Assembly (NCBI GenBank): GCA_016789605.1
Contig: JAEUQO010000289.1
Span: forward strand, 8,861 to 72,860
Source of the DNA: Acidobacteriota bacterium
GTDB lineage: Bacteria; Acidobacteriota; Blastocatellia; RBC074
Length of the DNA stretch: 64,000 nt
Direction: 5' to 3'
The notes under the pieces were generated by a model, which was given only the letters and a program-made list of their open reading frames with translations, did not search any database and had not been told where the DNA came from. Shown here piece after piece: positions 1 to 64,000 of this stretch. The position numbers and the translations under genes are program-made. How positions within the stretch are numbered: position 1 is the stretch's first letter; each line of letters begins with the position of its first letter.

Positions 1-222
1 TATGGCACAGGGTTACGTTTCAGCCGCACTGGCGCCGATGTACGCGTTCGTTTGGGCGCCAGCTTCTTGCCTGTTTTGTTCAATGGCGCGCAAGGAAGCT
101 TTGCCGGACTGGATCAGGTAAATATTCAATTGACACGAGAATACGCTGGTCGCGGCGACGTTGAACTGGTGTTATTGATAGATGATCAGGTTTCAAACAC
201 GGTGCGCGTCAGCATTAAGTAA
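1..222 (+). CDS. 3' end of a protein with a TIGR03437-like (acidobacterial Ig-like) C-terminal domain; partial
   Basis: Not in the ORF track. Frame 1 from base 1 reads YGTGLRFSRTGADVRVRLGASFLPVLFNGAQGSFAGLDQVNIQLTREYAGRGDVELVLLIDDQVSNTVRVSIK*, with stop TAA at 220-222. The YGTG...G.QG.F.GLDQ.N...GRG.V pattern is typical of that domain. Confidence 0.7.
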   Translation, partial: YGTGLRFSRTGADVRVRLGASFLPVLFNGAQGSFAGLDQVNIQLTREYAGRGDVELVLLIDDQVSNTVRVSIK

Positions 223-384
223 CCCTGGCCTTGGCACTGCGCAAACAAACTTCACCTTGTGGACTGCCTCTCTTTTTCTCTTTTCCAGTGATACACTTAT
301 TGGCTTGGTATGTGCGTGTTCAGGTCGCCTTACGCGTACCGCTGCGGGCATTCAAACACTATTCATTTCACCGGAGTCGTTCAG

Positions 385-2487
385 ATGAAAGCAAATCTGC
401 GAATTGCGCTGCTAATGGTGGGCGTGGTGTGTGTCACCACGCTCTCGTTGCTTCCCACCAGCCGTGCGGACGAGGGCATGTGGACTTTCGACAATCCGCC
501 GCTCAAACAGTGGAAAGAGAAATACAACTTCGAACCGACCTCAGCCTGGCTGGAACATATACGCTTGGCCACGGTGCGCTTGAGCGAGGCTTCGGGCGGT
601 GGTGCGACAGGCTCTTTTGTGTCGGCGGATGGACTGATCTTTACCAATCAGCACGTTGGCGCCGGGCAAGTGGCGAAGCTTTCCAGCGCCAGCGCCAACT
701 ATACCCGTGACGGTTTTTACGCGCGCACACGTGCGGAAGAATTGAAATGCCCGGATATGGAAGCCAACGTGCTGGTTTCCTACGAGGACGTCACCGCTCG
801 CGTACAAGGCGCAGCGAAATCCGCTTCATCGGAAAAAGAAGCTGCTGCACAACGCAAAGCGATCATGGCCGCCATCGAAAAAGAAGACGCGGCCAAAACC
901 GGTTTGAAGTCCGAAGTCGTGACGCTTTACAACGGTGGCGAATACTGGCTCTATCGCTTCAAACGCTACACGGATGTTCGTCTGGTGTTTGCGCCAGAAG
1001 AACAAATTGCCTACTTCGGCGGCGACTATGACAATTTCACTTTTCCGCGCTATGACCTGGACATCACCTTTTTGCGCGTTTACGAAAACGGCCAACCCGC
1101 CAAAATCCAGCATTACCTGAAATGGGCCGAAAAAGATGTCGCCGAAAACGAATTGGTGATTGTGCCCGGTTTTCCCGGTTCGACGGCGCGACTGCTGACC
1201 GCCGCGCAATTGCGCTATCACCGCGATACGGGAAATCCATTGCAAAAGCTGGTTTGGACTTCGCGCAGTGAAGCCTTGAAACGCTATGGCACACAGGGGG
1301 AAGAACAACGTCGTCAGGCTGCGCCGACCATTCGCGGTTTGGAAAACTCGCTCAAACGGTTGGTGGGTCAGCAAGCCGGACTGGAAAATCCGCGCATCTT
1401 CCAAAAGAAAGAGGATGAAGACGCGGCGTTGCGGAAAGCTGTCGCCGCGAACCCGGAATGGCAGCTTGCTTATGGCGACGGGTGGTCGCAATTGGAAAAG
1501 GCATATGCTGAATTGCCTGTGCAGGCCAAACGGCTGGCATTTTCCACTTTGGCGGCCTCAAGGCTGGGAATGCTGGCTTCCAATTTTGTGCGCTACGCGG
1601 AAGAAGTGCGCAAACCCAACGAACAACGCTACGAAGAATTTCGTGACAACCGGCTCGAAGCGATGAAGCTGGCGTTGCTTTCGCCCGCGCCGCTTTATCC
1701 AGAGATGGAAGCCGCGATCCTGGCGGCCTGGTTGGAGGAAGGGAAGCGGGCTTTGGGAGCGGAAGACCCTTTCATTCGCGCCGCGCTTGGTCAGGCGATG
1801 CCCGCAGAGGTGGTGAGCAATGCTGTGCGTAATAGCAAGTTACAGGACTTGGCGTTTCGCCAGTCGTTGTTTACTGCTGGGGCGGATGCGATTCAAAAAT
1901 CGTCAGACCCATTGCTGGTGCTGGCGCGCAAGGTAGAGCCGATCATTCGCGAATTGCGCGCCTGGAATGAAGACAAGATTCTGAGCATTGAAGTGGCTGC
2001 GGGAGAAAAGATCGCCAAAGCGCGCTTCGCCGTCTATGGCAAATCTGTTTACCCTGACGCAAATTTCAATTTGCGGATTCAATACGGCACCGTTGCCGGT
2101 TACGAAGAAGACACAACGCTGGTGCCGTTCAAAACCACATTTTATGGTTTGTATGATCGCGCCAACAGCTTCAACGAAAAGCCGCCCTATCACTTGCCTG
2201 CGCGTTGGCAGAACGCCAAATCCGTGCTTGAGCTTGCTACGCCGTTCAACTTTGTTTATTCGGCTGACACCATCGGCGGCAATTCCGGCAGTCCGGTCAT
2301 CAACCGCAATGCGGAAGTGGTCGGCATCAACTTTGACAGCAATGTACAAAAACTGCCGAATCGGTACTTGTATATTGATGAACGCGAAGGGGCACGCGCC
2401 GTTGGTGTGCACGCCGCTGCCGTTGTGGAAGCGCTGCAAAAACTATATGGCGCAGGAGATTTGGTTAAGGAGATAAAAGGACGATGA
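385..2487 (+). CDS. S46 family dipeptidyl peptidase (DPP7/DPP11 family), secreted
   Basis: Signal peptide followed by [10 protein letters not shown]. Catalytic motifs are TNQHV (His), YDNF.FPR (Asp) and GGNSGSPV (Ser). Start moved from 310 to the ATG at 385 (GGAG upstream, signal peptide follows). Confidence 0.93.
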
Positions 2488-3314
2488 GTCAACCTGAGTC
2501 GAAAACCTATGACGCCAAAGAACTGGCGTTTCTTTATGACTTGTATGTCGTGCCGCAATGGCGCGAAACATTTGACCGTTTGGTGGATGAAGAACTGACC
2601 TTGCCGGAAAAGGGAAAATGGCTTGAGGTGGAATGTGGAACCGGCGGTTATGCCGTAGACCTGGCGCTCAAAGGCGGTACAAAAGTCGAAGTTGTTGGTG
2701 TGGACAGCAGCGCCGAGCGTCTCGCGCTGGCACGCGGCAAAGCGGAAGTCAAAAAAGCTGAACGCGTGACCTTTCAAACCGGCGTGCCAACGGCATTGGA
2801 CTTTCCCTCAGAGTCGTTTGATTTGGTGTTTGCCGATGCTTCGTTGTTGCCAGCCGCCAGTGTTGGCGAGATTCTCGTTGAACTGACACGTGTGGCAAAG
2901 AAAGGCGCAACAGTGTTACTCAAGCTGGCTTCGCGCGGCAGTTTCGACGAATTCTTCTCATTGTATTGGGAAGCGCTCTATAACTTGGGGCTGCTGGAAT
3001 ATGTGCCGCAGATGGAGGCGCTGATTACCGAGCGTTTGTTACTAAGCGACGCAGAGCAATTGGCAAAAGATGCCGGCTTGAAGCGTGTTCATAATGTGAC
3101 GCGCAAAGAGCGCTTCGATTTTGCTGATGGGCAGACTTTTATTTCAGCGCCATTGATCGAAACCTTCTTTCTTGGCGAATGGCTGGCAGCGCTTCCTGAC
3201 GCCGCTACGCGAGAGAGTGTGAAGCGAGAGTTGATTTCGCTGATTGAGCGTGAACGTCAGGAACGGGATTTTGACGTTTCTATCAAGGCAACGTTGCTCG
3301 TCGGACAAAAGTAA
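2484..3314 (+). CDS. Class I SAM-dependent methyltransferase
   Basis: Motif I-like [10 protein letters not shown], then VVGVDSS and FDLVF. ATGA overlap with the S46 gene. Confidence 0.8.
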
Positions 3315-3342
3315 CAGCTCACAAAAGCGTGACAGAACAGGT

Positions 3343-3375
3343 AAGCACTGGGGCGAAATGTCCCAGTGCTTTTTT
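3343..3375 (+). terminator. Rho-independent terminator
   Basis: AGCACTGGG / CCCAGTGCT stem followed by a T run, just after the methyltransferase stop. Confidence 0.8.
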
Positions 3376-3757
3376 GTTACCTAATCCTAAAAATAAAAAA
3401 GAGAAGATGGAAATCCGAAAATCTGAACGCGCTCTCCAGTTTTTCGCACATATTGCAAGTTAGCTGCCGATTTCCTTGATCTAACTTTTGTTGAATCAAG
3501 GTTCTCACATTTATTGGCTTCACTCGCTTGTGATGGAACACCATTTGCCAAGCGGAAGACCGGTGCTTAATTCCAAAAAATTAGTTTCTTACAAATTGAA
3601 ATTAAGAAATTGAGCGAAGTTTGTACGTGGATGTCATCTCTCATCTGAGCCACAAGCTGTAACAGGCAATAAATATATTCTTCGTGTCATATGCTTCATT
3701 GATCTGAAGCTCCCGAACCGACTGAAAAGGGCACCAAATATCCAACAGGAGGAAGTC

Positions 3758-6700
3758 ATGAGAAGTTCAGTACGATTTGTCGCCCTGCTTTGCGCACTAC
3801 TGATCAGTGCGCATTTGCATGGGGTTGCACAATCAACATCAGGAACCATCGCCGGACAAGTCGCAGACGCGCAACAAGCCGTCGTTGCCAATGCGACCGT
3901 GGCGGTACGTAACGTCGGAACCAACGAAACTCGCACCACCACCACCAACAGCGAAGGCCGTTATCGTGTTCCCAACCTGCCCATCGGCAATTACGAAGTC
4001 AGCGTTCAGGCAAATGGATTTGCCAAAGTGGTTCGTTCTGGCATTGAGCTATTGCTCAACCAGGAAGCCGTCATTGATTTTTCGTTGAAGCCCAGTTCGG
4101 TGGAAGAAGTCATCACCGTGGCCGAAAACGCGTCATTGCTTAATACCTCCAACGCCGAAGTCAGCACTCGCTTTGATTCCAAGCGCTTGTCTGAATTACC
4201 GCTCGCGCCCAATCGCAACGTGTTGAACATTGCGCTGTCTGCTGCTGGTGTCAGCCAGTTGGGCAGCGGCCAGACCGGGTTTGCGCAAGGCTTGAATTTC
4301 TCGGTGAACGGTATGCGTCTGCGCTCGAACAATTTCATGATTGACGGGCAAGACAGCAACGATCCGAGCGTTTCCGGTTCACAGCAGCCCATCAACAACC
4401 CTGACGTGGTGCAGGAATTCCGGTTGGTGACCAACCAATTCGCGGCTGAGTATGGCCGCGCTGCTGGTTCGGTGGTCAACATCGTCAGCAAATCGGGATC
4501 GAACAACCTGCACGGTTCCGGGTTTTTCTTTAACAACAACGAAGTTTTCAACGCGCGCAGCAATCTGGACAAAGCTGCCGGGTTCAAAGACGCGCCGCGC
4601 CGCAATGAAGCGCAATACGGCGGAACGCTGGGCGGGCCGATCGTGAAAGACAAAACTTTCTTTTTCGGTTCGTATCAACGTTGGACTGATCGCCAGCTCG
4701 GTTCTGGTGCGACCATCAACGGCGTGCCGACCGAAGCCGGTCGGCAGATTTTGCAACAGCAAGCCGGCACGCGTCCGCAAGTTGCCGCGCTGTTGAAATT
4801 CCTGCCTGCGGCGCAAACGCCGAACAACACCACGGCAAATTTCACGGTTAACAACCAAACGTTTTCTGTTCCGCTCGGTTCATTGACCGGGGCGAACTCG
4901 ATTGCGTTCAACAATCATCAGTGGAGCGGTCGCGTTGACCATCGCTTCAGCGAAAAACACCAGATCAACGGCCGTTATTTCTTCAATGACGAAAACAGCA
5001 ACGGTACGGGGCAAGCGACGCCGACCGGGTTGGCAAACAGCGTGACCACGCGTAACCAGTCGGCGAACGTTGGATTCACCAGCGTGTTGTCGAATTCGCT
5101 CGTCAACGAAGCGCGCATCGCGTATCAGCGCTTTGGCTCGGTGACCAATGCATCTGATCCTTCGTCGGAAACGATTCCGTCCATCGAAATCAACCAGCTT
5201 GGTTTGATTGGTTTCAACGCGGCGGGCACACGTACCGCAATCGGCCTGGCAGTCAACCTGCCGCAATTCCGTTATAACAACACCTACCAAATTCTCGACA
5301 ACCTTTCGTGGACGAAAGGCAGCCACGCGATGAAATTCGGCTTCGATTTCCGTCGTGTGCAGGTCAAGAGCTTCTTCTTCCCGACGATTCGTGGTCGGCT
5401 GGCTTACGCCACGCTCGATAGCTTTGTGAATGACGTGGCCATCGCTTCGGCAATCAACAAGCCGGTGCCGGGCGGCTCGGAAATTCAGTACTACAACTGG
5501 TACGACTACTTTTTCTATGCGCAGGATGAATGGAAGGTTCGCCCGAACTTCACCTTGAGCTATGGTCTGCGTTACGAAACGCCAGGCAATTCCATCGGTT
5601 CGTTGCAACCGTTCAATGATGCGATTTTGGCGGCCAACGGCAACAACCCTGTGTTCCGTTTCCGCAATCCGAATCGTGACACCAATAACTTGCAACCGCG
5701 TTTTGGCTTCAACTGGCGTCCGAATTTCGGCGACAGCGGTATTGCCAGCTTGTTGTTTGGCGGCGATAAAACTGTCATCCGCGGCGGCTATTCGCGCACG
5801 AACGATTACGGGTTTATCAATATCAACCTGAACATCGCCAGCGCGTTCCCGTTTGTGTTCGCGCTCAATCCTTCGTTGAACAACGCCTACTCCAACTTGC
5901 TGAGCGCAACCGCGCCGCCGACAGCGAACCTGCCGTTCATCACGCAAACGACCGTGGGCGAAGATTTCCGTGCGCCGTCGGCAGATCAGTTCAGCTTGGA
6001 AGTCTCGCGTGAATTGTCGAAAGACGTTGTCTTGCGTGTTGGCTATGTCGGCACCAAAGGCAACGGTCTGTTCCAAACCGTGGACGGCAACCCGGTGGTG
6101 AGAGAGCGTACAAATCGCAACGATGCGGCGTTCTTGTACAACCCTGCCGGCACGACGCTGACCAATCAGCCGCGCCGCGTTGATCTGACGCGCGGTGTCG
6201 AACGGTTGCGCTGCAACTGCGCGCAATCCATCTATCATTCGCTGCAAGTCAGCTTGGACAAACGTCTGAGCAAGAACTTCAGCGCGGGCGTGCACTACAC
6301 CTGGAGCACCTTCATTGACACGGCGTCAGAAATCTTCAACCCGCAACCGCAGGGTGAAGTCGCCACGCCGCAAGACCCGTTCAACCGCAATGCTGACCGG
6401 GCTCGTTCCAGCTATGACCGTCCGCATCGCGTGACGGGCAACATGGTGTATGAGTTACCGTTCTACCGCGAACAATCCAGCGCCCTGGGTCGTTTCCTGG
6501 GTGGCTGGCAAGCTAATGCGTTTATCACGTTGCAAAGCGGTACGCCGTTCACCATTCTGAATGGCGCCGATCCGGCGGGTGTGCTGCAAGGCATTGACGC
6601 GCTGGTGGGCAATGCGGTTCGCCCGAACCTGAACACGACGCTCGATCTGTCCAGCATGAACCTGATCGAGATTCGTGCGGCGGGAGGCGCGAATCTGTTC

Positions 6701-6973
6701 CGCGCGCTGCAGACCGGCGAACGTGTGGGCAACATTGGACGCAACACGATTCGCGGCGACGGTATTGCCAACCTGGACTTCGGTATTTTCAAGAACACGA
6801 GAATTATCGAAGGCCACAACCTGCAATTCCGTGCCGAATTCTTCAATGCGACCAACACGCGGAACTTCGGTACGCCGAACACTGCGATCAACTCCGGTGC
6901 GAACTTCTTGAACCAATGGGCCACCAATGGCGGCAACCGCCGCATCTTGATGGGCTTGCGGTATACGTTCTAA
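3758..6973 (+). CDS. TonB-dependent receptor (Oar-like, N-terminal carboxypeptidase-regulatory-like domain)
   Basis: 1071 aa with a signal peptide and SGTIAGQVAD...YRVPNL N-domain. Plug motifs NGMRLRSNNFMIDGQD and AAEYGRAAGSVVN. C-terminal beta strand RILMGLRYTF. GGAGG RBS. Confidence 0.92.
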   Translation: MRSSVRFVALLCALLISAHLHGVAQSTSGTIAGQVADAQQAVVANATVAVRNVGTNETRTTTTNSEGRYRVPNLPIGNYEVSVQANGFAKVVRSGIELLLNQEAVIDFSLKPSSVEEVITVAENASLLNTSNAEVSTRFDSKRLSELPLAPNRNVLNIALSAAGVSQLGSGQTGFAQGLNFSVNGMRLRSNNFMIDGQDSNDPSVSGSQQPINNPDVVQEFRLVTNQFAAEYGRAAGSVVNIVSKSGSNNLHGSGFFFNNNEVFNARSNLDKAAGFKDAPRRNEAQYGGTLGGPIVKDKTFFFGSYQRWTDRQLGSGATINGVPTEAGRQILQQQAGTRPQVAALLKFLPAAQTPNNTTANFTVNNQTFSVPLGSLTGANSIAFNNHQWSGRVDHRFSEKHQINGRYFFNDENSNGTGQATPTGLANSVTTRNQSANVGFTSVLSNSLVNEARIAYQRFGSVTNASDPSSETIPSIEINQLGLIGFNAAGTRTAIGLAVNLPQFRYNNTYQILDNLSWTKGSHAMKFGFDFRRVQVKSFFFPTIRGRLAYATLDSFVNDVAIASAINKPVPGGSEIQYYNWYDYFFYAQDEWKVRPNFTLSYGLRYETPGNSIGSLQPFNDAILAANGNNPVFRFRNPNRDTNNLQPRFGFNWRPNFGDSGIASLLFGGDKTVIRGGYSRTNDYGFININLNIASAFPFVFALNPSLNNAYSNLLSATAPPTANLPFITQTTVGEDFRAPSADQFSLEVSRELSKDVVLRVGYVGTKGNGLFQTVDGNPVVRERTNRNDAAFLYNPAGTTLTNQPRRVDLTRGVERLRCNCAQSIYHSLQVSLDKRLSKNFSAGVHYTWSTFIDTASEIFNPQPQGEVATPQDPFNRNADRARSSYDRPHRVTGNMVYELPFYREQSSALGRFLGGWQANAFITLQSGTPFTILNGADPAGVLQGIDALVGNAVRPNLNTTLDLSSMNLIEIRAAGGANLFRALQTGERVGNIGRNTIRGDGIANLDFGIFKNTRIIEGHNLQFRAEFFNATNTRNFGTPNTAINSGANFLNQWATNGGNRRILMGLRYTF

Positions 6974-6996
6974 ACCTGAGTTTTAATCGGTAGCCA

Positions 6997-7038
6997 AACG
7001 AGGGCTGGGACCACGCGTCCTCAGCCCTCGTTTTATTT
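6997..7038. terminator. Terminator between convergent genes
   Basis: AACGAGGGCTG / CAGCCCTCGTT inverted repeat plus T-rich tail. Confidence 0.7.
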
Positions 7039-7503
7039 TGCTGGTGGTGTTTGTTGTCGTGCCGCCTGGAATTTTTTGAGCAATAGCTTGGCCAGATCAG
7101 GCTCAATTTCTCCACCCAGTGAGCTGGCACGATCACTGGCGACGACCCGATTGGTTTGCGTATCAACCAGCGAGAATGTGAAACGTGTGGTGAAAATCTT
7201 GCGATTGATCTTGATGATCAGATCCGCTTTCTTTTCATCGCGGGTTAACGCCAAACCCAGTTCGTCAAATTCCTTCCGTTTGAGCAATTCACGCTCGAAA
7301 CTTTCCCGGTTAAACCACGCGGATTCGCACTGCACATACAGCACGTGTGCTTCGCGCAATACCTCTGCCGCTGAGACGGCTCTGGTTTGTGGGCTTATTA
7401 CTGATGCGTGTGACGTTTCGTGAATTGAGGTGGAGATATCCGCGACAACGCCGCCCACCAGGAAAAATGCGCACAAGCTGAGCGCAACAACTCTTGCCTT
7501 CAT
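7033..7503 (-). CDS. Hypothetical secreted protein
   Basis: MKARVVALSLCAFFLVGG signal-like start at 7503 with AAGGGA RBS. No family recognised. Confidence 0.6.
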   Translation of the reverse strand: MKARVVALSLCAFFLVGGVVADISTSIHETSHASVISPQTRAVSAAEVLREAHVLYVQCESAWFNRESFERELLKRKEFDELGLALTRDEKKADLIIKINRKIFTTRFTFSLVDTQTNRVVASDRASSLGGEIEPDLAKLLLKKFQAARQQTPPAK

Positions 7504-7624
7504 AGTTATCCCTTTCGTGAAGTTTGAGGATTGGAAACAGGCGGAGTGTATGGTTAGTAGCAGAAGGCAGGCCGTAAACCTGTGACGGTTTTTGCAACCG
7601 TCATAACAGTGATGGGCTACGCGA

Positions 7625-8377
7625 TTATGACAACAAACTGGCAGCCGCTTCATCTACCAGCCACAGCAGCGAGCCTGTGTTTGGTGCGATCAATTGGCTG
7701 GGATAGGTTTCAGGCTGATACGCGCCGATGAGCACTTCTTTGAGCGGGGCGGATTTGTCTGGGCCTGCGATCAGGAAGATGACGTGTTCCGCGCGGTTGA
7801 TAGTTTCGGCTGTTAAGGTGATGCGATGCGCTTGCAGCTTGGGAACGTAATTGGCGACCGCGATTCGTCCTGTCGCGTGCAATGCCGCCGTTTGGGGAAA
7901 CAGGGAGGCTGTATGTCCGTCCGCGCCCATGCCGAGAAACACCAAATCGAAGCGCGGTGGCTCGTTTGATTGGAAAAACAGTTTGAGCGCGGTTTCGTAA
8001 TTCAGGGCAGCCAGATCGTGATCGTTATCTTCAGCAGGAATGCGAAAGACGTTTTCGTTGGGGATGGGGACTTTTGACAGCAGCGTTTCTCGCGTCATGT
8101 GGTAGTTGCTGTCGGGGTGATCCGGGGGCACGCAACGTTCATCGCCCCAAAACAGGAAAATGGAGGACCACGGCAATGTGTCGGCAAATGGGGCTTCTGC
8201 CAGCAAGGAGAACAGGGCTTTGGGCGTAGAACCACCAGAAAGCGCCACCGTGAATTGGCCTGATTGCTTCACGTGTTGAGTTGCCAATTCGGCGAAGTGG
8301 CGCGCAGCTCCACGCGCCAACTCCGCCGCATCAGCAAACACTTCCAATTGGTGTTGGTTCAGTGTCAGTCGTCTCAT
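7625..8377 (-). CDS. pgl: 6-phosphogluconolactonase
   Basis: ALSGGSTP, FWGDERCVPPDHPDSN and LGMGADGHTASLFP motifs. Confidence 0.95.
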   Translation of the reverse strand: MRRLTLNQHQLEVFADAAELARGAARHFAELATQHVKQSGQFTVALSGGSTPKALFSLLAEAPFADTLPWSSIFLFWGDERCVPPDHPDSNYHMTRETLLSKVPIPNENVFRIPAEDNDHDLAALNYETALKLFFQSNEPPRFDLVFLGMGADGHTASLFPQTAALHATGRIAVANYVPKLQAHRITLTAETINRAEHVIFLIAGPDKSAPLKEVLIGAYQPETYPSQLIAPNTGSLLWLVDEAAASLLS

Positions 8378-11241
8378 TGCGTTTGTGTACGGCTGAGCGG
8401 AAGGGCGGATTGCACGATGCCCAGGATCGTTTGCAATCCGGTAGCAATGTTCGCTCCCAGGTGAATGCGAATGGCGCGCCGGTTGCGGCTGGCCAGTGAC
8501 GCAAAATCACCCAACGCCTGTGCCTGTTTCAACACGCCAAAGGTGAAGGTTTCGCCCGGCAAGGGGATGTCTTGCACGTCATCAGCCGTCAATTGCAAAA
8601 ACACGCCGCTATCATCGCCGCCTTTGTGCAATTGTCCGGTCGAGTGTAAAAAGCGCGGGCCATATCCTGTGGTTGTGGCAACGTGCAACGCGTCACGCAG
8701 ATGCGTACGAATGGCTTGCAACAACACATCGTGGAGGTCAGTTTCCTGTATGTAGCCCAACAACGCGATGTAATCACCTGCCTGGGTCTGTTTCAGATGC
8801 GCTGTGAGGAACGCTTCAACTGACGAACCCGCGCCCAATTGCGCGAGCGTGGCATCGGTGCAGCGAATCGTTAGCCCGTGGCCTTCGGCGGCAACCGTCT
8901 GTTCGCTCAGCTTGCCGTTTTGTTTGAATTCTTCCAGCAAACGCACTGTGTTGTCTTTCGATTCCTGCACGTTCGGCTGGTCAAACGGATTGATGCCGGT
9001 CAGCGCCCCCGCGATCGCAGTGGCGACTTCCCACACATAGAACTCTTCACCCAGGTCGAGCGTGTCGTTCAGCACACGGCGTACGACGGGATGGCCAGCG
9101 GCTTCCAGCGCGCGTAACCGGTTTTCGACTTCCGGTTCGATCATGCCTACCGCAATGTGCACAAAGACGCGATCCTGACCATACACTGCGGGCACGCTCA
9201 ACGGTTCTCCCGCAACAGGCAAAATGCCTTTGCCTTCTTTGCCGGTGCTTTCCGCCACAAGCTGTTCGATCCACAGTCCCAGCGACGCAATCGCCGGATC
9301 ACTGGTGAGCGTCAGTTTGTTGCGTCCTGCGTTGGCCAACGTGCCAATGATCGCGCCCAACCGCACTGCCGGATTGTCTGTCGCCGGAACAGGCGGTGCA
9401 CAGGCGTGCATTGCGCGTTCTGCACGGTCAAGCAATGTGCGAAAATCGAAACCTTGTAGGGCGGCAGGGACCATGCCGAAGAACGACAGCGCCGAATAAC
9501 GACCGCCGATATCGGCCGGATTCAAAAAGATACGGCGGAAATGGTCATCTTTGGCCATTTGCTCCATCTTGGTGCCGGGGTCGGTGATTGCGACGAAGTT
9601 TTCGCCCGCTTTGTCGCCTTTGATTTCGCGCACGCGGTTGAAGAAATACTTGTAGAACATCAACGGTTCGACCGTGCTGCCGGATTTGCTGGCGACGACG
9701 AACAAGGTATGGGCCAGATCAACGCTTGCTTCAAACGCGGCCACAGTTGCCGGGTCAGTGCTATCGAGTACGTGCAATTCCGGGAAGCCAGGTTGTTTGC
9801 CAAACGTGCGCCGGAAGACTTCCGGGCAGAGGCTGCTGCCACCCATACCGAGCAGCATTACGTGTTTGAAACCTTCGTTGCGAATGCGTGCGCTGAACGC
9901 CGCCAACTCTTCTGCCGCATCCACCAACTGATCCGGCACCGTAACCCACCCAAGCGCATTCTTGATCAGTTTCTGGTGGGCTTCGTCGCTCTTCCACAAT
10001 GCGGCGTCTTTGCGCCAAATCTTGCGCGTCCATTGTTCGGTTTCGGCACGCTTGATGGCATCGTTCACGGCGGATTCGTATGCGCCCAAACTGGCCTCCG
10101 TACGATCCAGCAAGCCGCTGGTCAGGGTGGCCTGTTTCGAGGTGATGCTGGCCATCAAACTGTCAAATGAATCGGCAAACGCCTTGACGCCTTCGTCCTG
10201 CAATTGCTGGCAAACCTGTTGCAGGCTAACGCCATTGGCTGCTAGTTGTTCCAACGCGCTGATTGATTCGGCTAGGTTTTCTTCCAGGCTCGGACGAACT
10301 TTGCCGTGATCACGAAAGGCCGTGTACGTTGCGGGCGGAACCGTATTGACGGTATCGGCGCCGATCAGCTCTTCGACATAGAGCACGTCGCTGTATTTGG
10401 GATTTTTGGTGCCGGTCGAAGCCCAAAGCGGACGTTGGACGCGTGCGCCTTGTGCGCGCAGCTTTTCAAAACGTTCGTTGGCGAAAATTTCCTTGAAGCG
10501 TTGGTATTGCACCTTGGCGTTGGCGATGGCGGCTTTGCCGAGCAAGGCCGTGAGCGTCGCTTTTTCGTTTTCGTCGGCGGAATGACGGATGCGAGATTCC
10601 AGTTGGTTATCAATCGAAGTGTCTATGCGGCTGACGAATACGCTGGCGACCGAGGCGACGTGCGCCACTGATTGCCCGGCGGCGGCGCGCTCTTCCAAGC
10701 CTGCGATGTAGGCTTCGGCGACTTGTTCGTAATTGTCGAGCGCGAAAATCATCGTCACATTGATATTGATGCCAGCGGCAATGGCGGCTTTGATGGCGGG
10801 AATGCCGGCGGGCGTGGCCGGAATCTTGATCATTACGTTGGGGCGATTCAACGTAGCCCACAAACGCTTCGCTTCGGTGATTGTTCCGTCAGTGTCGTGC
10901 GCCAGCAAGGGAGAAACTTCCAGGCTGACGTAGCCATCCAGCCCGTTGGTGCGTTCATAGACCGGCTTGAACAAATCGGCGGCGCGTTGAATGTCTTCGA
11001 TGGCCAGCGCTTCGTAAATTTCGGTGACGCTTTTGCCTTCGGCGATCAGTTTGCGGATCGCGTCGTTGTAATCCGTGCTGCCGGTGATGGCTTTTTCAAA
11101 GATGGTTGGATTGGACGTGATGCCGCGCAAATCATCGTTGGCGATTTTGCCGGCGATGTCGCCGTTATCAATCAGCGCCCGGCGGATGTTGTCATACCAA
11201 ATGCTTTGACCGTGCTTTTGTAATTCGACTAAGGGGTTCAT
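8374..11241 (-). CDS. tal: Bifunctional transaldolase / phosphoglucose isomerase
   Basis: N-half has GITSNPTIF, VSLEVSP, VMIKIPAT and QRPLWASTGTKNP. C-half has LGMGGSSL, SKSGST.E, DIGGRYSALS and INPFDQPNVQESK. Confidence 0.95.
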   Translation of the reverse strand: MNPLVELQKHGQSIWYDNIRRALIDNGDIAGKIANDDLRGITSNPTIFEKAITGSTDYNDAIRKLIAEGKSVTEIYEALAIEDIQRAADLFKPVYERTNGLDGYVSLEVSPLLAHDTDGTITEAKRLWATLNRPNVMIKIPATPAGIPAIKAAIAAGININVTMIFALDNYEQVAEAYIAGLEERAAAGQSVAHVASVASVFVSRIDTSIDNQLESRIRHSADENEKATLTALLGKAAIANAKVQYQRFKEIFANERFEKLRAQGARVQRPLWASTGTKNPKYSDVLYVEELIGADTVNTVPPATYTAFRDHGKVRPSLEENLAESISALEQLAANGVSLQQVCQQLQDEGVKAFADSFDSLMASITSKQATLTSGLLDRTEASLGAYESAVNDAIKRAETEQWTRKIWRKDAALWKSDEAHQKLIKNALGWVTVPDQLVDAAEELAAFSARIRNEGFKHVMLLGMGGSSLCPEVFRRTFGKQPGFPELHVLDSTDPATVAAFEASVDLAHTLFVVASKSGSTVEPLMFYKYFFNRVREIKGDKAGENFVAITDPGTKMEQMAKDDHFRRIFLNPADIGGRYSALSFFGMVPAALQGFDFRTLLDRAERAMHACAPPVPATDNPAVRLGAIIGTLANAGRNKLTLTSDPAIASLGLWIEQLVAESTGKEGKGILPVAGEPLSVPAVYGQDRVFVHIAVGMIEPEVENRLRALEAAGHPVVRRVLNDTLDLGEEFYVWEVATAIAGALTGINPFDQPNVQESKDNTVRLLEEFKQNGKLSEQTVAAEGHGLTIRCTDATLAQLGAGSSVEAFLTAHLKQTQAGDYIALLGYIQETDLHDVLLQAIRTHLRDALHVATTTGYGPRFLHSTGQLHKGGDDSGVFLQLTADDVQDIPLPGETFTFGVLKQAQALGDFASLASRNRRAIRIHLGANIATGLQTILGIVQSALPLSRTQTQ

Positions 11242-11334
11242 TGCTTACTCCTGAGATTAAATGTCCACCAGGGCACACGCTGCGTATCGAAGGCTAGTTT
11301 CGCATACATGGTGGGGCCACATCGTGGGAAGAGT

Positions 11335-12834
11335 TCATTGGTTTACAATCAACGTTTCGTAAAGTCGTTCCTGTCGGGCACGCGCTTTCAGATAGCGTTC
11401 GTGATTTTCTGTCTCTGGCATAAACGTATCGCCCAAGGGCGTCGGCACCGCGCTTAGGCTTTCGATCAGACCGAAAGCCTCCATTGCCAACAGCGCCGCG
11501 CCGCGACTGGATGCTTCAGCGACTTCTGACGTGGCGACCGGAACGCCGATTACATCAGAGAGCATTTGCGTCCACACGCGCGAATGCAAAATGCCGCCGC
11601 CAGATGCGATGATGCGCGCATCGCTCGCGACTTCAGTTTTCAAACGCTCATAAATCGCAGCGAAACGATAGCATACAGCTTCGAGCGACGCGCGTAAAAT
11701 TTCGATTGGCTGCGTGCTCAGACTTAAGCCGGAGATCGTTGCGCGGGCATCAGAATGCCAGCCGGTGCTGCGTTCGCCGGAAAAAAACGGCAACACGGTC
11801 AGCCCGTGTTCGTCGGGAATTTGCGCCGCCAATTGCGTTTCAATTTCGGCATCGGCCAGTTTCAATCGTTCACGACACCAGGCATAAACGTCTCCGGCGT
11901 TTGAGAGCGCGCCGCCGATCAAGGCATAGCGGCGATTGGCGCGATAGCACCACAACCCCGACGGAATCGTTACACGCTCCACAGGCCAGCAAACACGCAT
12001 CGCACCAGACGTGCCAACGTTGATGGCTATGCGGTTTTTGGCGGAACAGCCAGAACCGATGTTGCTGGTGGCTCCGTCGCCGATGGCGGGCAACCAACGC
12101 GCATTTCGTAAAGCTGGCCAGCGCGCTGCAAACTCCGCACGCATGCCTGCCAAACCTTCGTTTTCGGCTGCCAGTGGCGCCAGTGGCGAAAGCTGTTCAC
12201 GCGACACACTGATTGCAGCCAGCATTTCGTCAGACCAATCGTTGGCGTTTGGGTCAAAGAGTCCTGTGCCCGCTGCCATTCCCACGCCGCAAACAAAACG
12301 CCCAAAGACCTGATGATAAAAATATTCGCCAATCGAAACCCAGCGCGCGACACGCGCCGCCAGTTGCGGATTTGTGCGCCGCAACCAGGTGATTTTCGCC
12401 GGGTAGTAGCTGGCGTGTGGCACGACGCCCGTCCGTTGATGAATCCAGGCGCGCCCAAGTCGTTCACCCAGGGCTTTGGCATCATCTGCGCTGCGGGTGT
12501 CGCTCCAGTTATAAAGCGGCGTCACGGCGCGTCCTTCGGCATCCACTCCCAACATCGCGTGCCAGAAATTGCTATAACCGACGGCGGCGATTTCAATTGG
12601 CCCGGCTTTGGCCAAACATTGATCCAGCGTCTGGCAGATGAATCCGACCAACTTGTCGGCTTCGATTTCGACGCCGCCATCGTGCGTCGCCGTCATTTGA
12701 TAATGCGTGCGGCCTTCGCTGCCTTCGATGGGGTGCGCCTGACTGTCAAACAGGACTGCGCGCACGGAAGAGGTGCCCACATCCAGGGCGAGCGTGATTG
12801 GGTGCGCCGATTGTTGAAGCGGAGTGTTAGTCAT
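11335..12834 (-). CDS. gntK: Gluconokinase (FGGY carbohydrate kinase family)
   Basis: ALDVGTSSVRA, PLYNWSDTR, GDGATSNIGSG, INVGTSGAMR and PFFSGERS motifs. It lies upstream of tal/pgi and pgl. Confidence 0.8.
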   Translation of the reverse strand: MTNTPLQQSAHPITLALDVGTSSVRAVLFDSQAHPIEGSEGRTHYQMTATHDGGVEIEADKLVGFICQTLDQCLAKAGPIEIAAVGYSNFWHAMLGVDAEGRAVTPLYNWSDTRSADDAKALGERLGRAWIHQRTGVVPHASYYPAKITWLRRTNPQLAARVARWVSIGEYFYHQVFGRFVCGVGMAAGTGLFDPNANDWSDEMLAAISVSREQLSPLAPLAAENEGLAGMRAEFAARWPALRNARWLPAIGDGATSNIGSGCSAKNRIAINVGTSGAMRVCWPVERVTIPSGLWCYRANRRYALIGGALSNAGDVYAWCRERLKLADAEIETQLAAQIPDEHGLTVLPFFSGERSTGWHSDARATISGLSLSTQPIEILRASLEAVCYRFAAIYERLKTEVASDARIIASGGGILHSRVWTQMLSDVIGVPVATSEVAEASSRGAALLAMEAFGLIESLSAVPTPLGDTFMPETENHERYLKARARQERLYETLIVNQ

Positions 12835-13033
12835 TTCGTTTCGGGAAACCGTCTCGGTTTGAGATGAAGAAGTTTAGCGGCGGATTGTAATGAACAGATT
12901 GCCGCTTGTCACGAAAACGGCGCAACAGCCTGTCAAATCTTGCCTGAATGAACTGGCTGCCGTTACTCTGCACGTATCTATGTCACTGATTTCACCAAGG
13001 CAACCACTTACTTTGACTCGTAAGGAGCAGGCA

Positions 13034-14881
13034 ATGAAAAGAACCCGATTGATTGGTTGGGGGCAAGCGTTTTGTTTGGCGCTGGCGCTCGTGACTGTCG
13101 CGCTGGCGCAAGAGACCGGTGGCGTGAATGCGCGCTACACCAAATACGAATATCAGGTTCCCATGCGCGACGGGGTGAAGCTTTTCACCTCGGTATACGT
13201 TCCCAAAGACACGTCGCAAAAATACCCGATGATCATGCAGCGTACGCCGTATAGCGTCGCACCGTATGGGCCGACGGTCTATCGCGCGCAGTTGGGGCCA
13301 TCGCAGTTGTTTCAGCAGGAAGGCTTCATCTTTGTCTATCAGGATGTCCGCGGGCGCAATATGTCCGAAGGCGACTTTATGTGGATGAAGCCATACAAAC
13401 CCCAAAAGACCAACGCGAAGGACACGGACGAATCCACCGATACGTGGGACACAATTGAATGGCTGTTGAAAAACATCCCGAATAACAACGGCCGAGTCGG
13501 CATGTGGGGGATTTCCTATCCCGGACACTATGCCGCGCAAGCGCTGATTGATCCGCATCCGGCGCTGAAAGCGGTTTCGCCGCAGGCGCCGATGGCGGAC
13601 AACTGGTTGGGCGATGACATGCACCACAACGGCGCATTCTTTTTGCCGCATGCGTTCAACTTCATCATCAACTTCGGACGCCCGCGCACGGGACCGAGCG
13701 TGCAACAAGGACCACGGTTTGATCACGGCACCAATGACGGATACCAGTTCTTCCTTGAAATGGGATCGTTGGCCAACGCGCAAAAGTACATGAAGAACGA
13801 GATCAAGCTGTGGAACGAATGGATGGAGCACGGCGATTATGACGCTTACTGGCAAGCGCAAAATGTACCGCAGCATTTGAAAAAGGTTACACCTGCCGTG
13901 ATGACTGTCGGCGGTTGGTTTGATGCCGAAGACGTGCAAGGGCCGTTGTGGATTTACCGCGAAATTGAAAAGAACAATCCGAAAGCCTGGAACGTACTGG
14001 TCGAAGGGCCTTGGTGTCACGGTTGTTGGTCGCGCGGCACAGGCGAAAAACTGGGGGGCATCGGTTTTGATTCTGCCACGTCACAGTTTTACCGCGAGAA
14101 CATAGAGTTTCCGTTTTTCATGTATTTCCTGAAAGACAAGGGCGAGCTGAAATTGCCAGAGGCGTATGTCTTTGAAACCGGCTCGAACGTCTGGAAAACC
14201 TATGCGAGTTGGCCGCCGAAAAATGTCGAAAGCAAGAGTTTGTATTTGCACGCCAACGGCAAGCTGGCGTTTACACCGCCGACCGACGCTGGCAAGAATG
14301 CCTACGACGAATACGTCAGCGACCCGAACAAGCCGGTGCCGTTCCTGAAAGACCCCAGCATTGGCATGCGGTACGAATATATGACCGATGACCAGCGGTT
14401 TTCGGCATCACGGCCTGACGTGCTGGTGTATCGAAGCGAGGTGCTGACCGAAGACGTCACACTGTCCGGCGCGCTCAATGCCGAGTTGTTTGTTTCGACC
14501 ACCGGCACGGATTCAGATTTCATCGTGAAGCTCGTTGACGAATTTCCTGACGGGCGAGATGCGCTGGATAGCTATCAGATGCTGGTGCGTGGCGAGCCGA
14601 TGCGGGCCAAGTATCGCAACAGTTGGGCAAAGCCTGAACCGCTCAAACCCAACGAAGTGACGCGTGTGGCGTTTGCCTTGCCCGATATCAACCACACGTT
14701 CAAGAAAGGACATCGCATAATGATCCACGTGCAGAGTTCGTGGTTCCCGCTGGTGGATCGCAATCCGCAGAAGTTTCTGAACATTTACGCCGCCAAGGAT
14801 GAAGATTTTCAGAAAGCGACACAGCGAGTTTACCACTCTGCGAAATTCGCTTCGCAGCTCAAGATCAATGTCCTGAAATAG
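13034..14881 (+). CDS. CocE/NonD family hydrolase (amino-acid ester hydrolase / glutaryl-7-ACA acylase-like), secreted
   Basis: PMRDGVKL, QDVRGR..SEG, GISYPG (Ser), GWFDAED (Asp) and GPWCHG (His). Start moved to 13034 (AAGGAG RBS, signal peptide). Confidence 0.9.
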   Translation: MKRTRLIGWGQAFCLALALVTVALAQETGGVNARYTKYEYQVPMRDGVKLFTSVYVPKDTSQKYPMIMQRTPYSVAPYGPTVYRAQLGPSQLFQQEGFIFVYQDVRGRNMSEGDFMWMKPYKPQKTNAKDTDESTDTWDTIEWLLKNIPNNNGRVGMWGISYPGHYAAQALIDPHPALKAVSPQAPMADNWLGDDMHHNGAFFLPHAFNFIINFGRPRTGPSVQQGPRFDHGTNDGYQFFLEMGSLANAQKYMKNEIKLWNEWMEHGDYDAYWQAQNVPQHLKKVTPAVMTVGGWFDAEDVQGPLWIYREIEKNNPKAWNVLVEGPWCHGCWSRGTGEKLGGIGFDSATSQFYRENIEFPFFMYFLKDKGELKLPEAYVFETGSNVWKTYASWPPKNVESKSLYLHANGKLAFTPPTDAGKNAYDEYVSDPNKPVPFLKDPSIGMRYEYMTDDQRFSASRPDVLVYRSEVLTEDVTLSGALNAELFVSTTGTDSDFIVKLVDEFPDGRDALDSYQMLVRGEPMRAKYRNSWAKPEPLKPNEVTRVAFALPDINHTFKKGHRIMIHVQSSWFPLVDRNPQKFLNIYAAKDEDFQKATQRVYHSAKFASQLKINVLK

Positions 14882-14902
14882 GGAAGTAGACACCCCGAAA
14901 GC

Positions 14903-14939
14903 GAAAAGCCCGCAAGAGACATTCTCTTGCGGGCTTTTC
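14903..14939. terminator. Bidirectional terminator
   Basis: Perfect 17-bp stem GAAAAGCCCGCAAGAGA / TCTCTTGCGGGCTTTTC between convergent genes. Confidence 0.9.
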
Positions 14940-14960
14940 TGTTAGCGAAGGACAAACCGG

Positions 14961-16235
14961 TTAGGGTTTCTTCTTGGCGGGAGCGCCTTTGCCTTTGGTC
15001 GGTTCTGATTTCGGCGGTTGCAGATTGTTGCCGACAATCAAGTCTTTGATCACGCTCTTGGCTTCAGCCACGCGCTGATCGGTGGCCGGAGCTTTATCCA
15101 CAAACTTTTGCAGCGTGTTGGCCGATTCCTGGAATTTGCCCACGCCCGCATAAGCCAATCCGAGGTTGTACAACGCTTCGACGTTTTCCGGATCGCTTTC
15201 AAGAATCTTGTTGTAAGCCGTGACGGCCTCTTCCGATTTGCCCGCGTCGAAATAAACCTTGGCGGCTTTCAGCGGATAATCTTTCTTTTTGGCGGGATCA
15301 TCCGTCAGTTCAGCCAGCAGCGTGTAATCTTTGACGGCGGCATCCACTTGGGTCAGATCGCCGAATTTGGTGGCCAGGATGGCTTCCGATTCCGCTCGCA
15401 CGACGTGATAGGTCGTGCGCGTGCGTCTGTTTTGCAGCGGATCGTTGGTCATCTTGGTGTCTTTTTCCTGCGACTCAAGACCGCTCAACGCTTTCTGGGT
15501 GGCCGCGATCGAATCGAGAAAATCCTGTTTCGCCGCATCACGGTTGCCCGCGTTGAACTGGCCGACGCCGCGTTTTTGCAACGCGATGGCCAGGTTGCCC
15601 TGTGAAATGTGGATGTCCGGATTCAATTTGACGGCTTCCTGAAATTGGCCGATTGCGCCATTCAGGTCGTTCTTGGTCAACATATCGTTGCCGGCTTTGA
15701 GGAAGACGTTGATCTGGCCGATGGCCGCATTGTATTTCTCGGCTTCGTCACGATCTTTTTTGGCCTTTTCGTATTCTTCCTTGGCCTTTTTCATTTCTTC
15801 TTCGCTCATCTTCGGCGGGGCAGGAGCGCCGCCGGGACTGGCTTTGGCTACGCCACCGGCTTTTTTGACGTCTTCCATCGTCAATTTGCGGCCATCACCG
15901 GCGCGCAATTCGATCTTGAGCGGTTCGTTGTTGTTGATGACGCGAATGCCCGACAGGAACGTCGGTTCGCACCCCGGCGCTGAAACCAGCACCGTATACG
16001 TGCCGGTGAGCGGCACGCCTGCGTGCAGGAAGTGGCCCTTTTTGTCGGTTTTGACCGGATAGGTGCCTTTGATATCGGTGCGTTCAATAACGACTTCCGC
16101 GCCGACGATCGGCTCTTTAGAGCCTTCTTTAACCACGTCGCCTTCGAGGCGGCCCACTTGTGCCCACGCGCTGACCGACATCAGTGTCAGTAACGCGCAT
16201 CCTGCCAGGGCCGACCAAAGAGTTTTGCTCTTCAT
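14961..16235 (-). CDS. Secreted TPR protein with N-terminal carboxypeptidase-regulatory-like domain
   Basis: Signal peptide, then GRLEGDV...KTDKKGHF...YTVLVSAPG, then TPR-like repeats (ALYNLGLAYAGVGKFQE). Start at 16235 with GGAGG RBS. Confidence 0.8.
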   Translation of the reverse strand: MKSKTLWSALAGCALLTLMSVSAWAQVGRLEGDVVKEGSKEPIVGAEVVIERTDIKGTYPVKTDKKGHFLHAGVPLTGTYTVLVSAPGCEPTFLSGIRVINNNEPLKIELRAGDGRKLTMEDVKKAGGVAKASPGGAPAPPKMSEEEMKKAKEEYEKAKKDRDEAEKYNAAIGQINVFLKAGNDMLTKNDLNGAIGQFQEAVKLNPDIHISQGNLAIALQKRGVGQFNAGNRDAAKQDFLDSIAATQKALSGLESQEKDTKMTNDPLQNRRTRTTYHVVRAESEAILATKFGDLTQVDAAVKDYTLLAELTDDPAKKKDYPLKAAKVYFDAGKSEEAVTAYNKILESDPENVEALYNLGLAYAGVGKFQESANTLQKFVDKAPATDQRVAEAKSVIKDLIVGNNLQPPKSEPTKGKGAPAKKKP

Positions 16236-16479
16236 TAGTTGTCCTCCGTGTGATGCTGTCACGATTCAAACTGCTTGCAACTGCTTGGGAGCGCGCTTTA
16301 GATGCGAAGCTGACGGTGACGTTGCTCAGTGCTTTAGACACTCTTCACACGCTTACGCCTGCAGTCCTTCTGCTGCGCCGCACGCTTCAGTTGCCGATGT
16401 TGCTACACAAATTCGTTTGGGTTGAGTGAATACGAAAAATCTGTGAATCAGACCAAGGGCAATTCTAGCTGCCACATGC

Positions 16480-17151
16480 TCAGATTTCAATTGCGTACGG
16501 TAGGGGATCGCGTACGCCTGCTTCACGAAAGCCGCGCAAGCGCAACGCGCAACTGTCACAAACGCCGCACGCCAGCGATTCGCCCTGATAACACGACCAG
16601 CTCAGTTGTAGTGGCGCGCCCAGCGCCAAGCCGCGTTGCACGATTTCACTTTTGCGCAAGGCGATGACCGGCGTGATGATTTCAATCTGCGTTTCAGGTT
16701 TGGTGCCGACAGAAATCGCTTGTTGAAACGCCTGATAAAACTCCGGGCGACAGTCCGGATAACCCGAGCTGTCTTCGGCGACCGCGCCGATGTAAATGCG
16801 TCCGGCGCTGATGACCTCAGCCCAACTGGTGGCAATGGCCAACAAATGCGCATTGCGAAAGGGCACATACGAAGTCGGGATTTCCGTCGTTTCCAAATTC
16901 GCCGGGCTGATTTCAATTGTGCGATCCGTTAGCGACGAGCCGCCAATTTGCGCCAGATGCGCAATGTTGGTGACCAGCCGCTGTTCAACTTGATAGAAAT
17001 CAGCAATGTCGTTGAACGCTTTCAGTTCGCGCGCTTGCGTTCTTTGCCCGTAACTGACGTGCAAGAGCGCAATTTTCTGACATTCACGCGCCGCGATGGC
17101 AGTCGTCACACAACTGTCCATTCCGCCACTTGTTAAGACCACGCCGAGCAT
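16480..17151 (-). CDS. queC: 7-cyano-7-deazaguanine synthase
   Basis: SGGMDS, YGQR, SYVPFRNA, GYPDCRPEF and C-terminal Zn site CYQG...CGVCDSC. Confidence 0.95.
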   Translation of the reverse strand: MLGVVLTSGGMDSCVTTAIAARECQKIALLHVSYGQRTQARELKAFNDIADFYQVEQRLVTNIAHLAQIGGSSLTDRTIEISPANLETTEIPTSYVPFRNAHLLAIATSWAEVISAGRIYIGAVAEDSSGYPDCRPEFYQAFQQAISVGTKPETQIEIITPVIALRKSEIVQRGLALGAPLQLSWSCYQGESLACGVCDSCALRLRGFREAGVRDPLPYAIEI

Positions 17152-17160
17152 CGGTTGGTT

Positions 17161-17802
17161 TCAAACTCCTTTCGCGTCCGGCCCCCAAATAAATTTATGA
17201 AGTTGCAACTGCATACGGGCGTGCAAGCCGGATTGCAACACCCATTCAGCCAGTTCCTGGAAGGCGACTGCGCCCCAAACCGGCGAAAACAACAGGGCGG
17301 GCTTTCGTTCGTGCAGGCGATATTTTTGAATCACCTCGCGGGCGAACTCGAAATCCGCTCGGTCTTTGATCACAAATTTGATTTCATCGTGCGGGTTGAG
17401 GCATTCCAGATTGGCCCAGACGTTTCGTTCAGATTCGCCGCTGCCGGGGCATTTCACATCGAGAATCTTGATGACGCGCGGGTCAAGAATGCTGGCGTCC
17501 AGGCCGCCGCCGGTTTCGATGAGCACGGTGTAGTTTTCGTCGCACAGCCGTCGTGCCAATTCGGTGCATTCACGTTTTTGCACCAACGGCTCACCGCCTG
17601 TGATTTCAACCAGGCGGCAATCATAGCCGCGCACCTGAGCCAGCACGTCTTCAAGGCTCATTTCCGTCCCGCCCGTAAAGGTGTATTCGCTGTCGCACCA
17701 GGAACAACGCAAATTGCACCAGGTCAGCCGCACAAACACACACGGCAGCCCTGCAAACGAAGATTCTCCCTGGATGGAGTAAAAAATTTCGGTGATACGC
17801 AT
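17161..17802 (-). CDS. queE: 7-carboxy-7-deazaguanine synthase (radical SAM)
   Basis: EIFYSIQGE, CNLRCSWCD (CxxxCxxC), TGGEPL and QLHKFIW. Start moved to MRITE at 17802. Confidence 0.93.
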   Translation of the reverse strand: MRITEIFYSIQGESSFAGLPCVFVRLTWCNLRCSWCDSEYTFTGGTEMSLEDVLAQVRGYDCRLVEITGGEPLVQKRECTELARRLCDENYTVLIETGGGLDASILDPRVIKILDVKCPGSGESERNVWANLECLNPHDEIKFVIKDRADFEFAREVIQKYRLHERKPALLFSPVWGAVAFQELAEWVLQSGLHARMQLQLHKFIWGPDAKGV

Positions 17803-17913
17803 AAACAAAAACGCGGCAGCAAACAGAAGCGGGAACGCGACCGACTTTGGCAACGGTCGTGGTTTCCGCGCTTCGCATTCGCGCCGCGTGCATCGTAGCC
17901 TACAGAGGCGGGG

Positions 17914-18507
17914 TTAGAAAAGTTTCTCTGCCGGTGGCTTGACGCCTTTCAAGCGCAGATAAATCGTCGTTTGCCCGCGATGGTGCGTTTGGTGTTCAAA
18001 CGCTTTGGCCAAGGCCACGCCGCGCGTGGTGTCACGGCCAAACAGCTTGATGGCTTCGCCCAGTTTTTTCGGGTCCATCGCCTTGACCGAAGCAATGGCG
18101 AAGTCGTAGCTGTCGTTCACTGCTTTTCGCAACGCGGCTTTGGTTTTCAACTCTTCGCTTTTTTCCAGATTCTTGCCTTGCATCGGGTTGTTTGCGCCTG
18201 TGGCCGCCGAGGCAAACATGTAGTTGGCATTGGCCAGGTGCAGGAACTGTTCGGCGAAGGAACGAATATCCGGCGCCGCTTTGAAATTGGTGCCGTCTTC
18301 CGGCATTGCGTCCAAATATTCGTTGGTGTAATCGCGCGCGCGTGTCCAATCGGCAACCATCATGGCGATGTGATCAGGGGCTTCGGCTTTCGCAGCCGAC
18401 ATGGCGGGTTTTGCGGCAGCGGTTTGTGCAAAACAAACCAAACCTAAGGCCAAGCTGATGGCCAGCGAGCTGACGAGATAACGCAAAGCGACGATTGTCT
18501 GCTTCAT
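17914..18507 (-). CDS. DinB family protein, secreted
   Basis: Signal peptide, RSFAEQFLHLA and EHQTHHRGQ His motifs. GAAGGAG RBS before 18507. Confidence 0.85.
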   Translation of the reverse strand: MKQTIVALRYLVSSLAISLALGLVCFAQTAAAKPAMSAAKAEAPDHIAMMVADWTRARDYTNEYLDAMPEDGTNFKAAPDIRSFAEQFLHLANANYMFASAATGANNPMQGKNLEKSEELKTKAALRKAVNDSYDFAIASVKAMDPKKLGEAIKLFGRDTTRGVALAKAFEHQTHHRGQTTIYLRLKGVKPPAEKLF

Positions 18508-18776
18508 AGAGTCTCCTTCGTACGTGGTTGATGTCTTTGTGATTGTTGGTGATGAATGCCAGTCGCATTTTGCGTATGGCACAAAATCAGGGTGCAATTC
18601 CGCACCGCCAGCGGTCAACGCGTTTTCTGTAAAATCTTGTAAAACGATTTTGCTGACAGAGCTTAGCTCACCTTGATAGTACATGCTAGACTGCTAACAC
18701 TGTAACTTGTATGACAGAGACAGCCGTTTGCGGGCGACGGCGCAGCAATCCAATACCAACAAAAGGTGAAGCACGA

Positions 18777-20753
18777 ATGGAAGGAATCTTCGGGCGCAAT
18801 GGTCTGATTGCGCGCTATCATCCTGATTATGAATATCGTCCCGGGCAAGTCGCCATGGCCGAAGCTGTCGCTACCGCGTTGGAACAGCGACATCATTTGC
18901 TGGTCGAAGCCGGCACTGGCACCGGGAAAACTCTGGCATATCTGGTGCCCGCCATCGCCACCGGTCGTCGTGTGATCGTCAGCACCGGCACCAAAAACCT
19001 GCAGGAACAGCTTTTTTTCAAAGACGTCCCGTTTTTACAAAAAATCCTGCCCAAGAAGTTCAAAGCGACCGTACTCAAAGGCCGTTCAAATTATGTTTGT
19101 TTGCATCGGCTCAAGCGCGCAGAGCAAGCGCCTGTGCTCGAAGGCTTGGCCGAAGCGGACTATTTCAACGAAATCAACCACTGGGCGTATCAAAGCGAGA
19201 GCGGCGACCGCGCTGAATTGACGACCTTGCCGGAATATCTGTCGTTTTGGCGGCACATTGATGCCCGTTCGGACATTTGTCTGGGCCAGAAATGCCCCAG
19301 CTTCGATCAGTGTTTCATTACCAAAGCCCGCCAAAGCGCGCTGGAATCGGACATCGTGATCGTCAATCACCATCTCTTTTTTGCCGATCTGGCGTTGCGC
19401 GACAAAGAATGGGGCCAGGTGTTGCCCGATTACAGCGCGGTGATTTTTGATGAAGCGCATCAGATCGAAGACATCGCCATGCAATATTTCGGCGCGACGA
19501 CCTCAAACTTTCAGGTGGATGATTTGCTCGGTGATATTTCGCGGCTGATGATCAACGATGTCGAAGCCGCGCGCGAGATTACCAAAGCCGTCGCGCGCAC
19601 GGCGCGCATGGCTGAGAATTTCTGGCTGAATTTCACCGGCACGGATGCGCGCACTTCTATGACGACGCTGGGCGGCGAAGGGCGCTTTGTGATTCGCCCG
19701 CAAATGTTTGCACGTCGCCGTCGCGACGGCACTGTCGAAGCCACGCCGCCCGGTGAACGCTACCTGAATCTGAAAGCGGCGCTGGATCGGCTGGTTGCTT
19801 CGTTACAGGTGGTCAAAGAACCGCCCGCCGAAATGGATGCCATTTTGCGCCGCGTCGAACAGTTGCGCTTCGATCTGGATTTCATTCTTTTTGAAGACAA
19901 TGAGTTGTTTGTGACCTGGTGCGAACGGCGCGGGCGCGGCGTCTTTTTGCAAGCGACCCCCATTGACGCGTCAGAGATTCTGAACGACCGGTTGTTTTCC
20001 CAGGTGGAAACTTGTGTCTTGACGTCGGCGACACTGACCAGCGCGGATTCTTTCAGCTTCATTCGCGCGCGGCTGGGCATCGAGCAGGCTGACGAAATGA
20101 TCGCCGACTCGAATTACGATTACGAAAACCAGTCGCTGTTGTATTTGCCGCCCAAAATGCCTGATCCGCGCGACAGTGGGTTCACACAGGCGGCGGCTGA
20201 CGAAATCGTCAGGCTTCTCAACGCCAGTCAGGGGCGCGCCTTTGTTTTGTGCACGGCCAGTTCCCAGATGCAAACCTTGCGCGAATTGGTCGAACCGCAC
20301 ATAGATTTTCCCGTGCTGATGCAAGGCGAAGGTTCACGCTCTGGGTTGCTCGAACGCTTTCGCTCCACGCCGCATTGCGTGCTGTTTGCGACCGCCAGTT
20401 TTTGGCAAGGCGTGGATGTGCGCGGCGAAGCCTTGTCGTGTGTGATCATTGATAAGCTGCCATTTGCGGTGCCTTCTGATCCGGTGGTTGCCGCCCGGCA
20501 GCGTTACATTGATCAGCATGGCGGAGACAGCTTCGGGCAATATTCCGTGCCTTCGGCGGTGATTACGCTGAAACAAGGTGTGGGCCGTTTGATTCGCAGC
20601 GCGACGGATCGCGGCGTGATTTCGGTGCTTGATCCGCGGCTAGTGACGAAAAAATACGGCCAGCAATTTTTGCGCAGCCTGCCGCCGTCACGCATCACAC
20701 GCAAGATCGAAGACGTTGAGGCCTTCTTTGCCGACAGCGACGAAGACAATTGA
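18777..20753 (+). CDS. dinG: ATP-dependent DNA helicase, DinG/YoaA family (Fe-S)
   Basis: YRPGQ, EAGTGTGKT, four Fe-S Cys (NYVC; DICLGQKCPSFDQC), DEAH, FWQGVD and QGVGRLIR. Confidence 0.9.
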   Translation: MEGIFGRNGLIARYHPDYEYRPGQVAMAEAVATALEQRHHLLVEAGTGTGKTLAYLVPAIATGRRVIVSTGTKNLQEQLFFKDVPFLQKILPKKFKATVLKGRSNYVCLHRLKRAEQAPVLEGLAEADYFNEINHWAYQSESGDRAELTTLPEYLSFWRHIDARSDICLGQKCPSFDQCFITKARQSALESDIVIVNHHLFFADLALRDKEWGQVLPDYSAVIFDEAHQIEDIAMQYFGATTSNFQVDDLLGDISRLMINDVEAAREITKAVARTARMAENFWLNFTGTDARTSMTTLGGEGRFVIRPQMFARRRRDGTVEATPPGERYLNLKAALDRLVASLQVVKEPPAEMDAILRRVEQLRFDLDFILFEDNELFVTWCERRGRGVFLQATPIDASEILNDRLFSQVETCVLTSATLTSADSFSFIRARLGIEQADEMIADSNYDYENQSLLYLPPKMPDPRDSGFTQAAADEIVRLLNASQGRAFVLCTASSQMQTLRELVEPHIDFPVLMQGEGSRSGLLERFRSTPHCVLFATASFWQGVDVRGEALSCVIIDKLPFAVPSDPVVAARQRYIDQHGGDSFGQYSVPSAVITLKQGVGRLIRSATDRGVISVLDPRLVTKKYGQQFLRSLPPSRITRKIEDVEAFFADSDEDN

Positions 20754-20849
20754 TGCGCGCGTTGTTATCTTGTGAGCGCGAAAGCTGACCGCTATCATTG
20801 CGCGCCTTTACCTGTGCATTGCCTATCTAAATTCACGGAGAACCTGTTT

Positions 20850-22265
20850 ATGTACGTTTTGCGCCGTATTGTTCTGGCCGGGCTGGTGGTTTTGTTGGCG
20901 ACAGCCAACGGTTGGACATTGGCTTACCCCAGAAACAATGGCATCAAGTGGGAAGAAGTGCAGCGCGAGGCGCTGGAGCTTTTCATCCAATATCTCAAGC
21001 TGGATACGACCAATCCGCCCGGCAATGAAATTCGTGCGGCGCGGTTTTTTGCCGAGATTTGCCAGCGCGAAGGCATCGAGCACAAGGTCTTCGAACCGTT
21101 CCCCGGACGCGGCACTTTGTGGGCGCGGCTGAAAGGTGACGGCTCGCAACGCCCACTCATTCTGCTCAATCACACAGACGTCGTGCCGCACAGCAAGGAA
21201 TACTGGTCGGTAGAGGCGTTCAGCGGTGCGCAAAAAGACGGCTTCATTTACGGACGTGGCGCGCAAGACATGAAATCCGTCGGCATGGCGCAATTTGTCA
21301 CGATGTTGACGCTCAAGCGTGCGCGCATACCGCTCAAACGAGACATCATTTTTTTGGCGACCGCGGATGAAGAAGCAGGGGGGCAACTAGGCGCGGGGTG
21401 GTTTGTCAAAACGCATCCGGAATTGTTGGGCAACGCGGAATTTCTTTTCAACGAAGGCGGTAACAACATCACGGATCAGTATGGTCATGTGTTGGCCGTT
21501 GGGGTTGGCCCGGCGGAAAAAACGCCTGCCTGGTTGCGTTTGACCGCAACGGGCGAGCCCGGCCACGCTTCGGTGCCGAGGCCGGATTCAGCGGTCAATC
21601 GGTTGTTGCGTGCGCTCAACCGATTGTTGGAATACACGCCACCGATCAAATTGACGCCTGCGGTCGAACAGGCGTTTCGCTCGCTAGCACCGCTGATGCC
21701 GGCTGCGCGCAGCGGGAAGTTTCAAAACCTGCGCGAAGCTTTGAAAGACCCGGAATTCGCTCGTCAGTTTGATCTGGACCCGATGGCGCGTGCGCTGGTG
21801 CGCAACACGATTTCGATCACGATGTTGCAAGGCAGCACGAAGATCAACGTGATTCCGCCAGTCGCCGTTGCTGAGGTTGATACGCGGTTGGTGCCGGGCG
21901 AAAAGCTGGAGCGCTGGATTGCGGAATTGCGCGGCGTGTTGGGAGATGATTCTATCAAGATCGAACCTGTGCTGGCGTTTGAAGCGAACGATTCGCCGAT
22001 TGATTCTGACCTGGTCAAGACAGTCGCCAAAGTCACCAAACAGCGTTATCCCGAGGCGATCATCACGCATCCGGTGTTGGCCGGATTTACCGATAGTCAC
22101 TTTTTCCGTGATCTGGGTGTGATGAGCTATGGCTTTTCGCCATTTGTGGCGCCGCCGCGTGAATTGGGCGGCGGCTTTCACGGCAACGACGAGCGCATCG
22201 GCCAGAAAGCGTATGTCGAAGGCGTTCGTTTCTTTTACGAGATCGTCGAGCAATTGGCCAGGTGA
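20850..22265 (+). CDS. M20/M25/M40 family metallopeptidase, secreted
   Basis: NHTDVVP, GRGAQDMK, ADEEAG, GFTDSH and HGNDERI motifs plus a signal peptide. Confidence 0.9.
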   Translation: MYVLRRIVLAGLVVLLATANGWTLAYPRNNGIKWEEVQREALELFIQYLKLDTTNPPGNEIRAARFFAEICQREGIEHKVFEPFPGRGTLWARLKGDGSQRPLILLNHTDVVPHSKEYWSVEAFSGAQKDGFIYGRGAQDMKSVGMAQFVTMLTLKRARIPLKRDIIFLATADEEAGGQLGAGWFVKTHPELLGNAEFLFNEGGNNITDQYGHVLAVGVGPAEKTPAWLRLTATGEPGHASVPRPDSAVNRLLRALNRLLEYTPPIKLTPAVEQAFRSLAPLMPAARSGKFQNLREALKDPEFARQFDLDPMARALVRNTISITMLQGSTKINVIPPVAVAEVDTRLVPGEKLERWIAELRGVLGDDSIKIEPVLAFEANDSPIDSDLVKTVAKVTKQRYPEAIITHPVLAGFTDSHFFRDLGVMSYGFSPFVAPPRELGGGFHGNDERIGQKAYVEGVRFFYEIVEQLAR

Positions 22266-22279
22266 GGAGTTCAGGGGCA

Positions 22280-22669
22280 ATGCGATCCATTGAATTAACG
22301 CGGCGCATTCGTTGGGCTGATGCTGACGCGGCGGGCAGATTGCACTATCCGCGCATTTTCGAATACTTCGAAGAAGGCGAAATGGAATTGCTGCGGGCGG
22401 GCGGCTATCAGCTTTTTAGCGACGACCAACATGACTTTCCGCGCAAGCACGTCGAAGCCGTGTTTCACCAGGTCTTGCCGCTGGATGCGCAGTTTGTGAT
22501 GCGTGTTACCATTGGCAAATTGGGAACGACTTCGATTCGCTATGATTTTCATATTTTTGCCGACGAAGCCTGTACGCAACTAACGCTTGAAGGTTCGATG
22601 ACGGTTGTCGTGGTAAAAGACGGCAAGCCAGCGCCCATTCCTGAACGATTGCGTGCCGCGCTTTCCTGA
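22280..22669 (+). CDS. Acyl-CoA thioesterase (4HBT/hotdog family)
   Basis: IRWADADAAG.LHYPRIFEYFE hotdog motif. Confidence 0.85.
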   Translation: MRSIELTRRIRWADADAAGRLHYPRIFEYFEEGEMELLRAGGYQLFSDDQHDFPRKHVEAVFHQVLPLDAQFVMRVTIGKLGTTSIRYDFHIFADEACTQLTLEGSMTVVVVKDGKPAPIPERLRAALS

Positions 22670-22709
22670 ACGGCGCATATTTTGAATCGCTTGATTGAGA
22701 GGAGATTTG

Positions 22710-23717
22710 ATGAAAGCCATTGTTTTGCGTGAACTCGGCAGTGTAGACAATCTGAAGCTGGAAGAGGTTCCTGACCCGCAACCAGGGCCTGGAGAAGTCG
22801 TTGTCCGGCTCCACGCCGCCGCGCTGAATCATCGCGATGTATTTATCGTCCAGAAGCTTTACCCGAACATCAAGCTGCCTGCAATCTTAGGTAGTGACGG
22901 TGCTGGCGTTGTCAGCGCGGTGGGGGAAGGTGTCAGCGCGGAACTGCTCGGACAGGAAGTCGTCGTCAATCCCAGTTTGGAGTGGGGGGACGACGAACGT
23001 ACACAAGGACCGAAGTACCGCATTCTGGGCATGCCTGAAGAGGGAACGTTTGCCGAATTCATCAAAGTTCCGGCTGAGAACGTAAACCCGAAACCGGCGC
23101 ATTTGTCGTTTGCTGAAGCGGCAGCATTGCCATTGGCAGGGCTGACTGCGTATCGCGCGGTTGTGACGCGTGCCCAGGTGAAAACGGGCGAAACCGTTTT
23201 GGTGACGGGCATCGGCGGCGGTGTGGCGACCTTTGCGCTGCAAATTGCCAAGGCTTTGGGCGCACGCGTGTTTGTGACTTCGGGCAGCGACGAAAAGCTG
23301 GCGCGGGCGCAGTCACTGGGGGCAGACGGCGGCGTGAATTACAAAACTGCTGATTGGGGCAAACAACTGGTTGCGCTGACGGGAGGCGGCCCCGATGTCG
23401 TAATTGACAGCGCAGGCGGGGACGCGCTCGAAACTTCAGCGCGCATTCTGAAACAGGCTGGTCGGATTGTGTTTTATGGCGCTACCACCGGACTGGCGAA
23501 AAACCTGGATTTGTATCGGTTGTTTTTCAAACAGGCGACGCTGATGGGATCAACCATGGGCAGCCCGCGCGAATTTGCGGCGTTGCTGGATTTGTATGCG
23601 AAAGAGCAAATTCATCCGGTGGTGGATCAGGTCTTTCCACTGGCAGAGGCTGCGGCTGCGCACCGACATATGGAAGAAGCCGGGCAATGCGGCAAGATCG
23701 TCTTGCAAATTGCCTGA
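22710..23717 (+). CDS. NADPH:quinone oxidoreductase / zinc-binding dehydrogenase family (MDR)
   Basis: AAALNHRD, ILGSDGAG, EAAALPLAGLTAY and GIGGGVAT motifs. GGAG RBS. Confidence 0.9.
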   Translation: MKAIVLRELGSVDNLKLEEVPDPQPGPGEVVVRLHAAALNHRDVFIVQKLYPNIKLPAILGSDGAGVVSAVGEGVSAELLGQEVVVNPSLEWGDDERTQGPKYRILGMPEEGTFAEFIKVPAENVNPKPAHLSFAEAAALPLAGLTAYRAVVTRAQVKTGETVLVTGIGGGVATFALQIAKALGARVFVTSGSDEKLARAQSLGADGGVNYKTADWGKQLVALTGGGPDVVIDSAGGDALETSARILKQAGRIVFYGATTGLAKNLDLYRLFFKQATLMGSTMGSPREFAALLDLYAKEQIHPVVDQVFPLAEAAAAHRHMEEAGQCGKIVLQIA

Positions 23718-23793
23718 CGTTATTTGGGGCGATAGGAAGTAAAGATAGGGAAGAGAGAAGACAGGAACGAAACGTAAGGCTGCCCGTCAACGA

Positions 23794-23895
23794 TCTAAAT
23801 CGTAACAGCCGTCATCAGAACACGCGGCGCTTAAACATTCCGATGAATATTGGCGTCCTGATTTTGTCGTGTGCCAATGTCGTGTGTTCTGATTT
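23794..23895 (+). repeat. Dispersed ~105-bp structured repeat, copy 1
   Basis: Gapless match of 91/102 nt to 54778-54879, counted by hand. Internal inverted repeat ATCAGAACACGCGGC / GTCGTGTGTTCTGAT. Confidence 0.9.
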
Positions 23896-23927
23896 CGCGA
23901 CGCTGACGGGCAGTCTGTTTATCGCAG

Positions 23928-24194
23928 TCACAAACGCGGGCCTGTTTGGACAAACACAAACGAATCAGCGCGGCGACGAACGGTTTCCCATTCCAGAACC
24001 TGGCGGGCGCGACGATTTTCATACGCGCCACTCAACGCACTGAGCAAATCATCCTCGCCAGAATCGGTGCGCACGATTCTGGTTCTTTTCGTTTCCAGAC
24101 GCACAAGATAATCAAGCACGTCTTCGACTTCGCTGTCGGTTAGGTGGTTGAGTTGAGACAGTAATTGTTCGCGGTCAGTGAGTCGCTTGCTCAT
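23928..24194 (-). CDS. Small helical protein, DUF2281-like
   Basis: 88 aa with a GGAGGT RBS. LNHLTDSEVEDVLDYL resembles the DUF2281 pattern. Confidence 0.6.
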   Translation of the reverse strand: MSKRLTDREQLLSQLNHLTDSEVEDVLDYLVRLETKRTRIVRTDSGEDDLLSALSGAYENRRARQVLEWETVRRRADSFVFVQTGPRL

Positions 24195-24440
24195 CGCTAC
24201 CTCCTTGCTAGGTCCGTCGAGCAAGCGGCCAGATGAGGCTGGATTAACTTGCTCGCTGGTTGTTTACGCGCCGTAGACGCGCTGTCAGCTTGAACATATC
24301 TGGCAAAAATCCTCAAACGGGGATTGGTAAATTGTTTTCGGAGCGAGATTGGTTCGAGACATGGCCATCATAGTACAAAGGCTTTGCGGCGTGCAAGTTA
24401 CGATCACTGAGCAGTTTCGCAACTTTGCCCTGACGCGGGA

Positions 24441-24469
24441 TTGACGCGTTTGCCTGAGCGTTTTACTCT
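24441..24469 (+). promoter_or_regulatory. Putative sigma70 promoter of the cytochrome c3 operon
   Basis: TTGACG-N17-TACTCT about 100 bp upstream of the cytochrome start. Confidence 0.55.
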
Positions 24470-24568
24470 ACCTGCACCCTCGTGAGCTGTGCGCTTACCG
24501 CCAAGCGTCCAGAACAGTGCCCGTAATCAAGCGAATCAACGCGGAGACATCAGAGGAGAAAAAAGACA

Positions 24569-25051
24569 ATGAAGTTGAAACTGTTGGTTGTCACCCTTTT
24601 TGCTGTTGCCTGTTTGTGGACTGGAACCACGCAGTTGTTTTCAACACCTGCTGCGGCGCAAGGGCAAAAACTTCCCGGAGATGACGTCATCATTCCCTCC
24701 GTTGACGAGAAATGGGGACAAGTAAAGTTCACACACGCGAAACACTTTGGCTATTCAGATTGTGTGTTTTGCCATCATACGAACAACGCTTCGATGACGG
24801 CAGAGAGTTTCAAAGCGGGCAAAGATGGGAAAGTGCCGCTCTGTGCCGAATGCCACGTGCGCAAAGAAGGTGATCCCAAAACCCCTAAAGGCTCTGACGG
24901 CACTGAACTGTGGAGTAAAGAAGCTTACCACTTCAACTGTATCGAATGTCATAAAGGCGAGATTTCCCATAAGCCCAAAGCGGGCGGCGCAATCAAAAAG
25001 CAGGGCGAAGGCCCCGGCAAATGCGCGGAATGCCACGAACGGAAAGAGTAA
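24569..25051 (+). CDS. Tetraheme cytochrome c3 (class III cytochrome c)
   Basis: Signal peptide and four CxxCH motifs (CVFCHH, CAECH, CIECH, CAECH). Class III distal-His pattern FTHAKH and AYH. Confidence 0.9.
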   Translation: MKLKLLVVTLFAVACLWTGTTQLFSTPAAAQGQKLPGDDVIIPSVDEKWGQVKFTHAKHFGYSDCVFCHHTNNASMTAESFKAGKDGKVPLCAECHVRKEGDPKTPKGSDGTELWSKEAYHFNCIECHKGEISHKPKAGGAIKKQGEGPGKCAECHERKE

Positions 25052-25099
25052 TGGATGGAGAGAGCGTCAGCGATTGGCGGGCGCTCTCTTGACACGCGA

Positions 25100-25804
25100 A
25101 TGAACAAAGAAAATACACTGTACGGAATTATCGGATTATTGATCGGCGTGCTGGTCGGTTATGCCGGCACAAACTATCTGAATGGCGCTCCGCCGACACC
25201 CGCTGCCGCAACGGCGAGCAGCGGGCAATTGCCGCCGGGACATCCGCCGACATCAGAAAATGCGCCAACCGGCAACGCTTCGGAAGGGGCGGAAGGCGGG
25301 CCGCAAAACGATGTGACGGCTGCCATTCAACAGGCGCGCAGCGAGCCGTCGAATTTTGCGGCACAGATGAAGGCCGCCAGCCTGTTCAGTCAAATCAACC
25401 GGCCCGAAGGCGCGCTGGAGTTTTATCAGGCGGCATATAAGGTCAAACCGGATGACCCCGAATTGCTGACCTCGCTGGGAAATACCAATTTCGATCTGAG
25501 CCGTTACGAGGAGGCTGAGAAGTGGTATGCACAGTCTTTGAAAGTGAAACCCGGCGATGCCACCGTGCGCATGGATTTGGGCTTGACGTTTTACCTGCGT
25601 ACGCCGCGCAATCTGGACCGCGCCATCAGCGAATATCAGGCGGCGCTGAAAATTGATCCGCGCCACGAAAAAACGCTGCAAAATTTGACGCGCGCCCTGC
25701 TTGAAAAAGGAGACAAAGCAGCGGCGTCTGCGACACTGAAGCAACTGGAAGCCGTGAATTCGCAGAATACGGCAATCTCACAATTTCGCTCGCAATTGCA
25801 GTAG
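25100..25804 (+). CDS. Membrane-anchored TPR protein with LPPGHPP motif
   Basis: N-terminal TM segment (YGIIGLLIGVLVGY), GQLPPGHPP and about four TPR-like repeats. Start moved to 25100. Confidence 0.8.
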   Translation: MNKENTLYGIIGLLIGVLVGYAGTNYLNGAPPTPAAATASSGQLPPGHPPTSENAPTGNASEGAEGGPQNDVTAAIQQARSEPSNFAAQMKAASLFSQINRPEGALEFYQAAYKVKPDDPELLTSLGNTNFDLSRYEEAEKWYAQSLKVKPGDATVRMDLGLTFYLRTPRNLDRAISEYQAALKIDPRHEKTLQNLTRALLEKGDKAAASATLKQLEAVNSQNTAISQFRSQLQ

Positions 25805-26562
25805 TGAAGTTCAAAATCGTACCGAGTACCCGCGATGGCCGGCAGCAATTGCTGACGACCTATTTGATCAACGATACGCTGGCGATTGACGCTGGCGCGA
25901 TCGCAATTGGCCTGACGGTCGCGGAACAAAAACGCATTCGCTCCGTGGTCATCACCCACGCCCACCTGGATCACGTCATCTCGCTGCCCTTATTCATCAC
26001 CGACCTGTTTGATGAATTGCGAGAACCGATCAAGGTTTACGCCACCCCGGCGGATTTTGACGCGCTGCAACAATACATCTTCACCCCGCGCGTTTGGATT
26101 GGGCTGGATACGATGAAGAACGAACACACCGAATTGATCGCCCATTACCCGATCAAAGCTGGCGAAACGTTTATGGCCGAAGGCTTGCGCCTGACGCCCG
26201 TTCCGGTCACACATACCATCCTGACTCACGGCTTGTTGGTGGAAGACGATGATTGTGCATTGCTCTTTACCTCAGACACGGCCGCAACCGAACGTTTGTG
26301 GGAAGTCGTCGCAGGATGCGACAAGTTGCGTGCGATTTTTATTGATGTGTCGTTTCCCCAGGCGCTGACAGAGCTCGCGCATGTTTCCGGGCATCATTCC
26401 AGCGCGACGGTATTAGACGAATTGTCTCGTATGCCCAAGGAAGTGCCCGTTTATGCTGTGCACCTGAAACCGGCGTATCGCGCGCAGGTAGAGGCCGAAA
26501 TTGCTGCGTTGAATCATCCACGATTGCAGGTGGCGGAAGTCGGACGAGAATACGAATTTTGA
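25804..26562 (+). CDS. Class II cyclic-nucleotide phosphodiesterase (metallo-beta-lactamase fold)
   Basis: IDAG, THAHLDH, HT..THG, SDT, GHHS and VHLKP motifs. The GTG start overlaps the upstream TAG. Confidence 0.8.
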   Translation: MKFKIVPSTRDGRQQLLTTYLINDTLAIDAGAIAIGLTVAEQKRIRSVVITHAHLDHVISLPLFITDLFDELREPIKVYATPADFDALQQYIFTPRVWIGLDTMKNEHTELIAHYPIKAGETFMAEGLRLTPVPVTHTILTHGLLVEDDDCALLFTSDTAATERLWEVVAGCDKLRAIFIDVSFPQALTELAHVSGHHSSATVLDELSRMPKEVPVYAVHLKPAYRAQVEAEIAALNHPRLQVAEVGREYEF

Positions 26563-26586
26563 GCGGGATAGGTCCCAAGACGAATC

Positions 26587-28179
26587 ATGCCGAATCTTTA
26601 CGTACAAGCACCGGGAATCAGAAGTTATACATACGAGCTGAATAAGCCTGAAATCACCATCGGGCGCGAACTGCGCAACGATTTGATTCTCGACGATCCG
26701 CGCGTGTCGCGTATGCATGCTGTCCTGCGGCAAACTGACGCGGGATACACATTGTGCGACCTCGGCAGCGGCAATGGAACGTTCGTCAATGGTCACCGCA
26801 TCACAGCCAATGTGGAGTTCAAGCTCGCCGACAAGGATGAAGTTAAAGTCGGTTCCAGTTCGCTGACCTACCAGCAATACGATCCCTTGCGCACGCAAGT
26901 ACCGGATGATTCCTTCCGGGAAATTCTGCAAAAGACGCCACAAGATTTGGTCTCGCAATCTGCCTTGCACGAATTCCGCACTTCGCAAGAAGTGCCGGTT
27001 GCGGTGTATCGGCAGGAACTGGAAAAGAAAGAACGCATTTTGCGGTTGTTCTATGACCTGAGCTACAAGCTCAGCTCGATCTTTTCGCTGGAAGACATTT
27101 ACGAACAGGTCTTTGAGATTTTGCTTTCGGTGACGCCTGCGTCGCGCTGTTTTATCTTTCGCAAAAACGAACAAGGCGAGTTTGTGCAAACAGCGGCCCG
27201 CACGCGCGAAACCGGCGACATCGGCGAACCGTTGCCGATCAGCCAGACGATTTTTGCCAAAGTCGCTGCTGAACGCGTTTCGGTGTTGCTTGATGATTCC
27301 CAACGCGACAACCCCGCGTTTACGTCCAAGAGCATTCTCTATCACCAGATTCAGTCGGTGATGGCTGCGCCGGTGTTGGGGCCGCGCGGATTGCTGGGCA
27401 TCATCTATGTTGATCGCCAAGACCCAATGGAGAGCTTTGCGCCTGACGATCTGGATGTGCTCAACACCGTTGCTGTGCATACCGGCATTGCGATTAACAC
27501 CGTCATCACCTATGAGCGATTGCAGCGCCAGGCACAGGCGCGTTCCAACTTCGAGCGCTTTTTGCCGCGCCAGGTCGTGGAACAGATTCTGCGCTCGCCG
27601 GATGCCATTCGCCTGGGCGGTGTGCGGCAAATGGTGACAGCGCTGTTTGCTGATGTGCGCAACTTCACCACCTTGTCAGAAACCAGCACGCCGGAACTGA
27701 TTCTGAATCTGCTCAATCAGTATTTTTCGATGGTCAGCGAGATCATCTTCCGGCACGGCGGGACGTTGGATAAATACATCGGCGATGGGTTGATGGCGCT
27801 CTTTGGCGCACCGTACGTGGGCGAACTTGATCCGATTCAAGCCGTGCGCGCCGCCATCGAAATGCAGCGCGCAATGCTCAACTTCAACGAACGCATGCAA
27901 GCGGAAGGGCTGCCTAATATCTCTATCGGCATTGGCATCAACACCGGCCCGGCGATTGTGGGCTACATCGGTTCTGAAACCCGCCTTGATTACACTGCCA
28001 TCGGCGACACCATCAACACTGCCGCACGGCTGGAAAGCATTTCGCAACCCGGTCAGATTGTCGTCAGTGAAAATACGATGCAACGCCTGGACGAAAGCTT
28101 CATCTTGCGCGCGCTGGGCACGGAAAAGCTGAAAGGCAAAAACGTCAATTTACGCATCGCTGAAGTCGTCTGGTCATAG
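26587..28179 (+). CDS. FHA-GAF-class III adenylate/guanylate cyclase
   Basis: FHA: IGR...VSRMHA...GSGNGT. GAF: SVMAAPV...GIIYVDR. Cyclase: LFADVRNF, DKYIGDG, YTAIGDTINTAARLE. The Lys in DKYIGD points to ATP as substrate. Confidence 0.92.
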   Translation: MPNLYVQAPGIRSYTYELNKPEITIGRELRNDLILDDPRVSRMHAVLRQTDAGYTLCDLGSGNGTFVNGHRITANVEFKLADKDEVKVGSSSLTYQQYDPLRTQVPDDSFREILQKTPQDLVSQSALHEFRTSQEVPVAVYRQELEKKERILRLFYDLSYKLSSIFSLEDIYEQVFEILLSVTPASRCFIFRKNEQGEFVQTAARTRETGDIGEPLPISQTIFAKVAAERVSVLLDDSQRDNPAFTSKSILYHQIQSVMAAPVLGPRGLLGIIYVDRQDPMESFAPDDLDVLNTVAVHTGIAINTVITYERLQRQAQARSNFERFLPRQVVEQILRSPDAIRLGGVRQMVTALFADVRNFTTLSETSTPELILNLLNQYFSMVSEIIFRHGGTLDKYIGDGLMALFGAPYVGELDPIQAVRAAIEMQRAMLNFNERMQAEGLPNISIGIGINTGPAIVGYIGSETRLDYTAIGDTINTAARLESISQPGQIVVSENTMQRLDESFILRALGTEKLKGKNVNLRIAEVVWS

Positions 28180-28195
28180 TCCTTACCCACCACAA

Positions 28196-28957
28196 TCAGC
28201 CCGCTTTTACTGCCACGCCGAGGTAACCCATTATCGTGTGGCGCACAAAACGAAAGCGGAAATCATCGCCGACCACTCCTGTTGCCAGCATCCGCCAAAA
28301 TGCACGATTGATGACCGGGCTGAAGCCATGCAGCTCTCGCACGCGCAGGTCATTTGCCTGACACATGGCGCGCATCTCAGCAGGTTTGATGAATAGGCTT
28401 AGCTCGTGCATACGAGGCGGCGTATTTTTGACGAACCATTCCACGCCTTTAATGCCAATCAACCAACTGATGAAATTGCGATTGAAGGTGGCAAAGAAAA
28501 ACAAGCCACCAGGGCGAAGCACGCGCGCCGCTTCGGCGACGACGATGGCGGGTGCCTCGACGTGCTCGAGAAAGTCCATGGCGCAGACGGCTTGAAACGT
28601 TTCCGCGTCGTAGGGCAGGTGATAAGCATTTCCTTCGACATAGCACGCGCTGCTTGTTGCGTCATATCGTTGCGCGATCCGCAAGCTTCCCGCAGAAGCA
28701 TCCAATCCCATAACGCGAAATCCTGCTTGCGCCAGATGGTTTGAAAGAAAACCTCCGCCACAACCGATATCCAAAATGGGAGTGTCGTTGGCCGTGAAGT
28801 GTTGGCGGATAAGGTCCGCCACCCAGGGATTGCGCGTGCGCGATTCAGCGCGTAAAAGCGCCACCGGATCGTCTTGTGCGGTGTACCAACGTTCGCCTAG
28901 TTGGTGGTAGAGCTCGTTGTTAATCTGACTTGTTGGGGAGGCGTTGCCGATGACCAT
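28196..28957 (-). CDS. UbiG-like SAM-dependent O-methyltransferase
   Basis: LDIGCGGGFL, GLDAS, MDFLEHV, LRPGGLFFFATFNR. Start uncertain (28957 ATG or 28969 TTG). Confidence 0.8.
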   Translation of the reverse strand: MVIGNASPTSQINNELYHQLGERWYTAQDDPVALLRAESRTRNPWVADLIRQHFTANDTPILDIGCGGGFLSNHLAQAGFRVMGLDASAGSLRIAQRYDATSSACYVEGNAYHLPYDAETFQAVCAMDFLEHVEAPAIVVAEAARVLRPGGLFFFATFNRNFISWLIGIKGVEWFVKNTPPRMHELSLFIKPAEMRAMCQANDLRVRELHGFSPVINRAFWRMLATGVVGDDFRFRFVRHTIMGYLGVAVKAG

Positions 28958-29424
28958 ATGAAGTTCCAATAGATAAATTGATAGCCGCCAAACGCAAGCG
29001 TCAGCAGCGCATTGCCCAGCAGGAATTTGCCCTCAAATCCCGTGTAACGGATGAACGCGAGTGATTGCCCGTGCCAGGCAGGCCACAATAGTCCCGCACT
29101 GAGTAACGCCAGCGGATGCAGGATAAACAGCAGCGTGTGCAACCAACATTCAGCCGGACCGCAATAGCGGTTGTGCACCCATTCGTCTTTGGTGATGAAC
29201 AGTGAAGAAAAGACGGACAACCCGGCATAAACCGTTATGGACAACGTGCTGGGAGGAGTAAAGAAGAGCCAGGCATAACAGGCGACCACAGTCAGCGTAT
29301 CGAGTGGATGCCCCAATCGTTCCCAACGCGGCAACCCGCGTTGACGATGGAAATGCAATTCGTCCACCGCCATGCAAAGTGTTTGCAAGACGAAAGGCAG
29401 CAGCAGAAAGAGTGGGTTGAGCAT
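28897..29424 (-). CDS. Integral membrane protein with His/Glu clusters
   Basis: About five hydrophobic segments with DELHFH, WERLGHPLD, DEWVH and ECWLH motifs. Start uncertain. Confidence 0.7.
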   Translation of the reverse strand: MLNPLFLLLPFVLQTLCMAVDELHFHRQRGLPRWERLGHPLDTLTVVACYAWLFFTPPSTLSITVYAGLSVFSSLFITKDEWVHNRYCGPAECWLHTLLFILHPLALLSAGLLWPAWHGQSLAFIRYTGFEGKFLLGNALLTLAFGGYQFIYWNFIWSSATPPQQVRLTTSSTTN

Positions 29425-29551
29425 GGATAAAGTATGCCAGTCTGGCGTTGCTGCTTTTGCCAACAGAGAGGCAAAGCAAATTTCGCCAGCGATTACCCGT
29501 TGTGACGGATGATGATGGGTTCAGGCAGTGCGTTTAATGCGGGAAGCTACT

Positions 29552-30607
29552 TTACCACATGCCGCTTTCGGCCAAGGTGATTTGGTATTCGTTTGAGCGT
29601 TGCGTGCGAGAAAAAATACGCACTGCAACTGGGCCGGGATCAAGGCCGGGCGGAACGGGTGTGTTGATTTGCCATTCGTCAGCAGGCGCGTCGCCGCCCC
29701 ATTTGCCGACAAAAACCGGATTGATACCGTATCCGCCGACTTCGATGCGCAAGTCATTGAGCGAGACGTCTTCAGGCAAGCCTTTGACCGAAAGCGCCAG
29801 CATTGCGCGGCGGCCTCTGCGCGGGAAATGATGCTGGAAGGTGATGCTGTTGACGATGTTGACGATTTGCAGCGACGGCGCGCTTTCCTGCGGCAGGTCA
29901 TCCCAACGGCGAAACGCTTTGACGACGGCGCGCGTCGGTTCGCGGCGCAACACTTCGCAACGGGCGAAACCCGCCGTGCGCAACATGCGCACCAGGCATT
30001 CGACATTCGGTCCCCACCAGTTGTCATACTGACCGCCCAGTTCGTGCAGTTCGTAAAACTCCATGACGGGCAGCGGCAGTTCCACGAAATCATCCATCAC
30101 GTGCGTTTCGACGATGAGGACGTCGCGCGCGACTTCGCAGATTTGTTCCAGCGCCAACAACGGATGTTTGAGGTGATAGAGCACACCGAGGAAGAAAATC
30201 ACATCAAACGCGCCCAGCTCTTCGCGCGTGATTTCGTGGACGCTCAGCTCCTTGAACTCCACTTGCGAGTTGCGCGCCTGCTTGGCTTTGAAAAAGTTGT
30301 CAGGAGTCCAGCAATCAATCGCCTGCACTTGCGCGCCACGCCGTTCGGCTTCAAAGCTGTAATAGCCATCCCAACACCCGATGTCCAGCACGCGCTTGCC
30401 CGACAAATTTTCGGGCAAGTTAAACCGGCGAATGTTTTCCGCCAGCTCTTCCGCCGTGTGAACGCCGCGCGTGACATAGCCATCGCCCAGATCAATGCTG
30501 TGCCACCACGAACCGGCCAGCATTTCGGCTTTGTACGTGGCGGTGTATTGATCAACGTCCTTCCGACGGTCTGGTTGTGTGACGGGGCGCGGGTCTGATT
30601 GGCTCAA
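29552..30607 (-). CDS. CmoB/DUF1698-like methyltransferase with C-terminal Ig-like extension
   Basis: WWHSIDLG, VLDIGCWDG and FDVIFFLGVLYHL. C-terminus IEVGG...WQINTPVPPGLDPGPVAV. Confidence 0.8.
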   Translation of the reverse strand: MSQSDPRPVTQPDRRKDVDQYTATYKAEMLAGSWWHSIDLGDGYVTRGVHTAEELAENIRRFNLPENLSGKRVLDIGCWDGYYSFEAERRGAQVQAIDCWTPDNFFKAKQARNSQVEFKELSVHEITREELGAFDVIFFLGVLYHLKHPLLALEQICEVARDVLIVETHVMDDFVELPLPVMEFYELHELGGQYDNWWGPNVECLVRMLRTAGFARCEVLRREPTRAVVKAFRRWDDLPQESAPSLQIVNIVNSITFQHHFPRRGRRAMLALSVKGLPEDVSLNDLRIEVGGYGINPVFVGKWGGDAPADEWQINTPVPPGLDPGPVAVRIFSRTQRSNEYQITLAESGMW

Positions 30608-30660
30608 GCGGAACTGGCTCCTGAAAAACGAGCGCAGGCGGATTGACCTGCGCTCGCGGG

Positions 30661-31527
30661 TTAGGGTTTACGGGGTTTGCGGACAGGCGGTTTTTCTGGT
30701 TGCGGCGTCGGCGGAGCCAGCAGTTCCGGAGCCATTTCCTGTAACTGTTGGGTCGCGAGCGTCGCTTCCTTGCTGGTCGGGTAAGCCTTGGTGATGGCCA
30801 GCATCTGTTGCAACGCTTCGTCCTTGCGATTGAGCTCCAGCAGAATCAACGCGCGTTTATAGAGCGCCAGCGAAGTCTTGTCGCCGTTGGCATTAACCGT
30901 CGCGACCTTTTCGAGTTCTGCGATGGCTTCGGGCAGCTTTTTCTGCGTGTAGAGAATTTCGCCGATCCAATATTGTGCGTTGTCGGCCAGTTCAGAACTG
31001 CCGTAAATCTCGACGTACTGTTTGAATTCCGAAAGCGCCAGATCGTAATTGCCGCGCGAATAATCGCTGTAGGCTGCCGCAAAAAGCTGTTCGGCGTTGC
31101 CGGGCGTGATCTGTGTGAAGGTCGGCAGTTTGGGAATGTCTTCAATCAATTTGCGCAACTGGGCGAATTGTTCCGACAAGCGTTCCATCCGCGAATTGGT
31201 GGCCGTGATGCGTTCGCCCATTGCGGAAACCTGTGTGACGGTGTCGCCACTGTTGGTCGAAATGGACGATTGCGCACGGCGGATGGCGGCGATGTTGTCG
31301 CTCATTTGCACGATCAGGGTGTTCAACTCGCCCGTGGTTTTGTTGAACGTGTCCTGCATCGTTTGCGTCTGGCGTTGCAGCAAGGTCAGCTCGGTTTTCA
31401 TTTCTTCGAGCTTGATCGCCATTTGATCAATCTTGTCTTTGACGTCTTTGCTTTGCGCGGTGGCGAGTTGGGGCAGAGCCAGCAGCGCCGTGAGCAGTAG
31501 CGTAAGTGTCAGTATGCGGAACTTCAT
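30661..31527 (-). CDS. cpoB: Tol-Pal system protein CpoB/YbgF
   Basis: Signal peptide, coiled coil and TPR (YSRGNYDLA...ADNAQYWIGE). Directly downstream of pal. Confidence 0.88.
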   Translation of the reverse strand: MKFRILTLTLLLTALLALPQLATAQSKDVKDKIDQMAIKLEEMKTELTLLQRQTQTMQDTFNKTTGELNTLIVQMSDNIAAIRRAQSSISTNSGDTVTQVSAMGERITATNSRMERLSEQFAQLRKLIEDIPKLPTFTQITPGNAEQLFAAAYSDYSRGNYDLALSEFKQYVEIYGSSELADNAQYWIGEILYTQKKLPEAIAELEKVATVNANGDKTSLALYKRALILLELNRKDEALQQMLAITKAYPTSKEATLATQQLQEMAPELLAPPTPQPEKPPVRKPRKP

Positions 31528-31589
31528 AGTCTATCCAAAGGAATGGGGAGAGCGTTTGCCGCTCAAGGGCAAGCGCTCTCCAGGTGAAA

Positions 31590-32582
31590 TTATGGACGGT
31601 CGCCGCCGCGCACGTAGATGAAATCTGCACGACGATCGTGTGCCCACGAGGGCGCATTGGCCGGAGAGCCTTCGTCCGCGCCTTGCGCCTTTTCGGAACC
31701 GTAGCTGACGATTTCGATGCGGCTGGGATCAACGCCCAAACTGATCAGGAAATCCTTGGCCGCGCGTGCGCGCCGGTCGCCCAATCCCAGGTTGTATTCC
31801 GACGTGCCGCGCGGATCGCAGTTGCCCTCAATGCGGAAGACGATGGAACGATTCCGCTCTTGATTCAGCCAATCCGCCAAACGGCGCAATTTGTCTTGTT
31901 CGGAAGCCTTGACGTCGGATTTGTCGTAATCGTAAAAGACCGGTTGCATCACGCGCAGGAATTCGTCTGCGACGGGCGGCGCTTTCGGTTCCGGCGCTTT
32001 TTCGACGGTGCGCGGACGTTCGGCAGTCGGCGGCGGCGGCGGATCAGACACCGTCACGCGCGTGCTGGCCGTGGCGTTGCCACCATCACCCAGCGCTGTC
32101 GCGGTGTAAGTCGTTGATACGCGCGGGCTGATTTCGCGTTGTCCTGATGCCGGAACTTCGCCCAACCCGGAGATGGTCACGATCTTGGCGTTGTCCGCAG
32201 ACCAACGAAGCGAGGTGTTTTGACCGCGTTCAATTGCGCCTGGTTCAGCCCGCAGGGTGACGGTCGGCGCTGGCGCTTTGGTTTTGTTGACGGTCACCGA
32301 AGCGCTGTCACGCGCTTCTTTCTTGCCGCGTTTAGCGACGATTTCAAACTTGGTGGTGTCGGCAGGGATAACGCTCTTGCCGCCGACTTTGTCTACCTTT
32401 TCGCCGTTGAGCATGACCTCTTTGGCGTTCTTGGTTTCCCACTTGACGGTTACGGGTTCGCCTGCTTTGACGTCGTTGCGCGAAACGCTCAGTTTCGCGG
32501 TCGGCGGAGCGCACGCCGAAAACAACACGGCGAGTGCGGTAACCGACAACAGCAAAGAAAGCTGTGTGAACTTGCGAGTCAT
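31590..32582 (-). CDS. pal: Peptidoglycan-associated lipoprotein with two extra N-terminal Ig-like repeats
   Basis: Lipobox LFSAC. OmpA-C domain VFYDYDKS...EGNCDPRGTSEYNLGLGDRRA. It lies between tolB and cpoB. Confidence 0.85.
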   Translation of the reverse strand: MTRKFTQLSLLLSVTALAVLFSACAPPTAKLSVSRNDVKAGEPVTVKWETKNAKEVMLNGEKVDKVGGKSVIPADTTKFEIVAKRGKKEARDSASVTVNKTKAPAPTVTLRAEPGAIERGQNTSLRWSADNAKIVTISGLGEVPASGQREISPRVSTTYTATALGDGGNATASTRVTVSDPPPPPTAERPRTVEKAPEPKAPPVADEFLRVMQPVFYDYDKSDVKASEQDKLRRLADWLNQERNRSIVFRIEGNCDPRGTSEYNLGLGDRRARAAKDFLISLGVDPSRIEIVSYGSEKAQGADEGSPANAPSWAHDRRADFIYVRGGDRP

Positions 32583-32686
32583 TGTCTGTTCCTCTCCTTT
32601 GGAAGTAATAACTGCACTGGCGATAACAGAAGTTGTTGGGTGAAGGGCACGAAAAAACAGTGCACGGACATTGTGTCGTATAACGC

Positions 32687-33979
32687 CTACTTTGACCAAG
32701 AAGGCGAGCGGCCTCCGGTGCGGGTCAACTGACGCGGTTCGCTGCCATCAATATGCATGGCCCAGATTTCCCAGCGGCCGGTGCGGTTCGATTGAAACGC
32801 GATGTGTCGGCTGTCGGGCGACCAGGTTGGATTTTCATTGCGGCCTTCGCGCGTCAAACGTAACACCTGGCCTGACGCGACATCGGCCAGATAGATGTGA
32901 AATCCGCCGCCGCCGCCATCCCAGGTGAAGGCCAAAAAACGACCATCAGGCGACCACGCGGGCGAATCCATGTGTCCGCCTAAACTCAGCAGCGGGCGTT
33001 CGTTCGCGCCTTCGGCATCAATCAAATAGACCTGCGGCAGCCCGCCGCGATCAGAAATGAATGCGATTTCGCGGCCCGTTTTGGGATTCCAACGCGGCGA
33101 AATGTTGACGGCATTGCGCGTGCGTGTCAGGCGGCGTGCGCCAGAGCCATCGCTTTCGGCGACATAGATTTCCATCGCAGCGCCGTCTTTGGAAGAGGCA
33201 AAGGCGATGCGTCCATCCGGCGCAACCGACGGCGACGTGGTGGTGCCTTTGAATTGCGTGGCGCCGATCAACAAACCGTCTTCGCCGCGAATGACGATGT
33301 TCGGATGTCCGCTGCGGTATGAAACATAGGCCAGCCGTTTGCCATCCGGCGACAACGCCGGGAACAGCGCAATCGAACCGTCACGTGAAAATTGCCGCGC
33401 GCCAAACCCGTCGTAATCCATCAACTGAACTTCGCGATTGTTGATGTATGCGATCTTGGATTGTGCGATGCCGTCCTGGCCGGTCAACAGCTTGGTGATT
33501 TGATCGGCGAATTGATGCGCCATATCGCGCGCATCACCGCTCAAGCTGGCGGTCAGCAATTGCGCTTGCGTTTTGACGTCATAAAGAAAGCCTTGCGCGG
33601 TGTTGGCGCCGGTCAAGCTGCCAAACGCGACATAATCCGATTTGACCGGATCGTTGGCCCACTCTTCGTAACGCAAGGTCGCCGGGTCGGCAAGCTTAGT
33701 TTTGGGATACAGGCTTTTGCCGACGAGGTTGGCGACGCCGGCAAATTTCAAATCCGCCCACAACGTCTCGTTGAAGGTCGCCAGCGTTGACTCGCTGCCT
33801 GCTGCGCGCAATTGGAAATCGGCGACTGCCAGTGATGGGCCGCTGCCCGGAGTGACGATAATCGTGCCGATTTGCTGTTTCAGCGGGTCTTGCGCTTGCT
33901 GTGCGCCGACTGGTTGCAACTGCCACCAGATCATGGCCGCAAAGGCCAAAACTCCAACACTCAGGAAAACTCTCTTCAT
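32687..33979 (-). CDS. tolB: Tol-Pal beta-propeller protein TolB
   Basis: Repeated PD40/WD40-like P.WSPDG motifs and an N-terminal TolB_N-like region. Start moved to MKRVF at 33979. Confidence 0.88.
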   Translation of the reverse strand: MKRVFLSVGVLAFAAMIWWQLQPVGAQQAQDPLKQQIGTIIVTPGSGPSLAVADFQLRAAGSESTLATFNETLWADLKFAGVANLVGKSLYPKTKLADPATLRYEEWANDPVKSDYVAFGSLTGANTAQGFLYDVKTQAQLLTASLSGDARDMAHQFADQITKLLTGQDGIAQSKIAYINNREVQLMDYDGFGARQFSRDGSIALFPALSPDGKRLAYVSYRSGHPNIVIRGEDGLLIGATQFKGTTTSPSVAPDGRIAFASSKDGAAMEIYVAESDGSGARRLTRTRNAVNISPRWNPKTGREIAFISDRGGLPQVYLIDAEGANERPLLSLGGHMDSPAWSPDGRFLAFTWDGGGGGFHIYLADVASGQVLRLTREGRNENPTWSPDSRHIAFQSNRTGRWEIWAMHIDGSEPRQLTRTGGRSPSWSK

Positions 33980-33992
33980 TCCTTCTCCACAA

Positions 33993-34547
33993 TTAGCTGA
34001 CGGGGTTGCGTGCACCGGGCCACGGCCCCACAGGTTCTGCGGGCAATTCGACATCCGCGACTTCTTCCTTAAACAGGCGAAATCCGCGCGCTTGATAATT
34101 GGCCAATGCGTGCGGACCATCCAGCGAACAGGTGTGCACCCACACGCGTGTGGCATCCATCGCCCAGGCGCGTCTGATGGTTTCCGTTAACAGCGCGCCG
34201 CCCAGGCCGCGTCCGACAAATTGCGGCAACAACCCGAAATAGACAATTTCGACATTGCCTTCCGATTGTTTTTCCAACTCGAAATAGCCCGCGGGAGTGC
34301 CCGCCACATAACCGATCCAGGTTTCAACTTCCGGGCGCTGCAAATACGCCAGCCAACGGTCATAGCTCCAACCAAGTCGGTCAATCCAGTACCAATCGCC
34401 GCCGACTGACGCATACAGAAAGCGGTTCAACTCAGGGCAGGGAATGGCGGCCTGTTGCACCAGCAATTCAGCGGCGCGCTGGGATGTGGGGAGCAACTGC
34501 GCCGGGTCTGTCATTTCCAGATGATAAGTCGTGACCTGCGTTTTCAT
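33993..34547 (-). CDS. GNAT family N-acetyltransferase
   Basis: YFGLLPQFVGRGLG acetyl-CoA motif A, VWVHTC and ALANYQARGF. Confidence 0.88.
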   Translation of the reverse strand: MKTQVTTYHLEMTDPAQLLPTSQRAAELLVQQAAIPCPELNRFLYASVGGDWYWIDRLGWSYDRWLAYLQRPEVETWIGYVAGTPAGYFELEKQSEGNVEIVYFGLLPQFVGRGLGGALLTETIRRAWAMDATRVWVHTCSLDGPHALANYQARGFRLFKEEVADVELPAEPVGPWPGARNPVS

Positions 34548-34555
34548 TTGCTCGT

Positions 34556-35383
34556 TTACTTTGGATAGCGAAACCAGATTTCAGCGACAGCTTCTTGCGC
34601 GCTCAACAGAAAACCATTCGGAAAAGGCGGCAAGCCCGTTGCGGCAGCAGCCAGAATGGCGCGCTCTGCTGCGTTGTTGACCAGCTCGTTCGTGCTGCGT
34701 CGTTTGAAATAGTTTGTGGCCACGCGGCCATTCACGACGGACAAGATGCGCCCATCGCGCGCAATGCGCAGTTGCACGATCACGTATTGCGGGCTGGTCA
34801 CATCAGCCGTCACCGGCGGATTGTAATTGCGGCTCAGAATCATCTGGATTCGCCGTCCGTATTCTGATCCGCCGGGGACGCCGCTTGCCCCCAGGTTTGC
34901 GCCGGAACCCACGCCCACGCCGCTGGTGTATTGCGCTGGCGCAGGCGAACCGAAACTGCGTCCTACCTCGACATTGGTGTTAGTCGAACTGCCGCGCAAC
35001 GGCTCTTTCGCATAGGCTTGGGCCGTTTGATTGGCGGTCGGACGATCCGTTGCTTTTAGCTCTTCCTTGGTTTTCGGCGTTGCCTTGGTGCTGGGCAGAA
35101 CTTCTGCCTCCGGCGTTGTTTTCGGCGCTTCGGTCTCTACCAGTTCATTGTTGGCGGTGTTCTTTTCTTCACCGAGAAACGATACCGAACGCGGTTGCGT
35201 GAATCCCAATTGACTGGCCGAAATCGTGCCGACTTCGATGACGCCCTCGCCACTGCCTTGGCCTTCGCCTGCGGCGACGATGGTGGTTGTCAGCGGATTG
35301 CGAAAGAGCCAGACATACACCAGCAGCAACACAGCGTGCATCACGATTGACAGGATGGTTCCGGTGCGCTGATCGAGTTTCAC
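34556..35383 (-). CDS. tolA: TolA/TonB-like energy transducer
   Basis: N-terminal TM with S..MH motif (SIVMHAV), low-complexity linker and TonB/TolA-C-like domain (YGRRIQ..L..NY.PP...V.LRIARDG.I). It follows tolR. Confidence 0.7.
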   Translation of the reverse strand: MKLDQRTGTILSIVMHAVLLLVYVWLFRNPLTTTIVAAGEGQGSGEGVIEVGTISASQLGFTQPRSVSFLGEEKNTANNELVETEAPKTTPEAEVLPSTKATPKTKEELKATDRPTANQTAQAYAKEPLRGSSTNTNVEVGRSFGSPAPAQYTSGVGVGSGANLGASGVPGGSEYGRRIQMILSRNYNPPVTADVTSPQYVIVQLRIARDGRILSVVNGRVATNYFKRRSTNELVNNAAERAILAAAATGLPPFPNGFLLSAQEAVAEIWFRYPK

Positions 35384-35386
35384 GGT

Positions 35387-35815
35387 TTACTTCTTGGTCG
35401 GTTCGGTTACGAGACTGACATTGGCCTGTGCCCGTTTTGCCTGATCCAACACATAGGCGATCACGCGATAGGGCGTATCGCCGTCTCCGCGCAGATACAC
35501 GCGGCGGTCTTTGGCATTGGCCAGACGCTCTGTCAGCAGTTGCGGCAGATCATTGATATTGACCGCCTGCCGTTCGTTCTTGCCGCTCAAATAGACGGAG
35601 CCTTCTTTGTCCACGGAGAGGATCAACGCCTCAGGCGTGGCTTCGTTGCTTTGGGCTTCGCGGGTTTTGGGCAGATTGACCTGAATGCCGGTTTGCAGAA
35701 TCGGCGCTGTAACCATGAAGATCACCAATAAGACCAGCATCACGTCTACCAGCGGCGTGACGTTGATTTCCGCCAGCGCGGTTTGGGTTCTTCCACTTCG
35801 ATTGGTAAAAGCCAT
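35387..35815 (-). CDS. tolR: TolR/ExbD
   Basis: EINVTPLVDVMLVLLVIFMVTAP and VYLRGD motifs. Confidence 0.92.
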   Translation of the reverse strand: MAFTNRSGRTQTALAEINVTPLVDVMLVLLVIFMVTAPILQTGIQVNLPKTREAQSNEATPEALILSVDKEGSVYLSGKNERQAVNINDLPQLLTERLANAKDRRVYLRGDGDTPYRVIAYVLDQAKRAQANVSLVTEPTKK

Positions 35816-35827
35816 AGCTCAGAAATC

Positions 35828-35917
35828 AAAAGTCAAAAGGCAAGAAGTAAAAGGCGAAACCTGGAGCCGAAATGCGTACAGACCGATTTATTTTTGCCTT
35901 TTGTTTTCGCCTTTTAC
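35828..35917. repeat. Heptamer (AAAAGGC-like) short tandem repeats with complementary arm
   Basis: AAAAGTC AAAAGGC AAGAAGT AAAAGGC at 35828-35855. Complements TTGCCTTTTG and TTTCGCCTTTTAC at 35894-35917. Confidence 0.6.
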
Positions 35918-36633
35918 TGCCCCGATTCGCGTTCGATGAAATTCAGCAGTCGCAGCGTGAAGCTGTCCATTTCTGCTGCCAGCAATTTGATGCGGTTCAG
36001 ATAGTGGTTATAGGCGAGCACCGCCGGGACCGCCGCCGCGATGCCAGCCGCCGTGGCAATCAAGGCTTCTGCAATGCCTGGCGCAACGGCTTGAATGGAA
36101 GCCGTGCTTGCCTGGCTCAAACCTTGAAACGCGATAATGATACCGACCACAGTGCCAAACAAGCCGATGAAGGGGGCCGCGCTCGCTGTTGACGCCAACC
36201 AGCCCAGGCTTTGTTCCAGTTTGGTCGTTTCGCGGATGGCGACGCTTTGCATGACGCGTTGCACGGCGTCCAGATTGAGCTGGCGTTGTTTTTGCAGCTC
36301 GTCATTGGCGGCTTGAAAGATCGCGACCAGCGGACTGTCTTTGAAATTTACGCTGCCCGTATGCAGTTCTGCCCAGCGCGTTGCCTGGTCAAAGAGTTGC
36401 AGGAATTGCGCTGATTTCTGTTGGGCCAGTTTGGTGGCGCGCTCTTTGGTGAAGATGATCGCCCACGAGGCAATCGAAAAGAGCAACAGAATGAGCAGCA
36501 CAAATTTGGCGATGGGGCTGGCACGCAGAATTAAATCCAACAAGCTGCTGTGTTGGGCAGTTTGTTCCTGCCACAACCAGAAAGCGGGCCAAAAAACGGG
36601 CGAGCAAGCAGACGAAGCTTCGACTACGATCAA
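35914..36633 (-). CDS. tolQ: TolQ/ExbB (MotA family)
   Basis: LASTASAAPFIGLFGTVVGI and VAPGIAEALIATAAG motifs. Start uncertain. Confidence 0.92.
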   Translation of the reverse strand: MIVVEASSACSPVFWPAFWLWQEQTAQHSSLLDLILRASPIAKFVLLILLLFSIASWAIIFTKERATKLAQQKSAQFLQLFDQATRWAELHTGSVNFKDSPLVAIFQAANDELQKQRQLNLDAVQRVMQSVAIRETTKLEQSLGWLASTASAAPFIGLFGTVVGIIIAFQGLSQASTASIQAVAPGIAEALIATAAGIAAAVPAVLAYNHYLNRIKLLAAEMDSFTLRLLNFIERESGQ

Positions 36634-36933
36634 CCTAAACTCCCTTATGAAGGATTTACGGCAAACTCACAATGCGTTTGCCAAACTGTTGATTAGGGCC
36701 AAACTCTCTATTGATCAGGAGTGATGAAAGACTTTGTCTATTAAGCAAGTATGCTAACATGCGGCCTGACAGAGGTTCAAGAAAGCCTTATTGCCAAACG
36801 AGTTTCAGGCCTCGGGAATTCGTTTTCCGCCGTCTGAAAACCGCCAACTCCGCCGCCAGCTTCAGCCGTACAGCGCAGGGTGATAGTGCGTAGAACAGCA
36901 GTAACACTGTTTCTTTCCAAAGGAGCGTGACTT

Positions 36934-37428
36934 ATGAACCGTGCCACGAAAGTTATCTTGACTCTCGTTGTGGTTGGAGGTTTTGCCCTTGGTACAACGT
37001 ACACCCAAACCAGCAACGCCACCAGCTTATCTGTAGACTCCATCAACCAACAACACACACAAGCGCATTCAGGGCCTGTCTTGCGGGAATATCGCGGCAT
37101 CAAACTTCAGATGAAACGCGATGAAGTGCAGGCCGCGCTTGGCAAGCCGGAAAACTCAAGCGACGCCAGCGATGATTTCAAATTGAACGGAGATGACACC
37201 ATGACCGTTCATTACGACAACGGCGTCGTCAAAGCGATTCAGCTTGCGTTTCTCGATGCCAAGAATGCGCCCGCCTGGAAAGACGTGGTGGGAGATGCCG
37301 AAGTGGAGGACATGGCCAACGGGGCCAAAGCCGCCCGCAAAACCGTCGCGGCGGAAAAATTCTGGGTTTCGATTTACCAGAACAAAGACGCTTCGATCAC
37401 ACGCATCACGATCAGTCGGATGAACTAG
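36934..37428 (+). CDS. Hypothetical exported protein (SmpA/BamE-like motif)
   Basis: AAGGAG RBS, N-terminal hydrophobic segment and LQMKRDEVQAALGKP. Confidence 0.65.
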   Translation: MNRATKVILTLVVVGGFALGTTYTQTSNATSLSVDSINQQHTQAHSGPVLREYRGIKLQMKRDEVQAALGKPENSSDASDDFKLNGDDTMTVHYDNGVVKAIQLAFLDAKNAPAWKDVVGDAEVEDMANGAKAARKTVAAEKFWVSIYQNKDASITRITISRMN

Positions 37429-37438
37429 CGCTTACAGG

Positions 37439-37478
37439 CAAAAGGGGAAAAGAAAGCGGACTTTCTTTTCCCCTTTTG
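37439..37478. terminator. Bidirectional terminator
   Basis: Perfect 18-bp stem CAAAAGGGGAAAAGAAAG / CTTTCTTTTCCCCTTTTG with a CGGA loop, between convergent genes. Confidence 0.88.
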
Positions 37479-37500
37479 GTTATGGATTCGGCGATCCGGC

Positions 37501-37905
37501 TTAGCCTTTGTCGGCCAACTGAATGCGGATCAGGGCGCGTTGCAGTTTCAATTCGGCGCGCTGGAAATCCGTGTCTTCGCCACGCGAAGAGAGCCGCTTT
37601 TCTGCCCGCTCTCTGGCGCGCTGAGCCCGTTCTGCGTCAATTTCTTCGGGCTTTTCCGCCACATCGGAAAGCACTGACACGCGATCGGGGCCGACTTCGG
37701 CAAAGCCGCCGCTTACGTGCATTTGCTGCCGTTCTGCGCCTTTGCGATAAACCAGAATGCCGGTTTGCAATTGCGAAATCAGCGGCGTGTGCTCAGGCAA
37801 AATGCCTAATTCACCACCGAGACCCGGAATGACGACTTCGTCTACCGCTTCGCGCAACACCAACCGCTCGGGCGTGATGACTTCAAGATTGAGTTTGTCT
37901 GCCAT
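37501..37905 (-). CDS. atpC: F1Fo ATP synthase epsilon subunit
   Basis: LEVITPER, GELGILPEHTPL and SGGFAEV motifs plus a C-terminal helical hairpin. Confidence 0.96.
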   Translation of the reverse strand: MADKLNLEVITPERLVLREAVDEVVIPGLGGELGILPEHTPLISQLQTGILVYRKGAERQQMHVSGGFAEVGPDRVSVLSDVAEKPEEIDAERAQRARERAEKRLSSRGEDTDFQRAELKLQRALIRIQLADKG

Positions 37906-37974
37906 ATTCAGGTTTCAGAATTCAGGGCTCACGATTCAGAGCGGCACAGGCCGCCCTGAACCCGATGGCCCACG

Positions 37975-39543
<1,569 letters not shown>

Positions 39544-39581
39544 TCACAGATGAATTATGAATGCTCGAATTAAAGGTGCGG

Positions 39582-39610
39582 AGTGTAGCACGCGGATCGC
39601 CGTTTGGCTA
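39582..39610 (-). promoter_or_regulatory. Putative sigma70 promoter of atpDC
   Basis: Minus strand reads TAGCCA-N17-TACACT with a TG extended -10 element. Confidence 0.5.
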
Positions 39611-39750
39611 GGCAGCGACGAATCTCACGCTGAATCAGCCAGGCGGTTTTTTCTCAGGTAATCCAAGTTCGGTCGGTTTGCTGTTCCAGTCCGCAACTGT
39701 AAACCACTGTTGTCTGGGCGTCAGCCATCGCATAAGCGCGTTTTATTTGT

Positions 39751-40803
39751 TTAACGGTAGTGAATAGGGAATGTGACCAGATAAGGTTGGCCGGGGTTCG
39801 GTCTCACCTTGAATATGGTCAGTGGTAGGGGATCGTGTTGCGTGAGCGAATGGTTATCTTCCATCGCTTTCCTCTCCTCCTCTGTCCACAGCTTTCCAAT
39901 TTGAGCTTGATCTTCCAAGCGGGAGGCAGTGGTTTTCCATTTCTTTTCCCATTCTTGAAAGAGCTCTTTTTTGATAGTTGTGATTTGATCTGTCAACGGA
40001 ATTTCTTGTAGTTTTGTGGGAGATACAATGATCGTCAACATTTCTCCCCGCAGGTTAGGGCCTGCATTGAGAACGGAAAAATACGGGATCGCGTCTTGGG
40101 GGCTTGGGATATTTACAATTTGACCAGCGGAAATGCGATTGTCTCCGCCGCGCGTGGTGGTTAGCGGAAAAATCAAATATGGCTCGCTGAGTGAACCGTC
40201 TGCGTTTATTTCGCGATCAATGATGTACAGGTAGGCATCATCCACACTTGGAATTTCGAAGGAGAGCCGGGCAAGGTCTTTTTGACTCAGAGCTTTGTCT
40301 ATAGAGGCGCGTTCTGCGATCAGCTTGCCTTTTTGACTGATGATGCGTTGCTCGACGGGGGCTACTGGCTCGCGGAAAAGCCACAAGGTCACTCCCAATA
40401 AATGCGTGTCGGTATTAGACCATTCGGAGTTGGCGCCAGCAGAGAAAGACGTCTCTGGTTCTGAATTGGGGGGCTTGTTTGTTGGGGAAGCGCTTGAGGC
40501 CGATTCCGAGGTGTCTTTGAGCGGCAAGCGAGCTGAAGATTTTGGATTAGATGGTGCCTCAGAAGCGATAGCTGTTTGCGCCGCACTCACCGGAGGCGGA
40601 GAGGGCTTGCCTGCGGTAGGGAGAGCTTCTGTCTTGGGTTGGGATCGTGCAGTTCGCGTTTGTTTTTTCTGGCGAGCTAATTGGAATATCTGGTTGTACG
40701 CCGGGCGTGAATCCGGAACGGGTTGGGGAACCTGGGGCTGCGCTTGAACAGAAACAAGCGCCAGCCCAATGAGGCTCAGTAACAATATCGGGTGATAGGT
40801 CAT
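39751..40803 (-). CDS. Secreted protein with Pro/Ser-rich linker and DUF4384-like domain
   Basis: Signal peptide, low-complexity linker, then GVTLW...RLSFE...YLYIIDRE...PYLIFP...GDN.I.AG. Confidence 0.7.
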   Translation of the reverse strand: MTYHPILLLSLIGLALVSVQAQPQVPQPVPDSRPAYNQIFQLARQKKQTRTARSQPKTEALPTAGKPSPPPVSAAQTAIASEAPSNPKSSARLPLKDTSESASSASPTNKPPNSEPETSFSAGANSEWSNTDTHLLGVTLWLFREPVAPVEQRIISQKGKLIAERASIDKALSQKDLARLSFEIPSVDDAYLYIIDREINADGSLSEPYLIFPLTTTRGGDNRISAGQIVNIPSPQDAIPYFSVLNAGPNLRGEMLTIIVSPTKLQEIPLTDQITTIKKELFQEWEKKWKTTASRLEDQAQIGKLWTEEERKAMEDNHSLTQHDPLPLTIFKVRPNPGQPYLVTFPIHYR

Positions 40804-40855
40804 TATGAATCGCCGTGTATTGTGATGACACATGAAAACACCTCTCTAATTGTTA

Positions 40856-43800
40856 TTACCATTCGCCCTGTAATGTGAAGCCCGCCCAATAATATGGGTC
40901 TTGGCGTCGCGGGTCTTTTGCCAGGGCCAATTGGGCTAAGCGAAATGCCGCCGCCGGTTTCAGGCCTTCTTTGAACATTTGTTCGTAAAACTTTTCCATA
41001 AGTTCTGCTGTTGCACTATCGCTAACACTCCAAAGACTGACGAGCACTCGTTTGGCTCCTGCGTACATCATTCCGCGCGTCAACCCGACAATGCCTTCTC
41101 CCCGAACTTCCTTGCCCAGAGCTGTTTCGCAGGCACTCAAGACCACCAACTCAGCAGGGAATTTTAGGCTGAATAACTCCGTGGAAAGCAGGAAGCCGTC
41201 CTGCGCTTGCCCTTGCGGGGTGACCAGAGACAACACCAGACCTGAGAGCTCAGGGCGAAAGGCATTGAGGAATCCGTGCGTTGCGAAATGGACGATACGG
41301 TATTCGCCGAGTTGCGGGTTGGTGGCAATCGCGCGGCTGGCGTCAAAATCCAGCCATTGACGAGATGGTGGCGACGCAAGCTTGAAGATTCGCTCAGCTT
41401 CCTGTCTAGTGAAGGGGAGGCGCGCCAGCGATGGCGCGCCAAAGCTATTGGCTGCTTGTGCCAACACGCGGCTACGATTGCTTGGCTGCGGCGATGGATT
41501 GTTACCGGAAGCGGCTCTGGCTGATGTCTTGATCCGTGAGTCGCGCGGATCAAACACTGCGTCTGCGATGAGGGCTATGTTGCGGGGCGCAGGCACACGT
41601 TTAGCAAGTTCTCTGCGTAATGAGACCAGCGTAGTCGCAGACGGCAAGGTGATTATTTCGTGCCCGGCAATTAACGGTGTAATTGCGCGGGATGGTGATT
41701 TCCCGTCTCTTAATTCCGGCAACGCTGCGAACGGCAGGTAATGCAACGCGCCGTCGGGCACGATTAGCAGCCGCTTGCCTGCTAGATGCGCTGCCGCAGG
41801 AGCTAACAGTAACTTGCTGAGCAAAAGGCCATGTTGTAACAATTCGTCTTGCCGATGTTGCAACATCTCTGATGAAATCGGTTGCGGCTGTGAGGCTTGT
41901 CCAAATACCTGTCCAGGTCTTGTTTTTGTCGGATCACTTGCCAGAAGGCCGTGAAAATTCCTGGCTAATTGTTCGATTTCTGTGCGTGCCGGTAAGGGGT
42001 AAGAGAAAATATTGTTGTGGGTGAGAACCCACAGATAACTTCGCTCTGCTCCGAGTGCGTATTCAAGCAGCACTGTATCGGCGTCCAGCGCTTCTTGCTG
42101 TATCTCATGCACCGAGACAGGCTGTGGCTGAGTTAGTGCAGCATAGCGCGGACTGGTCCGGCGAATTTCCGTGCGTAATCTTTGCTGTTGAGTCACAAGC
42201 TCATCCAGCTCTTGTCTTAAACGCAACGCTTGTTGGTCATCGCTTCGATCAAGCGCCAACAATTGCCGTCCCAACGTAGCATTGATCCGCGATTGCAGGC
42301 GGCGCTCTTCGACCAGCAGGTCGGGGGAGGCGTTGCCTCGCAGGTCGGCGCGCGCTTCTTGCAACATTTCAAGTAGTACGCGTGCGCGTGCGCGTTCGCT
42401 GGCTTGCAACCCCGCTCCCTGATTTTCGCGCCGCTTTCCTGCCGCCATCAGTAAATCAACATAAAATTCATAATACTCCTGTACCGAAGCAAGGTAAGAC
42501 GCACGGAGCTCTTGCATTTCCAGTTTTTGGCGATTGGATTCAATGAGCGCCAGCGACTGTTCAATATGTTTACGCGCATCTGCCGAATTTCCCGCCTGAT
42601 GTTCGATGCGGGCCAAGGCGTGTAGTGCAAGCGCCTGACTGTTGCGGTCGCCAGCGGCTTGGGCTAATGGTAATGCTTTTTCCAGCGTGTTTAACGCCGA
42701 TTGCATTTCTCCCGTCGCCAAACGTATCAAGCCTAGATTGAGTAAGGTTGCCGCAGTTTCGCGCCGTCGCCCGCTTTTTTTACGTAATGCGAGTGCTTGT
42801 TCCAAATACGTCAGCGCGCGCTGGTGATTTCCTAATTCACTTTCGGTGACGCCAAGATTGTTTAAGGCGAGTGCTTCCCCGGCTGTGTCTGACTGTCCAC
42901 GCCACTTTTCCCGCGCTAGTTTGAAATCTTGTAAAGCTTCTTCCTTGTTTCCGCGTGCCAATTCGAGCGCGCCAAGGTTATTCAAGGTGTACGCTTCGCC
43001 GCGTACATCTTGGGCCCACTGCCTGAGCGGCAGCGCTTTTTCCAGATGACGAAATGCCTCGTCTTTATCGCCCAGCGCCGAGTAAATAAAACCTATGGAA
43101 GTCAAAAACGCCGCTTTTTGACAGGCGCGATCCTTGGGGTCCTGTAAATATTCAGACAGGGCTAACCCTTCTGTGAAATGATCCAGGGCTTTTTCTGGTT
43201 CGCCTGTTGCGCTCAGCGCTACACCAAGGTTATTCAAAATTCTGATTTCGGCGGCCAGTGTCAAGCGAGGGTTGCTTTGAGTCTTGGCAGCAGTGCGGGT
43301 GCGCCGTAACGCCTCTGACAGCCAGGTCACCGCCTGGATGCTTTCACCTTGCTCATGCAAGATCGTTCCGAGGTTGTAGCGAGTATCAATGGATTCGAGT
43401 GGGAATTCGAGCTGGTCCCAATACTTCAAAGATTGCTCGTAATACGTTTGCGCTTTTGCTTTTTCATTCAGCAACGAATGGGTCAGGGCCAACAGTTTCA
43501 AGGTTTGCGCCAGTCCCTGTAGGCTGCGGGTATCTCGTACCTTTTTCCATTCCTCCAAGGCCTGGGTAAAGAGAGGAATCGCTTTTTCCTGGTTTTTGCC
43601 GCCAATGGCCAGATGTACTTGCCCCCAACGCATTAGGATGTCAGCGCGTAGGGCAGGTGACTTGAGCGGTGGCAGGCTTCCCAGCGCCTGACGATGCGCA
43701 TTTAGGGCAAGGTCGTATTCCTTGAGAATCACATGCAAACGCCCGATTTCATTGTAGGTTCGTGCGGTTACTTCCGGCTCGTCAGTTTGCTGCCAGAATG

Positions 43801-44053
43801 CAATCGTGTCAGTCAATGCACTGATAGTTGCGCGGCAGTTTTCTTCTGGAGCATTGGGGGGAAGTTGGGCTGCGCGATCCAGCGTTTGTTCTGCTTGCTG
43901 CCGTTTGGTGGCATTGCTTTGCTGATGCCTGCTCGTGACTGACGCTGGTTTGCCTGCGAAAAGCAGGCAAACCAATAAGCATCCGCTCAAGTACCGCCCG
44001 GCGCTGGCAAGCAGTTTTCGCCTCCATTGTCTCCGTCGTTTGTCTGTGCTCAT
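40856..44053 (-). CDS. TPR-repeat CHAT-domain (caspase-like CD clan) protease
   Basis: Multiple LNNLG-type TPRs and a coiled coil. CHAT motifs LLIVPDGALH.LPF, HFATHG (His), VLSACET (Cys) and SLWSV.D, ending PYYWAGF...G.W. Confidence 0.92.
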   Translation of the reverse strand: MSTDKRRRQWRRKLLASAGRYLSGCLLVCLLFAGKPASVTSRHQQSNATKRQQAEQTLDRAAQLPPNAPEENCRATISALTDTIAFWQQTDEPEVTARTYNEIGRLHVILKEYDLALNAHRQALGSLPPLKSPALRADILMRWGQVHLAIGGKNQEKAIPLFTQALEEWKKVRDTRSLQGLAQTLKLLALTHSLLNEKAKAQTYYEQSLKYWDQLEFPLESIDTRYNLGTILHEQGESIQAVTWLSEALRRTRTAAKTQSNPRLTLAAEIRILNNLGVALSATGEPEKALDHFTEGLALSEYLQDPKDRACQKAAFLTSIGFIYSALGDKDEAFRHLEKALPLRQWAQDVRGEAYTLNNLGALELARGNKEEALQDFKLAREKWRGQSDTAGEALALNNLGVTESELGNHQRALTYLEQALALRKKSGRRRETAATLLNLGLIRLATGEMQSALNTLEKALPLAQAAGDRNSQALALHALARIEHQAGNSADARKHIEQSLALIESNRQKLEMQELRASYLASVQEYYEFYVDLLMAAGKRRENQGAGLQASERARARVLLEMLQEARADLRGNASPDLLVEERRLQSRINATLGRQLLALDRSDDQQALRLRQELDELVTQQQRLRTEIRRTSPRYAALTQPQPVSVHEIQQEALDADTVLLEYALGAERSYLWVLTHNNIFSYPLPARTEIEQLARNFHGLLASDPTKTRPGQVFGQASQPQPISSEMLQHRQDELLQHGLLLSKLLLAPAAAHLAGKRLLIVPDGALHYLPFAALPELRDGKSPSRAITPLIAGHEIITLPSATTLVSLRRELAKRVPAPRNIALIADAVFDPRDSRIKTSARAASGNNPSPQPSNRSRVLAQAANSFGAPSLARLPFTRQEAERIFKLASPPSRQWLDFDASRAIATNPQLGEYRIVHFATHGFLNAFRPELSGLVLSLVTPQGQAQDGFLLSTELFSLKFPAELVVLSACETALGKEVRGEGIVGLTRGMMYAGAKRVLVSLWSVSDSATAELMEKFYEQMFKEGLKPAAAFRLAQLALAKDPRRQDPYYWAGFTLQGEW

Positions 44054-44122
44054 CGTGCGGATTTACCTCTCGGTGGCAGCTTCTGGTTACAAAGCTGCCA
44101 CCGACTGAATAAAGAACGTATA

Positions 44123-47100
44123 TCAGAATTCGAACCGGCCTCCGATTTGGATCCGGCGAGGTCGGTTCAGTTGATCGTTTAGTACGCCGAAGAGGTCTGG
44201 CCGAAAGGTATTGGCTTTATCCAGTACCGGGTCGGCAAAATTGACGTGGTTAAAAACGTTGAAGAAATCGAAGGTCAGCGAAAACCGAACGCGGCTGGTC
44301 AGTCGCGTTTCTTTGCCAAGACTCCAATCGAAATTCCACTGACCCAGTCCGCGCAACGCGCCTCTGCCGTGGCGGCGGTCACGCGAGACAAGGATTTCTC
44401 GGAAGTTACTTTCTACCGCAGCCGGATCAGCAAAAAGGTTTAAACCGGTTCCGCCCTGTCTGGGATCGCCTGCACTTCCGACACCGTTGGCTCCGCCAGT
44501 GACGCCCTTGTGTACTTTGGGGTCATACAATGAATTTTGTGTGGGACGTGCCCAGGTGTACCCCCATTTGCCGCCGCCAAACGAGCCTGTTCCCGACGCA
44601 GAAGCCAGTAATACACCTAGTGGGCGGCCACTTCTGGCAGTGAAAATTCCTCCCGCAAACCAGCCACTAATGATTGTGTTGAGAGCGCGAGATTGGGCTT
44701 TCAACCTGTCGGTTTTTCCGAATGGCAATTCATAAACACCGTGAGCGTTAAGCGAATGCCGAGCGTCAAAGCCACTGGGGGCATAATCAATATCAGGGAA
44801 AAATGGAGATTGAAGTTGAAGCAGGGTATTCTGATTCCCAGCTCCGGTTACCCCAGTTAAGAATACCCCATCAGGCATATTGTCGAGAGATTTTGAAAGT
44901 GCGTAGTTGAACTCAAACGATAGGCCATTGGAGGCTCGTTTTCGCAGGCTGATAAAGAACGCATGATAATTTGAGAATCCTGCTGAGTGCCGATACAAAT
45001 AACTATTCAGCGGGTCTGGCAGCGAGTAGTTTGTGAGGGGGGGGGCTGGTTTGCCACCACACACAAATGGACCGCCCCCGGTGTCCAAAACTTGGGAAAA
45101 CAGATTGCCAATAATTCCATTTCTAAAGTACCTACCATACCGCTGTGCAAAGCAAGTTGTCATTCCAGTTCCGTAATAGTTCTCGAAATACGGTTGGGGC
45201 GAAACTGCTCGCCCGGCTCTTAGCGCTGTGGCAACTGCGTCAAAAGCCTCTGCCACAGTTTGCCCGGATTTCATGTCTTTGTGCATAAAAGGGAAGGCCG
45301 CCAAGTCCCCATCTACGTATAGTTGCCGGGCTATTCGTCCGACGTAGCCTGTCTCAACCATCCAGTTCGCAAATAATGCACGTTGCAACGAGAACGTTAC
45401 GTTATGGTTGCGCGGCACTTTGACAAATGGGTCAATGCGAAAGACCAATGCTCCCGATTCATTTTCAGGTTGACCAATGCTGTTGGGGAGGGTTGGTAAA
45501 GGGGTTTTCCCGTCAATCCCGATCCTGAATGGTTGAGCCGAAGCGTTTAATGGCTCGGACACAAAAGTTCCACGCACAAAGCCATTATCCAAAAAAGGCG
45601 CCCCCAGCACGGTCAGGTTGTTGGTGCGGTCAAAGACGAGGGAGTAACCCCCCCGTATCACAGTTTTTTGATTGCCCAGCAATCGGCCCAGAAGACCTTT
45701 GCTAAACGATGGGTTCCAGGCTACAGACAGCCGCGGGGAAAGATTGGAATAGTCAGTGTTGAAGGCGTTTTTTCTGCCCAGTTGGGACAGTGATGCATAT
45801 TCGATTTCCGGCGTGAAAGTGCTGCCGTTCTCAGCGGCTCTGCGACGTTGATCTAGGTATTCCTTAAACCCGACGATTTGGCGGGTGTCCTTATACAGGG
45901 CCAATGACTCCCGTCCTGTATTTTCCACTGGAGACGATTGCCAGCCATAGGACGCGCCATACGTTATGGTCAAAGAAGGTTTCAGCTTCCAAGTATCTGA
46001 AAAGAAAAAGCTCCATTCGTTATAACGGTGGCTGGTAAAGGTTTCGGCCCCAGCAGGCTGGCGTTGCAGATCGCCATCATAGAAGGCTGCGACTCGCACT
46101 GTATCCAGAATTCCGAAAAGCGTATTGGCAAGGCGGGCCGTTGGTGTTGATCCCGAGAAGCCTCTAATTTCTGCATATGGTAGAGAGCCGGAAAACCCTG
46201 TCCTGCCGATCTGCTCGGCACGTAGACGACGTATATTCAACCCTGTTTGAATGTTGTGAGGGCCTTTTGCCCAAGTGAGCGTGTCAGTCAATTGATAGGT
46301 GTCATTTTTGATTCTGCTGGCGTAGTCAGGATCAACCAAATTGTCCAGGTTGTAGAAACTTTGCAGCCGGATCGGGATATCTAAACCCACAAAGGGTTTT
46401 TGCGGGATTACATCGTAATTTTGCCGATCTTGTAACCAACTGAACCGGCTTTCGTTAGTTAGGTGTTCAGAAAATACGCTGACCAATGAACCCGCCACGT
46501 TGCGAGGCCGTTCGGCAGAGCGGTTCCCACTTGTTTGTGTCTGTAAATCCGCTTGGCAGTTGTTGCTGGTTGCTTGTGTGAAAATCTGGCAACCTTGCAA
46601 GCGGCGATCTGCCGCGACTTTAGCAGAGAGATTCCAGCGCTCAGAAAACTTATGATCTAAACGGGCAATGCTGATGTTATTGGAAAGTCGTGTTGGCGCA
46701 GCGAAGGTAAAGCCCGCCGTGTTGAGCCGATCGCCTCGCGAAAAGTCATTGGGCAGAGGATACAGGCTTAGATACTCAAGCATTTTAGGATTTGGCCCCA
46801 AACCACGTGGGTCTGTTTGTTTGAGATCAATGGTGGTGATGACGCCATTGGCGGTCGTACGCAAAATGCCGCGGCGGTATTCCGCCGTTGGTACGATTCT
46901 GGAGATTGTGGCTGAGTCTGGGTTGCGGCGGCCCTCGTAATTCAGAAAGAAGAATGTGCGGTCTTTGTACAAGGGCCCGCCCAGTGAAAGACCGAAGCGA
47001 TTGTCGAGCAGGTAAGGGCGTGAGATACCGGTACGATTATTTGTCCAGGAGTTTGCTGCCAGAGCGTCATTTTGGTGATAGAGGTACGCGCTGCCGTGCA

Positions 47101-47821
47101 GTTTTTTACCGCCGCTTTTGGTGATTAAGACGATTTGACCGCCAGAAGCAGGCAAGAACGTGGCGTTTGCATTGGCGATTGCCACACGCATTTCTTTCAA
47201 TGATTCAATGGTCACTGGGGCGATTGTTCGGGTGGGCGAACCGGTTTGTTTGTCCGACACGTCTATGCCATCCAAGGTGATGGTGACCTGGTCTTGCCGC
47301 GAACCAGCAAATTCACCGGCTTCTGAGGTCGCTGGCTGAAGGAAAAATAGAGCACTGGGCTGACGTTCCTGTGTAGGCAATTTCTTCAGCGTTTCTTCGC
47401 GAAAAACGCTGCCGATGCTGGCGTCGGACGTTGCCAACTGAGACTCAATACCGGCTGAAATCTGGATTGTGGCGGGAACCAGTTCTCCTAACTCCAGCCT
47501 GACATGAATGGTTGTTTCTTTTGATAATTCAGTGTGGGCTTCGACTTCAACTGGTTTGAACCCAGACACCCTTACCCCCACGCGATGTATATCTGGTGGA
47601 AGAGCAAAAAAAGAATATCGTCCAGCTTCGTCAGTTTTGGTTTTAAGTTCCTGTCCGGTAGCAACTCGAGTTAATACCACGGTCGCGTCCTGAATCGGGG
47701 CTCCTTTTGTGTCGGTAATGGTACCACGCAGAATTGAGGTGGCGGTTGTTTGCCCACTCGCGATTGTCACACTGCAAATGAGTAAGGCCAAGACATACCA
47801 ATACATACACTGACTCTTCAT
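44123..47821 (-). CDS. TonB-dependent receptor (Oar-like, carboxypeptidase-regulatory-like N-domain)
   Basis: 1232 aa with a signal peptide, LRGTITDTKGAPI, GSRQDQ..ITLDGIDV and TKSGG..LHGS. C-terminus RRIQIGGRFEF. Confidence 0.9.
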   Translation of the reverse strand: MKSQCMYWYVLALLICSVTIASGQTTATSILRGTITDTKGAPIQDATVVLTRVATGQELKTKTDEAGRYSFFALPPDIHRVGVRVSGFKPVEVEAHTELSKETTIHVRLELGELVPATIQISAGIESQLATSDASIGSVFREETLKKLPTQERQPSALFFLQPATSEAGEFAGSRQDQVTITLDGIDVSDKQTGSPTRTIAPVTIESLKEMRVAIANANATFLPASGGQIVLITKSGGKKLHGSAYLYHQNDALAANSWTNNRTGISRPYLLDNRFGLSLGGPLYKDRTFFFLNYEGRRNPDSATISRIVPTAEYRRGILRTTANGVITTIDLKQTDPRGLGPNPKMLEYLSLYPLPNDFSRGDRLNTAGFTFAAPTRLSNNISIARLDHKFSERWNLSAKVAADRRLQGCQIFTQATSNNCQADLQTQTSGNRSAERPRNVAGSLVSVFSEHLTNESRFSWLQDRQNYDVIPQKPFVGLDIPIRLQSFYNLDNLVDPDYASRIKNDTYQLTDTLTWAKGPHNIQTGLNIRRLRAEQIGRTGFSGSLPYAEIRGFSGSTPTARLANTLFGILDTVRVAAFYDGDLQRQPAGAETFTSHRYNEWSFFFSDTWKLKPSLTITYGASYGWQSSPVENTGRESLALYKDTRQIVGFKEYLDQRRRAAENGSTFTPEIEYASLSQLGRKNAFNTDYSNLSPRLSVAWNPSFSKGLLGRLLGNQKTVIRGGYSLVFDRTNNLTVLGAPFLDNGFVRGTFVSEPLNASAQPFRIGIDGKTPLPTLPNSIGQPENESGALVFRIDPFVKVPRNHNVTFSLQRALFANWMVETGYVGRIARQLYVDGDLAAFPFMHKDMKSGQTVAEAFDAVATALRAGRAVSPQPYFENYYGTGMTTCFAQRYGRYFRNGIIGNLFSQVLDTGGGPFVCGGKPAPPLTNYSLPDPLNSYLYRHSAGFSNYHAFFISLRKRASNGLSFEFNYALSKSLDNMPDGVFLTGVTGAGNQNTLLQLQSPFFPDIDYAPSGFDARHSLNAHGVYELPFGKTDRLKAQSRALNTIISGWFAGGIFTARSGRPLGVLLASASGTGSFGGGKWGYTWARPTQNSLYDPKVHKGVTGGANGVGSAGDPRQGGTGLNLFADPAAVESNFREILVSRDRRHGRGALRGLGQWNFDWSLGKETRLTSRVRFSLTFDFFNVFNHVNFADPVLDKANTFRPDLFGVLNDQLNRPRRIQIGGRFEF

Positions 47822-47971
47822 CTCTGATCCCTCCAGACTTGGTTAGGTTGATGCAATGCCTGAAGCATTCGGGCTTCTTTCTTCGTTTACTATATGCGTG
47901 CGGAGCAGACAAAAAAGCTCACAATTTTTGTCTCGCTGAGATTATTTGTGTTTCGCGGAGGGCCGACGCCA

Positions 47972-49969
47972 TTAACGCCGGTGTTCGAGCCGAATGGAAT
48001 ACACCAAAATGTTATCACGACAGTATAGTCGGCTGTATGTGCCAGTGGGCAAGCGTTCGCTCGAAACATTATTTGCGGAGCGACCGAGTAAAAAGCGCTG
48101 AATTGACTGAGCTTGCTGCAGGTCAGATATCCAACCGGGGCGGGCAGGATTGAGTTTGCGACCTGCCCAGGCATAAGGCTTGGCTGCTTCGAGTTCAGGG
48201 ATGGGCTGCGTCGCCCACACCAACCAGAACTTTTCCGTCCCTTCAGCAGAGTCAAATTGGAAACCCCAATACTGAGGGTCATCAGTTTGAGGAATGGTGA
48301 GCCTCTGATGTGCTTGCAGAAAAGCTGATGGTTCATCATTGGTTACGGAAAATGGCGATTCCAGTAAAATGTGTGGCAGGGGGGCGGTTGAATCAGGCGC
48401 TTCGTTCAGAATGTACAAAAAACCATCCTGTGAACTAGTGACGTTAAAGCGGATCGAATCCCCCTGACCATAGATGAGCGTACCGTTTTCCGGAAGCAGA
48501 TCGAATGGTTTTTGTTTGGGAAAGAGTTTGGGATTGCTCCGCACAGACAAGGAATAGTCCAGGATTCTCTCATTTATTGTTTGCGGCGGTGGTTGCTGCG
48601 GAAGGGAGGTCTGGCGCAGCAGAAAAAACGCACCCAGTACGACTAATAAGCTGAGCGCAAGCCATAGCAATCTTGGGCGCCAGGGATTGATCGGTTTGAT
48701 TATTGACGGCGCAACTGGAGATTCAAGTTCAACAGAATGAGGTGCAGGGCGCTTTAACGTTGCCGAATCCGCTTGGTTCGTCATTGGAGCCGTGTCGGGC
48801 ACCGCCGGGGGCGGTGAGATAGAGCTTGCTGACAGTGGATGCGTCGCTTGATAGTGTGGGGCTGTGAGCGCGAGAAACAAGTCATTGCCCAAATCCAGGG
48901 CGCTGCTGTAACGATCGCGCAAATGAAATTGCAGCGCTTTGAGGATTGCCTGTTCTGCCTTTTCTGGTAGTTCGGCACGCAATTCGCGAGGTGATACTTT
49001 GACGCCGGCATATTGAGCTTCGAATAGTTCACGCGAATTCCCGGCAGGGAAAGGCTTTCGCCCTGTAACCATTTCGTAAGCCATGACTCCCATGGCGTAA
49101 ATGTCACTAGCAATTACCGGGGTTCCCTGCAATTGTTCAGGTGAGATATAAGCAAGAGAGCCAACAACACGGGTGTTCACACCTTCTGTTAAGGTTGATG
49201 AGTGAAGAATAGAAGCAATGCCGAAATCAATCAATTTCACGAATAGGCCTCCGCTTGATTGCTGCAACATGACATTTTCGGGTTTCAAGTCGCGGTGGAT
49301 AACCTTTCGGTTATGCGCGGCAGATAAAGCGCGGCCAATTTCGAGCATGATCTGGCCAATTCGATGCAGCTCGACTTTTCCCTCTTGTAGCAAAGTCCGA
49401 AGCGGCAGGCCTTCGATGAACTGCATTACGAAATAGCTTCTTTCATCGGGCAGAATCCCCCAATCCAAAATCTGCACAATACCAGGGTGGTCAATGCGCG
49501 TGAGAGCTTCAATCTCTCCTTGGAATTTTTTGGTGTACCAGGCGCGGTCTTTTTGCCCGACTGCTAGGTTTAGCAGTTTGACCGCAACAGGCCTCCCCTT
49601 CAGCCTTAGATCAAGCGCCTTATAGACGATGCCAAATCCGCCTCTCCCCAACTCGTCCTCAATTTGATAGCGGTCTTGAAGTAGGTCACCAGGCTGAAGC
49701 GTTTTGAGGGGAGAGGGCAATTCCTCTGTTTCCAGGCGATCAGCACCGCCAAATAAATTGGCGTAGATCAGTTTTGATTCTGGCAATGATATTGGTCGCT
49801 CAATAAATTCCACAGCTTGATCTGCTGCTAGCAGCAAATTTGAGACGACCTTGATAAGCTCCTGATCTGAAGCGCATTTTTCCTCTAAGAATGTCAGTCG
49901 CTTAGTGGCAGGTAACGCCAAGGCTTCTTCAAATAGTATTCTTGCTATTTGCCATCGTTCTGGCGTCAT
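47972..49969 (-). CDS. Membrane Hanks-type Ser/Thr kinase with C-terminal DUF4384-like domain
   Basis: GRGGFG, VAVK, HRDLKPEN, DFG and SPEQ are all intact. One TM (LLWLALSLLVVLGAFFLL). C-domain GDSIRFNVTSSQDGFLYILNE. Confidence 0.93.
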   Translation of the reverse strand: MTPERWQIARILFEEALALPATKRLTFLEEKCASDQELIKVVSNLLLAADQAVEFIERPISLPESKLIYANLFGGADRLETEELPSPLKTLQPGDLLQDRYQIEDELGRGGFGIVYKALDLRLKGRPVAVKLLNLAVGQKDRAWYTKKFQGEIEALTRIDHPGIVQILDWGILPDERSYFVMQFIEGLPLRTLLQEGKVELHRIGQIMLEIGRALSAAHNRKVIHRDLKPENVMLQQSSGGLFVKLIDFGIASILHSSTLTEGVNTRVVGSLAYISPEQLQGTPVIASDIYAMGVMAYEMVTGRKPFPAGNSRELFEAQYAGVKVSPRELRAELPEKAEQAILKALQFHLRDRYSSALDLGNDLFLALTAPHYQATHPLSASSISPPPAVPDTAPMTNQADSATLKRPAPHSVELESPVAPSIIKPINPWRPRLLWLALSLLVVLGAFFLLRQTSLPQQPPPQTINERILDYSLSVRSNPKLFPKQKPFDLLPENGTLIYGQGDSIRFNVTSSQDGFLYILNEAPDSTAPLPHILLESPFSVTNDEPSAFLQAHQRLTIPQTDDPQYWGFQFDSAEGTEKFWLVWATQPIPELEAAKPYAWAGRKLNPARPGWISDLQQAQSIQRFLLGRSANNVSSERLPTGTYSRLYCRDNILVYSIRLEHRR

Positions 49970-50152
49970 GGAGAGATGTTTTCGGCTGCAGAAAGTTTGG
50001 TTGAGAACTCAAAATACGCGGCTCAGCATCTCTAAGCCTTGTGTTTCTTTCAGGCGCGTAATCGTACAGGGAAAATACGTCAAGGACAAGTAATTGAAGA
50101 ATTTGTGTGATCCAGTTTATTTCAGAACTGGTTTGATATTTAGCTGTCAATC

Positions 50153-51937
50153 TCAATAGCGCACGACAAAATCTGCCATGCGTTGACAAGGCTTTAACTC
50201 GACTTCGAGTTTTGCCGTGGCGGCTTGTTTGCGCAACTTGGCGCGTACTGTTGCGTCCCAGGCTAGCGGACGAGGCGCAGCATCTGCCGGTTCAGTTTCG
50301 GGAATGGGGCGGGTTGCCAGCCAGTATTTGCCCGGCGCGAGGTGTTGGAAGGAAAAGGTTCCGTTCGACGCGACCAGCGTTTCTGCATAACGAAAGAGGT
50401 TGTCTGCCGCAGCCGGTTCGGCGGGAAGCAAATGGATTCGGATCCGTCCTGTTCGTTTCTGGCCTTCTTGGGTTACAACCTGGCCTTGCAAAGTGGCAGC
50501 ACCTGTCAGCAGCGCGACCGTCAGGCCAGACACTTTTTGTCCTGCATTGACGGTGAGTACTCCCGGCGGAGAATCTGGCGGTTTGCCCGCAACTGCAGCC
50601 ATTTTGATTTCGTGCACATGCCACTGTTCTCCAGGCAGATTGATGGCCAGACGGTATCGTCCTGCGGCCAGCCCTTTGAGTATGAATTCGCCTTTGTCGT
50701 TGGGCGTGCTGCCCAGGTTGCTGACGAAGTCGAATCTCCAGGGCGCAGTTGGCGCAATCATCTGTGTCGGGCTGAAGCGTTCTGCTTTGAACAAAATCTC
50801 TTCCAGTAAAGCGGTTGTCTTGGCCGGACAGCTTGTTGTCGCTGCCGTCTCTGGTGGTGTTGTGAGCGTGACTCGTCCGCTGAGGGAACCGTGCCTGGCA
50901 AGTTTCAATTCCACGCCGCTGACGTCTGCGCCACGCACCACGACACGTTTTGCCAGAGATTCGGCGCTATCGTCTTTTCGATCATCGCGCAGCGCGACAA
51001 GCTCGTACTCGCCATCCGGGATGCCGAAGAGCGCAAATCCTTTTTCGTTTGAGACGTATTCGGTACGCTCAAGCTGCTGTGTGTTTGCATTGAACAACGA
51101 GACCAGAGTGATGCCAAAGTGGCTGGTGGAATCTGTGTCTCCCGCAAGCCAGCCGCTTATTGTGTGCTGACCTTGTTCTCCGCGCGGGCGGATATCAATG
51201 CCGGTGATCTCTTCGCTGCCACGAATGGTCAGTTCGGCTGCCGTTTCCCGCGTTGCTGACGGGTAGTAAGTCGGCGTGTAAGTGCCGGTCTCGCGCACTT
51301 CGCCGTAAAAGCCAGAGCTGTAGCTGACCGAAACCACATACACGCCTGGCTCAAGACCGAAAAGCCTGTATACGCCACGATCATCTGTCATGCGACTGCC
51401 GCCAAAATTTCCTCTGAGTTCCGGCGGCAGGGAATTTATCAGCGACTGTCCTTCGGGATTGCGAACCAGCTTGGCTGTGACATAGGCGCCCACAACCGGA
51501 TCGCCTGCGGCATCTGTGACGCGTCCCGTGATCACGCCGCCGCGCGAAAGACGAAGTGTGACGTAATCTCCGGGACGGCGAATTTCCAGACTGGATTGTG
51601 ACGATACGGTTACGTATGCGGGCATAAATCCCGACACGAGATACGGGCCGGGGGCCAGATCGGTGAGCTGAAAATTGCCCTCGTCGTCACTGGTGACGGT
51701 GCGCGCATTGCCCGGATTGCCCGCGCCTACGGCGAAAACTCGCAAGTTGCTGACAGGCTGCCCGTCATCGGTGATTACTCTGCCTGAAATCGTGTTGTTA
51801 CGTTTGTTGTCAGGTGTTGGTGCGGTGGCTGGCGCCGGAGCCTGGGCCGCAAGCAACGTCGTGAACGACAAGAGCCACCCGATTGCGAAGCCGAACTGTG
51901 ATCTGTCACTCAACGCATTTCGCCATTGACGGTTCAT
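50153..51937 (-). CDS. Secreted protein with tandem carboxypeptidase-regulatory-like (transthyretin-like) domains
   Basis: Signal peptide and repeated I.GRV / GGVITGRV / TDDRG.YR..GL.PG.Y modules. Confidence 0.82.
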   Translation of the reverse strand: MNRQWRNALSDRSQFGFAIGWLLSFTTLLAAQAPAPATAPTPDNKRNNTISGRVITDDGQPVSNLRVFAVGAGNPGNARTVTSDDEGNFQLTDLAPGPYLVSGFMPAYVTVSSQSSLEIRRPGDYVTLRLSRGGVITGRVTDAAGDPVVGAYVTAKLVRNPEGQSLINSLPPELRGNFGGSRMTDDRGVYRLFGLEPGVYVVSVSYSSGFYGEVRETGTYTPTYYPSATRETAAELTIRGSEEITGIDIRPRGEQGQHTISGWLAGDTDSTSHFGITLVSLFNANTQQLERTEYVSNEKGFALFGIPDGEYELVALRDDRKDDSAESLAKRVVVRGADVSGVELKLARHGSLSGRVTLTTPPETAATTSCPAKTTALLEEILFKAERFSPTQMIAPTAPWRFDFVSNLGSTPNDKGEFILKGLAAGRYRLAINLPGEQWHVHEIKMAAVAGKPPDSPPGVLTVNAGQKVSGLTVALLTGAATLQGQVVTQEGQKRTGRIRIHLLPAEPAAADNLFRYAETLVASNGTFSFQHLAPGKYWLATRPIPETEPADAAPRPLAWDATVRAKLRKQAATAKLEVELKPCQRMADFVVRY

Positions 51938-53479
51938 TGCTTTTCCTCCTCGGTGGCACTGAGGTCGAGTGTCAGAGCAAGGGATTTTTCTTCGCCATTG
52001 GTCACCGTAATCAATTGCTTCACTGCACGAGGCAGCTTGGCCGGAGGCGCAGCCGTGAAATCTGCGGGACGGACACCAGCGGCGAGTTCATATTCTCCCG
52101 GTGGCAAACCAGAGAGCAGAAATTGGCCCTTGTCATTTATTGCGGCGTAACGGTCGCCAAAACCTTGTCGGCTTTCTACGCGGTGTGCTTGTGCATACAG
52201 CACCAGATGCGGTGACAAAACCCCGTTGATGATTTTTACCACGCCGCGAATCGCACCAGTTCCTTGTCCGAGAATGAGCCGGACGCCCGTGACATTTTCG
52301 CCCGCGCGAATTTCGATGCCATCACGGACTTCGACTCCTTGATGTTCAATACGCTGCAAAAGAAAAGAGGCGCTGCTGGTATAAGGAAAGATCGAGAGGC
52401 TGATTTTGCCCGGACCCAGGCCCGTAATCTGAAAGCTTCCATCTGCGTTAATGGCAGCAGGTGGCGGGGAAAAGCTTCCGTATTGTTGTGTGAGTTGTGA
52501 CGAGGAAATCCTGTTTTGCGCCAGTTTGCGTTTGGTTTCTGCGTCGAGCGAGCCTTCGACGACGACGCTGCCGCTGAGCGTGCTGCCGCGTCTGGCTTTG
52601 AGTTCCAGCCCGTTGAGATTGCTTTCGTCAATTTCAAAGGTGACAGGCTCGGCATAAAAGCCCTCTTGTGCCGCGAAAGAAGTAGAAGACATCACCTCCA
52701 GCCGATATTTCCCAGAAGACAATTCAGGAATACGGAAAATCCCACGCGAGTCGCTGGTGACAGCTCGTCCGCCGCCGAACGTGTTTGGTGATTTTTCATT
52801 GGGCGCAGTCAGACAACTGACGGCAATCTGAGGCAATGGCTGACCCGAGCTGGCATCAATGACGCGACCTATGGCTTCATAGGTCTTTCTAGCTGGGCCC
52901 AGGCGGATGTTGATCTCCGTTAGCTCTTCTCCTTCTTTGATTTCAAGAATGCGGGCGCGGCTGAGTTCGGTCGCGTCCGGGTGATAGGTCAAGGGATATT
53001 TTTTGCTCGTTGATTCAGTGAAACCGTCCCCGCCAGCACTTAGCACATACCGTCCGGGCGGCAACCCATAAAAGCGATACACACCACGGTCGTCGGTTTC
53101 AGTTCTGTTGCGATTGCTCGGGCCGACCGATTCTGGCTGCCCATTTTGGCGGCCTAATTTGGTATTGGCCTGCCGGAATCTGTGCCAGCGTATACCGACC
53201 TTCGGCATCAGTGCGGACTTGGTAGGTCGGTTTTCGTTTGGGAACGGCGGGCGTTCCTTTGAGCGATTCTGCTGCTCGGGCGGCGCGTTCCTGGCTGGTT
53301 TCCAATTCGCTGATGGTGACAATCGCGTTGGGCATCGCGGCCCCGTTCACCAAAACCCGTCCGCTGAGCGAGGCTGTTCGGGGGGGCGTATCCTGTCCGG
53401 TGGTTTGGGCTTGTGCTTGTGTCGGCGAGAGCAACCACCAGAGGGCAGAAAGCAAACAGAGTATTCGCCGCTGTGGCAT
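51934..53479 (-). pseudogene. Frameshifted paralog of the carboxypeptidase-regulatory-like repeat protein
   Basis: Strong GAGGAGGT RBS and signal peptide at 53479 (ORF 53099-53479). Homology continues in another frame (ORF 51934-53322) from about 53155. The GGVITGRV segment seen in the neighbouring paralog is missing. Confidence 0.75.
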
Positions 53480-53713
53480 ATAGACGACCTCCTCGGAAAT
53501 GCGCCAAGACCTGAGTTGGAACAGGCGTGGATGCTGATGACGCTGAGATTGTATCGCTGAACGTTTTTACACAAAACTGCCGAAACATTCTTCCGAACAG
53601 ATGAGCAGTTTTTCTCTCTTCGACCACCCCGCGCAGACTAACGCCCGGCAGATGTGGCGGTTCCAAAAGCTTTTGGCGCGCGCTGATTCCGCGCACTTAT
53701 CGTGAGCAGGCGC

Positions 53714-53742
53714 TTGACGCCCTCTGACCGGCTGACTAGAAT
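53714..53742 (+). promoter_or_regulatory. Putative sigma70 promoter of the ABC operon
   Basis: TTGACG-N17-TAGAAT, a near-consensus match. Confidence 0.65.
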
Positions 53743-53819
53743 CTGCAACTTCCGTTTGGCCTACACAGGCCACAATTCACCGAAAAAGATCGAATTTTCA
53801 GCAGCATTCGGAGGCAGGC

Positions 53820-54764
53820 TTGATCGAAGTTGAGCATCTGACGAAGAGTTATGGGCAGGCGCGCGCCGTTAACGACATTTCTTTCAAAGTCGAAAAAGGC
53901 GAGATTCTGGGCTTTCTCGGTCCGAACGGCGCAGGCAAAACGACGACCATGCGCATTCTGACGGGCTATTTACCGGCGACCGGCGGGACGGCCCGCATTG
54001 CTGGTTTCGACGTGTTTGAACAGTCGATGGAAGTCCGCAAGCGCATTGGCTATTTGCCCGAAACACCGCCCTTGTACCCGGATATGGCCGTGGGCGATTA
54101 CCTGGCGTTTGTGGCCCGCATCAAAGGCGTGGCTGCGGGGGACGTCGGCAAACGCGTCGAAGCGGCCATGAAGATGACCAATATCGCCGACCGCAAGGAC
54201 TGGTTGATCAAAAAGCTTTCGCGCGGATACAAACAGCGCGTCGGCATTGCCCAGGCCATTGTGCATAACCCGGATGTGGTCATTCTGGACGAACCCACCG
54301 TCGGACTTGATCCGAACCAGATCAAAGAGGTTCGCAAGCTGATCAAGGATTTGGCGGGCGAACACACCATCATTCTTTCCACGCACATCCTGCCCGAAGT
54401 CGAAATGACTTGCGACCGCGTTGTCATCATCAATCGCGGCAAAATTGCGGCGATTGATACGACGTCGAATTTGACGACGCAACTCAAAGGCGGCGAACGC
54501 GTGCGCGTCGTTGTGCGCGGTGGCGGCAATGGTTTGCCTGGTTCGTTGTCGGCTCTGGAGGGGATCTCTCGCGTGGAGCGTGAGGGAGAGGCGAGCGGTG
54601 ACTTGAGCGCGTTTATGATCGAAAGCGAGCAGGGGACTGATCTGCGGCCCGAGATCGCAGCGCGCATCGTCAAGGAAGGCTTTGACCTACTGGAATTGCG
54701 CGCCGTTTCCTTGAGCCTGGAAGACATCTTCATGCAACTGACAACCGAAGAAAAAGCCGCTTAA
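53820..54764 (+). CDS. ABC-2 type transporter ATP-binding protein (GldA-like)
   Basis: GPNGAGKTT, LSRGYKQR and ILDEPT motifs. Confidence 0.92.
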   Translation: MIEVEHLTKSYGQARAVNDISFKVEKGEILGFLGPNGAGKTTTMRILTGYLPATGGTARIAGFDVFEQSMEVRKRIGYLPETPPLYPDMAVGDYLAFVARIKGVAAGDVGKRVEAAMKMTNIADRKDWLIKKLSRGYKQRVGIAQAIVHNPDVVILDEPTVGLDPNQIKEVRKLIKDLAGEHTIILSTHILPEVEMTCDRVVIINRGKIAAIDTTSNLTTQLKGGERVRVVVRGGGNGLPGSLSALEGISRVEREGEASGDLSAFMIESEQGTDLRPEIAARIVKEGFDLLELRAVSLSLEDIFMQLTTEEKAA

Positions 54765-54777
54765 GCGTGCGGTTTTG

Positions 54778-54882
54778 TCTAAATCGTAACAGCCGTTATC
54801 AGAACACGCGACACTGAAACATTCTGATGAATATTGGCGTCCTGACTTTGTCGTACACCAATGTCGCGTATTCTGATTTAGA
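54778..54882 (+). repeat. Dispersed ~105-bp structured repeat, copy 2
   Basis: Matches 23794-23895. Bounded by the perfect 8-bp inverted repeat TCTAAATC...GATTTAGA. Confidence 0.9.
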
Positions 54883-54895
54883 GGAATTGTTTCCG

Positions 54896-55684
54896 ATGAA
54901 AAGTATTCTTGCCATTTATCGCCGTGAGATGAACGGATATTTCGTCTCGCCGATTGCTTACATCGTCATCGGCTTTTTTCTGGTGGCGACCGGGCTGGTG
55001 TTTTCGCTGATCCTTTCGTTTGTTATGCAGAGCGCCATGATGGCCGCGATGCAACAACGCATGGGACCGCCGCCCGACATTGACGTGCCGATGCTGGTCA
55101 TTCGCCAGTTCGTGGGCTTTGTCGGCACCTATGTCATGCCGCTGCTGTTGCCGATGTTGACGATGGGCGTCTATGCCGAAGAGCGCAAACGCGGCACGAT
55201 GGAAATGCTGATGACTTCGCCAATTACGGAATTGCAGATTGTGCTCGGCAAATTCCTGGCGTCGTTGTCATTCTTTGCGCTGATGCTGGCGCCGACGTTG
55301 ATCTACCATTTCGTGATGGGCCAATTCAGCGAACCGGCGATGCCCTGGCGCATTATGTGGTCGGGCTATTTGGGCTTGTTCCTGTTGGGCGCAGTCCTGA
55401 TTGCGATTGGGTCATTCATTTCTTCGCTGACGGAAAACCAGATCATCGCCGGAGTGGTGACGTTCGTGATCTTTCTGATGTTGCTGTTCCTGGATTTGAC
55501 CATGCGCAACAGCAGCAGCGCCGTCGGCGAAGTCTTCAAATACCTTTCGATTTTGCAGCATCACGAAACCTTTGCGCAGGGAGTGATAGATACTTCCTCG
55601 ATCATCTTTTACGTTTCGATGGCGGCGCTGGGCGTGTTTCTGACGTTGCGGAATCTCGATTCGATGCGTTGGCGCAGGGCTTAA
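54896..55684 (+). CDS. ABC-2 permease (GldF-like)
   Basis: REM..YF.SP.AY, AEERKRGT.E.L.T.P and VLGKF motifs with six TM segments. The ORF-track start at 54827 lies inside the repeat. Confidence 0.88.
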   Translation: MKSILAIYRREMNGYFVSPIAYIVIGFFLVATGLVFSLILSFVMQSAMMAAMQQRMGPPPDIDVPMLVIRQFVGFVGTYVMPLLLPMLTMGVYAEERKRGTMEMLMTSPITELQIVLGKFLASLSFFALMLAPTLIYHFVMGQFSEPAMPWRIMWSGYLGLFLLGAVLIAIGSFISSLTENQIIAGVVTFVIFLMLLFLDLTMRNSSSAVGEVFKYLSILQHHETFAQGVIDTSSIIFYVSMAALGVFLTLRNLDSMRWRRA

Positions 55685-55741
55685 TCCGTCGCGGCTGAGC
55701 GATTGTGCTGCTCAGCTTTCGGCAATCGGCATTCAAATCAT

Positions 55742-57271
<1,530 letters not shown>

Positions 57272-57331
57272 GCGAGTTAATTCGAGTGCGCTTGTGTTTA
57301 GGCAAGCGCACTTGTGTCTCTAAAAACTGTT

Positions 57332-58648
57332 ATGAAACGAAGTACGCTTTTGATCTTGTTGGCTGCGGTCATCGCGGGCGCAGCCGTTTACTTCCTCGAA
57401 ATCAAACCTGGCAAACCGCGTGACGAAACGCCGGATGAAACCAAACCGGCGTTCAAATTCCAGCGCGAAGACATCACAGCGTTGAGCGTGACGCGCGCAG
57501 GCCAGACCATCAGTTTGGAAAACAAGGACGGCAAGTGGCTGATCACGCAACCGATCAATGCCGTGGCTGACGACTCCGCCTTGAATTCGTTGATCGGCGA
57601 TGTGGTCAGCGCGCGCATCGAACGCGAATTTAGCGCCTCTGCCGATGAACTGAAGAGTTACGGTTTGACCGAACCGGCGGTCAAGCTTGAGATCAAGCTG
57701 AAAAACGGCGAAACGCATCGTGTTGAGCTTGGCGCTAAAGACGTGATTGGTTCTTCGGCCTATGCCAAGGTTGATGGTGGGCAAAATGTGGCGATGGTTC
57801 CGTCTTCTTTGCTGACCAACACCGACAAATCGTTGAACGATTTGCGTGACCGTTCAGTGTTTGGGGCAACGCAATACGAACTGGCTTCGCTGCGCATCAA
57901 CAATGAAAACGGCAGTTTCGAACTGGGCAAGAAAGACGCTGATTGGGTGATTCAAGCGCCAGTGGCCGCCGATGCGGATAGCACTGCTGTTAGCGGATTG
58001 CTGAGCGAGCTGGCGTCGGCCAAGGGCGAAGAGTTCTTGCCGGGCGATGATCTGGCCAAATACGCGTTGGATAAACCCAAGATCACAGTCAGCGCGAAAC
58101 TGACGACGGGCACTGACCGGGTCTTGTTGGTTTCCCGCAAAGACGATTTGTATTACGCCAAAGTGTCTGACCGTGCCGACGTATACAAAATCGCATCGTC
58201 GGTGTTTGATCAGCTCAACACCAAGCTGGATAGTCTGCGCAGCAAAGACATCCTCAAACTCAACCGCGACGAACTGACCAAAGTTTGGATCAGGAATCCG
58301 AATACAACCATCAGCGCCGAAAAGAAAGACGAGAAATGGATTGTGGACGAACCGGCGGATAAGAAAGGGAAGGACGCGTTTACCTTCAAATTGTTTGATC
58401 CGCTGGAAACCAAAGCCACTGAAGTCATGGACAAACCGTCTGCTGCGGCGGCGGCCAAGCTGGCCAAACCGGCGGTGGAAGTGCGCCTGACCTACAAGGA
58501 TGGAAAGACAACCGTGGTCAAAGTTTCCTCTGCCGATGGCGACAACGTGTATGTCCGTGTCGAAGGCAAAAGTGGTGTTTATAAAGTGGGCAAATCCGTG
58601 CTCGACAGTTTGAGCTTCAAACTGGAAGAAGCGGTATCGCCAAGCTAA
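57332..58648 (+). CDS. DUF4340 domain protein (repeated domains)
   Basis: N-terminal anchor and repeated W.I..P..A.AD...(YGL) modules. Fourth gene of the Gld-like ABC cluster. Confidence 0.75.
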   Translation: MKRSTLLILLAAVIAGAAVYFLEIKPGKPRDETPDETKPAFKFQREDITALSVTRAGQTISLENKDGKWLITQPINAVADDSALNSLIGDVVSARIEREFSASADELKSYGLTEPAVKLEIKLKNGETHRVELGAKDVIGSSAYAKVDGGQNVAMVPSSLLTNTDKSLNDLRDRSVFGATQYELASLRINNENGSFELGKKDADWVIQAPVAADADSTAVSGLLSELASAKGEEFLPGDDLAKYALDKPKITVSAKLTTGTDRVLLVSRKDDLYYAKVSDRADVYKIASSVFDQLNTKLDSLRSKDILKLNRDELTKVWIRNPNTTISAEKKDEKWIVDEPADKKGKDAFTFKLFDPLETKATEVMDKPSAAAAAKLAKPAVEVRLTYKDGKTTVVKVSSADGDNVYVRVEGKSGVYKVGKSVLDSLSFKLEEAVSPS

Positions 58649-58690
58649 GGCTGCTGTAGAGTTCGTGACAAGACCATCGCAAAACAAAGG

Positions 58691-58734
58691 AAGAGAGGAG
58701 AGAGCGTAGAATTTTTCTCCTCTCTTTTCTTTTT
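58691..58734 (+). terminator. Putative terminator
   Basis: AAGAGAGGAGA / TCTCCTCTCTT 11-bp stem plus a T-rich tail. Confidence 0.6.
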
Positions 58735-58854
58735 ATGGTGGCAAAGGTGCACTGCGCGGCCTGCAGATGAGCGGCAAGCTGGTCAAACCACGTCGGCTTG
58801 AGTACAATCCCCTTTACTTCTCGCCTTTGGTCTATCACTTCAGGAGAACAAGCA

Positions 58855-60084
58855 ATGTCATCCGCAGGAAAGTTAGCAATTCTGGTCGGGGGCGGACCTG
58901 CGCCCGGCATCAATTCGGTTATTGGCTCGGCGACGATCAAAGCGATCAACGAAGGCTTTGAGGTGATCGGCGTGCAGGATGGGTTCAAGTGGTTGGTGAA
59001 GCGCGATACTTCGCATGCTCGCCGCCTGACAATTGACGATGTGTCGCGCATTCATTTGCGTGGCGGTTCGATGCTCGGCACGGCGCGCGAAAATCCGACC
59101 AAATCCGAAGAATCCATGAAAGCCGTCGTGGATACGCTCAAGGAATTGGGTGTGACGCACCTGGTCACCATCGGTGGCGACGATACCGCGCTTTCGTCGA
59201 GCACAGTCGCGGCGCGCTCAGACATTCACACGGTGCACGTGCCCAAAACGATTGATAACGATTTGCCGTTGCCCGCGCACATTCCGACCTTCGGCTTTCA
59301 GTCTGCGCGTCACGTGGGCGTCGAACTCGTGCAGAATCTGATGGAAGACGCGCGCGCAACGCGGCGTTGGTACATTGTGGTTGCGATGGGACGCCAGGCT
59401 GGCCATCTCGCGCTGGGCATTGGCAAAGCCGCAGGCGCAACCTTGACGCTCATTCGCGAAGAGTTCACAGCGCCGACGGTCAAATTCTCGCAAATTTGCG
59501 ACATCATCGAAGGCGCAATCATCAAGCGCCGCGCGCAAGGCCGTCAGTATGGCGTGGCCGTGCTGGCCGAGGGCTTGATCGAAAAGCTCGACCCGAGCGA
59601 TATGGATGATCTGATGGACGTGGAAAAAGACGACCACGGCCACATTCGTTTCGCTGAAATTGATCTGGCGCGCAAAGTCAAAGTCGAATTGGAAGGCCGG
59701 TTCCGGCAGCGCGGCATCCGTTTGCCGATCAGCAACAAAAACATCGGCTATGAATTGCGTTGCTGTGATCCGATCCCGTTTGACATGCATTATTGCCGCG
59801 AGCTGGGCAACGCGGCGATCCGGTTTTTGGTTTCAGGCGGCAGCGGTGCGATGGTCAGCGTTCAAAACGGACAACTGGTGCCGTTGTTGTTTGAAGACAT
59901 CCGCGATCCAAGCACGGGCAAAACGCGGGTTCGCAACGTAGACCCGGCCAGCGAAAACTATCGCGTCGCACGCGGATACATGCTGCGCCTGGATTACAAA
60001 GACTTCGAAAACTCTGGCTGGGCAGAGAAGCTGGCGCAAGCGGGCAATCTGACGCTCGATGAATTGAAACGAAAATTCGCCTGA
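58855..60084 (+). CDS. pfp: 6-phosphofructokinase, PPi-dependent type (paralog 1)
   Basis: GGGPAPGIN, GGSMLGT.R, GGDD, PKTIDND, MGR and GYELR motifs. Confidence 0.88.
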   Translation: MSSAGKLAILVGGGPAPGINSVIGSATIKAINEGFEVIGVQDGFKWLVKRDTSHARRLTIDDVSRIHLRGGSMLGTARENPTKSEESMKAVVDTLKELGVTHLVTIGGDDTALSSSTVAARSDIHTVHVPKTIDNDLPLPAHIPTFGFQSARHVGVELVQNLMEDARATRRWYIVVAMGRQAGHLALGIGKAAGATLTLIREEFTAPTVKFSQICDIIEGAIIKRRAQGRQYGVAVLAEGLIEKLDPSDMDDLMDVEKDDHGHIRFAEIDLARKVKVELEGRFRQRGIRLPISNKNIGYELRCCDPIPFDMHYCRELGNAAIRFLVSGGSGAMVSVQNGQLVPLLFEDIRDPSTGKTRVRNVDPASENYRVARGYMLRLDYKDFENSGWAEKLAQAGNLTLDELKRKFA

Positions 60085-60173
60085 CGTGGCGGCTGTGTGT
60101 CAGCAAACGTGGGAAGGCGAAATCCTGGAGCAAGCTTCAGGACTTAAGATTTCAGAGATGAGATTCAAAGGTT

Positions 60174-61418
60174 ATGGCAATTAAGAAACTTGGCATTTTG
60201 GTGGGCGGAGGCCCTGCGCCCGGCGTCAACGGCGTGATTTCTGCTGTCGCTCTCGAAGCATTGGATGGTGGTTGTACGGCAGTGGGATTCCACGATGGTT
60301 TTGAATGGTTGGCGCAACGATACACCGACGAACAGCACGAACTGACGCACGACGAAGTTTCGCGCATTCACCTGGATGGCGGTTGTCTGCTGGGCACTTC
60401 GCGTACGGCTGTTGCGCACGATGAGGCGGCATTGGAAAACGCCCTGGCGGCCTTGAAGAAGCTGGAAATCGAAGGGCTGATTACCATCGGCGGCGACGAT
60501 TTGGTGGCCAGTTCCGTAGCTATTGGGCAGAAATCCGGCGGCGCGATCAAAGTCGTGCAGATTCCGAAAAGCATTGATAACGATTTGGGATTGCCGCAAG
60601 AGTTGACCACGCTGGGGTATGAAACTGCGCGTCACGTCGGCGTTGGCATTGTCAAAAGTTTGATGGAAGACGCCAAAACCACTGGCCGTTGGTACATCGG
60701 CGTGACGATGGGACGTCCGACCGGGCATCTGACGCTGGGCATCGGTGCGGCGGCCAGCGCGACTTGCACGATCATTCCCGAAGAGTTTCCGCAAGAGACC
60801 ATCTCGCTGAGCGACATTTGCGACATCGTCGAAGGCACCATCATCAAACGTCGCGCGATGGGCAAGGGCTATGGCGTTGTGTTGCTGTCAGAAGCCCTGG
60901 CGGAACGCTTCAGCCTGGAAGAAGTGAAGGACCTGGAAGATGTGGATCGTGATGCGCAAGGTCACATTCGCGTGGCCGAAATTGACCTGGGCCGCAAAGT
61001 GAAAAGCGAAGTGCAGGCGCGTCTGGAAAGCCGCGGCGTCAAAGTCACCATTGTGGATAAAACGATTGGTTATGAATTGCGTTGCGCCCCGCCGATTCCT
61101 TACGACGGCGAACACGCACGCGATTTGGGCTATGCCGCAGTGAAGTATTTGCAGGCGGGCGGCAGCGGCGCATTGATCACCATGCAAAATGGCGAATTCA
61201 CGCCAGTGCCGTTTGAAGATTTGCTTGATCCGCAAACCGGCAAAGGCAAACAGCGTTTTGTGGACGTGAGCAACGAAAGCTATCAAGTGGCGCGTGATTA
61301 CATGGTACGGCTGAAGCCAAGCGATTTTACGGATGCCGACTGGCTGGACAGATTGGCCAAAGCGGCCAATCTGTCGCCGACTGAATTCCGCGCGCACTTT
61401 GGCAAATTTGCGGCGTAA
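60174..61418 (+). CDS. pfp: 6-phosphofructokinase, PPi-dependent type (paralog 2)
   Basis: GGGPAPGVN, GGCLLGTSR, GGDD, PKSIDND, MGR and GYELR motifs. Confidence 0.88.
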   Translation: MAIKKLGILVGGGPAPGVNGVISAVALEALDGGCTAVGFHDGFEWLAQRYTDEQHELTHDEVSRIHLDGGCLLGTSRTAVAHDEAALENALAALKKLEIEGLITIGGDDLVASSVAIGQKSGGAIKVVQIPKSIDNDLGLPQELTTLGYETARHVGVGIVKSLMEDAKTTGRWYIGVTMGRPTGHLTLGIGAAASATCTIIPEEFPQETISLSDICDIVEGTIIKRRAMGKGYGVVLLSEALAERFSLEEVKDLEDVDRDAQGHIRVAEIDLGRKVKSEVQARLESRGVKVTIVDKTIGYELRCAPPIPYDGEHARDLGYAAVKYLQAGGSGALITMQNGEFTPVPFEDLLDPQTGKGKQRFVDVSNESYQVARDYMVRLKPSDFTDADWLDRLAKAANLSPTEFRAHFGKFAA

Positions 61419-61453
61419 GACCGCGCGCAGTTTCTGAGATGTGCTGCGTAAAC

Positions 61454-61510
61454 GCAGTCAGCCGTCAGGTTTCAATCCTTACTACAGATTGACTCCTGAC
61501 GGCTGACTGC
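61454..61510. repeat. Long REP-like palindrome / terminator between convergent genes
   Basis: Perfect 16-bp arms GCAGTCAGCCGTCAGG / CCTGACGGCTGACTGC plus an inner TCAATC/GATTGA pair. Confidence 0.75.
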
Positions 61511-61726
61511 TTCGGTCGAGTTTCCGTCTCCGCGCCGCCAGAATCAGCGACACGTTCCTGGCAGCATCAAAGAGCGCTCAAGCGTTTGCGCGGTAGGCGC
61601 TTGAGGAAGGCACGAGACGTGGCTCGCCCAAACTTGGGAAGGTGAAGGGCAAAGAAGACGTCGCTCCCTGTCCCTGTTCAAATACTCCTTTATCCTTCAC
61701 GCTTCGCCACTGAAAAAGTGAAACCG

Positions 61727-62143
61727 TCAATTGTTGCGACGGCGTTGTTTGAGCTCTTCTTTCGACAGGATTCCGTCGTTGTTGGCGTCGAATCTGGCAA
61801 ACGCTTCCGGATTGCCTTTCCATTCTTCGCGCACAATCTGACCATCGTGGTTGGCGTCCATTTGTTTCAGCTTTTCGCGCCCGGCACGACCCGCTTTCAT
61901 CGCTTCGCGCTGTGACAACTGGCCGTCGTTGTTCTTGTCCACCTTGTCAAAAATTTGCGGATTGCCTTTCCATTCTTCACGCGAAATCTGCCCATCTTGA
62001 TTGGTATCCATTTGTTTCATGCGCTCGCGCGCCTGCCGCTTGTTTCCTGGATTTTGGCCTGTCGGCGCAGGCGTTTGCGCCGCAGCCCCCGACACCAGCA
62101 AAATAGCGAACAAGCAAACGGCAAAGAGAGACGATCGTTTCAT
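61727..62143 (-). CDS. Secreted EF-hand (calcium-binding) protein
   Basis: Signal peptide and four DxNxDG...E loops in two direct repeats. GGAGGT RBS. Confidence 0.88.
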   Translation of the reverse strand: MKRSSLFAVCLFAILLVSGAAAQTPAPTGQNPGNKRQARERMKQMDTNQDGQISREEWKGNPQIFDKVDKNNDGQLSQREAMKAGRAGREKLKQMDANHDGQIVREEWKGNPEAFARFDANNDGILSKEELKQRRRNN

Positions 62144-62272
62144 TTTGTACTTACCTCCCAGGTTGTAAATTCCTCTGTGTTGATCCTGCTAGGGATCAAT
62201 CGTATTGTCAGCGTCAACTATGCGTGCTCTTAGAGGAGAAGGTTGTCGGGAAAGTCGAAAAATTTAGACGCC

Positions 62273-63196
62273 ATGGAAAAAAATCTTGAGACGAGCTTCG
62301 CCATCGAGGCGGAGAATTTACAAAAATCGTATGGCGAATTGCGCGCGGTGGATGGGGTCAGTTTTGATGTGCGTTATGGCGAAGCGTTTGGTTTGTTGGG
62401 GCCGAATGGCGCAGGCAAATCCACGATGATGCGCATGATTTACTGCCGCACGCCGCTGACCGCCGGTTCGTTGCGTGTGGTGGGGCTGGACGTTACCAAA
62501 GACCCGCGCGCGATCAAGGCGCGTGTTGGTGTGGTGCCGCAGGAAAACAACTTCGACCCGGATTTGAACGTGCGCGACAATCTGTTGGTCTATGCGCGTT
62601 ACTTTCGCATTCCACGCCCCGACGCGGAACAGCGTGCCGATGAATTGATCGCATTCGCGGGATTGCAAGACAAACGCCATGTGCGCATTGATGAATTGTC
62701 CGGCGGAATGAAACGGCGTTTGATGATTGCGCGTGCGCTGTTGAATGATCCCACAATATTGATTCTGGACGAACCGACGACGGGACTGGACCCACACGTG
62801 CGCTATGCGTTGTGGGAAAAGTTGCGCGAATTGCGCGGCAAAGGGCTGACGATTCTGCTTTCGACGCATTACATGGACGAAGCGGAAAAGCTTTGCGACC
62901 GGTTGCTGATCGTGGATCAAGGCAAGATTTTGGTTCGTGGGACGCCGCGACAATTGATTGAGGAACACGCGCGACATTTTGCGCTGGAAGCTCGCGGTTG
63001 CAATGGACGCCCGTTACACGATCACATACCGCACGTCATTGCGGAACGTCGCGGGTCAACGCATTTTTACTTTGCCGCTTCTTCTGAAGAGCTGGCTCCG
63101 CTCTTACATCATTACGAAGATTGCGAAACCTATCTGCGGCCTTCAAATCTGGAAGATGTCTTTTTACGGCTGACAGATCGCAACAGTCTGACCTGA
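62273..63196 (+). CDS. ABC transporter ATP-binding protein (NodI/DrrA-like)
   Basis: GPNGAGKST, LSGGMKRR and ILDEPT motifs. Confidence 0.9.
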   Translation: MEKNLETSFAIEAENLQKSYGELRAVDGVSFDVRYGEAFGLLGPNGAGKSTMMRMIYCRTPLTAGSLRVVGLDVTKDPRAIKARVGVVPQENNFDPDLNVRDNLLVYARYFRIPRPDAEQRADELIAFAGLQDKRHVRIDELSGGMKRRLMIARALLNDPTILILDEPTTGLDPHVRYALWEKLRELRGKGLTILLSTHYMDEAEKLCDRLLIVDQGKILVRGTPRQLIEEHARHFALEARGCNGRPLHDHIPHVIAERRGSTHFYFAASSEELAPLLHHYEDCETYLRPSNLEDVFLRLTDRNSLT

Positions 63197-63217
63197 GGCT
63201 GCGGTCTCAAACAAATT

Positions 63218-64000
63218 ATGAGTGAACAGGAACAACGACAAACGGCTCCACGGTTGGAAGTGGTTGCTGACTCGATGAAGCGCGATTGGGATGACCGCGC
63301 GCGCGGAGACGCCAAGTGGTTTATCAACACGTTGCGTTTGCAGCAAAGCGAAGAAGAGTTTGATCAGAGCGGGCGCGTGGAAGTCGAGCGCCTGGTGTTG
63401 GCGGAACTGCCGCTGTTGACCTGGGGACGTGCGCCGCAATCCTTGCGCGTGCTCGAAATCGGCTGTGGCGCTGGCCGCATGACCAAACACCTGGCGCAAG
63501 TGTTTGGAGACATCACCGGCGTAGACGTTTCGGGAGAGATGATTCGCCAAGCCCAAAACCGATTGGCAGGACAGGCGAACGTACATCTTTACGAAACCAA
63601 CGGCGTGGATTTTCGCGCATTGCCAGATGCGTCTTTTGATCTGATTTTGTCGGCGTTCGTCTTTCAACACGTACCCAGCGCAGAAGTTATCGCTTCAAAT
63701 TTGCGCGAAGCCTGGCGCGTGCTTGCGCCGGGGGGCGTTTGCAAGTTTCAGACAAGCAGCATTGTGACGTCTGACTTTGATCAGCTTGCCAAAGATACCT
63801 GGAGCGGCGCGTCTTTCCCCGAAAGCGCCTTGCGCGAATTCGCACGCAGCGTTGGCGCACAATTGATCAGTATTTTCGGTGCGGGCACGCAGTATTGCTG
63901 GACAACGATGCGCAAACCTGTCACGCCGGTTTTAGCGAACGCACGCGTTGCGCCTGTGATCGAATATTTCGGCTGTACCTTTGACGCGCAAGACAAACAG
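63218..64000 (+). CDS. Class I SAM-dependent methyltransferase; partial (runs off the window)
   Basis: Not in the ORF track. Open frame from ATG 63218: MKRDWDDRAR...VLEIGCGAGRM...GVDVSGEM...FDLILSAFVFQHVP...LAPGG, with no stop before 64000. Confidence 0.85.
   Translation, partial: MSEQEQRQTAPRLEVVADSMKRDWDDRARGDAKWFINTLRLQQSEEEFDQSGRVEVERLVLAELPLLTWGRAPQSLRVLEIGCGAGRMTKHLAQVFGDITGVDVSGEMIRQAQNRLAGQANVHLYETNGVDFRALPDASFDLILSAFVFQHVPSAEVIASNLREAWRVLAPGGVCKFQTSSIVTSDFDQLAKDTWSGASFPESALREFARSVGAQLISIFGAGTQYCWTTMRKPVTPVLANARVAPVIEYFGCTFDAQDKQ

Follow-up and report, generated by a model that had tools for sequence, protein, structure and literature searches.

Four co-oriented genes on the minus strand of the window, by which we mean the whole 64-kb stretch of acidobacterial DNA that was analyzed, form a conserved module; they are linked rather than chance neighbors, and they recur in other soil Acidobacteria. 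The conserved core of the module is a single-pass Hanks-type kinase with a DUF4384 sensor, an exported protease of caspase fold built onto a repeat scaffold, and a small secreted DUF4384-like protein, whose gene comes immediately after that of the protease. We read the locus as one lineage's version of a widespread acidobacterial envelope-signaling cassette, in which a periplasmic protease would gate a receptor-kinase pathway. We give this reading, in which proteolysis and the role of the transporter are parts that we infer, a probability of about 45%.

Few soil phyla are as abundant as the Acidobacteria, and few have been studied so little. To our knowledge, the mechanisms of CHAT proteases come almost entirely from CRISPR-linked systems (Craspase and SAVED-CHAT) and one myxobacterial anti-sigma factor, and we know of sigma factor activation by phosphorylation from two proteobacterial pairs. 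The cassette joins these two themes, the caspase-like protease and the phosphorylation-controlled sigma factor, in Acidobacteria, and it offers a tractable route to CHAT activation, to the ligands of DUF4384, and to the movement of proteins for signaling by Oar-class transporters. If the protease does gate the kinase, known parts would here be wired in a new way, as a bacterial receptor kinase activated by a protease.

The four-gene locus

The features of the locus are collected in Table 1. All four open reading frames of the preliminary description were found in place, all on the minus strand. That description also gave intergenic gaps of 150, 69, and 52 bp. The first two, between kinase and transporter and between transporter and protease, are right, but the third applies only when the small DUF4384-like protein starts at Met11; from the first ATG, the gap is 22 bp, and both starts are used by gene callers. 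The short gaps suggest that the four genes are co-transcribed. Promoter and terminator scans of the locus gave site counts no better than chance; one of the hits, at 50020-50038 (minus strand), is a weak terminator-like site.

Table 1. Features of the module and its surroundings (window positions).
Feature	Positions	Strand	Details
Ser/Thr kinase with DUF4384	47972-49969	minus	665 aa
Kinase N-terminal extension MTPERWQIARILFEEALALPATKRLTFLEEKCASDQELIKVVSNLLLAADQ	49790..49969	minus	motif of about 60 aa; tracks with sigma linkage
Predicted periplasmic DUF4384 domain of kinase	48203..48472	minus	aa 500-589; Pfam, 31.1 bits (cut-off 27)
Predicted TonB-dependent-transporter-fold protein	44123-47821	minus	1232 aa
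Putative TPR-CHAT protease	40856-44053	minus	1065 aa
CHAT catalytic domain	40865..41821	minus	aa 745-1063
Secreted DUF4384-like protein	39751-40833	minus	360 aa (350 aa from Met11)
Two overlapping CarboxypepD_reg-repeat genes	50153..53322	minus	594 and 462 aa; Pfam; upstream context
ExbB	35914-36633	minus	Pfam; set lies 3.1 kb downstream, past atpD/atpC
ExbD	35387-35815	minus	Pfam; same set
TonB	34556-35383	minus	Pfam; same set

Conservation of the gene neighborhood

Kinase, CHAT, and DUF4384 genes cluster far beyond chance, and their linkage spans hundreds of divergent loci as well as fusion proteins. We surveyed 80 acidobacterial GTDB loci with a small DUF4384-like gene, 75 of them informative, for partners within 700 bp. 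A TPR-CHAT, WD40-caspase, or STK-DUF4384 gene lies beside the DUF4384-like gene in 65 of the 80 loci (65/75 informative), the partner being TPR-CHAT in 40, WD40-caspase in 11, STK-DUF4384 in 10, and STK together with WD40-caspase in 4. None of these partner genes occurs in a control flank of 448 kb (0 CHAT and 0 STK-DUF4384 genes). The commonest module order is ECF43-like sigma factor, kinase, small unknown gene, TPR-CHAT, and DUF4384-like, with no transporter; this order occurs in at least 13 loci. Parallel versions of the module use WD40-caspase proteases in place of TPR-CHAT.

The transporter is confined to the TBDR subclade of the window, and no transporter gene lies beside the CHAT or kinase gene in any of the 80 GTDB loci. 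The four-gene order of the window is found again in L093, and L005 has TBDR-CHAT-DUF4384 in the same order. One MAG carries sigma-STK-TBDR and CHAT-DUF4384 on two contig ends, L092 and L008, respectively. Permuted orders of TBDR, CHAT, and STK-DUF4384 are seen in L132, L098, and L094, and in the last of these, the transporter adjoins a CHAT of a different subfamily. Among the four-gene loci, orthologue identity is 61-64% for the transporter, which is the best conserved of the four proteins, 50-52% for CHAT, 35-43% for the DUF4384-like protein, and 34-37% for the kinase. Some close CHAT homologues, such as that of L007, have no module partners. Thus, the co-occurrence on which the preliminary description staked its four-gene module is found elsewhere, in the window order (L093, L005, and L092 with L008) and in permuted form (L132 and L098). 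Its kinase/CHAT/DUF4384 core is conserved, but the transporter belongs to one subclade and is not a general component. Since most modules do without a transporter, it is not essential to the core mechanism.

The surrounding genes are less constant. There are no CarboxypepD_reg-repeat genes upstream of the orthologous module in L092, and for this reason, it is doubtful that the gene pair upstream of the window's kinase belongs to the module. The ExbB/ExbD/TonB set could energize the module transporter; its proximity to the module is not kept in L008.

The protease and the small DUF4384-like protein

Pfam finds CHAT (PF12770, E 1.7e-63) and TPR families, including TPR_12 (E 1.9e-50), in the protease. 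Both residues of the catalytic dyad are in place, H926 in FATHG (codon 41276-41278) and C975 in LSACET (codon 41129-41131), and both motifs are present in 53 of 64 related CHATs. By its dyad and its TPR repeats, the protein is classed as a TPR-CHAT putative protease of clan CD. Its N-terminus is a predicted signal peptide or anchor, followed by the TPR array, and signal-like N-termini are found in nearly all module CHATs. The earlier call of a TPR-CHAT protease, its His/Cys dyad intact and its N-terminus signal-like, is therefore upheld by Pfam, by H926 and C975, and by the export signal. Export signals are likewise predicted from the sequences of the DUF4384-like and transporter proteins.

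The description of the last gene product as a secreted DUF4384-like protein stands in part. It has a signal peptide, homologues with PF14326, and an hhalign link to the kinase ectodomain (see below), but its own DUF4384 score of 23.6 bits is below the Pfam cut-off of 27. PF14326 is carried by 10 of 21 small-protein homologues, the L102 copy scoring 53 bits. The alignment of the family, A1, has the signal peptide and a conserved helix at aa 43-64, in which F50 and R54 are nearly invariant. Next come a linker rich in Pro, Ser, and Ala, which is disordered (aa 65-140), and a β-sandwich with a C-terminal extension (AlphaFold2 pLDDT 77); the model gave no significant PDB fold match. The family is large, with at least 565 clusters (50% identity) at E ≤ 1e-30. 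Fusion proteins join the DUF4384-like domain to CHAT, TPR, WD40, STK, cyclase, and TIR domains. In one of these, P0395, the DUF4384-like domain lies outside and is connected through a membrane-spanning helix to a cytoplasmic CHAT, which suggests that DUF4384 acts as a sensor and not as the substrate of CHAT.

The receptor kinase and the sigma factor

The kinase domain (PF00069, E 3.7e-47) has all its catalytic motifs intact: the G-loop GRGGFG at 108-113, K131 in VAVK, HRDLKPEN at 225-232, and DFG at 248-250. With the G-loop, the VAIK lysine, HRD, and DFG all recognizable, it is assigned to the Hanks-type (eukaryote-like) Ser/Thr kinases. In the predicted layout, the cytoplasmic kinase domain (aa 101-354) is followed by a single TM helix (aa 434-451) and the C-terminus lies outside, where the DUF4384 domain scores above the Pfam cut-off. 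The earlier picture of an intact membrane kinase with an outward DUF4384-like domain is thus confirmed. This ectodomain aligns with the small-protein family A1 with E 4e-5 and a probability of 70% (hhalign), and by this comparison, it and the small secreted protein are classed as distant paralogues. Within a locus, kinase ectodomain and DUF4384-like protein resemble each other no more than they do across loci (permutation p ~0.10).

In most relatives, an ECF43-like (PF07638-type) sigma gene lies directly upstream of the kinase gene, and this is so in L092, the closest of the relatives for which upstream sequence is available. In each of the 15 alignable sigma factors, DAED is replaced by [QE][PT][TS]x. 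Replacement of the acidic sigma2.2 motif (by the consensus QTTA) is the hallmark of ECF43, and Q(P/T)TA is the site phosphorylated by the partner kinases in EcfP and EcfK. The N-terminal extension of the kinase, which has no Pfam match, is found in the window kinase and in every sigma-linked kinase examined, and it is missing from sigma-less kinases. An ECF43 sigma/kinase pair is present in related modules, while the 64-kb window has no sigma factor gene; thus, either the gene for the sigma partner lies at some other place in the genome, or the kinase phosphorylates something else. The sigma factor output that is usual in the relatives had not been foreseen in the preliminary description.

The transporter

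The transporter consists of a signal peptide, a CarboxypepD_reg N-terminal extension (PF13620, E 1.7e-16, aa 31-110), a plug-like region, and a large barrel, matched by OMP_b-brl_4 (E 6.6e-133, aa 233-1225). Pfam gives no Plug (PF07715), TonB_dep_Rec (PF00593), or STN (PF07660) domain, and STN has no match in the N-terminal region even at E up to 10. Furthermore, the family profile matches no solved TonB-dependent transporter in the PDB by sequence. The AlphaFold2 model of residues 111-1232 has pLDDT 80.8, and Foldseek gives full-length matches to YddB (E 7e-25) and FusA (E 6.5e-22), then to PfeA, FecA, and Cir; all the TonB-dependent transporters matched, including FhuA, score E<1e-17, in a range from 1e-25 to 1e-18. 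By these matches, the protein is predicted to have the TonB-dependent transporter fold, a 22-strand barrel closed by an N-terminal plug. The earlier label of TonB receptor is therefore supported by the modeled fold, but not by the sequence models, since Plug, TonB_dep_Rec, and the PDB profile all fail. A TonB-box-like ATIQISA, judged by eye, precedes the plug region (family consensus E-x-V-x-V-T-A-G).

The Oar subclass of TonB-dependent transporters is defined by a CarboxypepD_reg (PF13620/PF13715) N-terminal extension and is kept separate from the FecA-type signaling class, which needs an STN N-terminal domain (PMC6434023). By its PF13620 extension, the window transporter is assigned to the Oar class under this published definition. 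The analogy with FecA-type transducers drawn at the outset does not hold, since the protein has the Oar-class extension instead of STN. A second OMP_b-brl_4 copy is located at 3758-6973 of the window. Such transporters are very common in Acidobacteria, with four in 448 kb of control DNA.

Proposed mechanism and alternatives

We propose that a periplasmic or surface signal would be read by the TPR array, the DUF4384 domains, or both. The CHAT protease may then act on, or be restrained by, a DUF4384 protein, which could be the soluble paralogue or the kinase with its ectodomain or the linker of that ectodomain. The kinase would be switched, phosphorylating the sigma factor and altering transcription. 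In the subclade of the window, an Oar-class transporter appears to have joined the module, its gene lying between those of kinase and protease. It probably carries a protein or peptide through the outer membrane, which may be the signal on its way in, or else the protease or DUF4384 protein on its way out. Several observations speak against the mechanism: the layout of P0395, the likeness of the two DUF4384 partners that is no higher within loci, the close CHAT homologues that have no module partners, the lack of a sigma factor gene in the window, the many modules without a transporter, and the chance-level promoter and terminator counts. A bolder form of this proposal makes the module a periplasmic, CRISPR-independent counterpart of Craspase and DdvA, in which the caspase-like protease gates the kinase and hence the sigma factor by binding or cutting DUF4384, the Oar-class transporter of this sublineage delivers the triggering protein or peptide through the outer membrane, and the family, whose DUF4384-like sensor is fused in other proteins to TIR, cyclase, and cytoplasmic CHAT outputs, is a general envelope sensor of threats (phage, predator, or competitor) in abundant soil bacteria. 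In this full form, we consider it rather doubtful.

The transporter might instead export CHAT and/or the DUF4384-like protein to the surface or medium, as in secretion of the Oar/PopC/PopD type, the DUF4384-like protein being a PopD-like inhibitor or chaperone and the kinase setting only the timing. The Oar-defining extension fits this, as Oar is required for the secretion of PopC from the periplasm (PMC6434023). So do the export signal of the protease, the small partner gene 22 bp after it, like popC paired with the gene for its inhibitor PopD, the high conservation of the transporter, and the ExbB/ExbD/TonB set 3 kb off. We nevertheless think it unlikely, because none of the 80 loci has a transporter gene beside CHAT or kinase, the TPR-CHAT protein is far bigger than the 50.8-kDa PopC, the kinase DUF4384 ectodomain and the sigma factor are left without a role, and the best structural matches are importers. 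YddB and FusA, the latter a ferredoxin receptor, are TonB-dependent transporters that import proteins, and their genes occur together with those of periplasmic proteases. That they are the two best matches of the model raises the alternative of import in the manner of FusA/FusC or YddB/PqqL, where an external protein or peptide would be taken up and cleaved by periplasmic CHAT, the product being a nutrient or a ligand for the DUF4384 kinase. The adjacency of transporter and CHAT, kept with another CHAT subfamily in L094 and in the permuted orders of L132 and L098, speaks for it. However, the ranking among transporters, all at E<1e-17, may reflect barrel size alone, the core module exists without a transporter, and the CHAT proteases known to us so far are specific switches, not degradative enzymes. 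We therefore regard import as quite improbable.

Direct relay from a ligand-bound transporter to the inner-membrane kinase, the FecA-like signaling of the preliminary description, draws on the adjacency of the two genes (150-bp gap), a pair kept in L093 and L092, and on a zf-HC2 anti-sigma-like gene that precedes a related transporter gene in L098. It is very unlikely given the missing STN, the separation of Oar and transducing classes (PMC6434023), and the lack of a FecR-like partner. It is likewise very unlikely that the genes are neighbors only by descent in one lineage and work independently. The strict four-gene order does occur only in relatives with 50-64% identical proteins, and OMP_b-brl_4 transporters are common, with a second copy in the window itself. 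However, the linkage of kinase, CHAT, and DUF4384 extends over hundreds of divergent loci and to fusion proteins, so for the core this explanation is already contradicted. The transporter gene, for its part, stays linked to CHAT when the order is permuted, and it does so with two CHAT subfamilies.

Comparison with known systems

The EcfP-PknT pair of Vibrio parahaemolyticus and the EcfK-PknS pair of Xanthomonas citri resemble the module in their receptor kinase, which crosses the membrane once, has a periplasmic sensor, and is extended N-terminally of the kinase domain. As in the related loci, the gene directly upstream encodes a sigma factor of the PF07638 type, with Q(P/T)TA for the acidic sigma2.2 motif. 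Their sensor is TPR, whereas that of the module kinase is DUF4384; furthermore, the module adds a caspase-like protease and a secreted DUF4384 paralogue, and the window is without the sigma gene. A partnership of an ECF sigma/kinase pair with a protease and a secreted DUF4384 protein was not found in the ECF literature searched.

In DdvA, a periplasmic TPR-CHAT domain controls the ECF sigma factor DdvS; the same polypeptide contains a zinc-binding anti-sigma domain, and autoproteolysis together with RseP has been proposed to bring about release. DdvA-like proteins are reported by the authors only from Myxococcota and one Comamonas. The module shares with DdvA/DdvS the periplasmic TPR-CHAT, the His/Cys dyad, and the tie to an ECF sigma factor, but in the module, the protease is exported as a protein of its own, sigma regulation falls to a kinase, and there are DUF4384 proteins besides. 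The CHAT protein was rejected as a DdvA-like anti-sigma factor, as only about 20 residues precede its hydrophobic segment, leaving no space for an anti-sigma domain.

In Craspase, the TPR-CHAT protein Csx29 cleaves Csx30, which binds RpoE and Csx31, and so controls the ECF sigma factor RpoE. The C-terminal domains of one group of Csx30 are DUF4384, which makes the Csx29 precedent invoked earlier an apt one; TPR-CHAT, an ECF sigma factor, and, in this one Csx30 group, DUF4384 on the substrate are all shared with modules of this kind. Craspase is cytoplasmic and RNA-guided (Cas7-11), whereas the module protease is exported and has no CRISPR component, and no similarity to the N-terminal domain of Csx30 was found in the module. 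Type III-E Craspase itself was rejected, with no Cas7-11/gRAMP, CRISPR array, or Csx30 in the window or related loci; PADLOC gave only generic kinase and TPR matches.

By domain description, Oar/PopC/PopD of Myxococcus xanthus resembles the module in its CarboxypepD_reg transporter and in its periplasmic protease, whose gene is paired with that of a small partner. PopC, a subtilisin, lacks a signal peptide, and oar lies apart from popCD (PMC6434023); in the window, CHAT has an export signal and its gene adjoins that of the transporter. The occurrence of DUF4384 (PF14326) on caspase homologues (orthocaspases) and kinases has already been noted in the literature. The partners are the same as those of the small-protein family, but those reports concern single fused proteins, whereas in the module, DUF4384 is secreted as a protein in its own right, which is encoded in a conserved multi-gene cassette and is marked by a distinct N-terminal helix and C-terminal extension.

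Gene content of the cassette

Four genes follow one another in the same direction on the minus strand, with the kinase gene first (Table). They are separated by 150, 69, and 22 bp, the last gap being 52 bp if the DUF4384-like gene starts at Met11; both candidate starts of this gene, the first ATG and Met11, are found among the gene callers' calls. Scans for promoters and terminators gave site counts at chance level. The names of homologues put the organism in the class Blastocatellia of Acidobacteriota, and the locus of the same strain is present in several metagenomes.

Table. Genes of the cassette and other features of the window
Feature	Position (nt)	Strand	Length
Hanks kinase with DUF4384 ectodomain	47972-49969	-	665 aa
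N-terminal motif of the kinase	49790-49969	-	~60 aa
Outer-membrane barrel protein (transporter)	44123-47821	-	1232 aa
TPR-CHAT protease	40856-44053	-	1065 aa
Small DUF4384-like protein	39751-40833	-	360 aa
ORF between atpC and exbB	36934-37428	+	164 aa
Second Oar-class transporter	3758-6973	+	1071 aa

The Pfam matches assign a kinase domain (PF00069, E = 3.7e-47), with the G-loop, VAVK lysine, HRD, and DFG all intact, to the first protein, which has a single transmembrane helix at residues 434-451 and a DUF4384 domain (31.1 bits) outside. The second protein has a signal peptide, a CarboxypepD_reg domain, and an OMP_b-brl_4 barrel (E = 6.6e-133), and the third has a signal-like N-terminus, TPR, and a CHAT domain (E = 1.7e-63) with His926 and Cys975. 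The small protein has a signal peptide and a sub-threshold DUF4384 match (23.6 bits). The kinase domain is predicted to be cytoplasmic, its DUF4384 domain, the CHAT protease, and the DUF4384-like protein periplasmic, and the barrel in the outer membrane. We considered whether the CHAT N-terminus (LSGC) is that of a lipoprotein, but rejected this because the orthologues carry AQQ/AQE-type signal peptides of the ordinary kind and the lipobox is not conserved. A phmmer search of the PDB with the CHAT protein matched TPR proteins only, and neither DdvA nor Csx29.

Upstream of the cassette are two genes for CarboxypepD_reg-repeat proteins, and downstream are atpD/atpC, followed by ExbB/ExbD/TonB (Pfam). 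The two upstream genes and the ExbBD-TonB genes were rejected as members, as they are unconserved in the relatives. The opposite-strand ORF that separates atpC from exbB has no Pfam match, and it is called by gene callers in the same strain's contigs too.

Identity of the outer-membrane protein

The preliminary description called the barrel protein a TonB receptor and compared it with the signal transducer FecA. Sequence models do not support the name: there is no Plug, TonB_dep_Rec, or STN match in Pfam, with Plug and STN absent even at E ≤ 10, and no NCBIfam match. A profile search of the PDB with the transporter family found the CarboxypepD_reg domain only, and no solved transporter. However, when residues 111-1232 were modeled in AlphaFold2 with 30 homologues, the model (pLDDT 80.8) aligned over its whole length with full-length TonB-dependent transporters, the matches being, in order, YddB (E = 7e-25), FusA (6.5e-22), PfeA, FecA, Cir, OprC, and FhuA. 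The protein is therefore a TonB-dependent transporter by predicted fold, and the name holds in this structural sense. The comparison with FecA does not survive. The N-terminal extension is a CarboxypepD_reg domain. In the Oar study (PMC6434023), this domain identifies the Oar subclass and is set apart from STN, the domain that signal-transducing receptors have. The analogy therefore fails on its defining feature, and the transporter is of the Oar class. The second Oar-class CarboxypepD_reg/OMP_b-brl_4 transporter of the window is unrelated to the cassette, and shows that the class is common in this genome.

Conservation of the gene cluster

Relatives of the DUF4384-like protein are encoded at 458 loci in GTDB species representatives, and the best 80 of these 458 (phmmer) were annotated; all 80 appear acidobacterial from the record title or gene content. 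Within 700 bp of the DUF4384-like gene, the neighbor is a TPR-CHAT gene in 40 of the best 80 loci, a gene for a secreted WD40 protein of ~1300 aa in 11, a gene for a kinase with a DUF4384 ectodomain in 10, and both kinase and WD40 genes in four. None of these is adjacent in 10 loci, five of which have a partner 0.8-8 kb away, and the flank is too short in the remaining five. By contrast, 448 kb of control DNA, taken from these loci at a distance of at least 1.5 kb downstream, has no CHAT gene, no DUF4384 kinase gene, one WD40-caspase gene, and four transporter-like genes. This bears out the earlier proposal that the genes cluster as a module. Almost every CHAT protein of the module has a signal peptide at its start, and both dyad motifs are retained in 53 of 64.

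The C-terminus of the WD40 protein has a caspase His/Cys dyad (YAGHG ... IDACNSG). These secreted proteins of ~1230-1340 aa, with WD40 propellers before the His/Cys domain, stand in for TPR-CHAT beside the DUF4384-like gene in 15 loci (for example, L021:5938-9912, L052:5740-9768, L012:5804-9754, L064:10886-14590, and L070:5457-9482). Several loci have two tandem CHAT genes upstream of a single DUF4384-like gene, and a 196-aa family of unassigned function occurs between tandem TPR-CHAT genes (L049:3283-3873; homologues in L016, L032, L042, L071, and L088, E = 1e-55 to 1e-107). Typical acidobacterial cassettes occur in several MAGs whose titles name Heliobacteriaceae, Heliomicrobium, or Clostridia (among records L019, L020, L023, L029, L045, L046, L062, L067, L070, and L082), and these taxonomic labels look wrong. 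On one such contig, CAYXVZ010000024.1 (L010 and L082), P0126, a homologue of the DUF4384-like protein, is encoded along with an ECF43-like sigma factor.

The preliminary description had proposed a module of four genes, and here the transporter needs a narrower statement, since no transporter gene adjoins a CHAT or kinase gene in any of the best 80 of the 458 loci. All four genes are found in the window order in locus L093 (identity of 64% for the transporter, 52% for CHAT, 40% for the DUF4384-like protein, and 37% for the kinase). L005 has transporter, CHAT, and DUF4384-like genes before its contig ends upstream, and one MAG has sigma factor, kinase, and transporter genes at one contig end (L092) and CHAT and DUF4384-like genes at another (L008). 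In L094, the neighbor of a 49%-identical transporter is a CHAT from another subfamily. Scanning metagenomes with one transporter sequence gave no loci; a scan with the transporter alignment gave 41. Among these 41, the order is permuted in L132 (transporter, TPR-CHAT, kinase-DUF4384), and L102 has kinase, DUF4384-like protein, a large LGFP/beta-lactamase/Ig protein, and transporter. In L098, the transporter and TPR-CHAT genes directly follow a gene (227-1561) whose 444-aa product has a zf-HC2 anti-sigma zinc finger at the N-terminus and matches DUF928 weakly, and this anti-sigma-type regulator appears to take the kinase's place. Most transporter relatives of ≤47% identity are in transporter arrays without CHAT. 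The link of transporter and cassette thus holds for a transporter subclade, and its persistence through changes of gene order argues for function over mere descent. A conserved gene of ~241-252 aa with no Pfam match follows CHAT-less transporter relatives of 46-51% identity (L095:13829-14557, L097:3754-4512, L117:2065-2790, and L131:725-1450).

The sigma factor and the kinase N-terminus

At least 13 loci share the order PF07638 sigma factor, kinase, small ORF (x), TPR-CHAT, and DUF4384-like protein. In all 15 sigma factors that could be aligned, the DAED of ordinary ECF sigma factors is replaced by [QE][PT][TS]x, most often QPTA or QTTA. This replacement is the hallmark of the ECF43 group, in which EcfP and EcfK become active once their partner kinases have phosphorylated the threonine at this site. 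The usual output of the cassette is an ECF43-like sigma factor. The 64-kb window has no sigma factor gene; one is present in L092, the closest relative of the window with upstream sequence. When the regions upstream of the sigma factor genes were compared crudely by k-mers for an ECF-type promoter in common, no usable result emerged.

Every sigma-linked kinase, and the window kinase, has a ~60-aa N-terminal motif, MTPERYQxIxELF..ALEL..ER.AFL..AC..D..LR.EVE.LL (L011, L036, L073, L079, and others), for which there is no Pfam model. It is missing from a subgroup of sigma-less kinases (L013 and others). The motif could be a sigma-docking element. For PknS, too, an N-terminal extension, of 83 aa, is reported.

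The x ORF is fast-evolving, with a C-terminal W-[ST]-A-[QE] motif and no Pfam match, and may be a fifth component of the module. The x ORFs encode beta-rich proteins of 118-230 aa with no obvious signal peptide, and occupy the position of the window's transporter gene between kinase and CHAT (L073:5662-6261, L078:5921-6397, L079:5912-6379, L081:6053-6466, L077:5957-6367, and L076:6173-6550).

The DUF4384-like family

An alignment with the 21 homologues found for the small protein shows a signal peptide, a conserved helix in which F50 and R54 are nearly invariant, a linker that is disordered and varies among members, and a beta-sandwich that carries a conserved extension at its C-terminus. A fold search of the PDB with the predicted structure of the small protein matched generic Ig-like sandwiches only (best E = 0.046), and therefore gave no functional lead. 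A profile search of 1.84 billion representatives gave 565 clusters at E ≤ 1e-30. The DUF4384-like domain also occurs fused to kinase, TPR, WD40, cyclase, and TIR domains. Among P0356, P0360, P0348, and P0395, the partner is TIR, adenylate/guanylate cyclase, or, in P0395, a cytoplasmic CHAT domain joined via a transmembrane helix. The TIR, cyclase, and CHAT fusions are typical of a portable extracytoplasmic sensor, and hint at conflict systems. The Plug-DUF4384 fusion P0409 was rejected as probably a chimeric gene call, as its second half opens with its own signal peptide and the family N-terminal helix; it may mark a classical transporter gene adjoining a DUF4384-like gene.

Proposed mechanism

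The model that we favor is a protease-gated receptor kinase. The DUF4384 domains and the TPR array would read a periplasmic signal, CHAT would bind or cut a DUF4384 protein, and the kinase, once switched, would phosphorylate a QxTA sigma factor. Three results count against a model in which DUF4384 is simply the substrate: the architecture of P0395 points to a sensor role for DUF4384, a test for co-evolution of the kinase ectodomain with the DUF4384-like protein of its own locus was not significant (p about 0.10), and some CHAT homologues occur without these partners. For the transporter, two roles are live options. It may export the protease or its partner, for which Oar/PopC/PopD is a precedent, or it may import a protein or peptide for processing by the protease, as the resemblance of the model to YddB and FusA hints. 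Candidate roles of the cassette are defense, predation response, envelope stress, and development.

Comparison with known systems

In one precedent, Csx30, a protein in control of the ECF sigma factor RpoE, is cut by the TPR-CHAT protease Csx29, and one Csx30 group ends in DUF4384. DdvA/DdvS shows that a TPR-CHAT protein can control an ECF sigma factor from the periplasm. On these analogies, we infer that the TPR-CHAT protein of the cassette is a signal-activated switch acting on a partner encoded nearby. The DUF4384 papers covered describe the domain only as fused to proteases or kinases, CHAT is nowhere mentioned in the ECF reclassification paper, and neither PADLOC nor NCBIfam gives a system-level match to the module. 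Among characterized anti-sigma factors, DdvA is described as the only one that has TPR-CHAT, and its distribution as narrow. We therefore rate the cassette as a variant that combines known kinds of parts in a new way, by a mechanism that is not categorically new.
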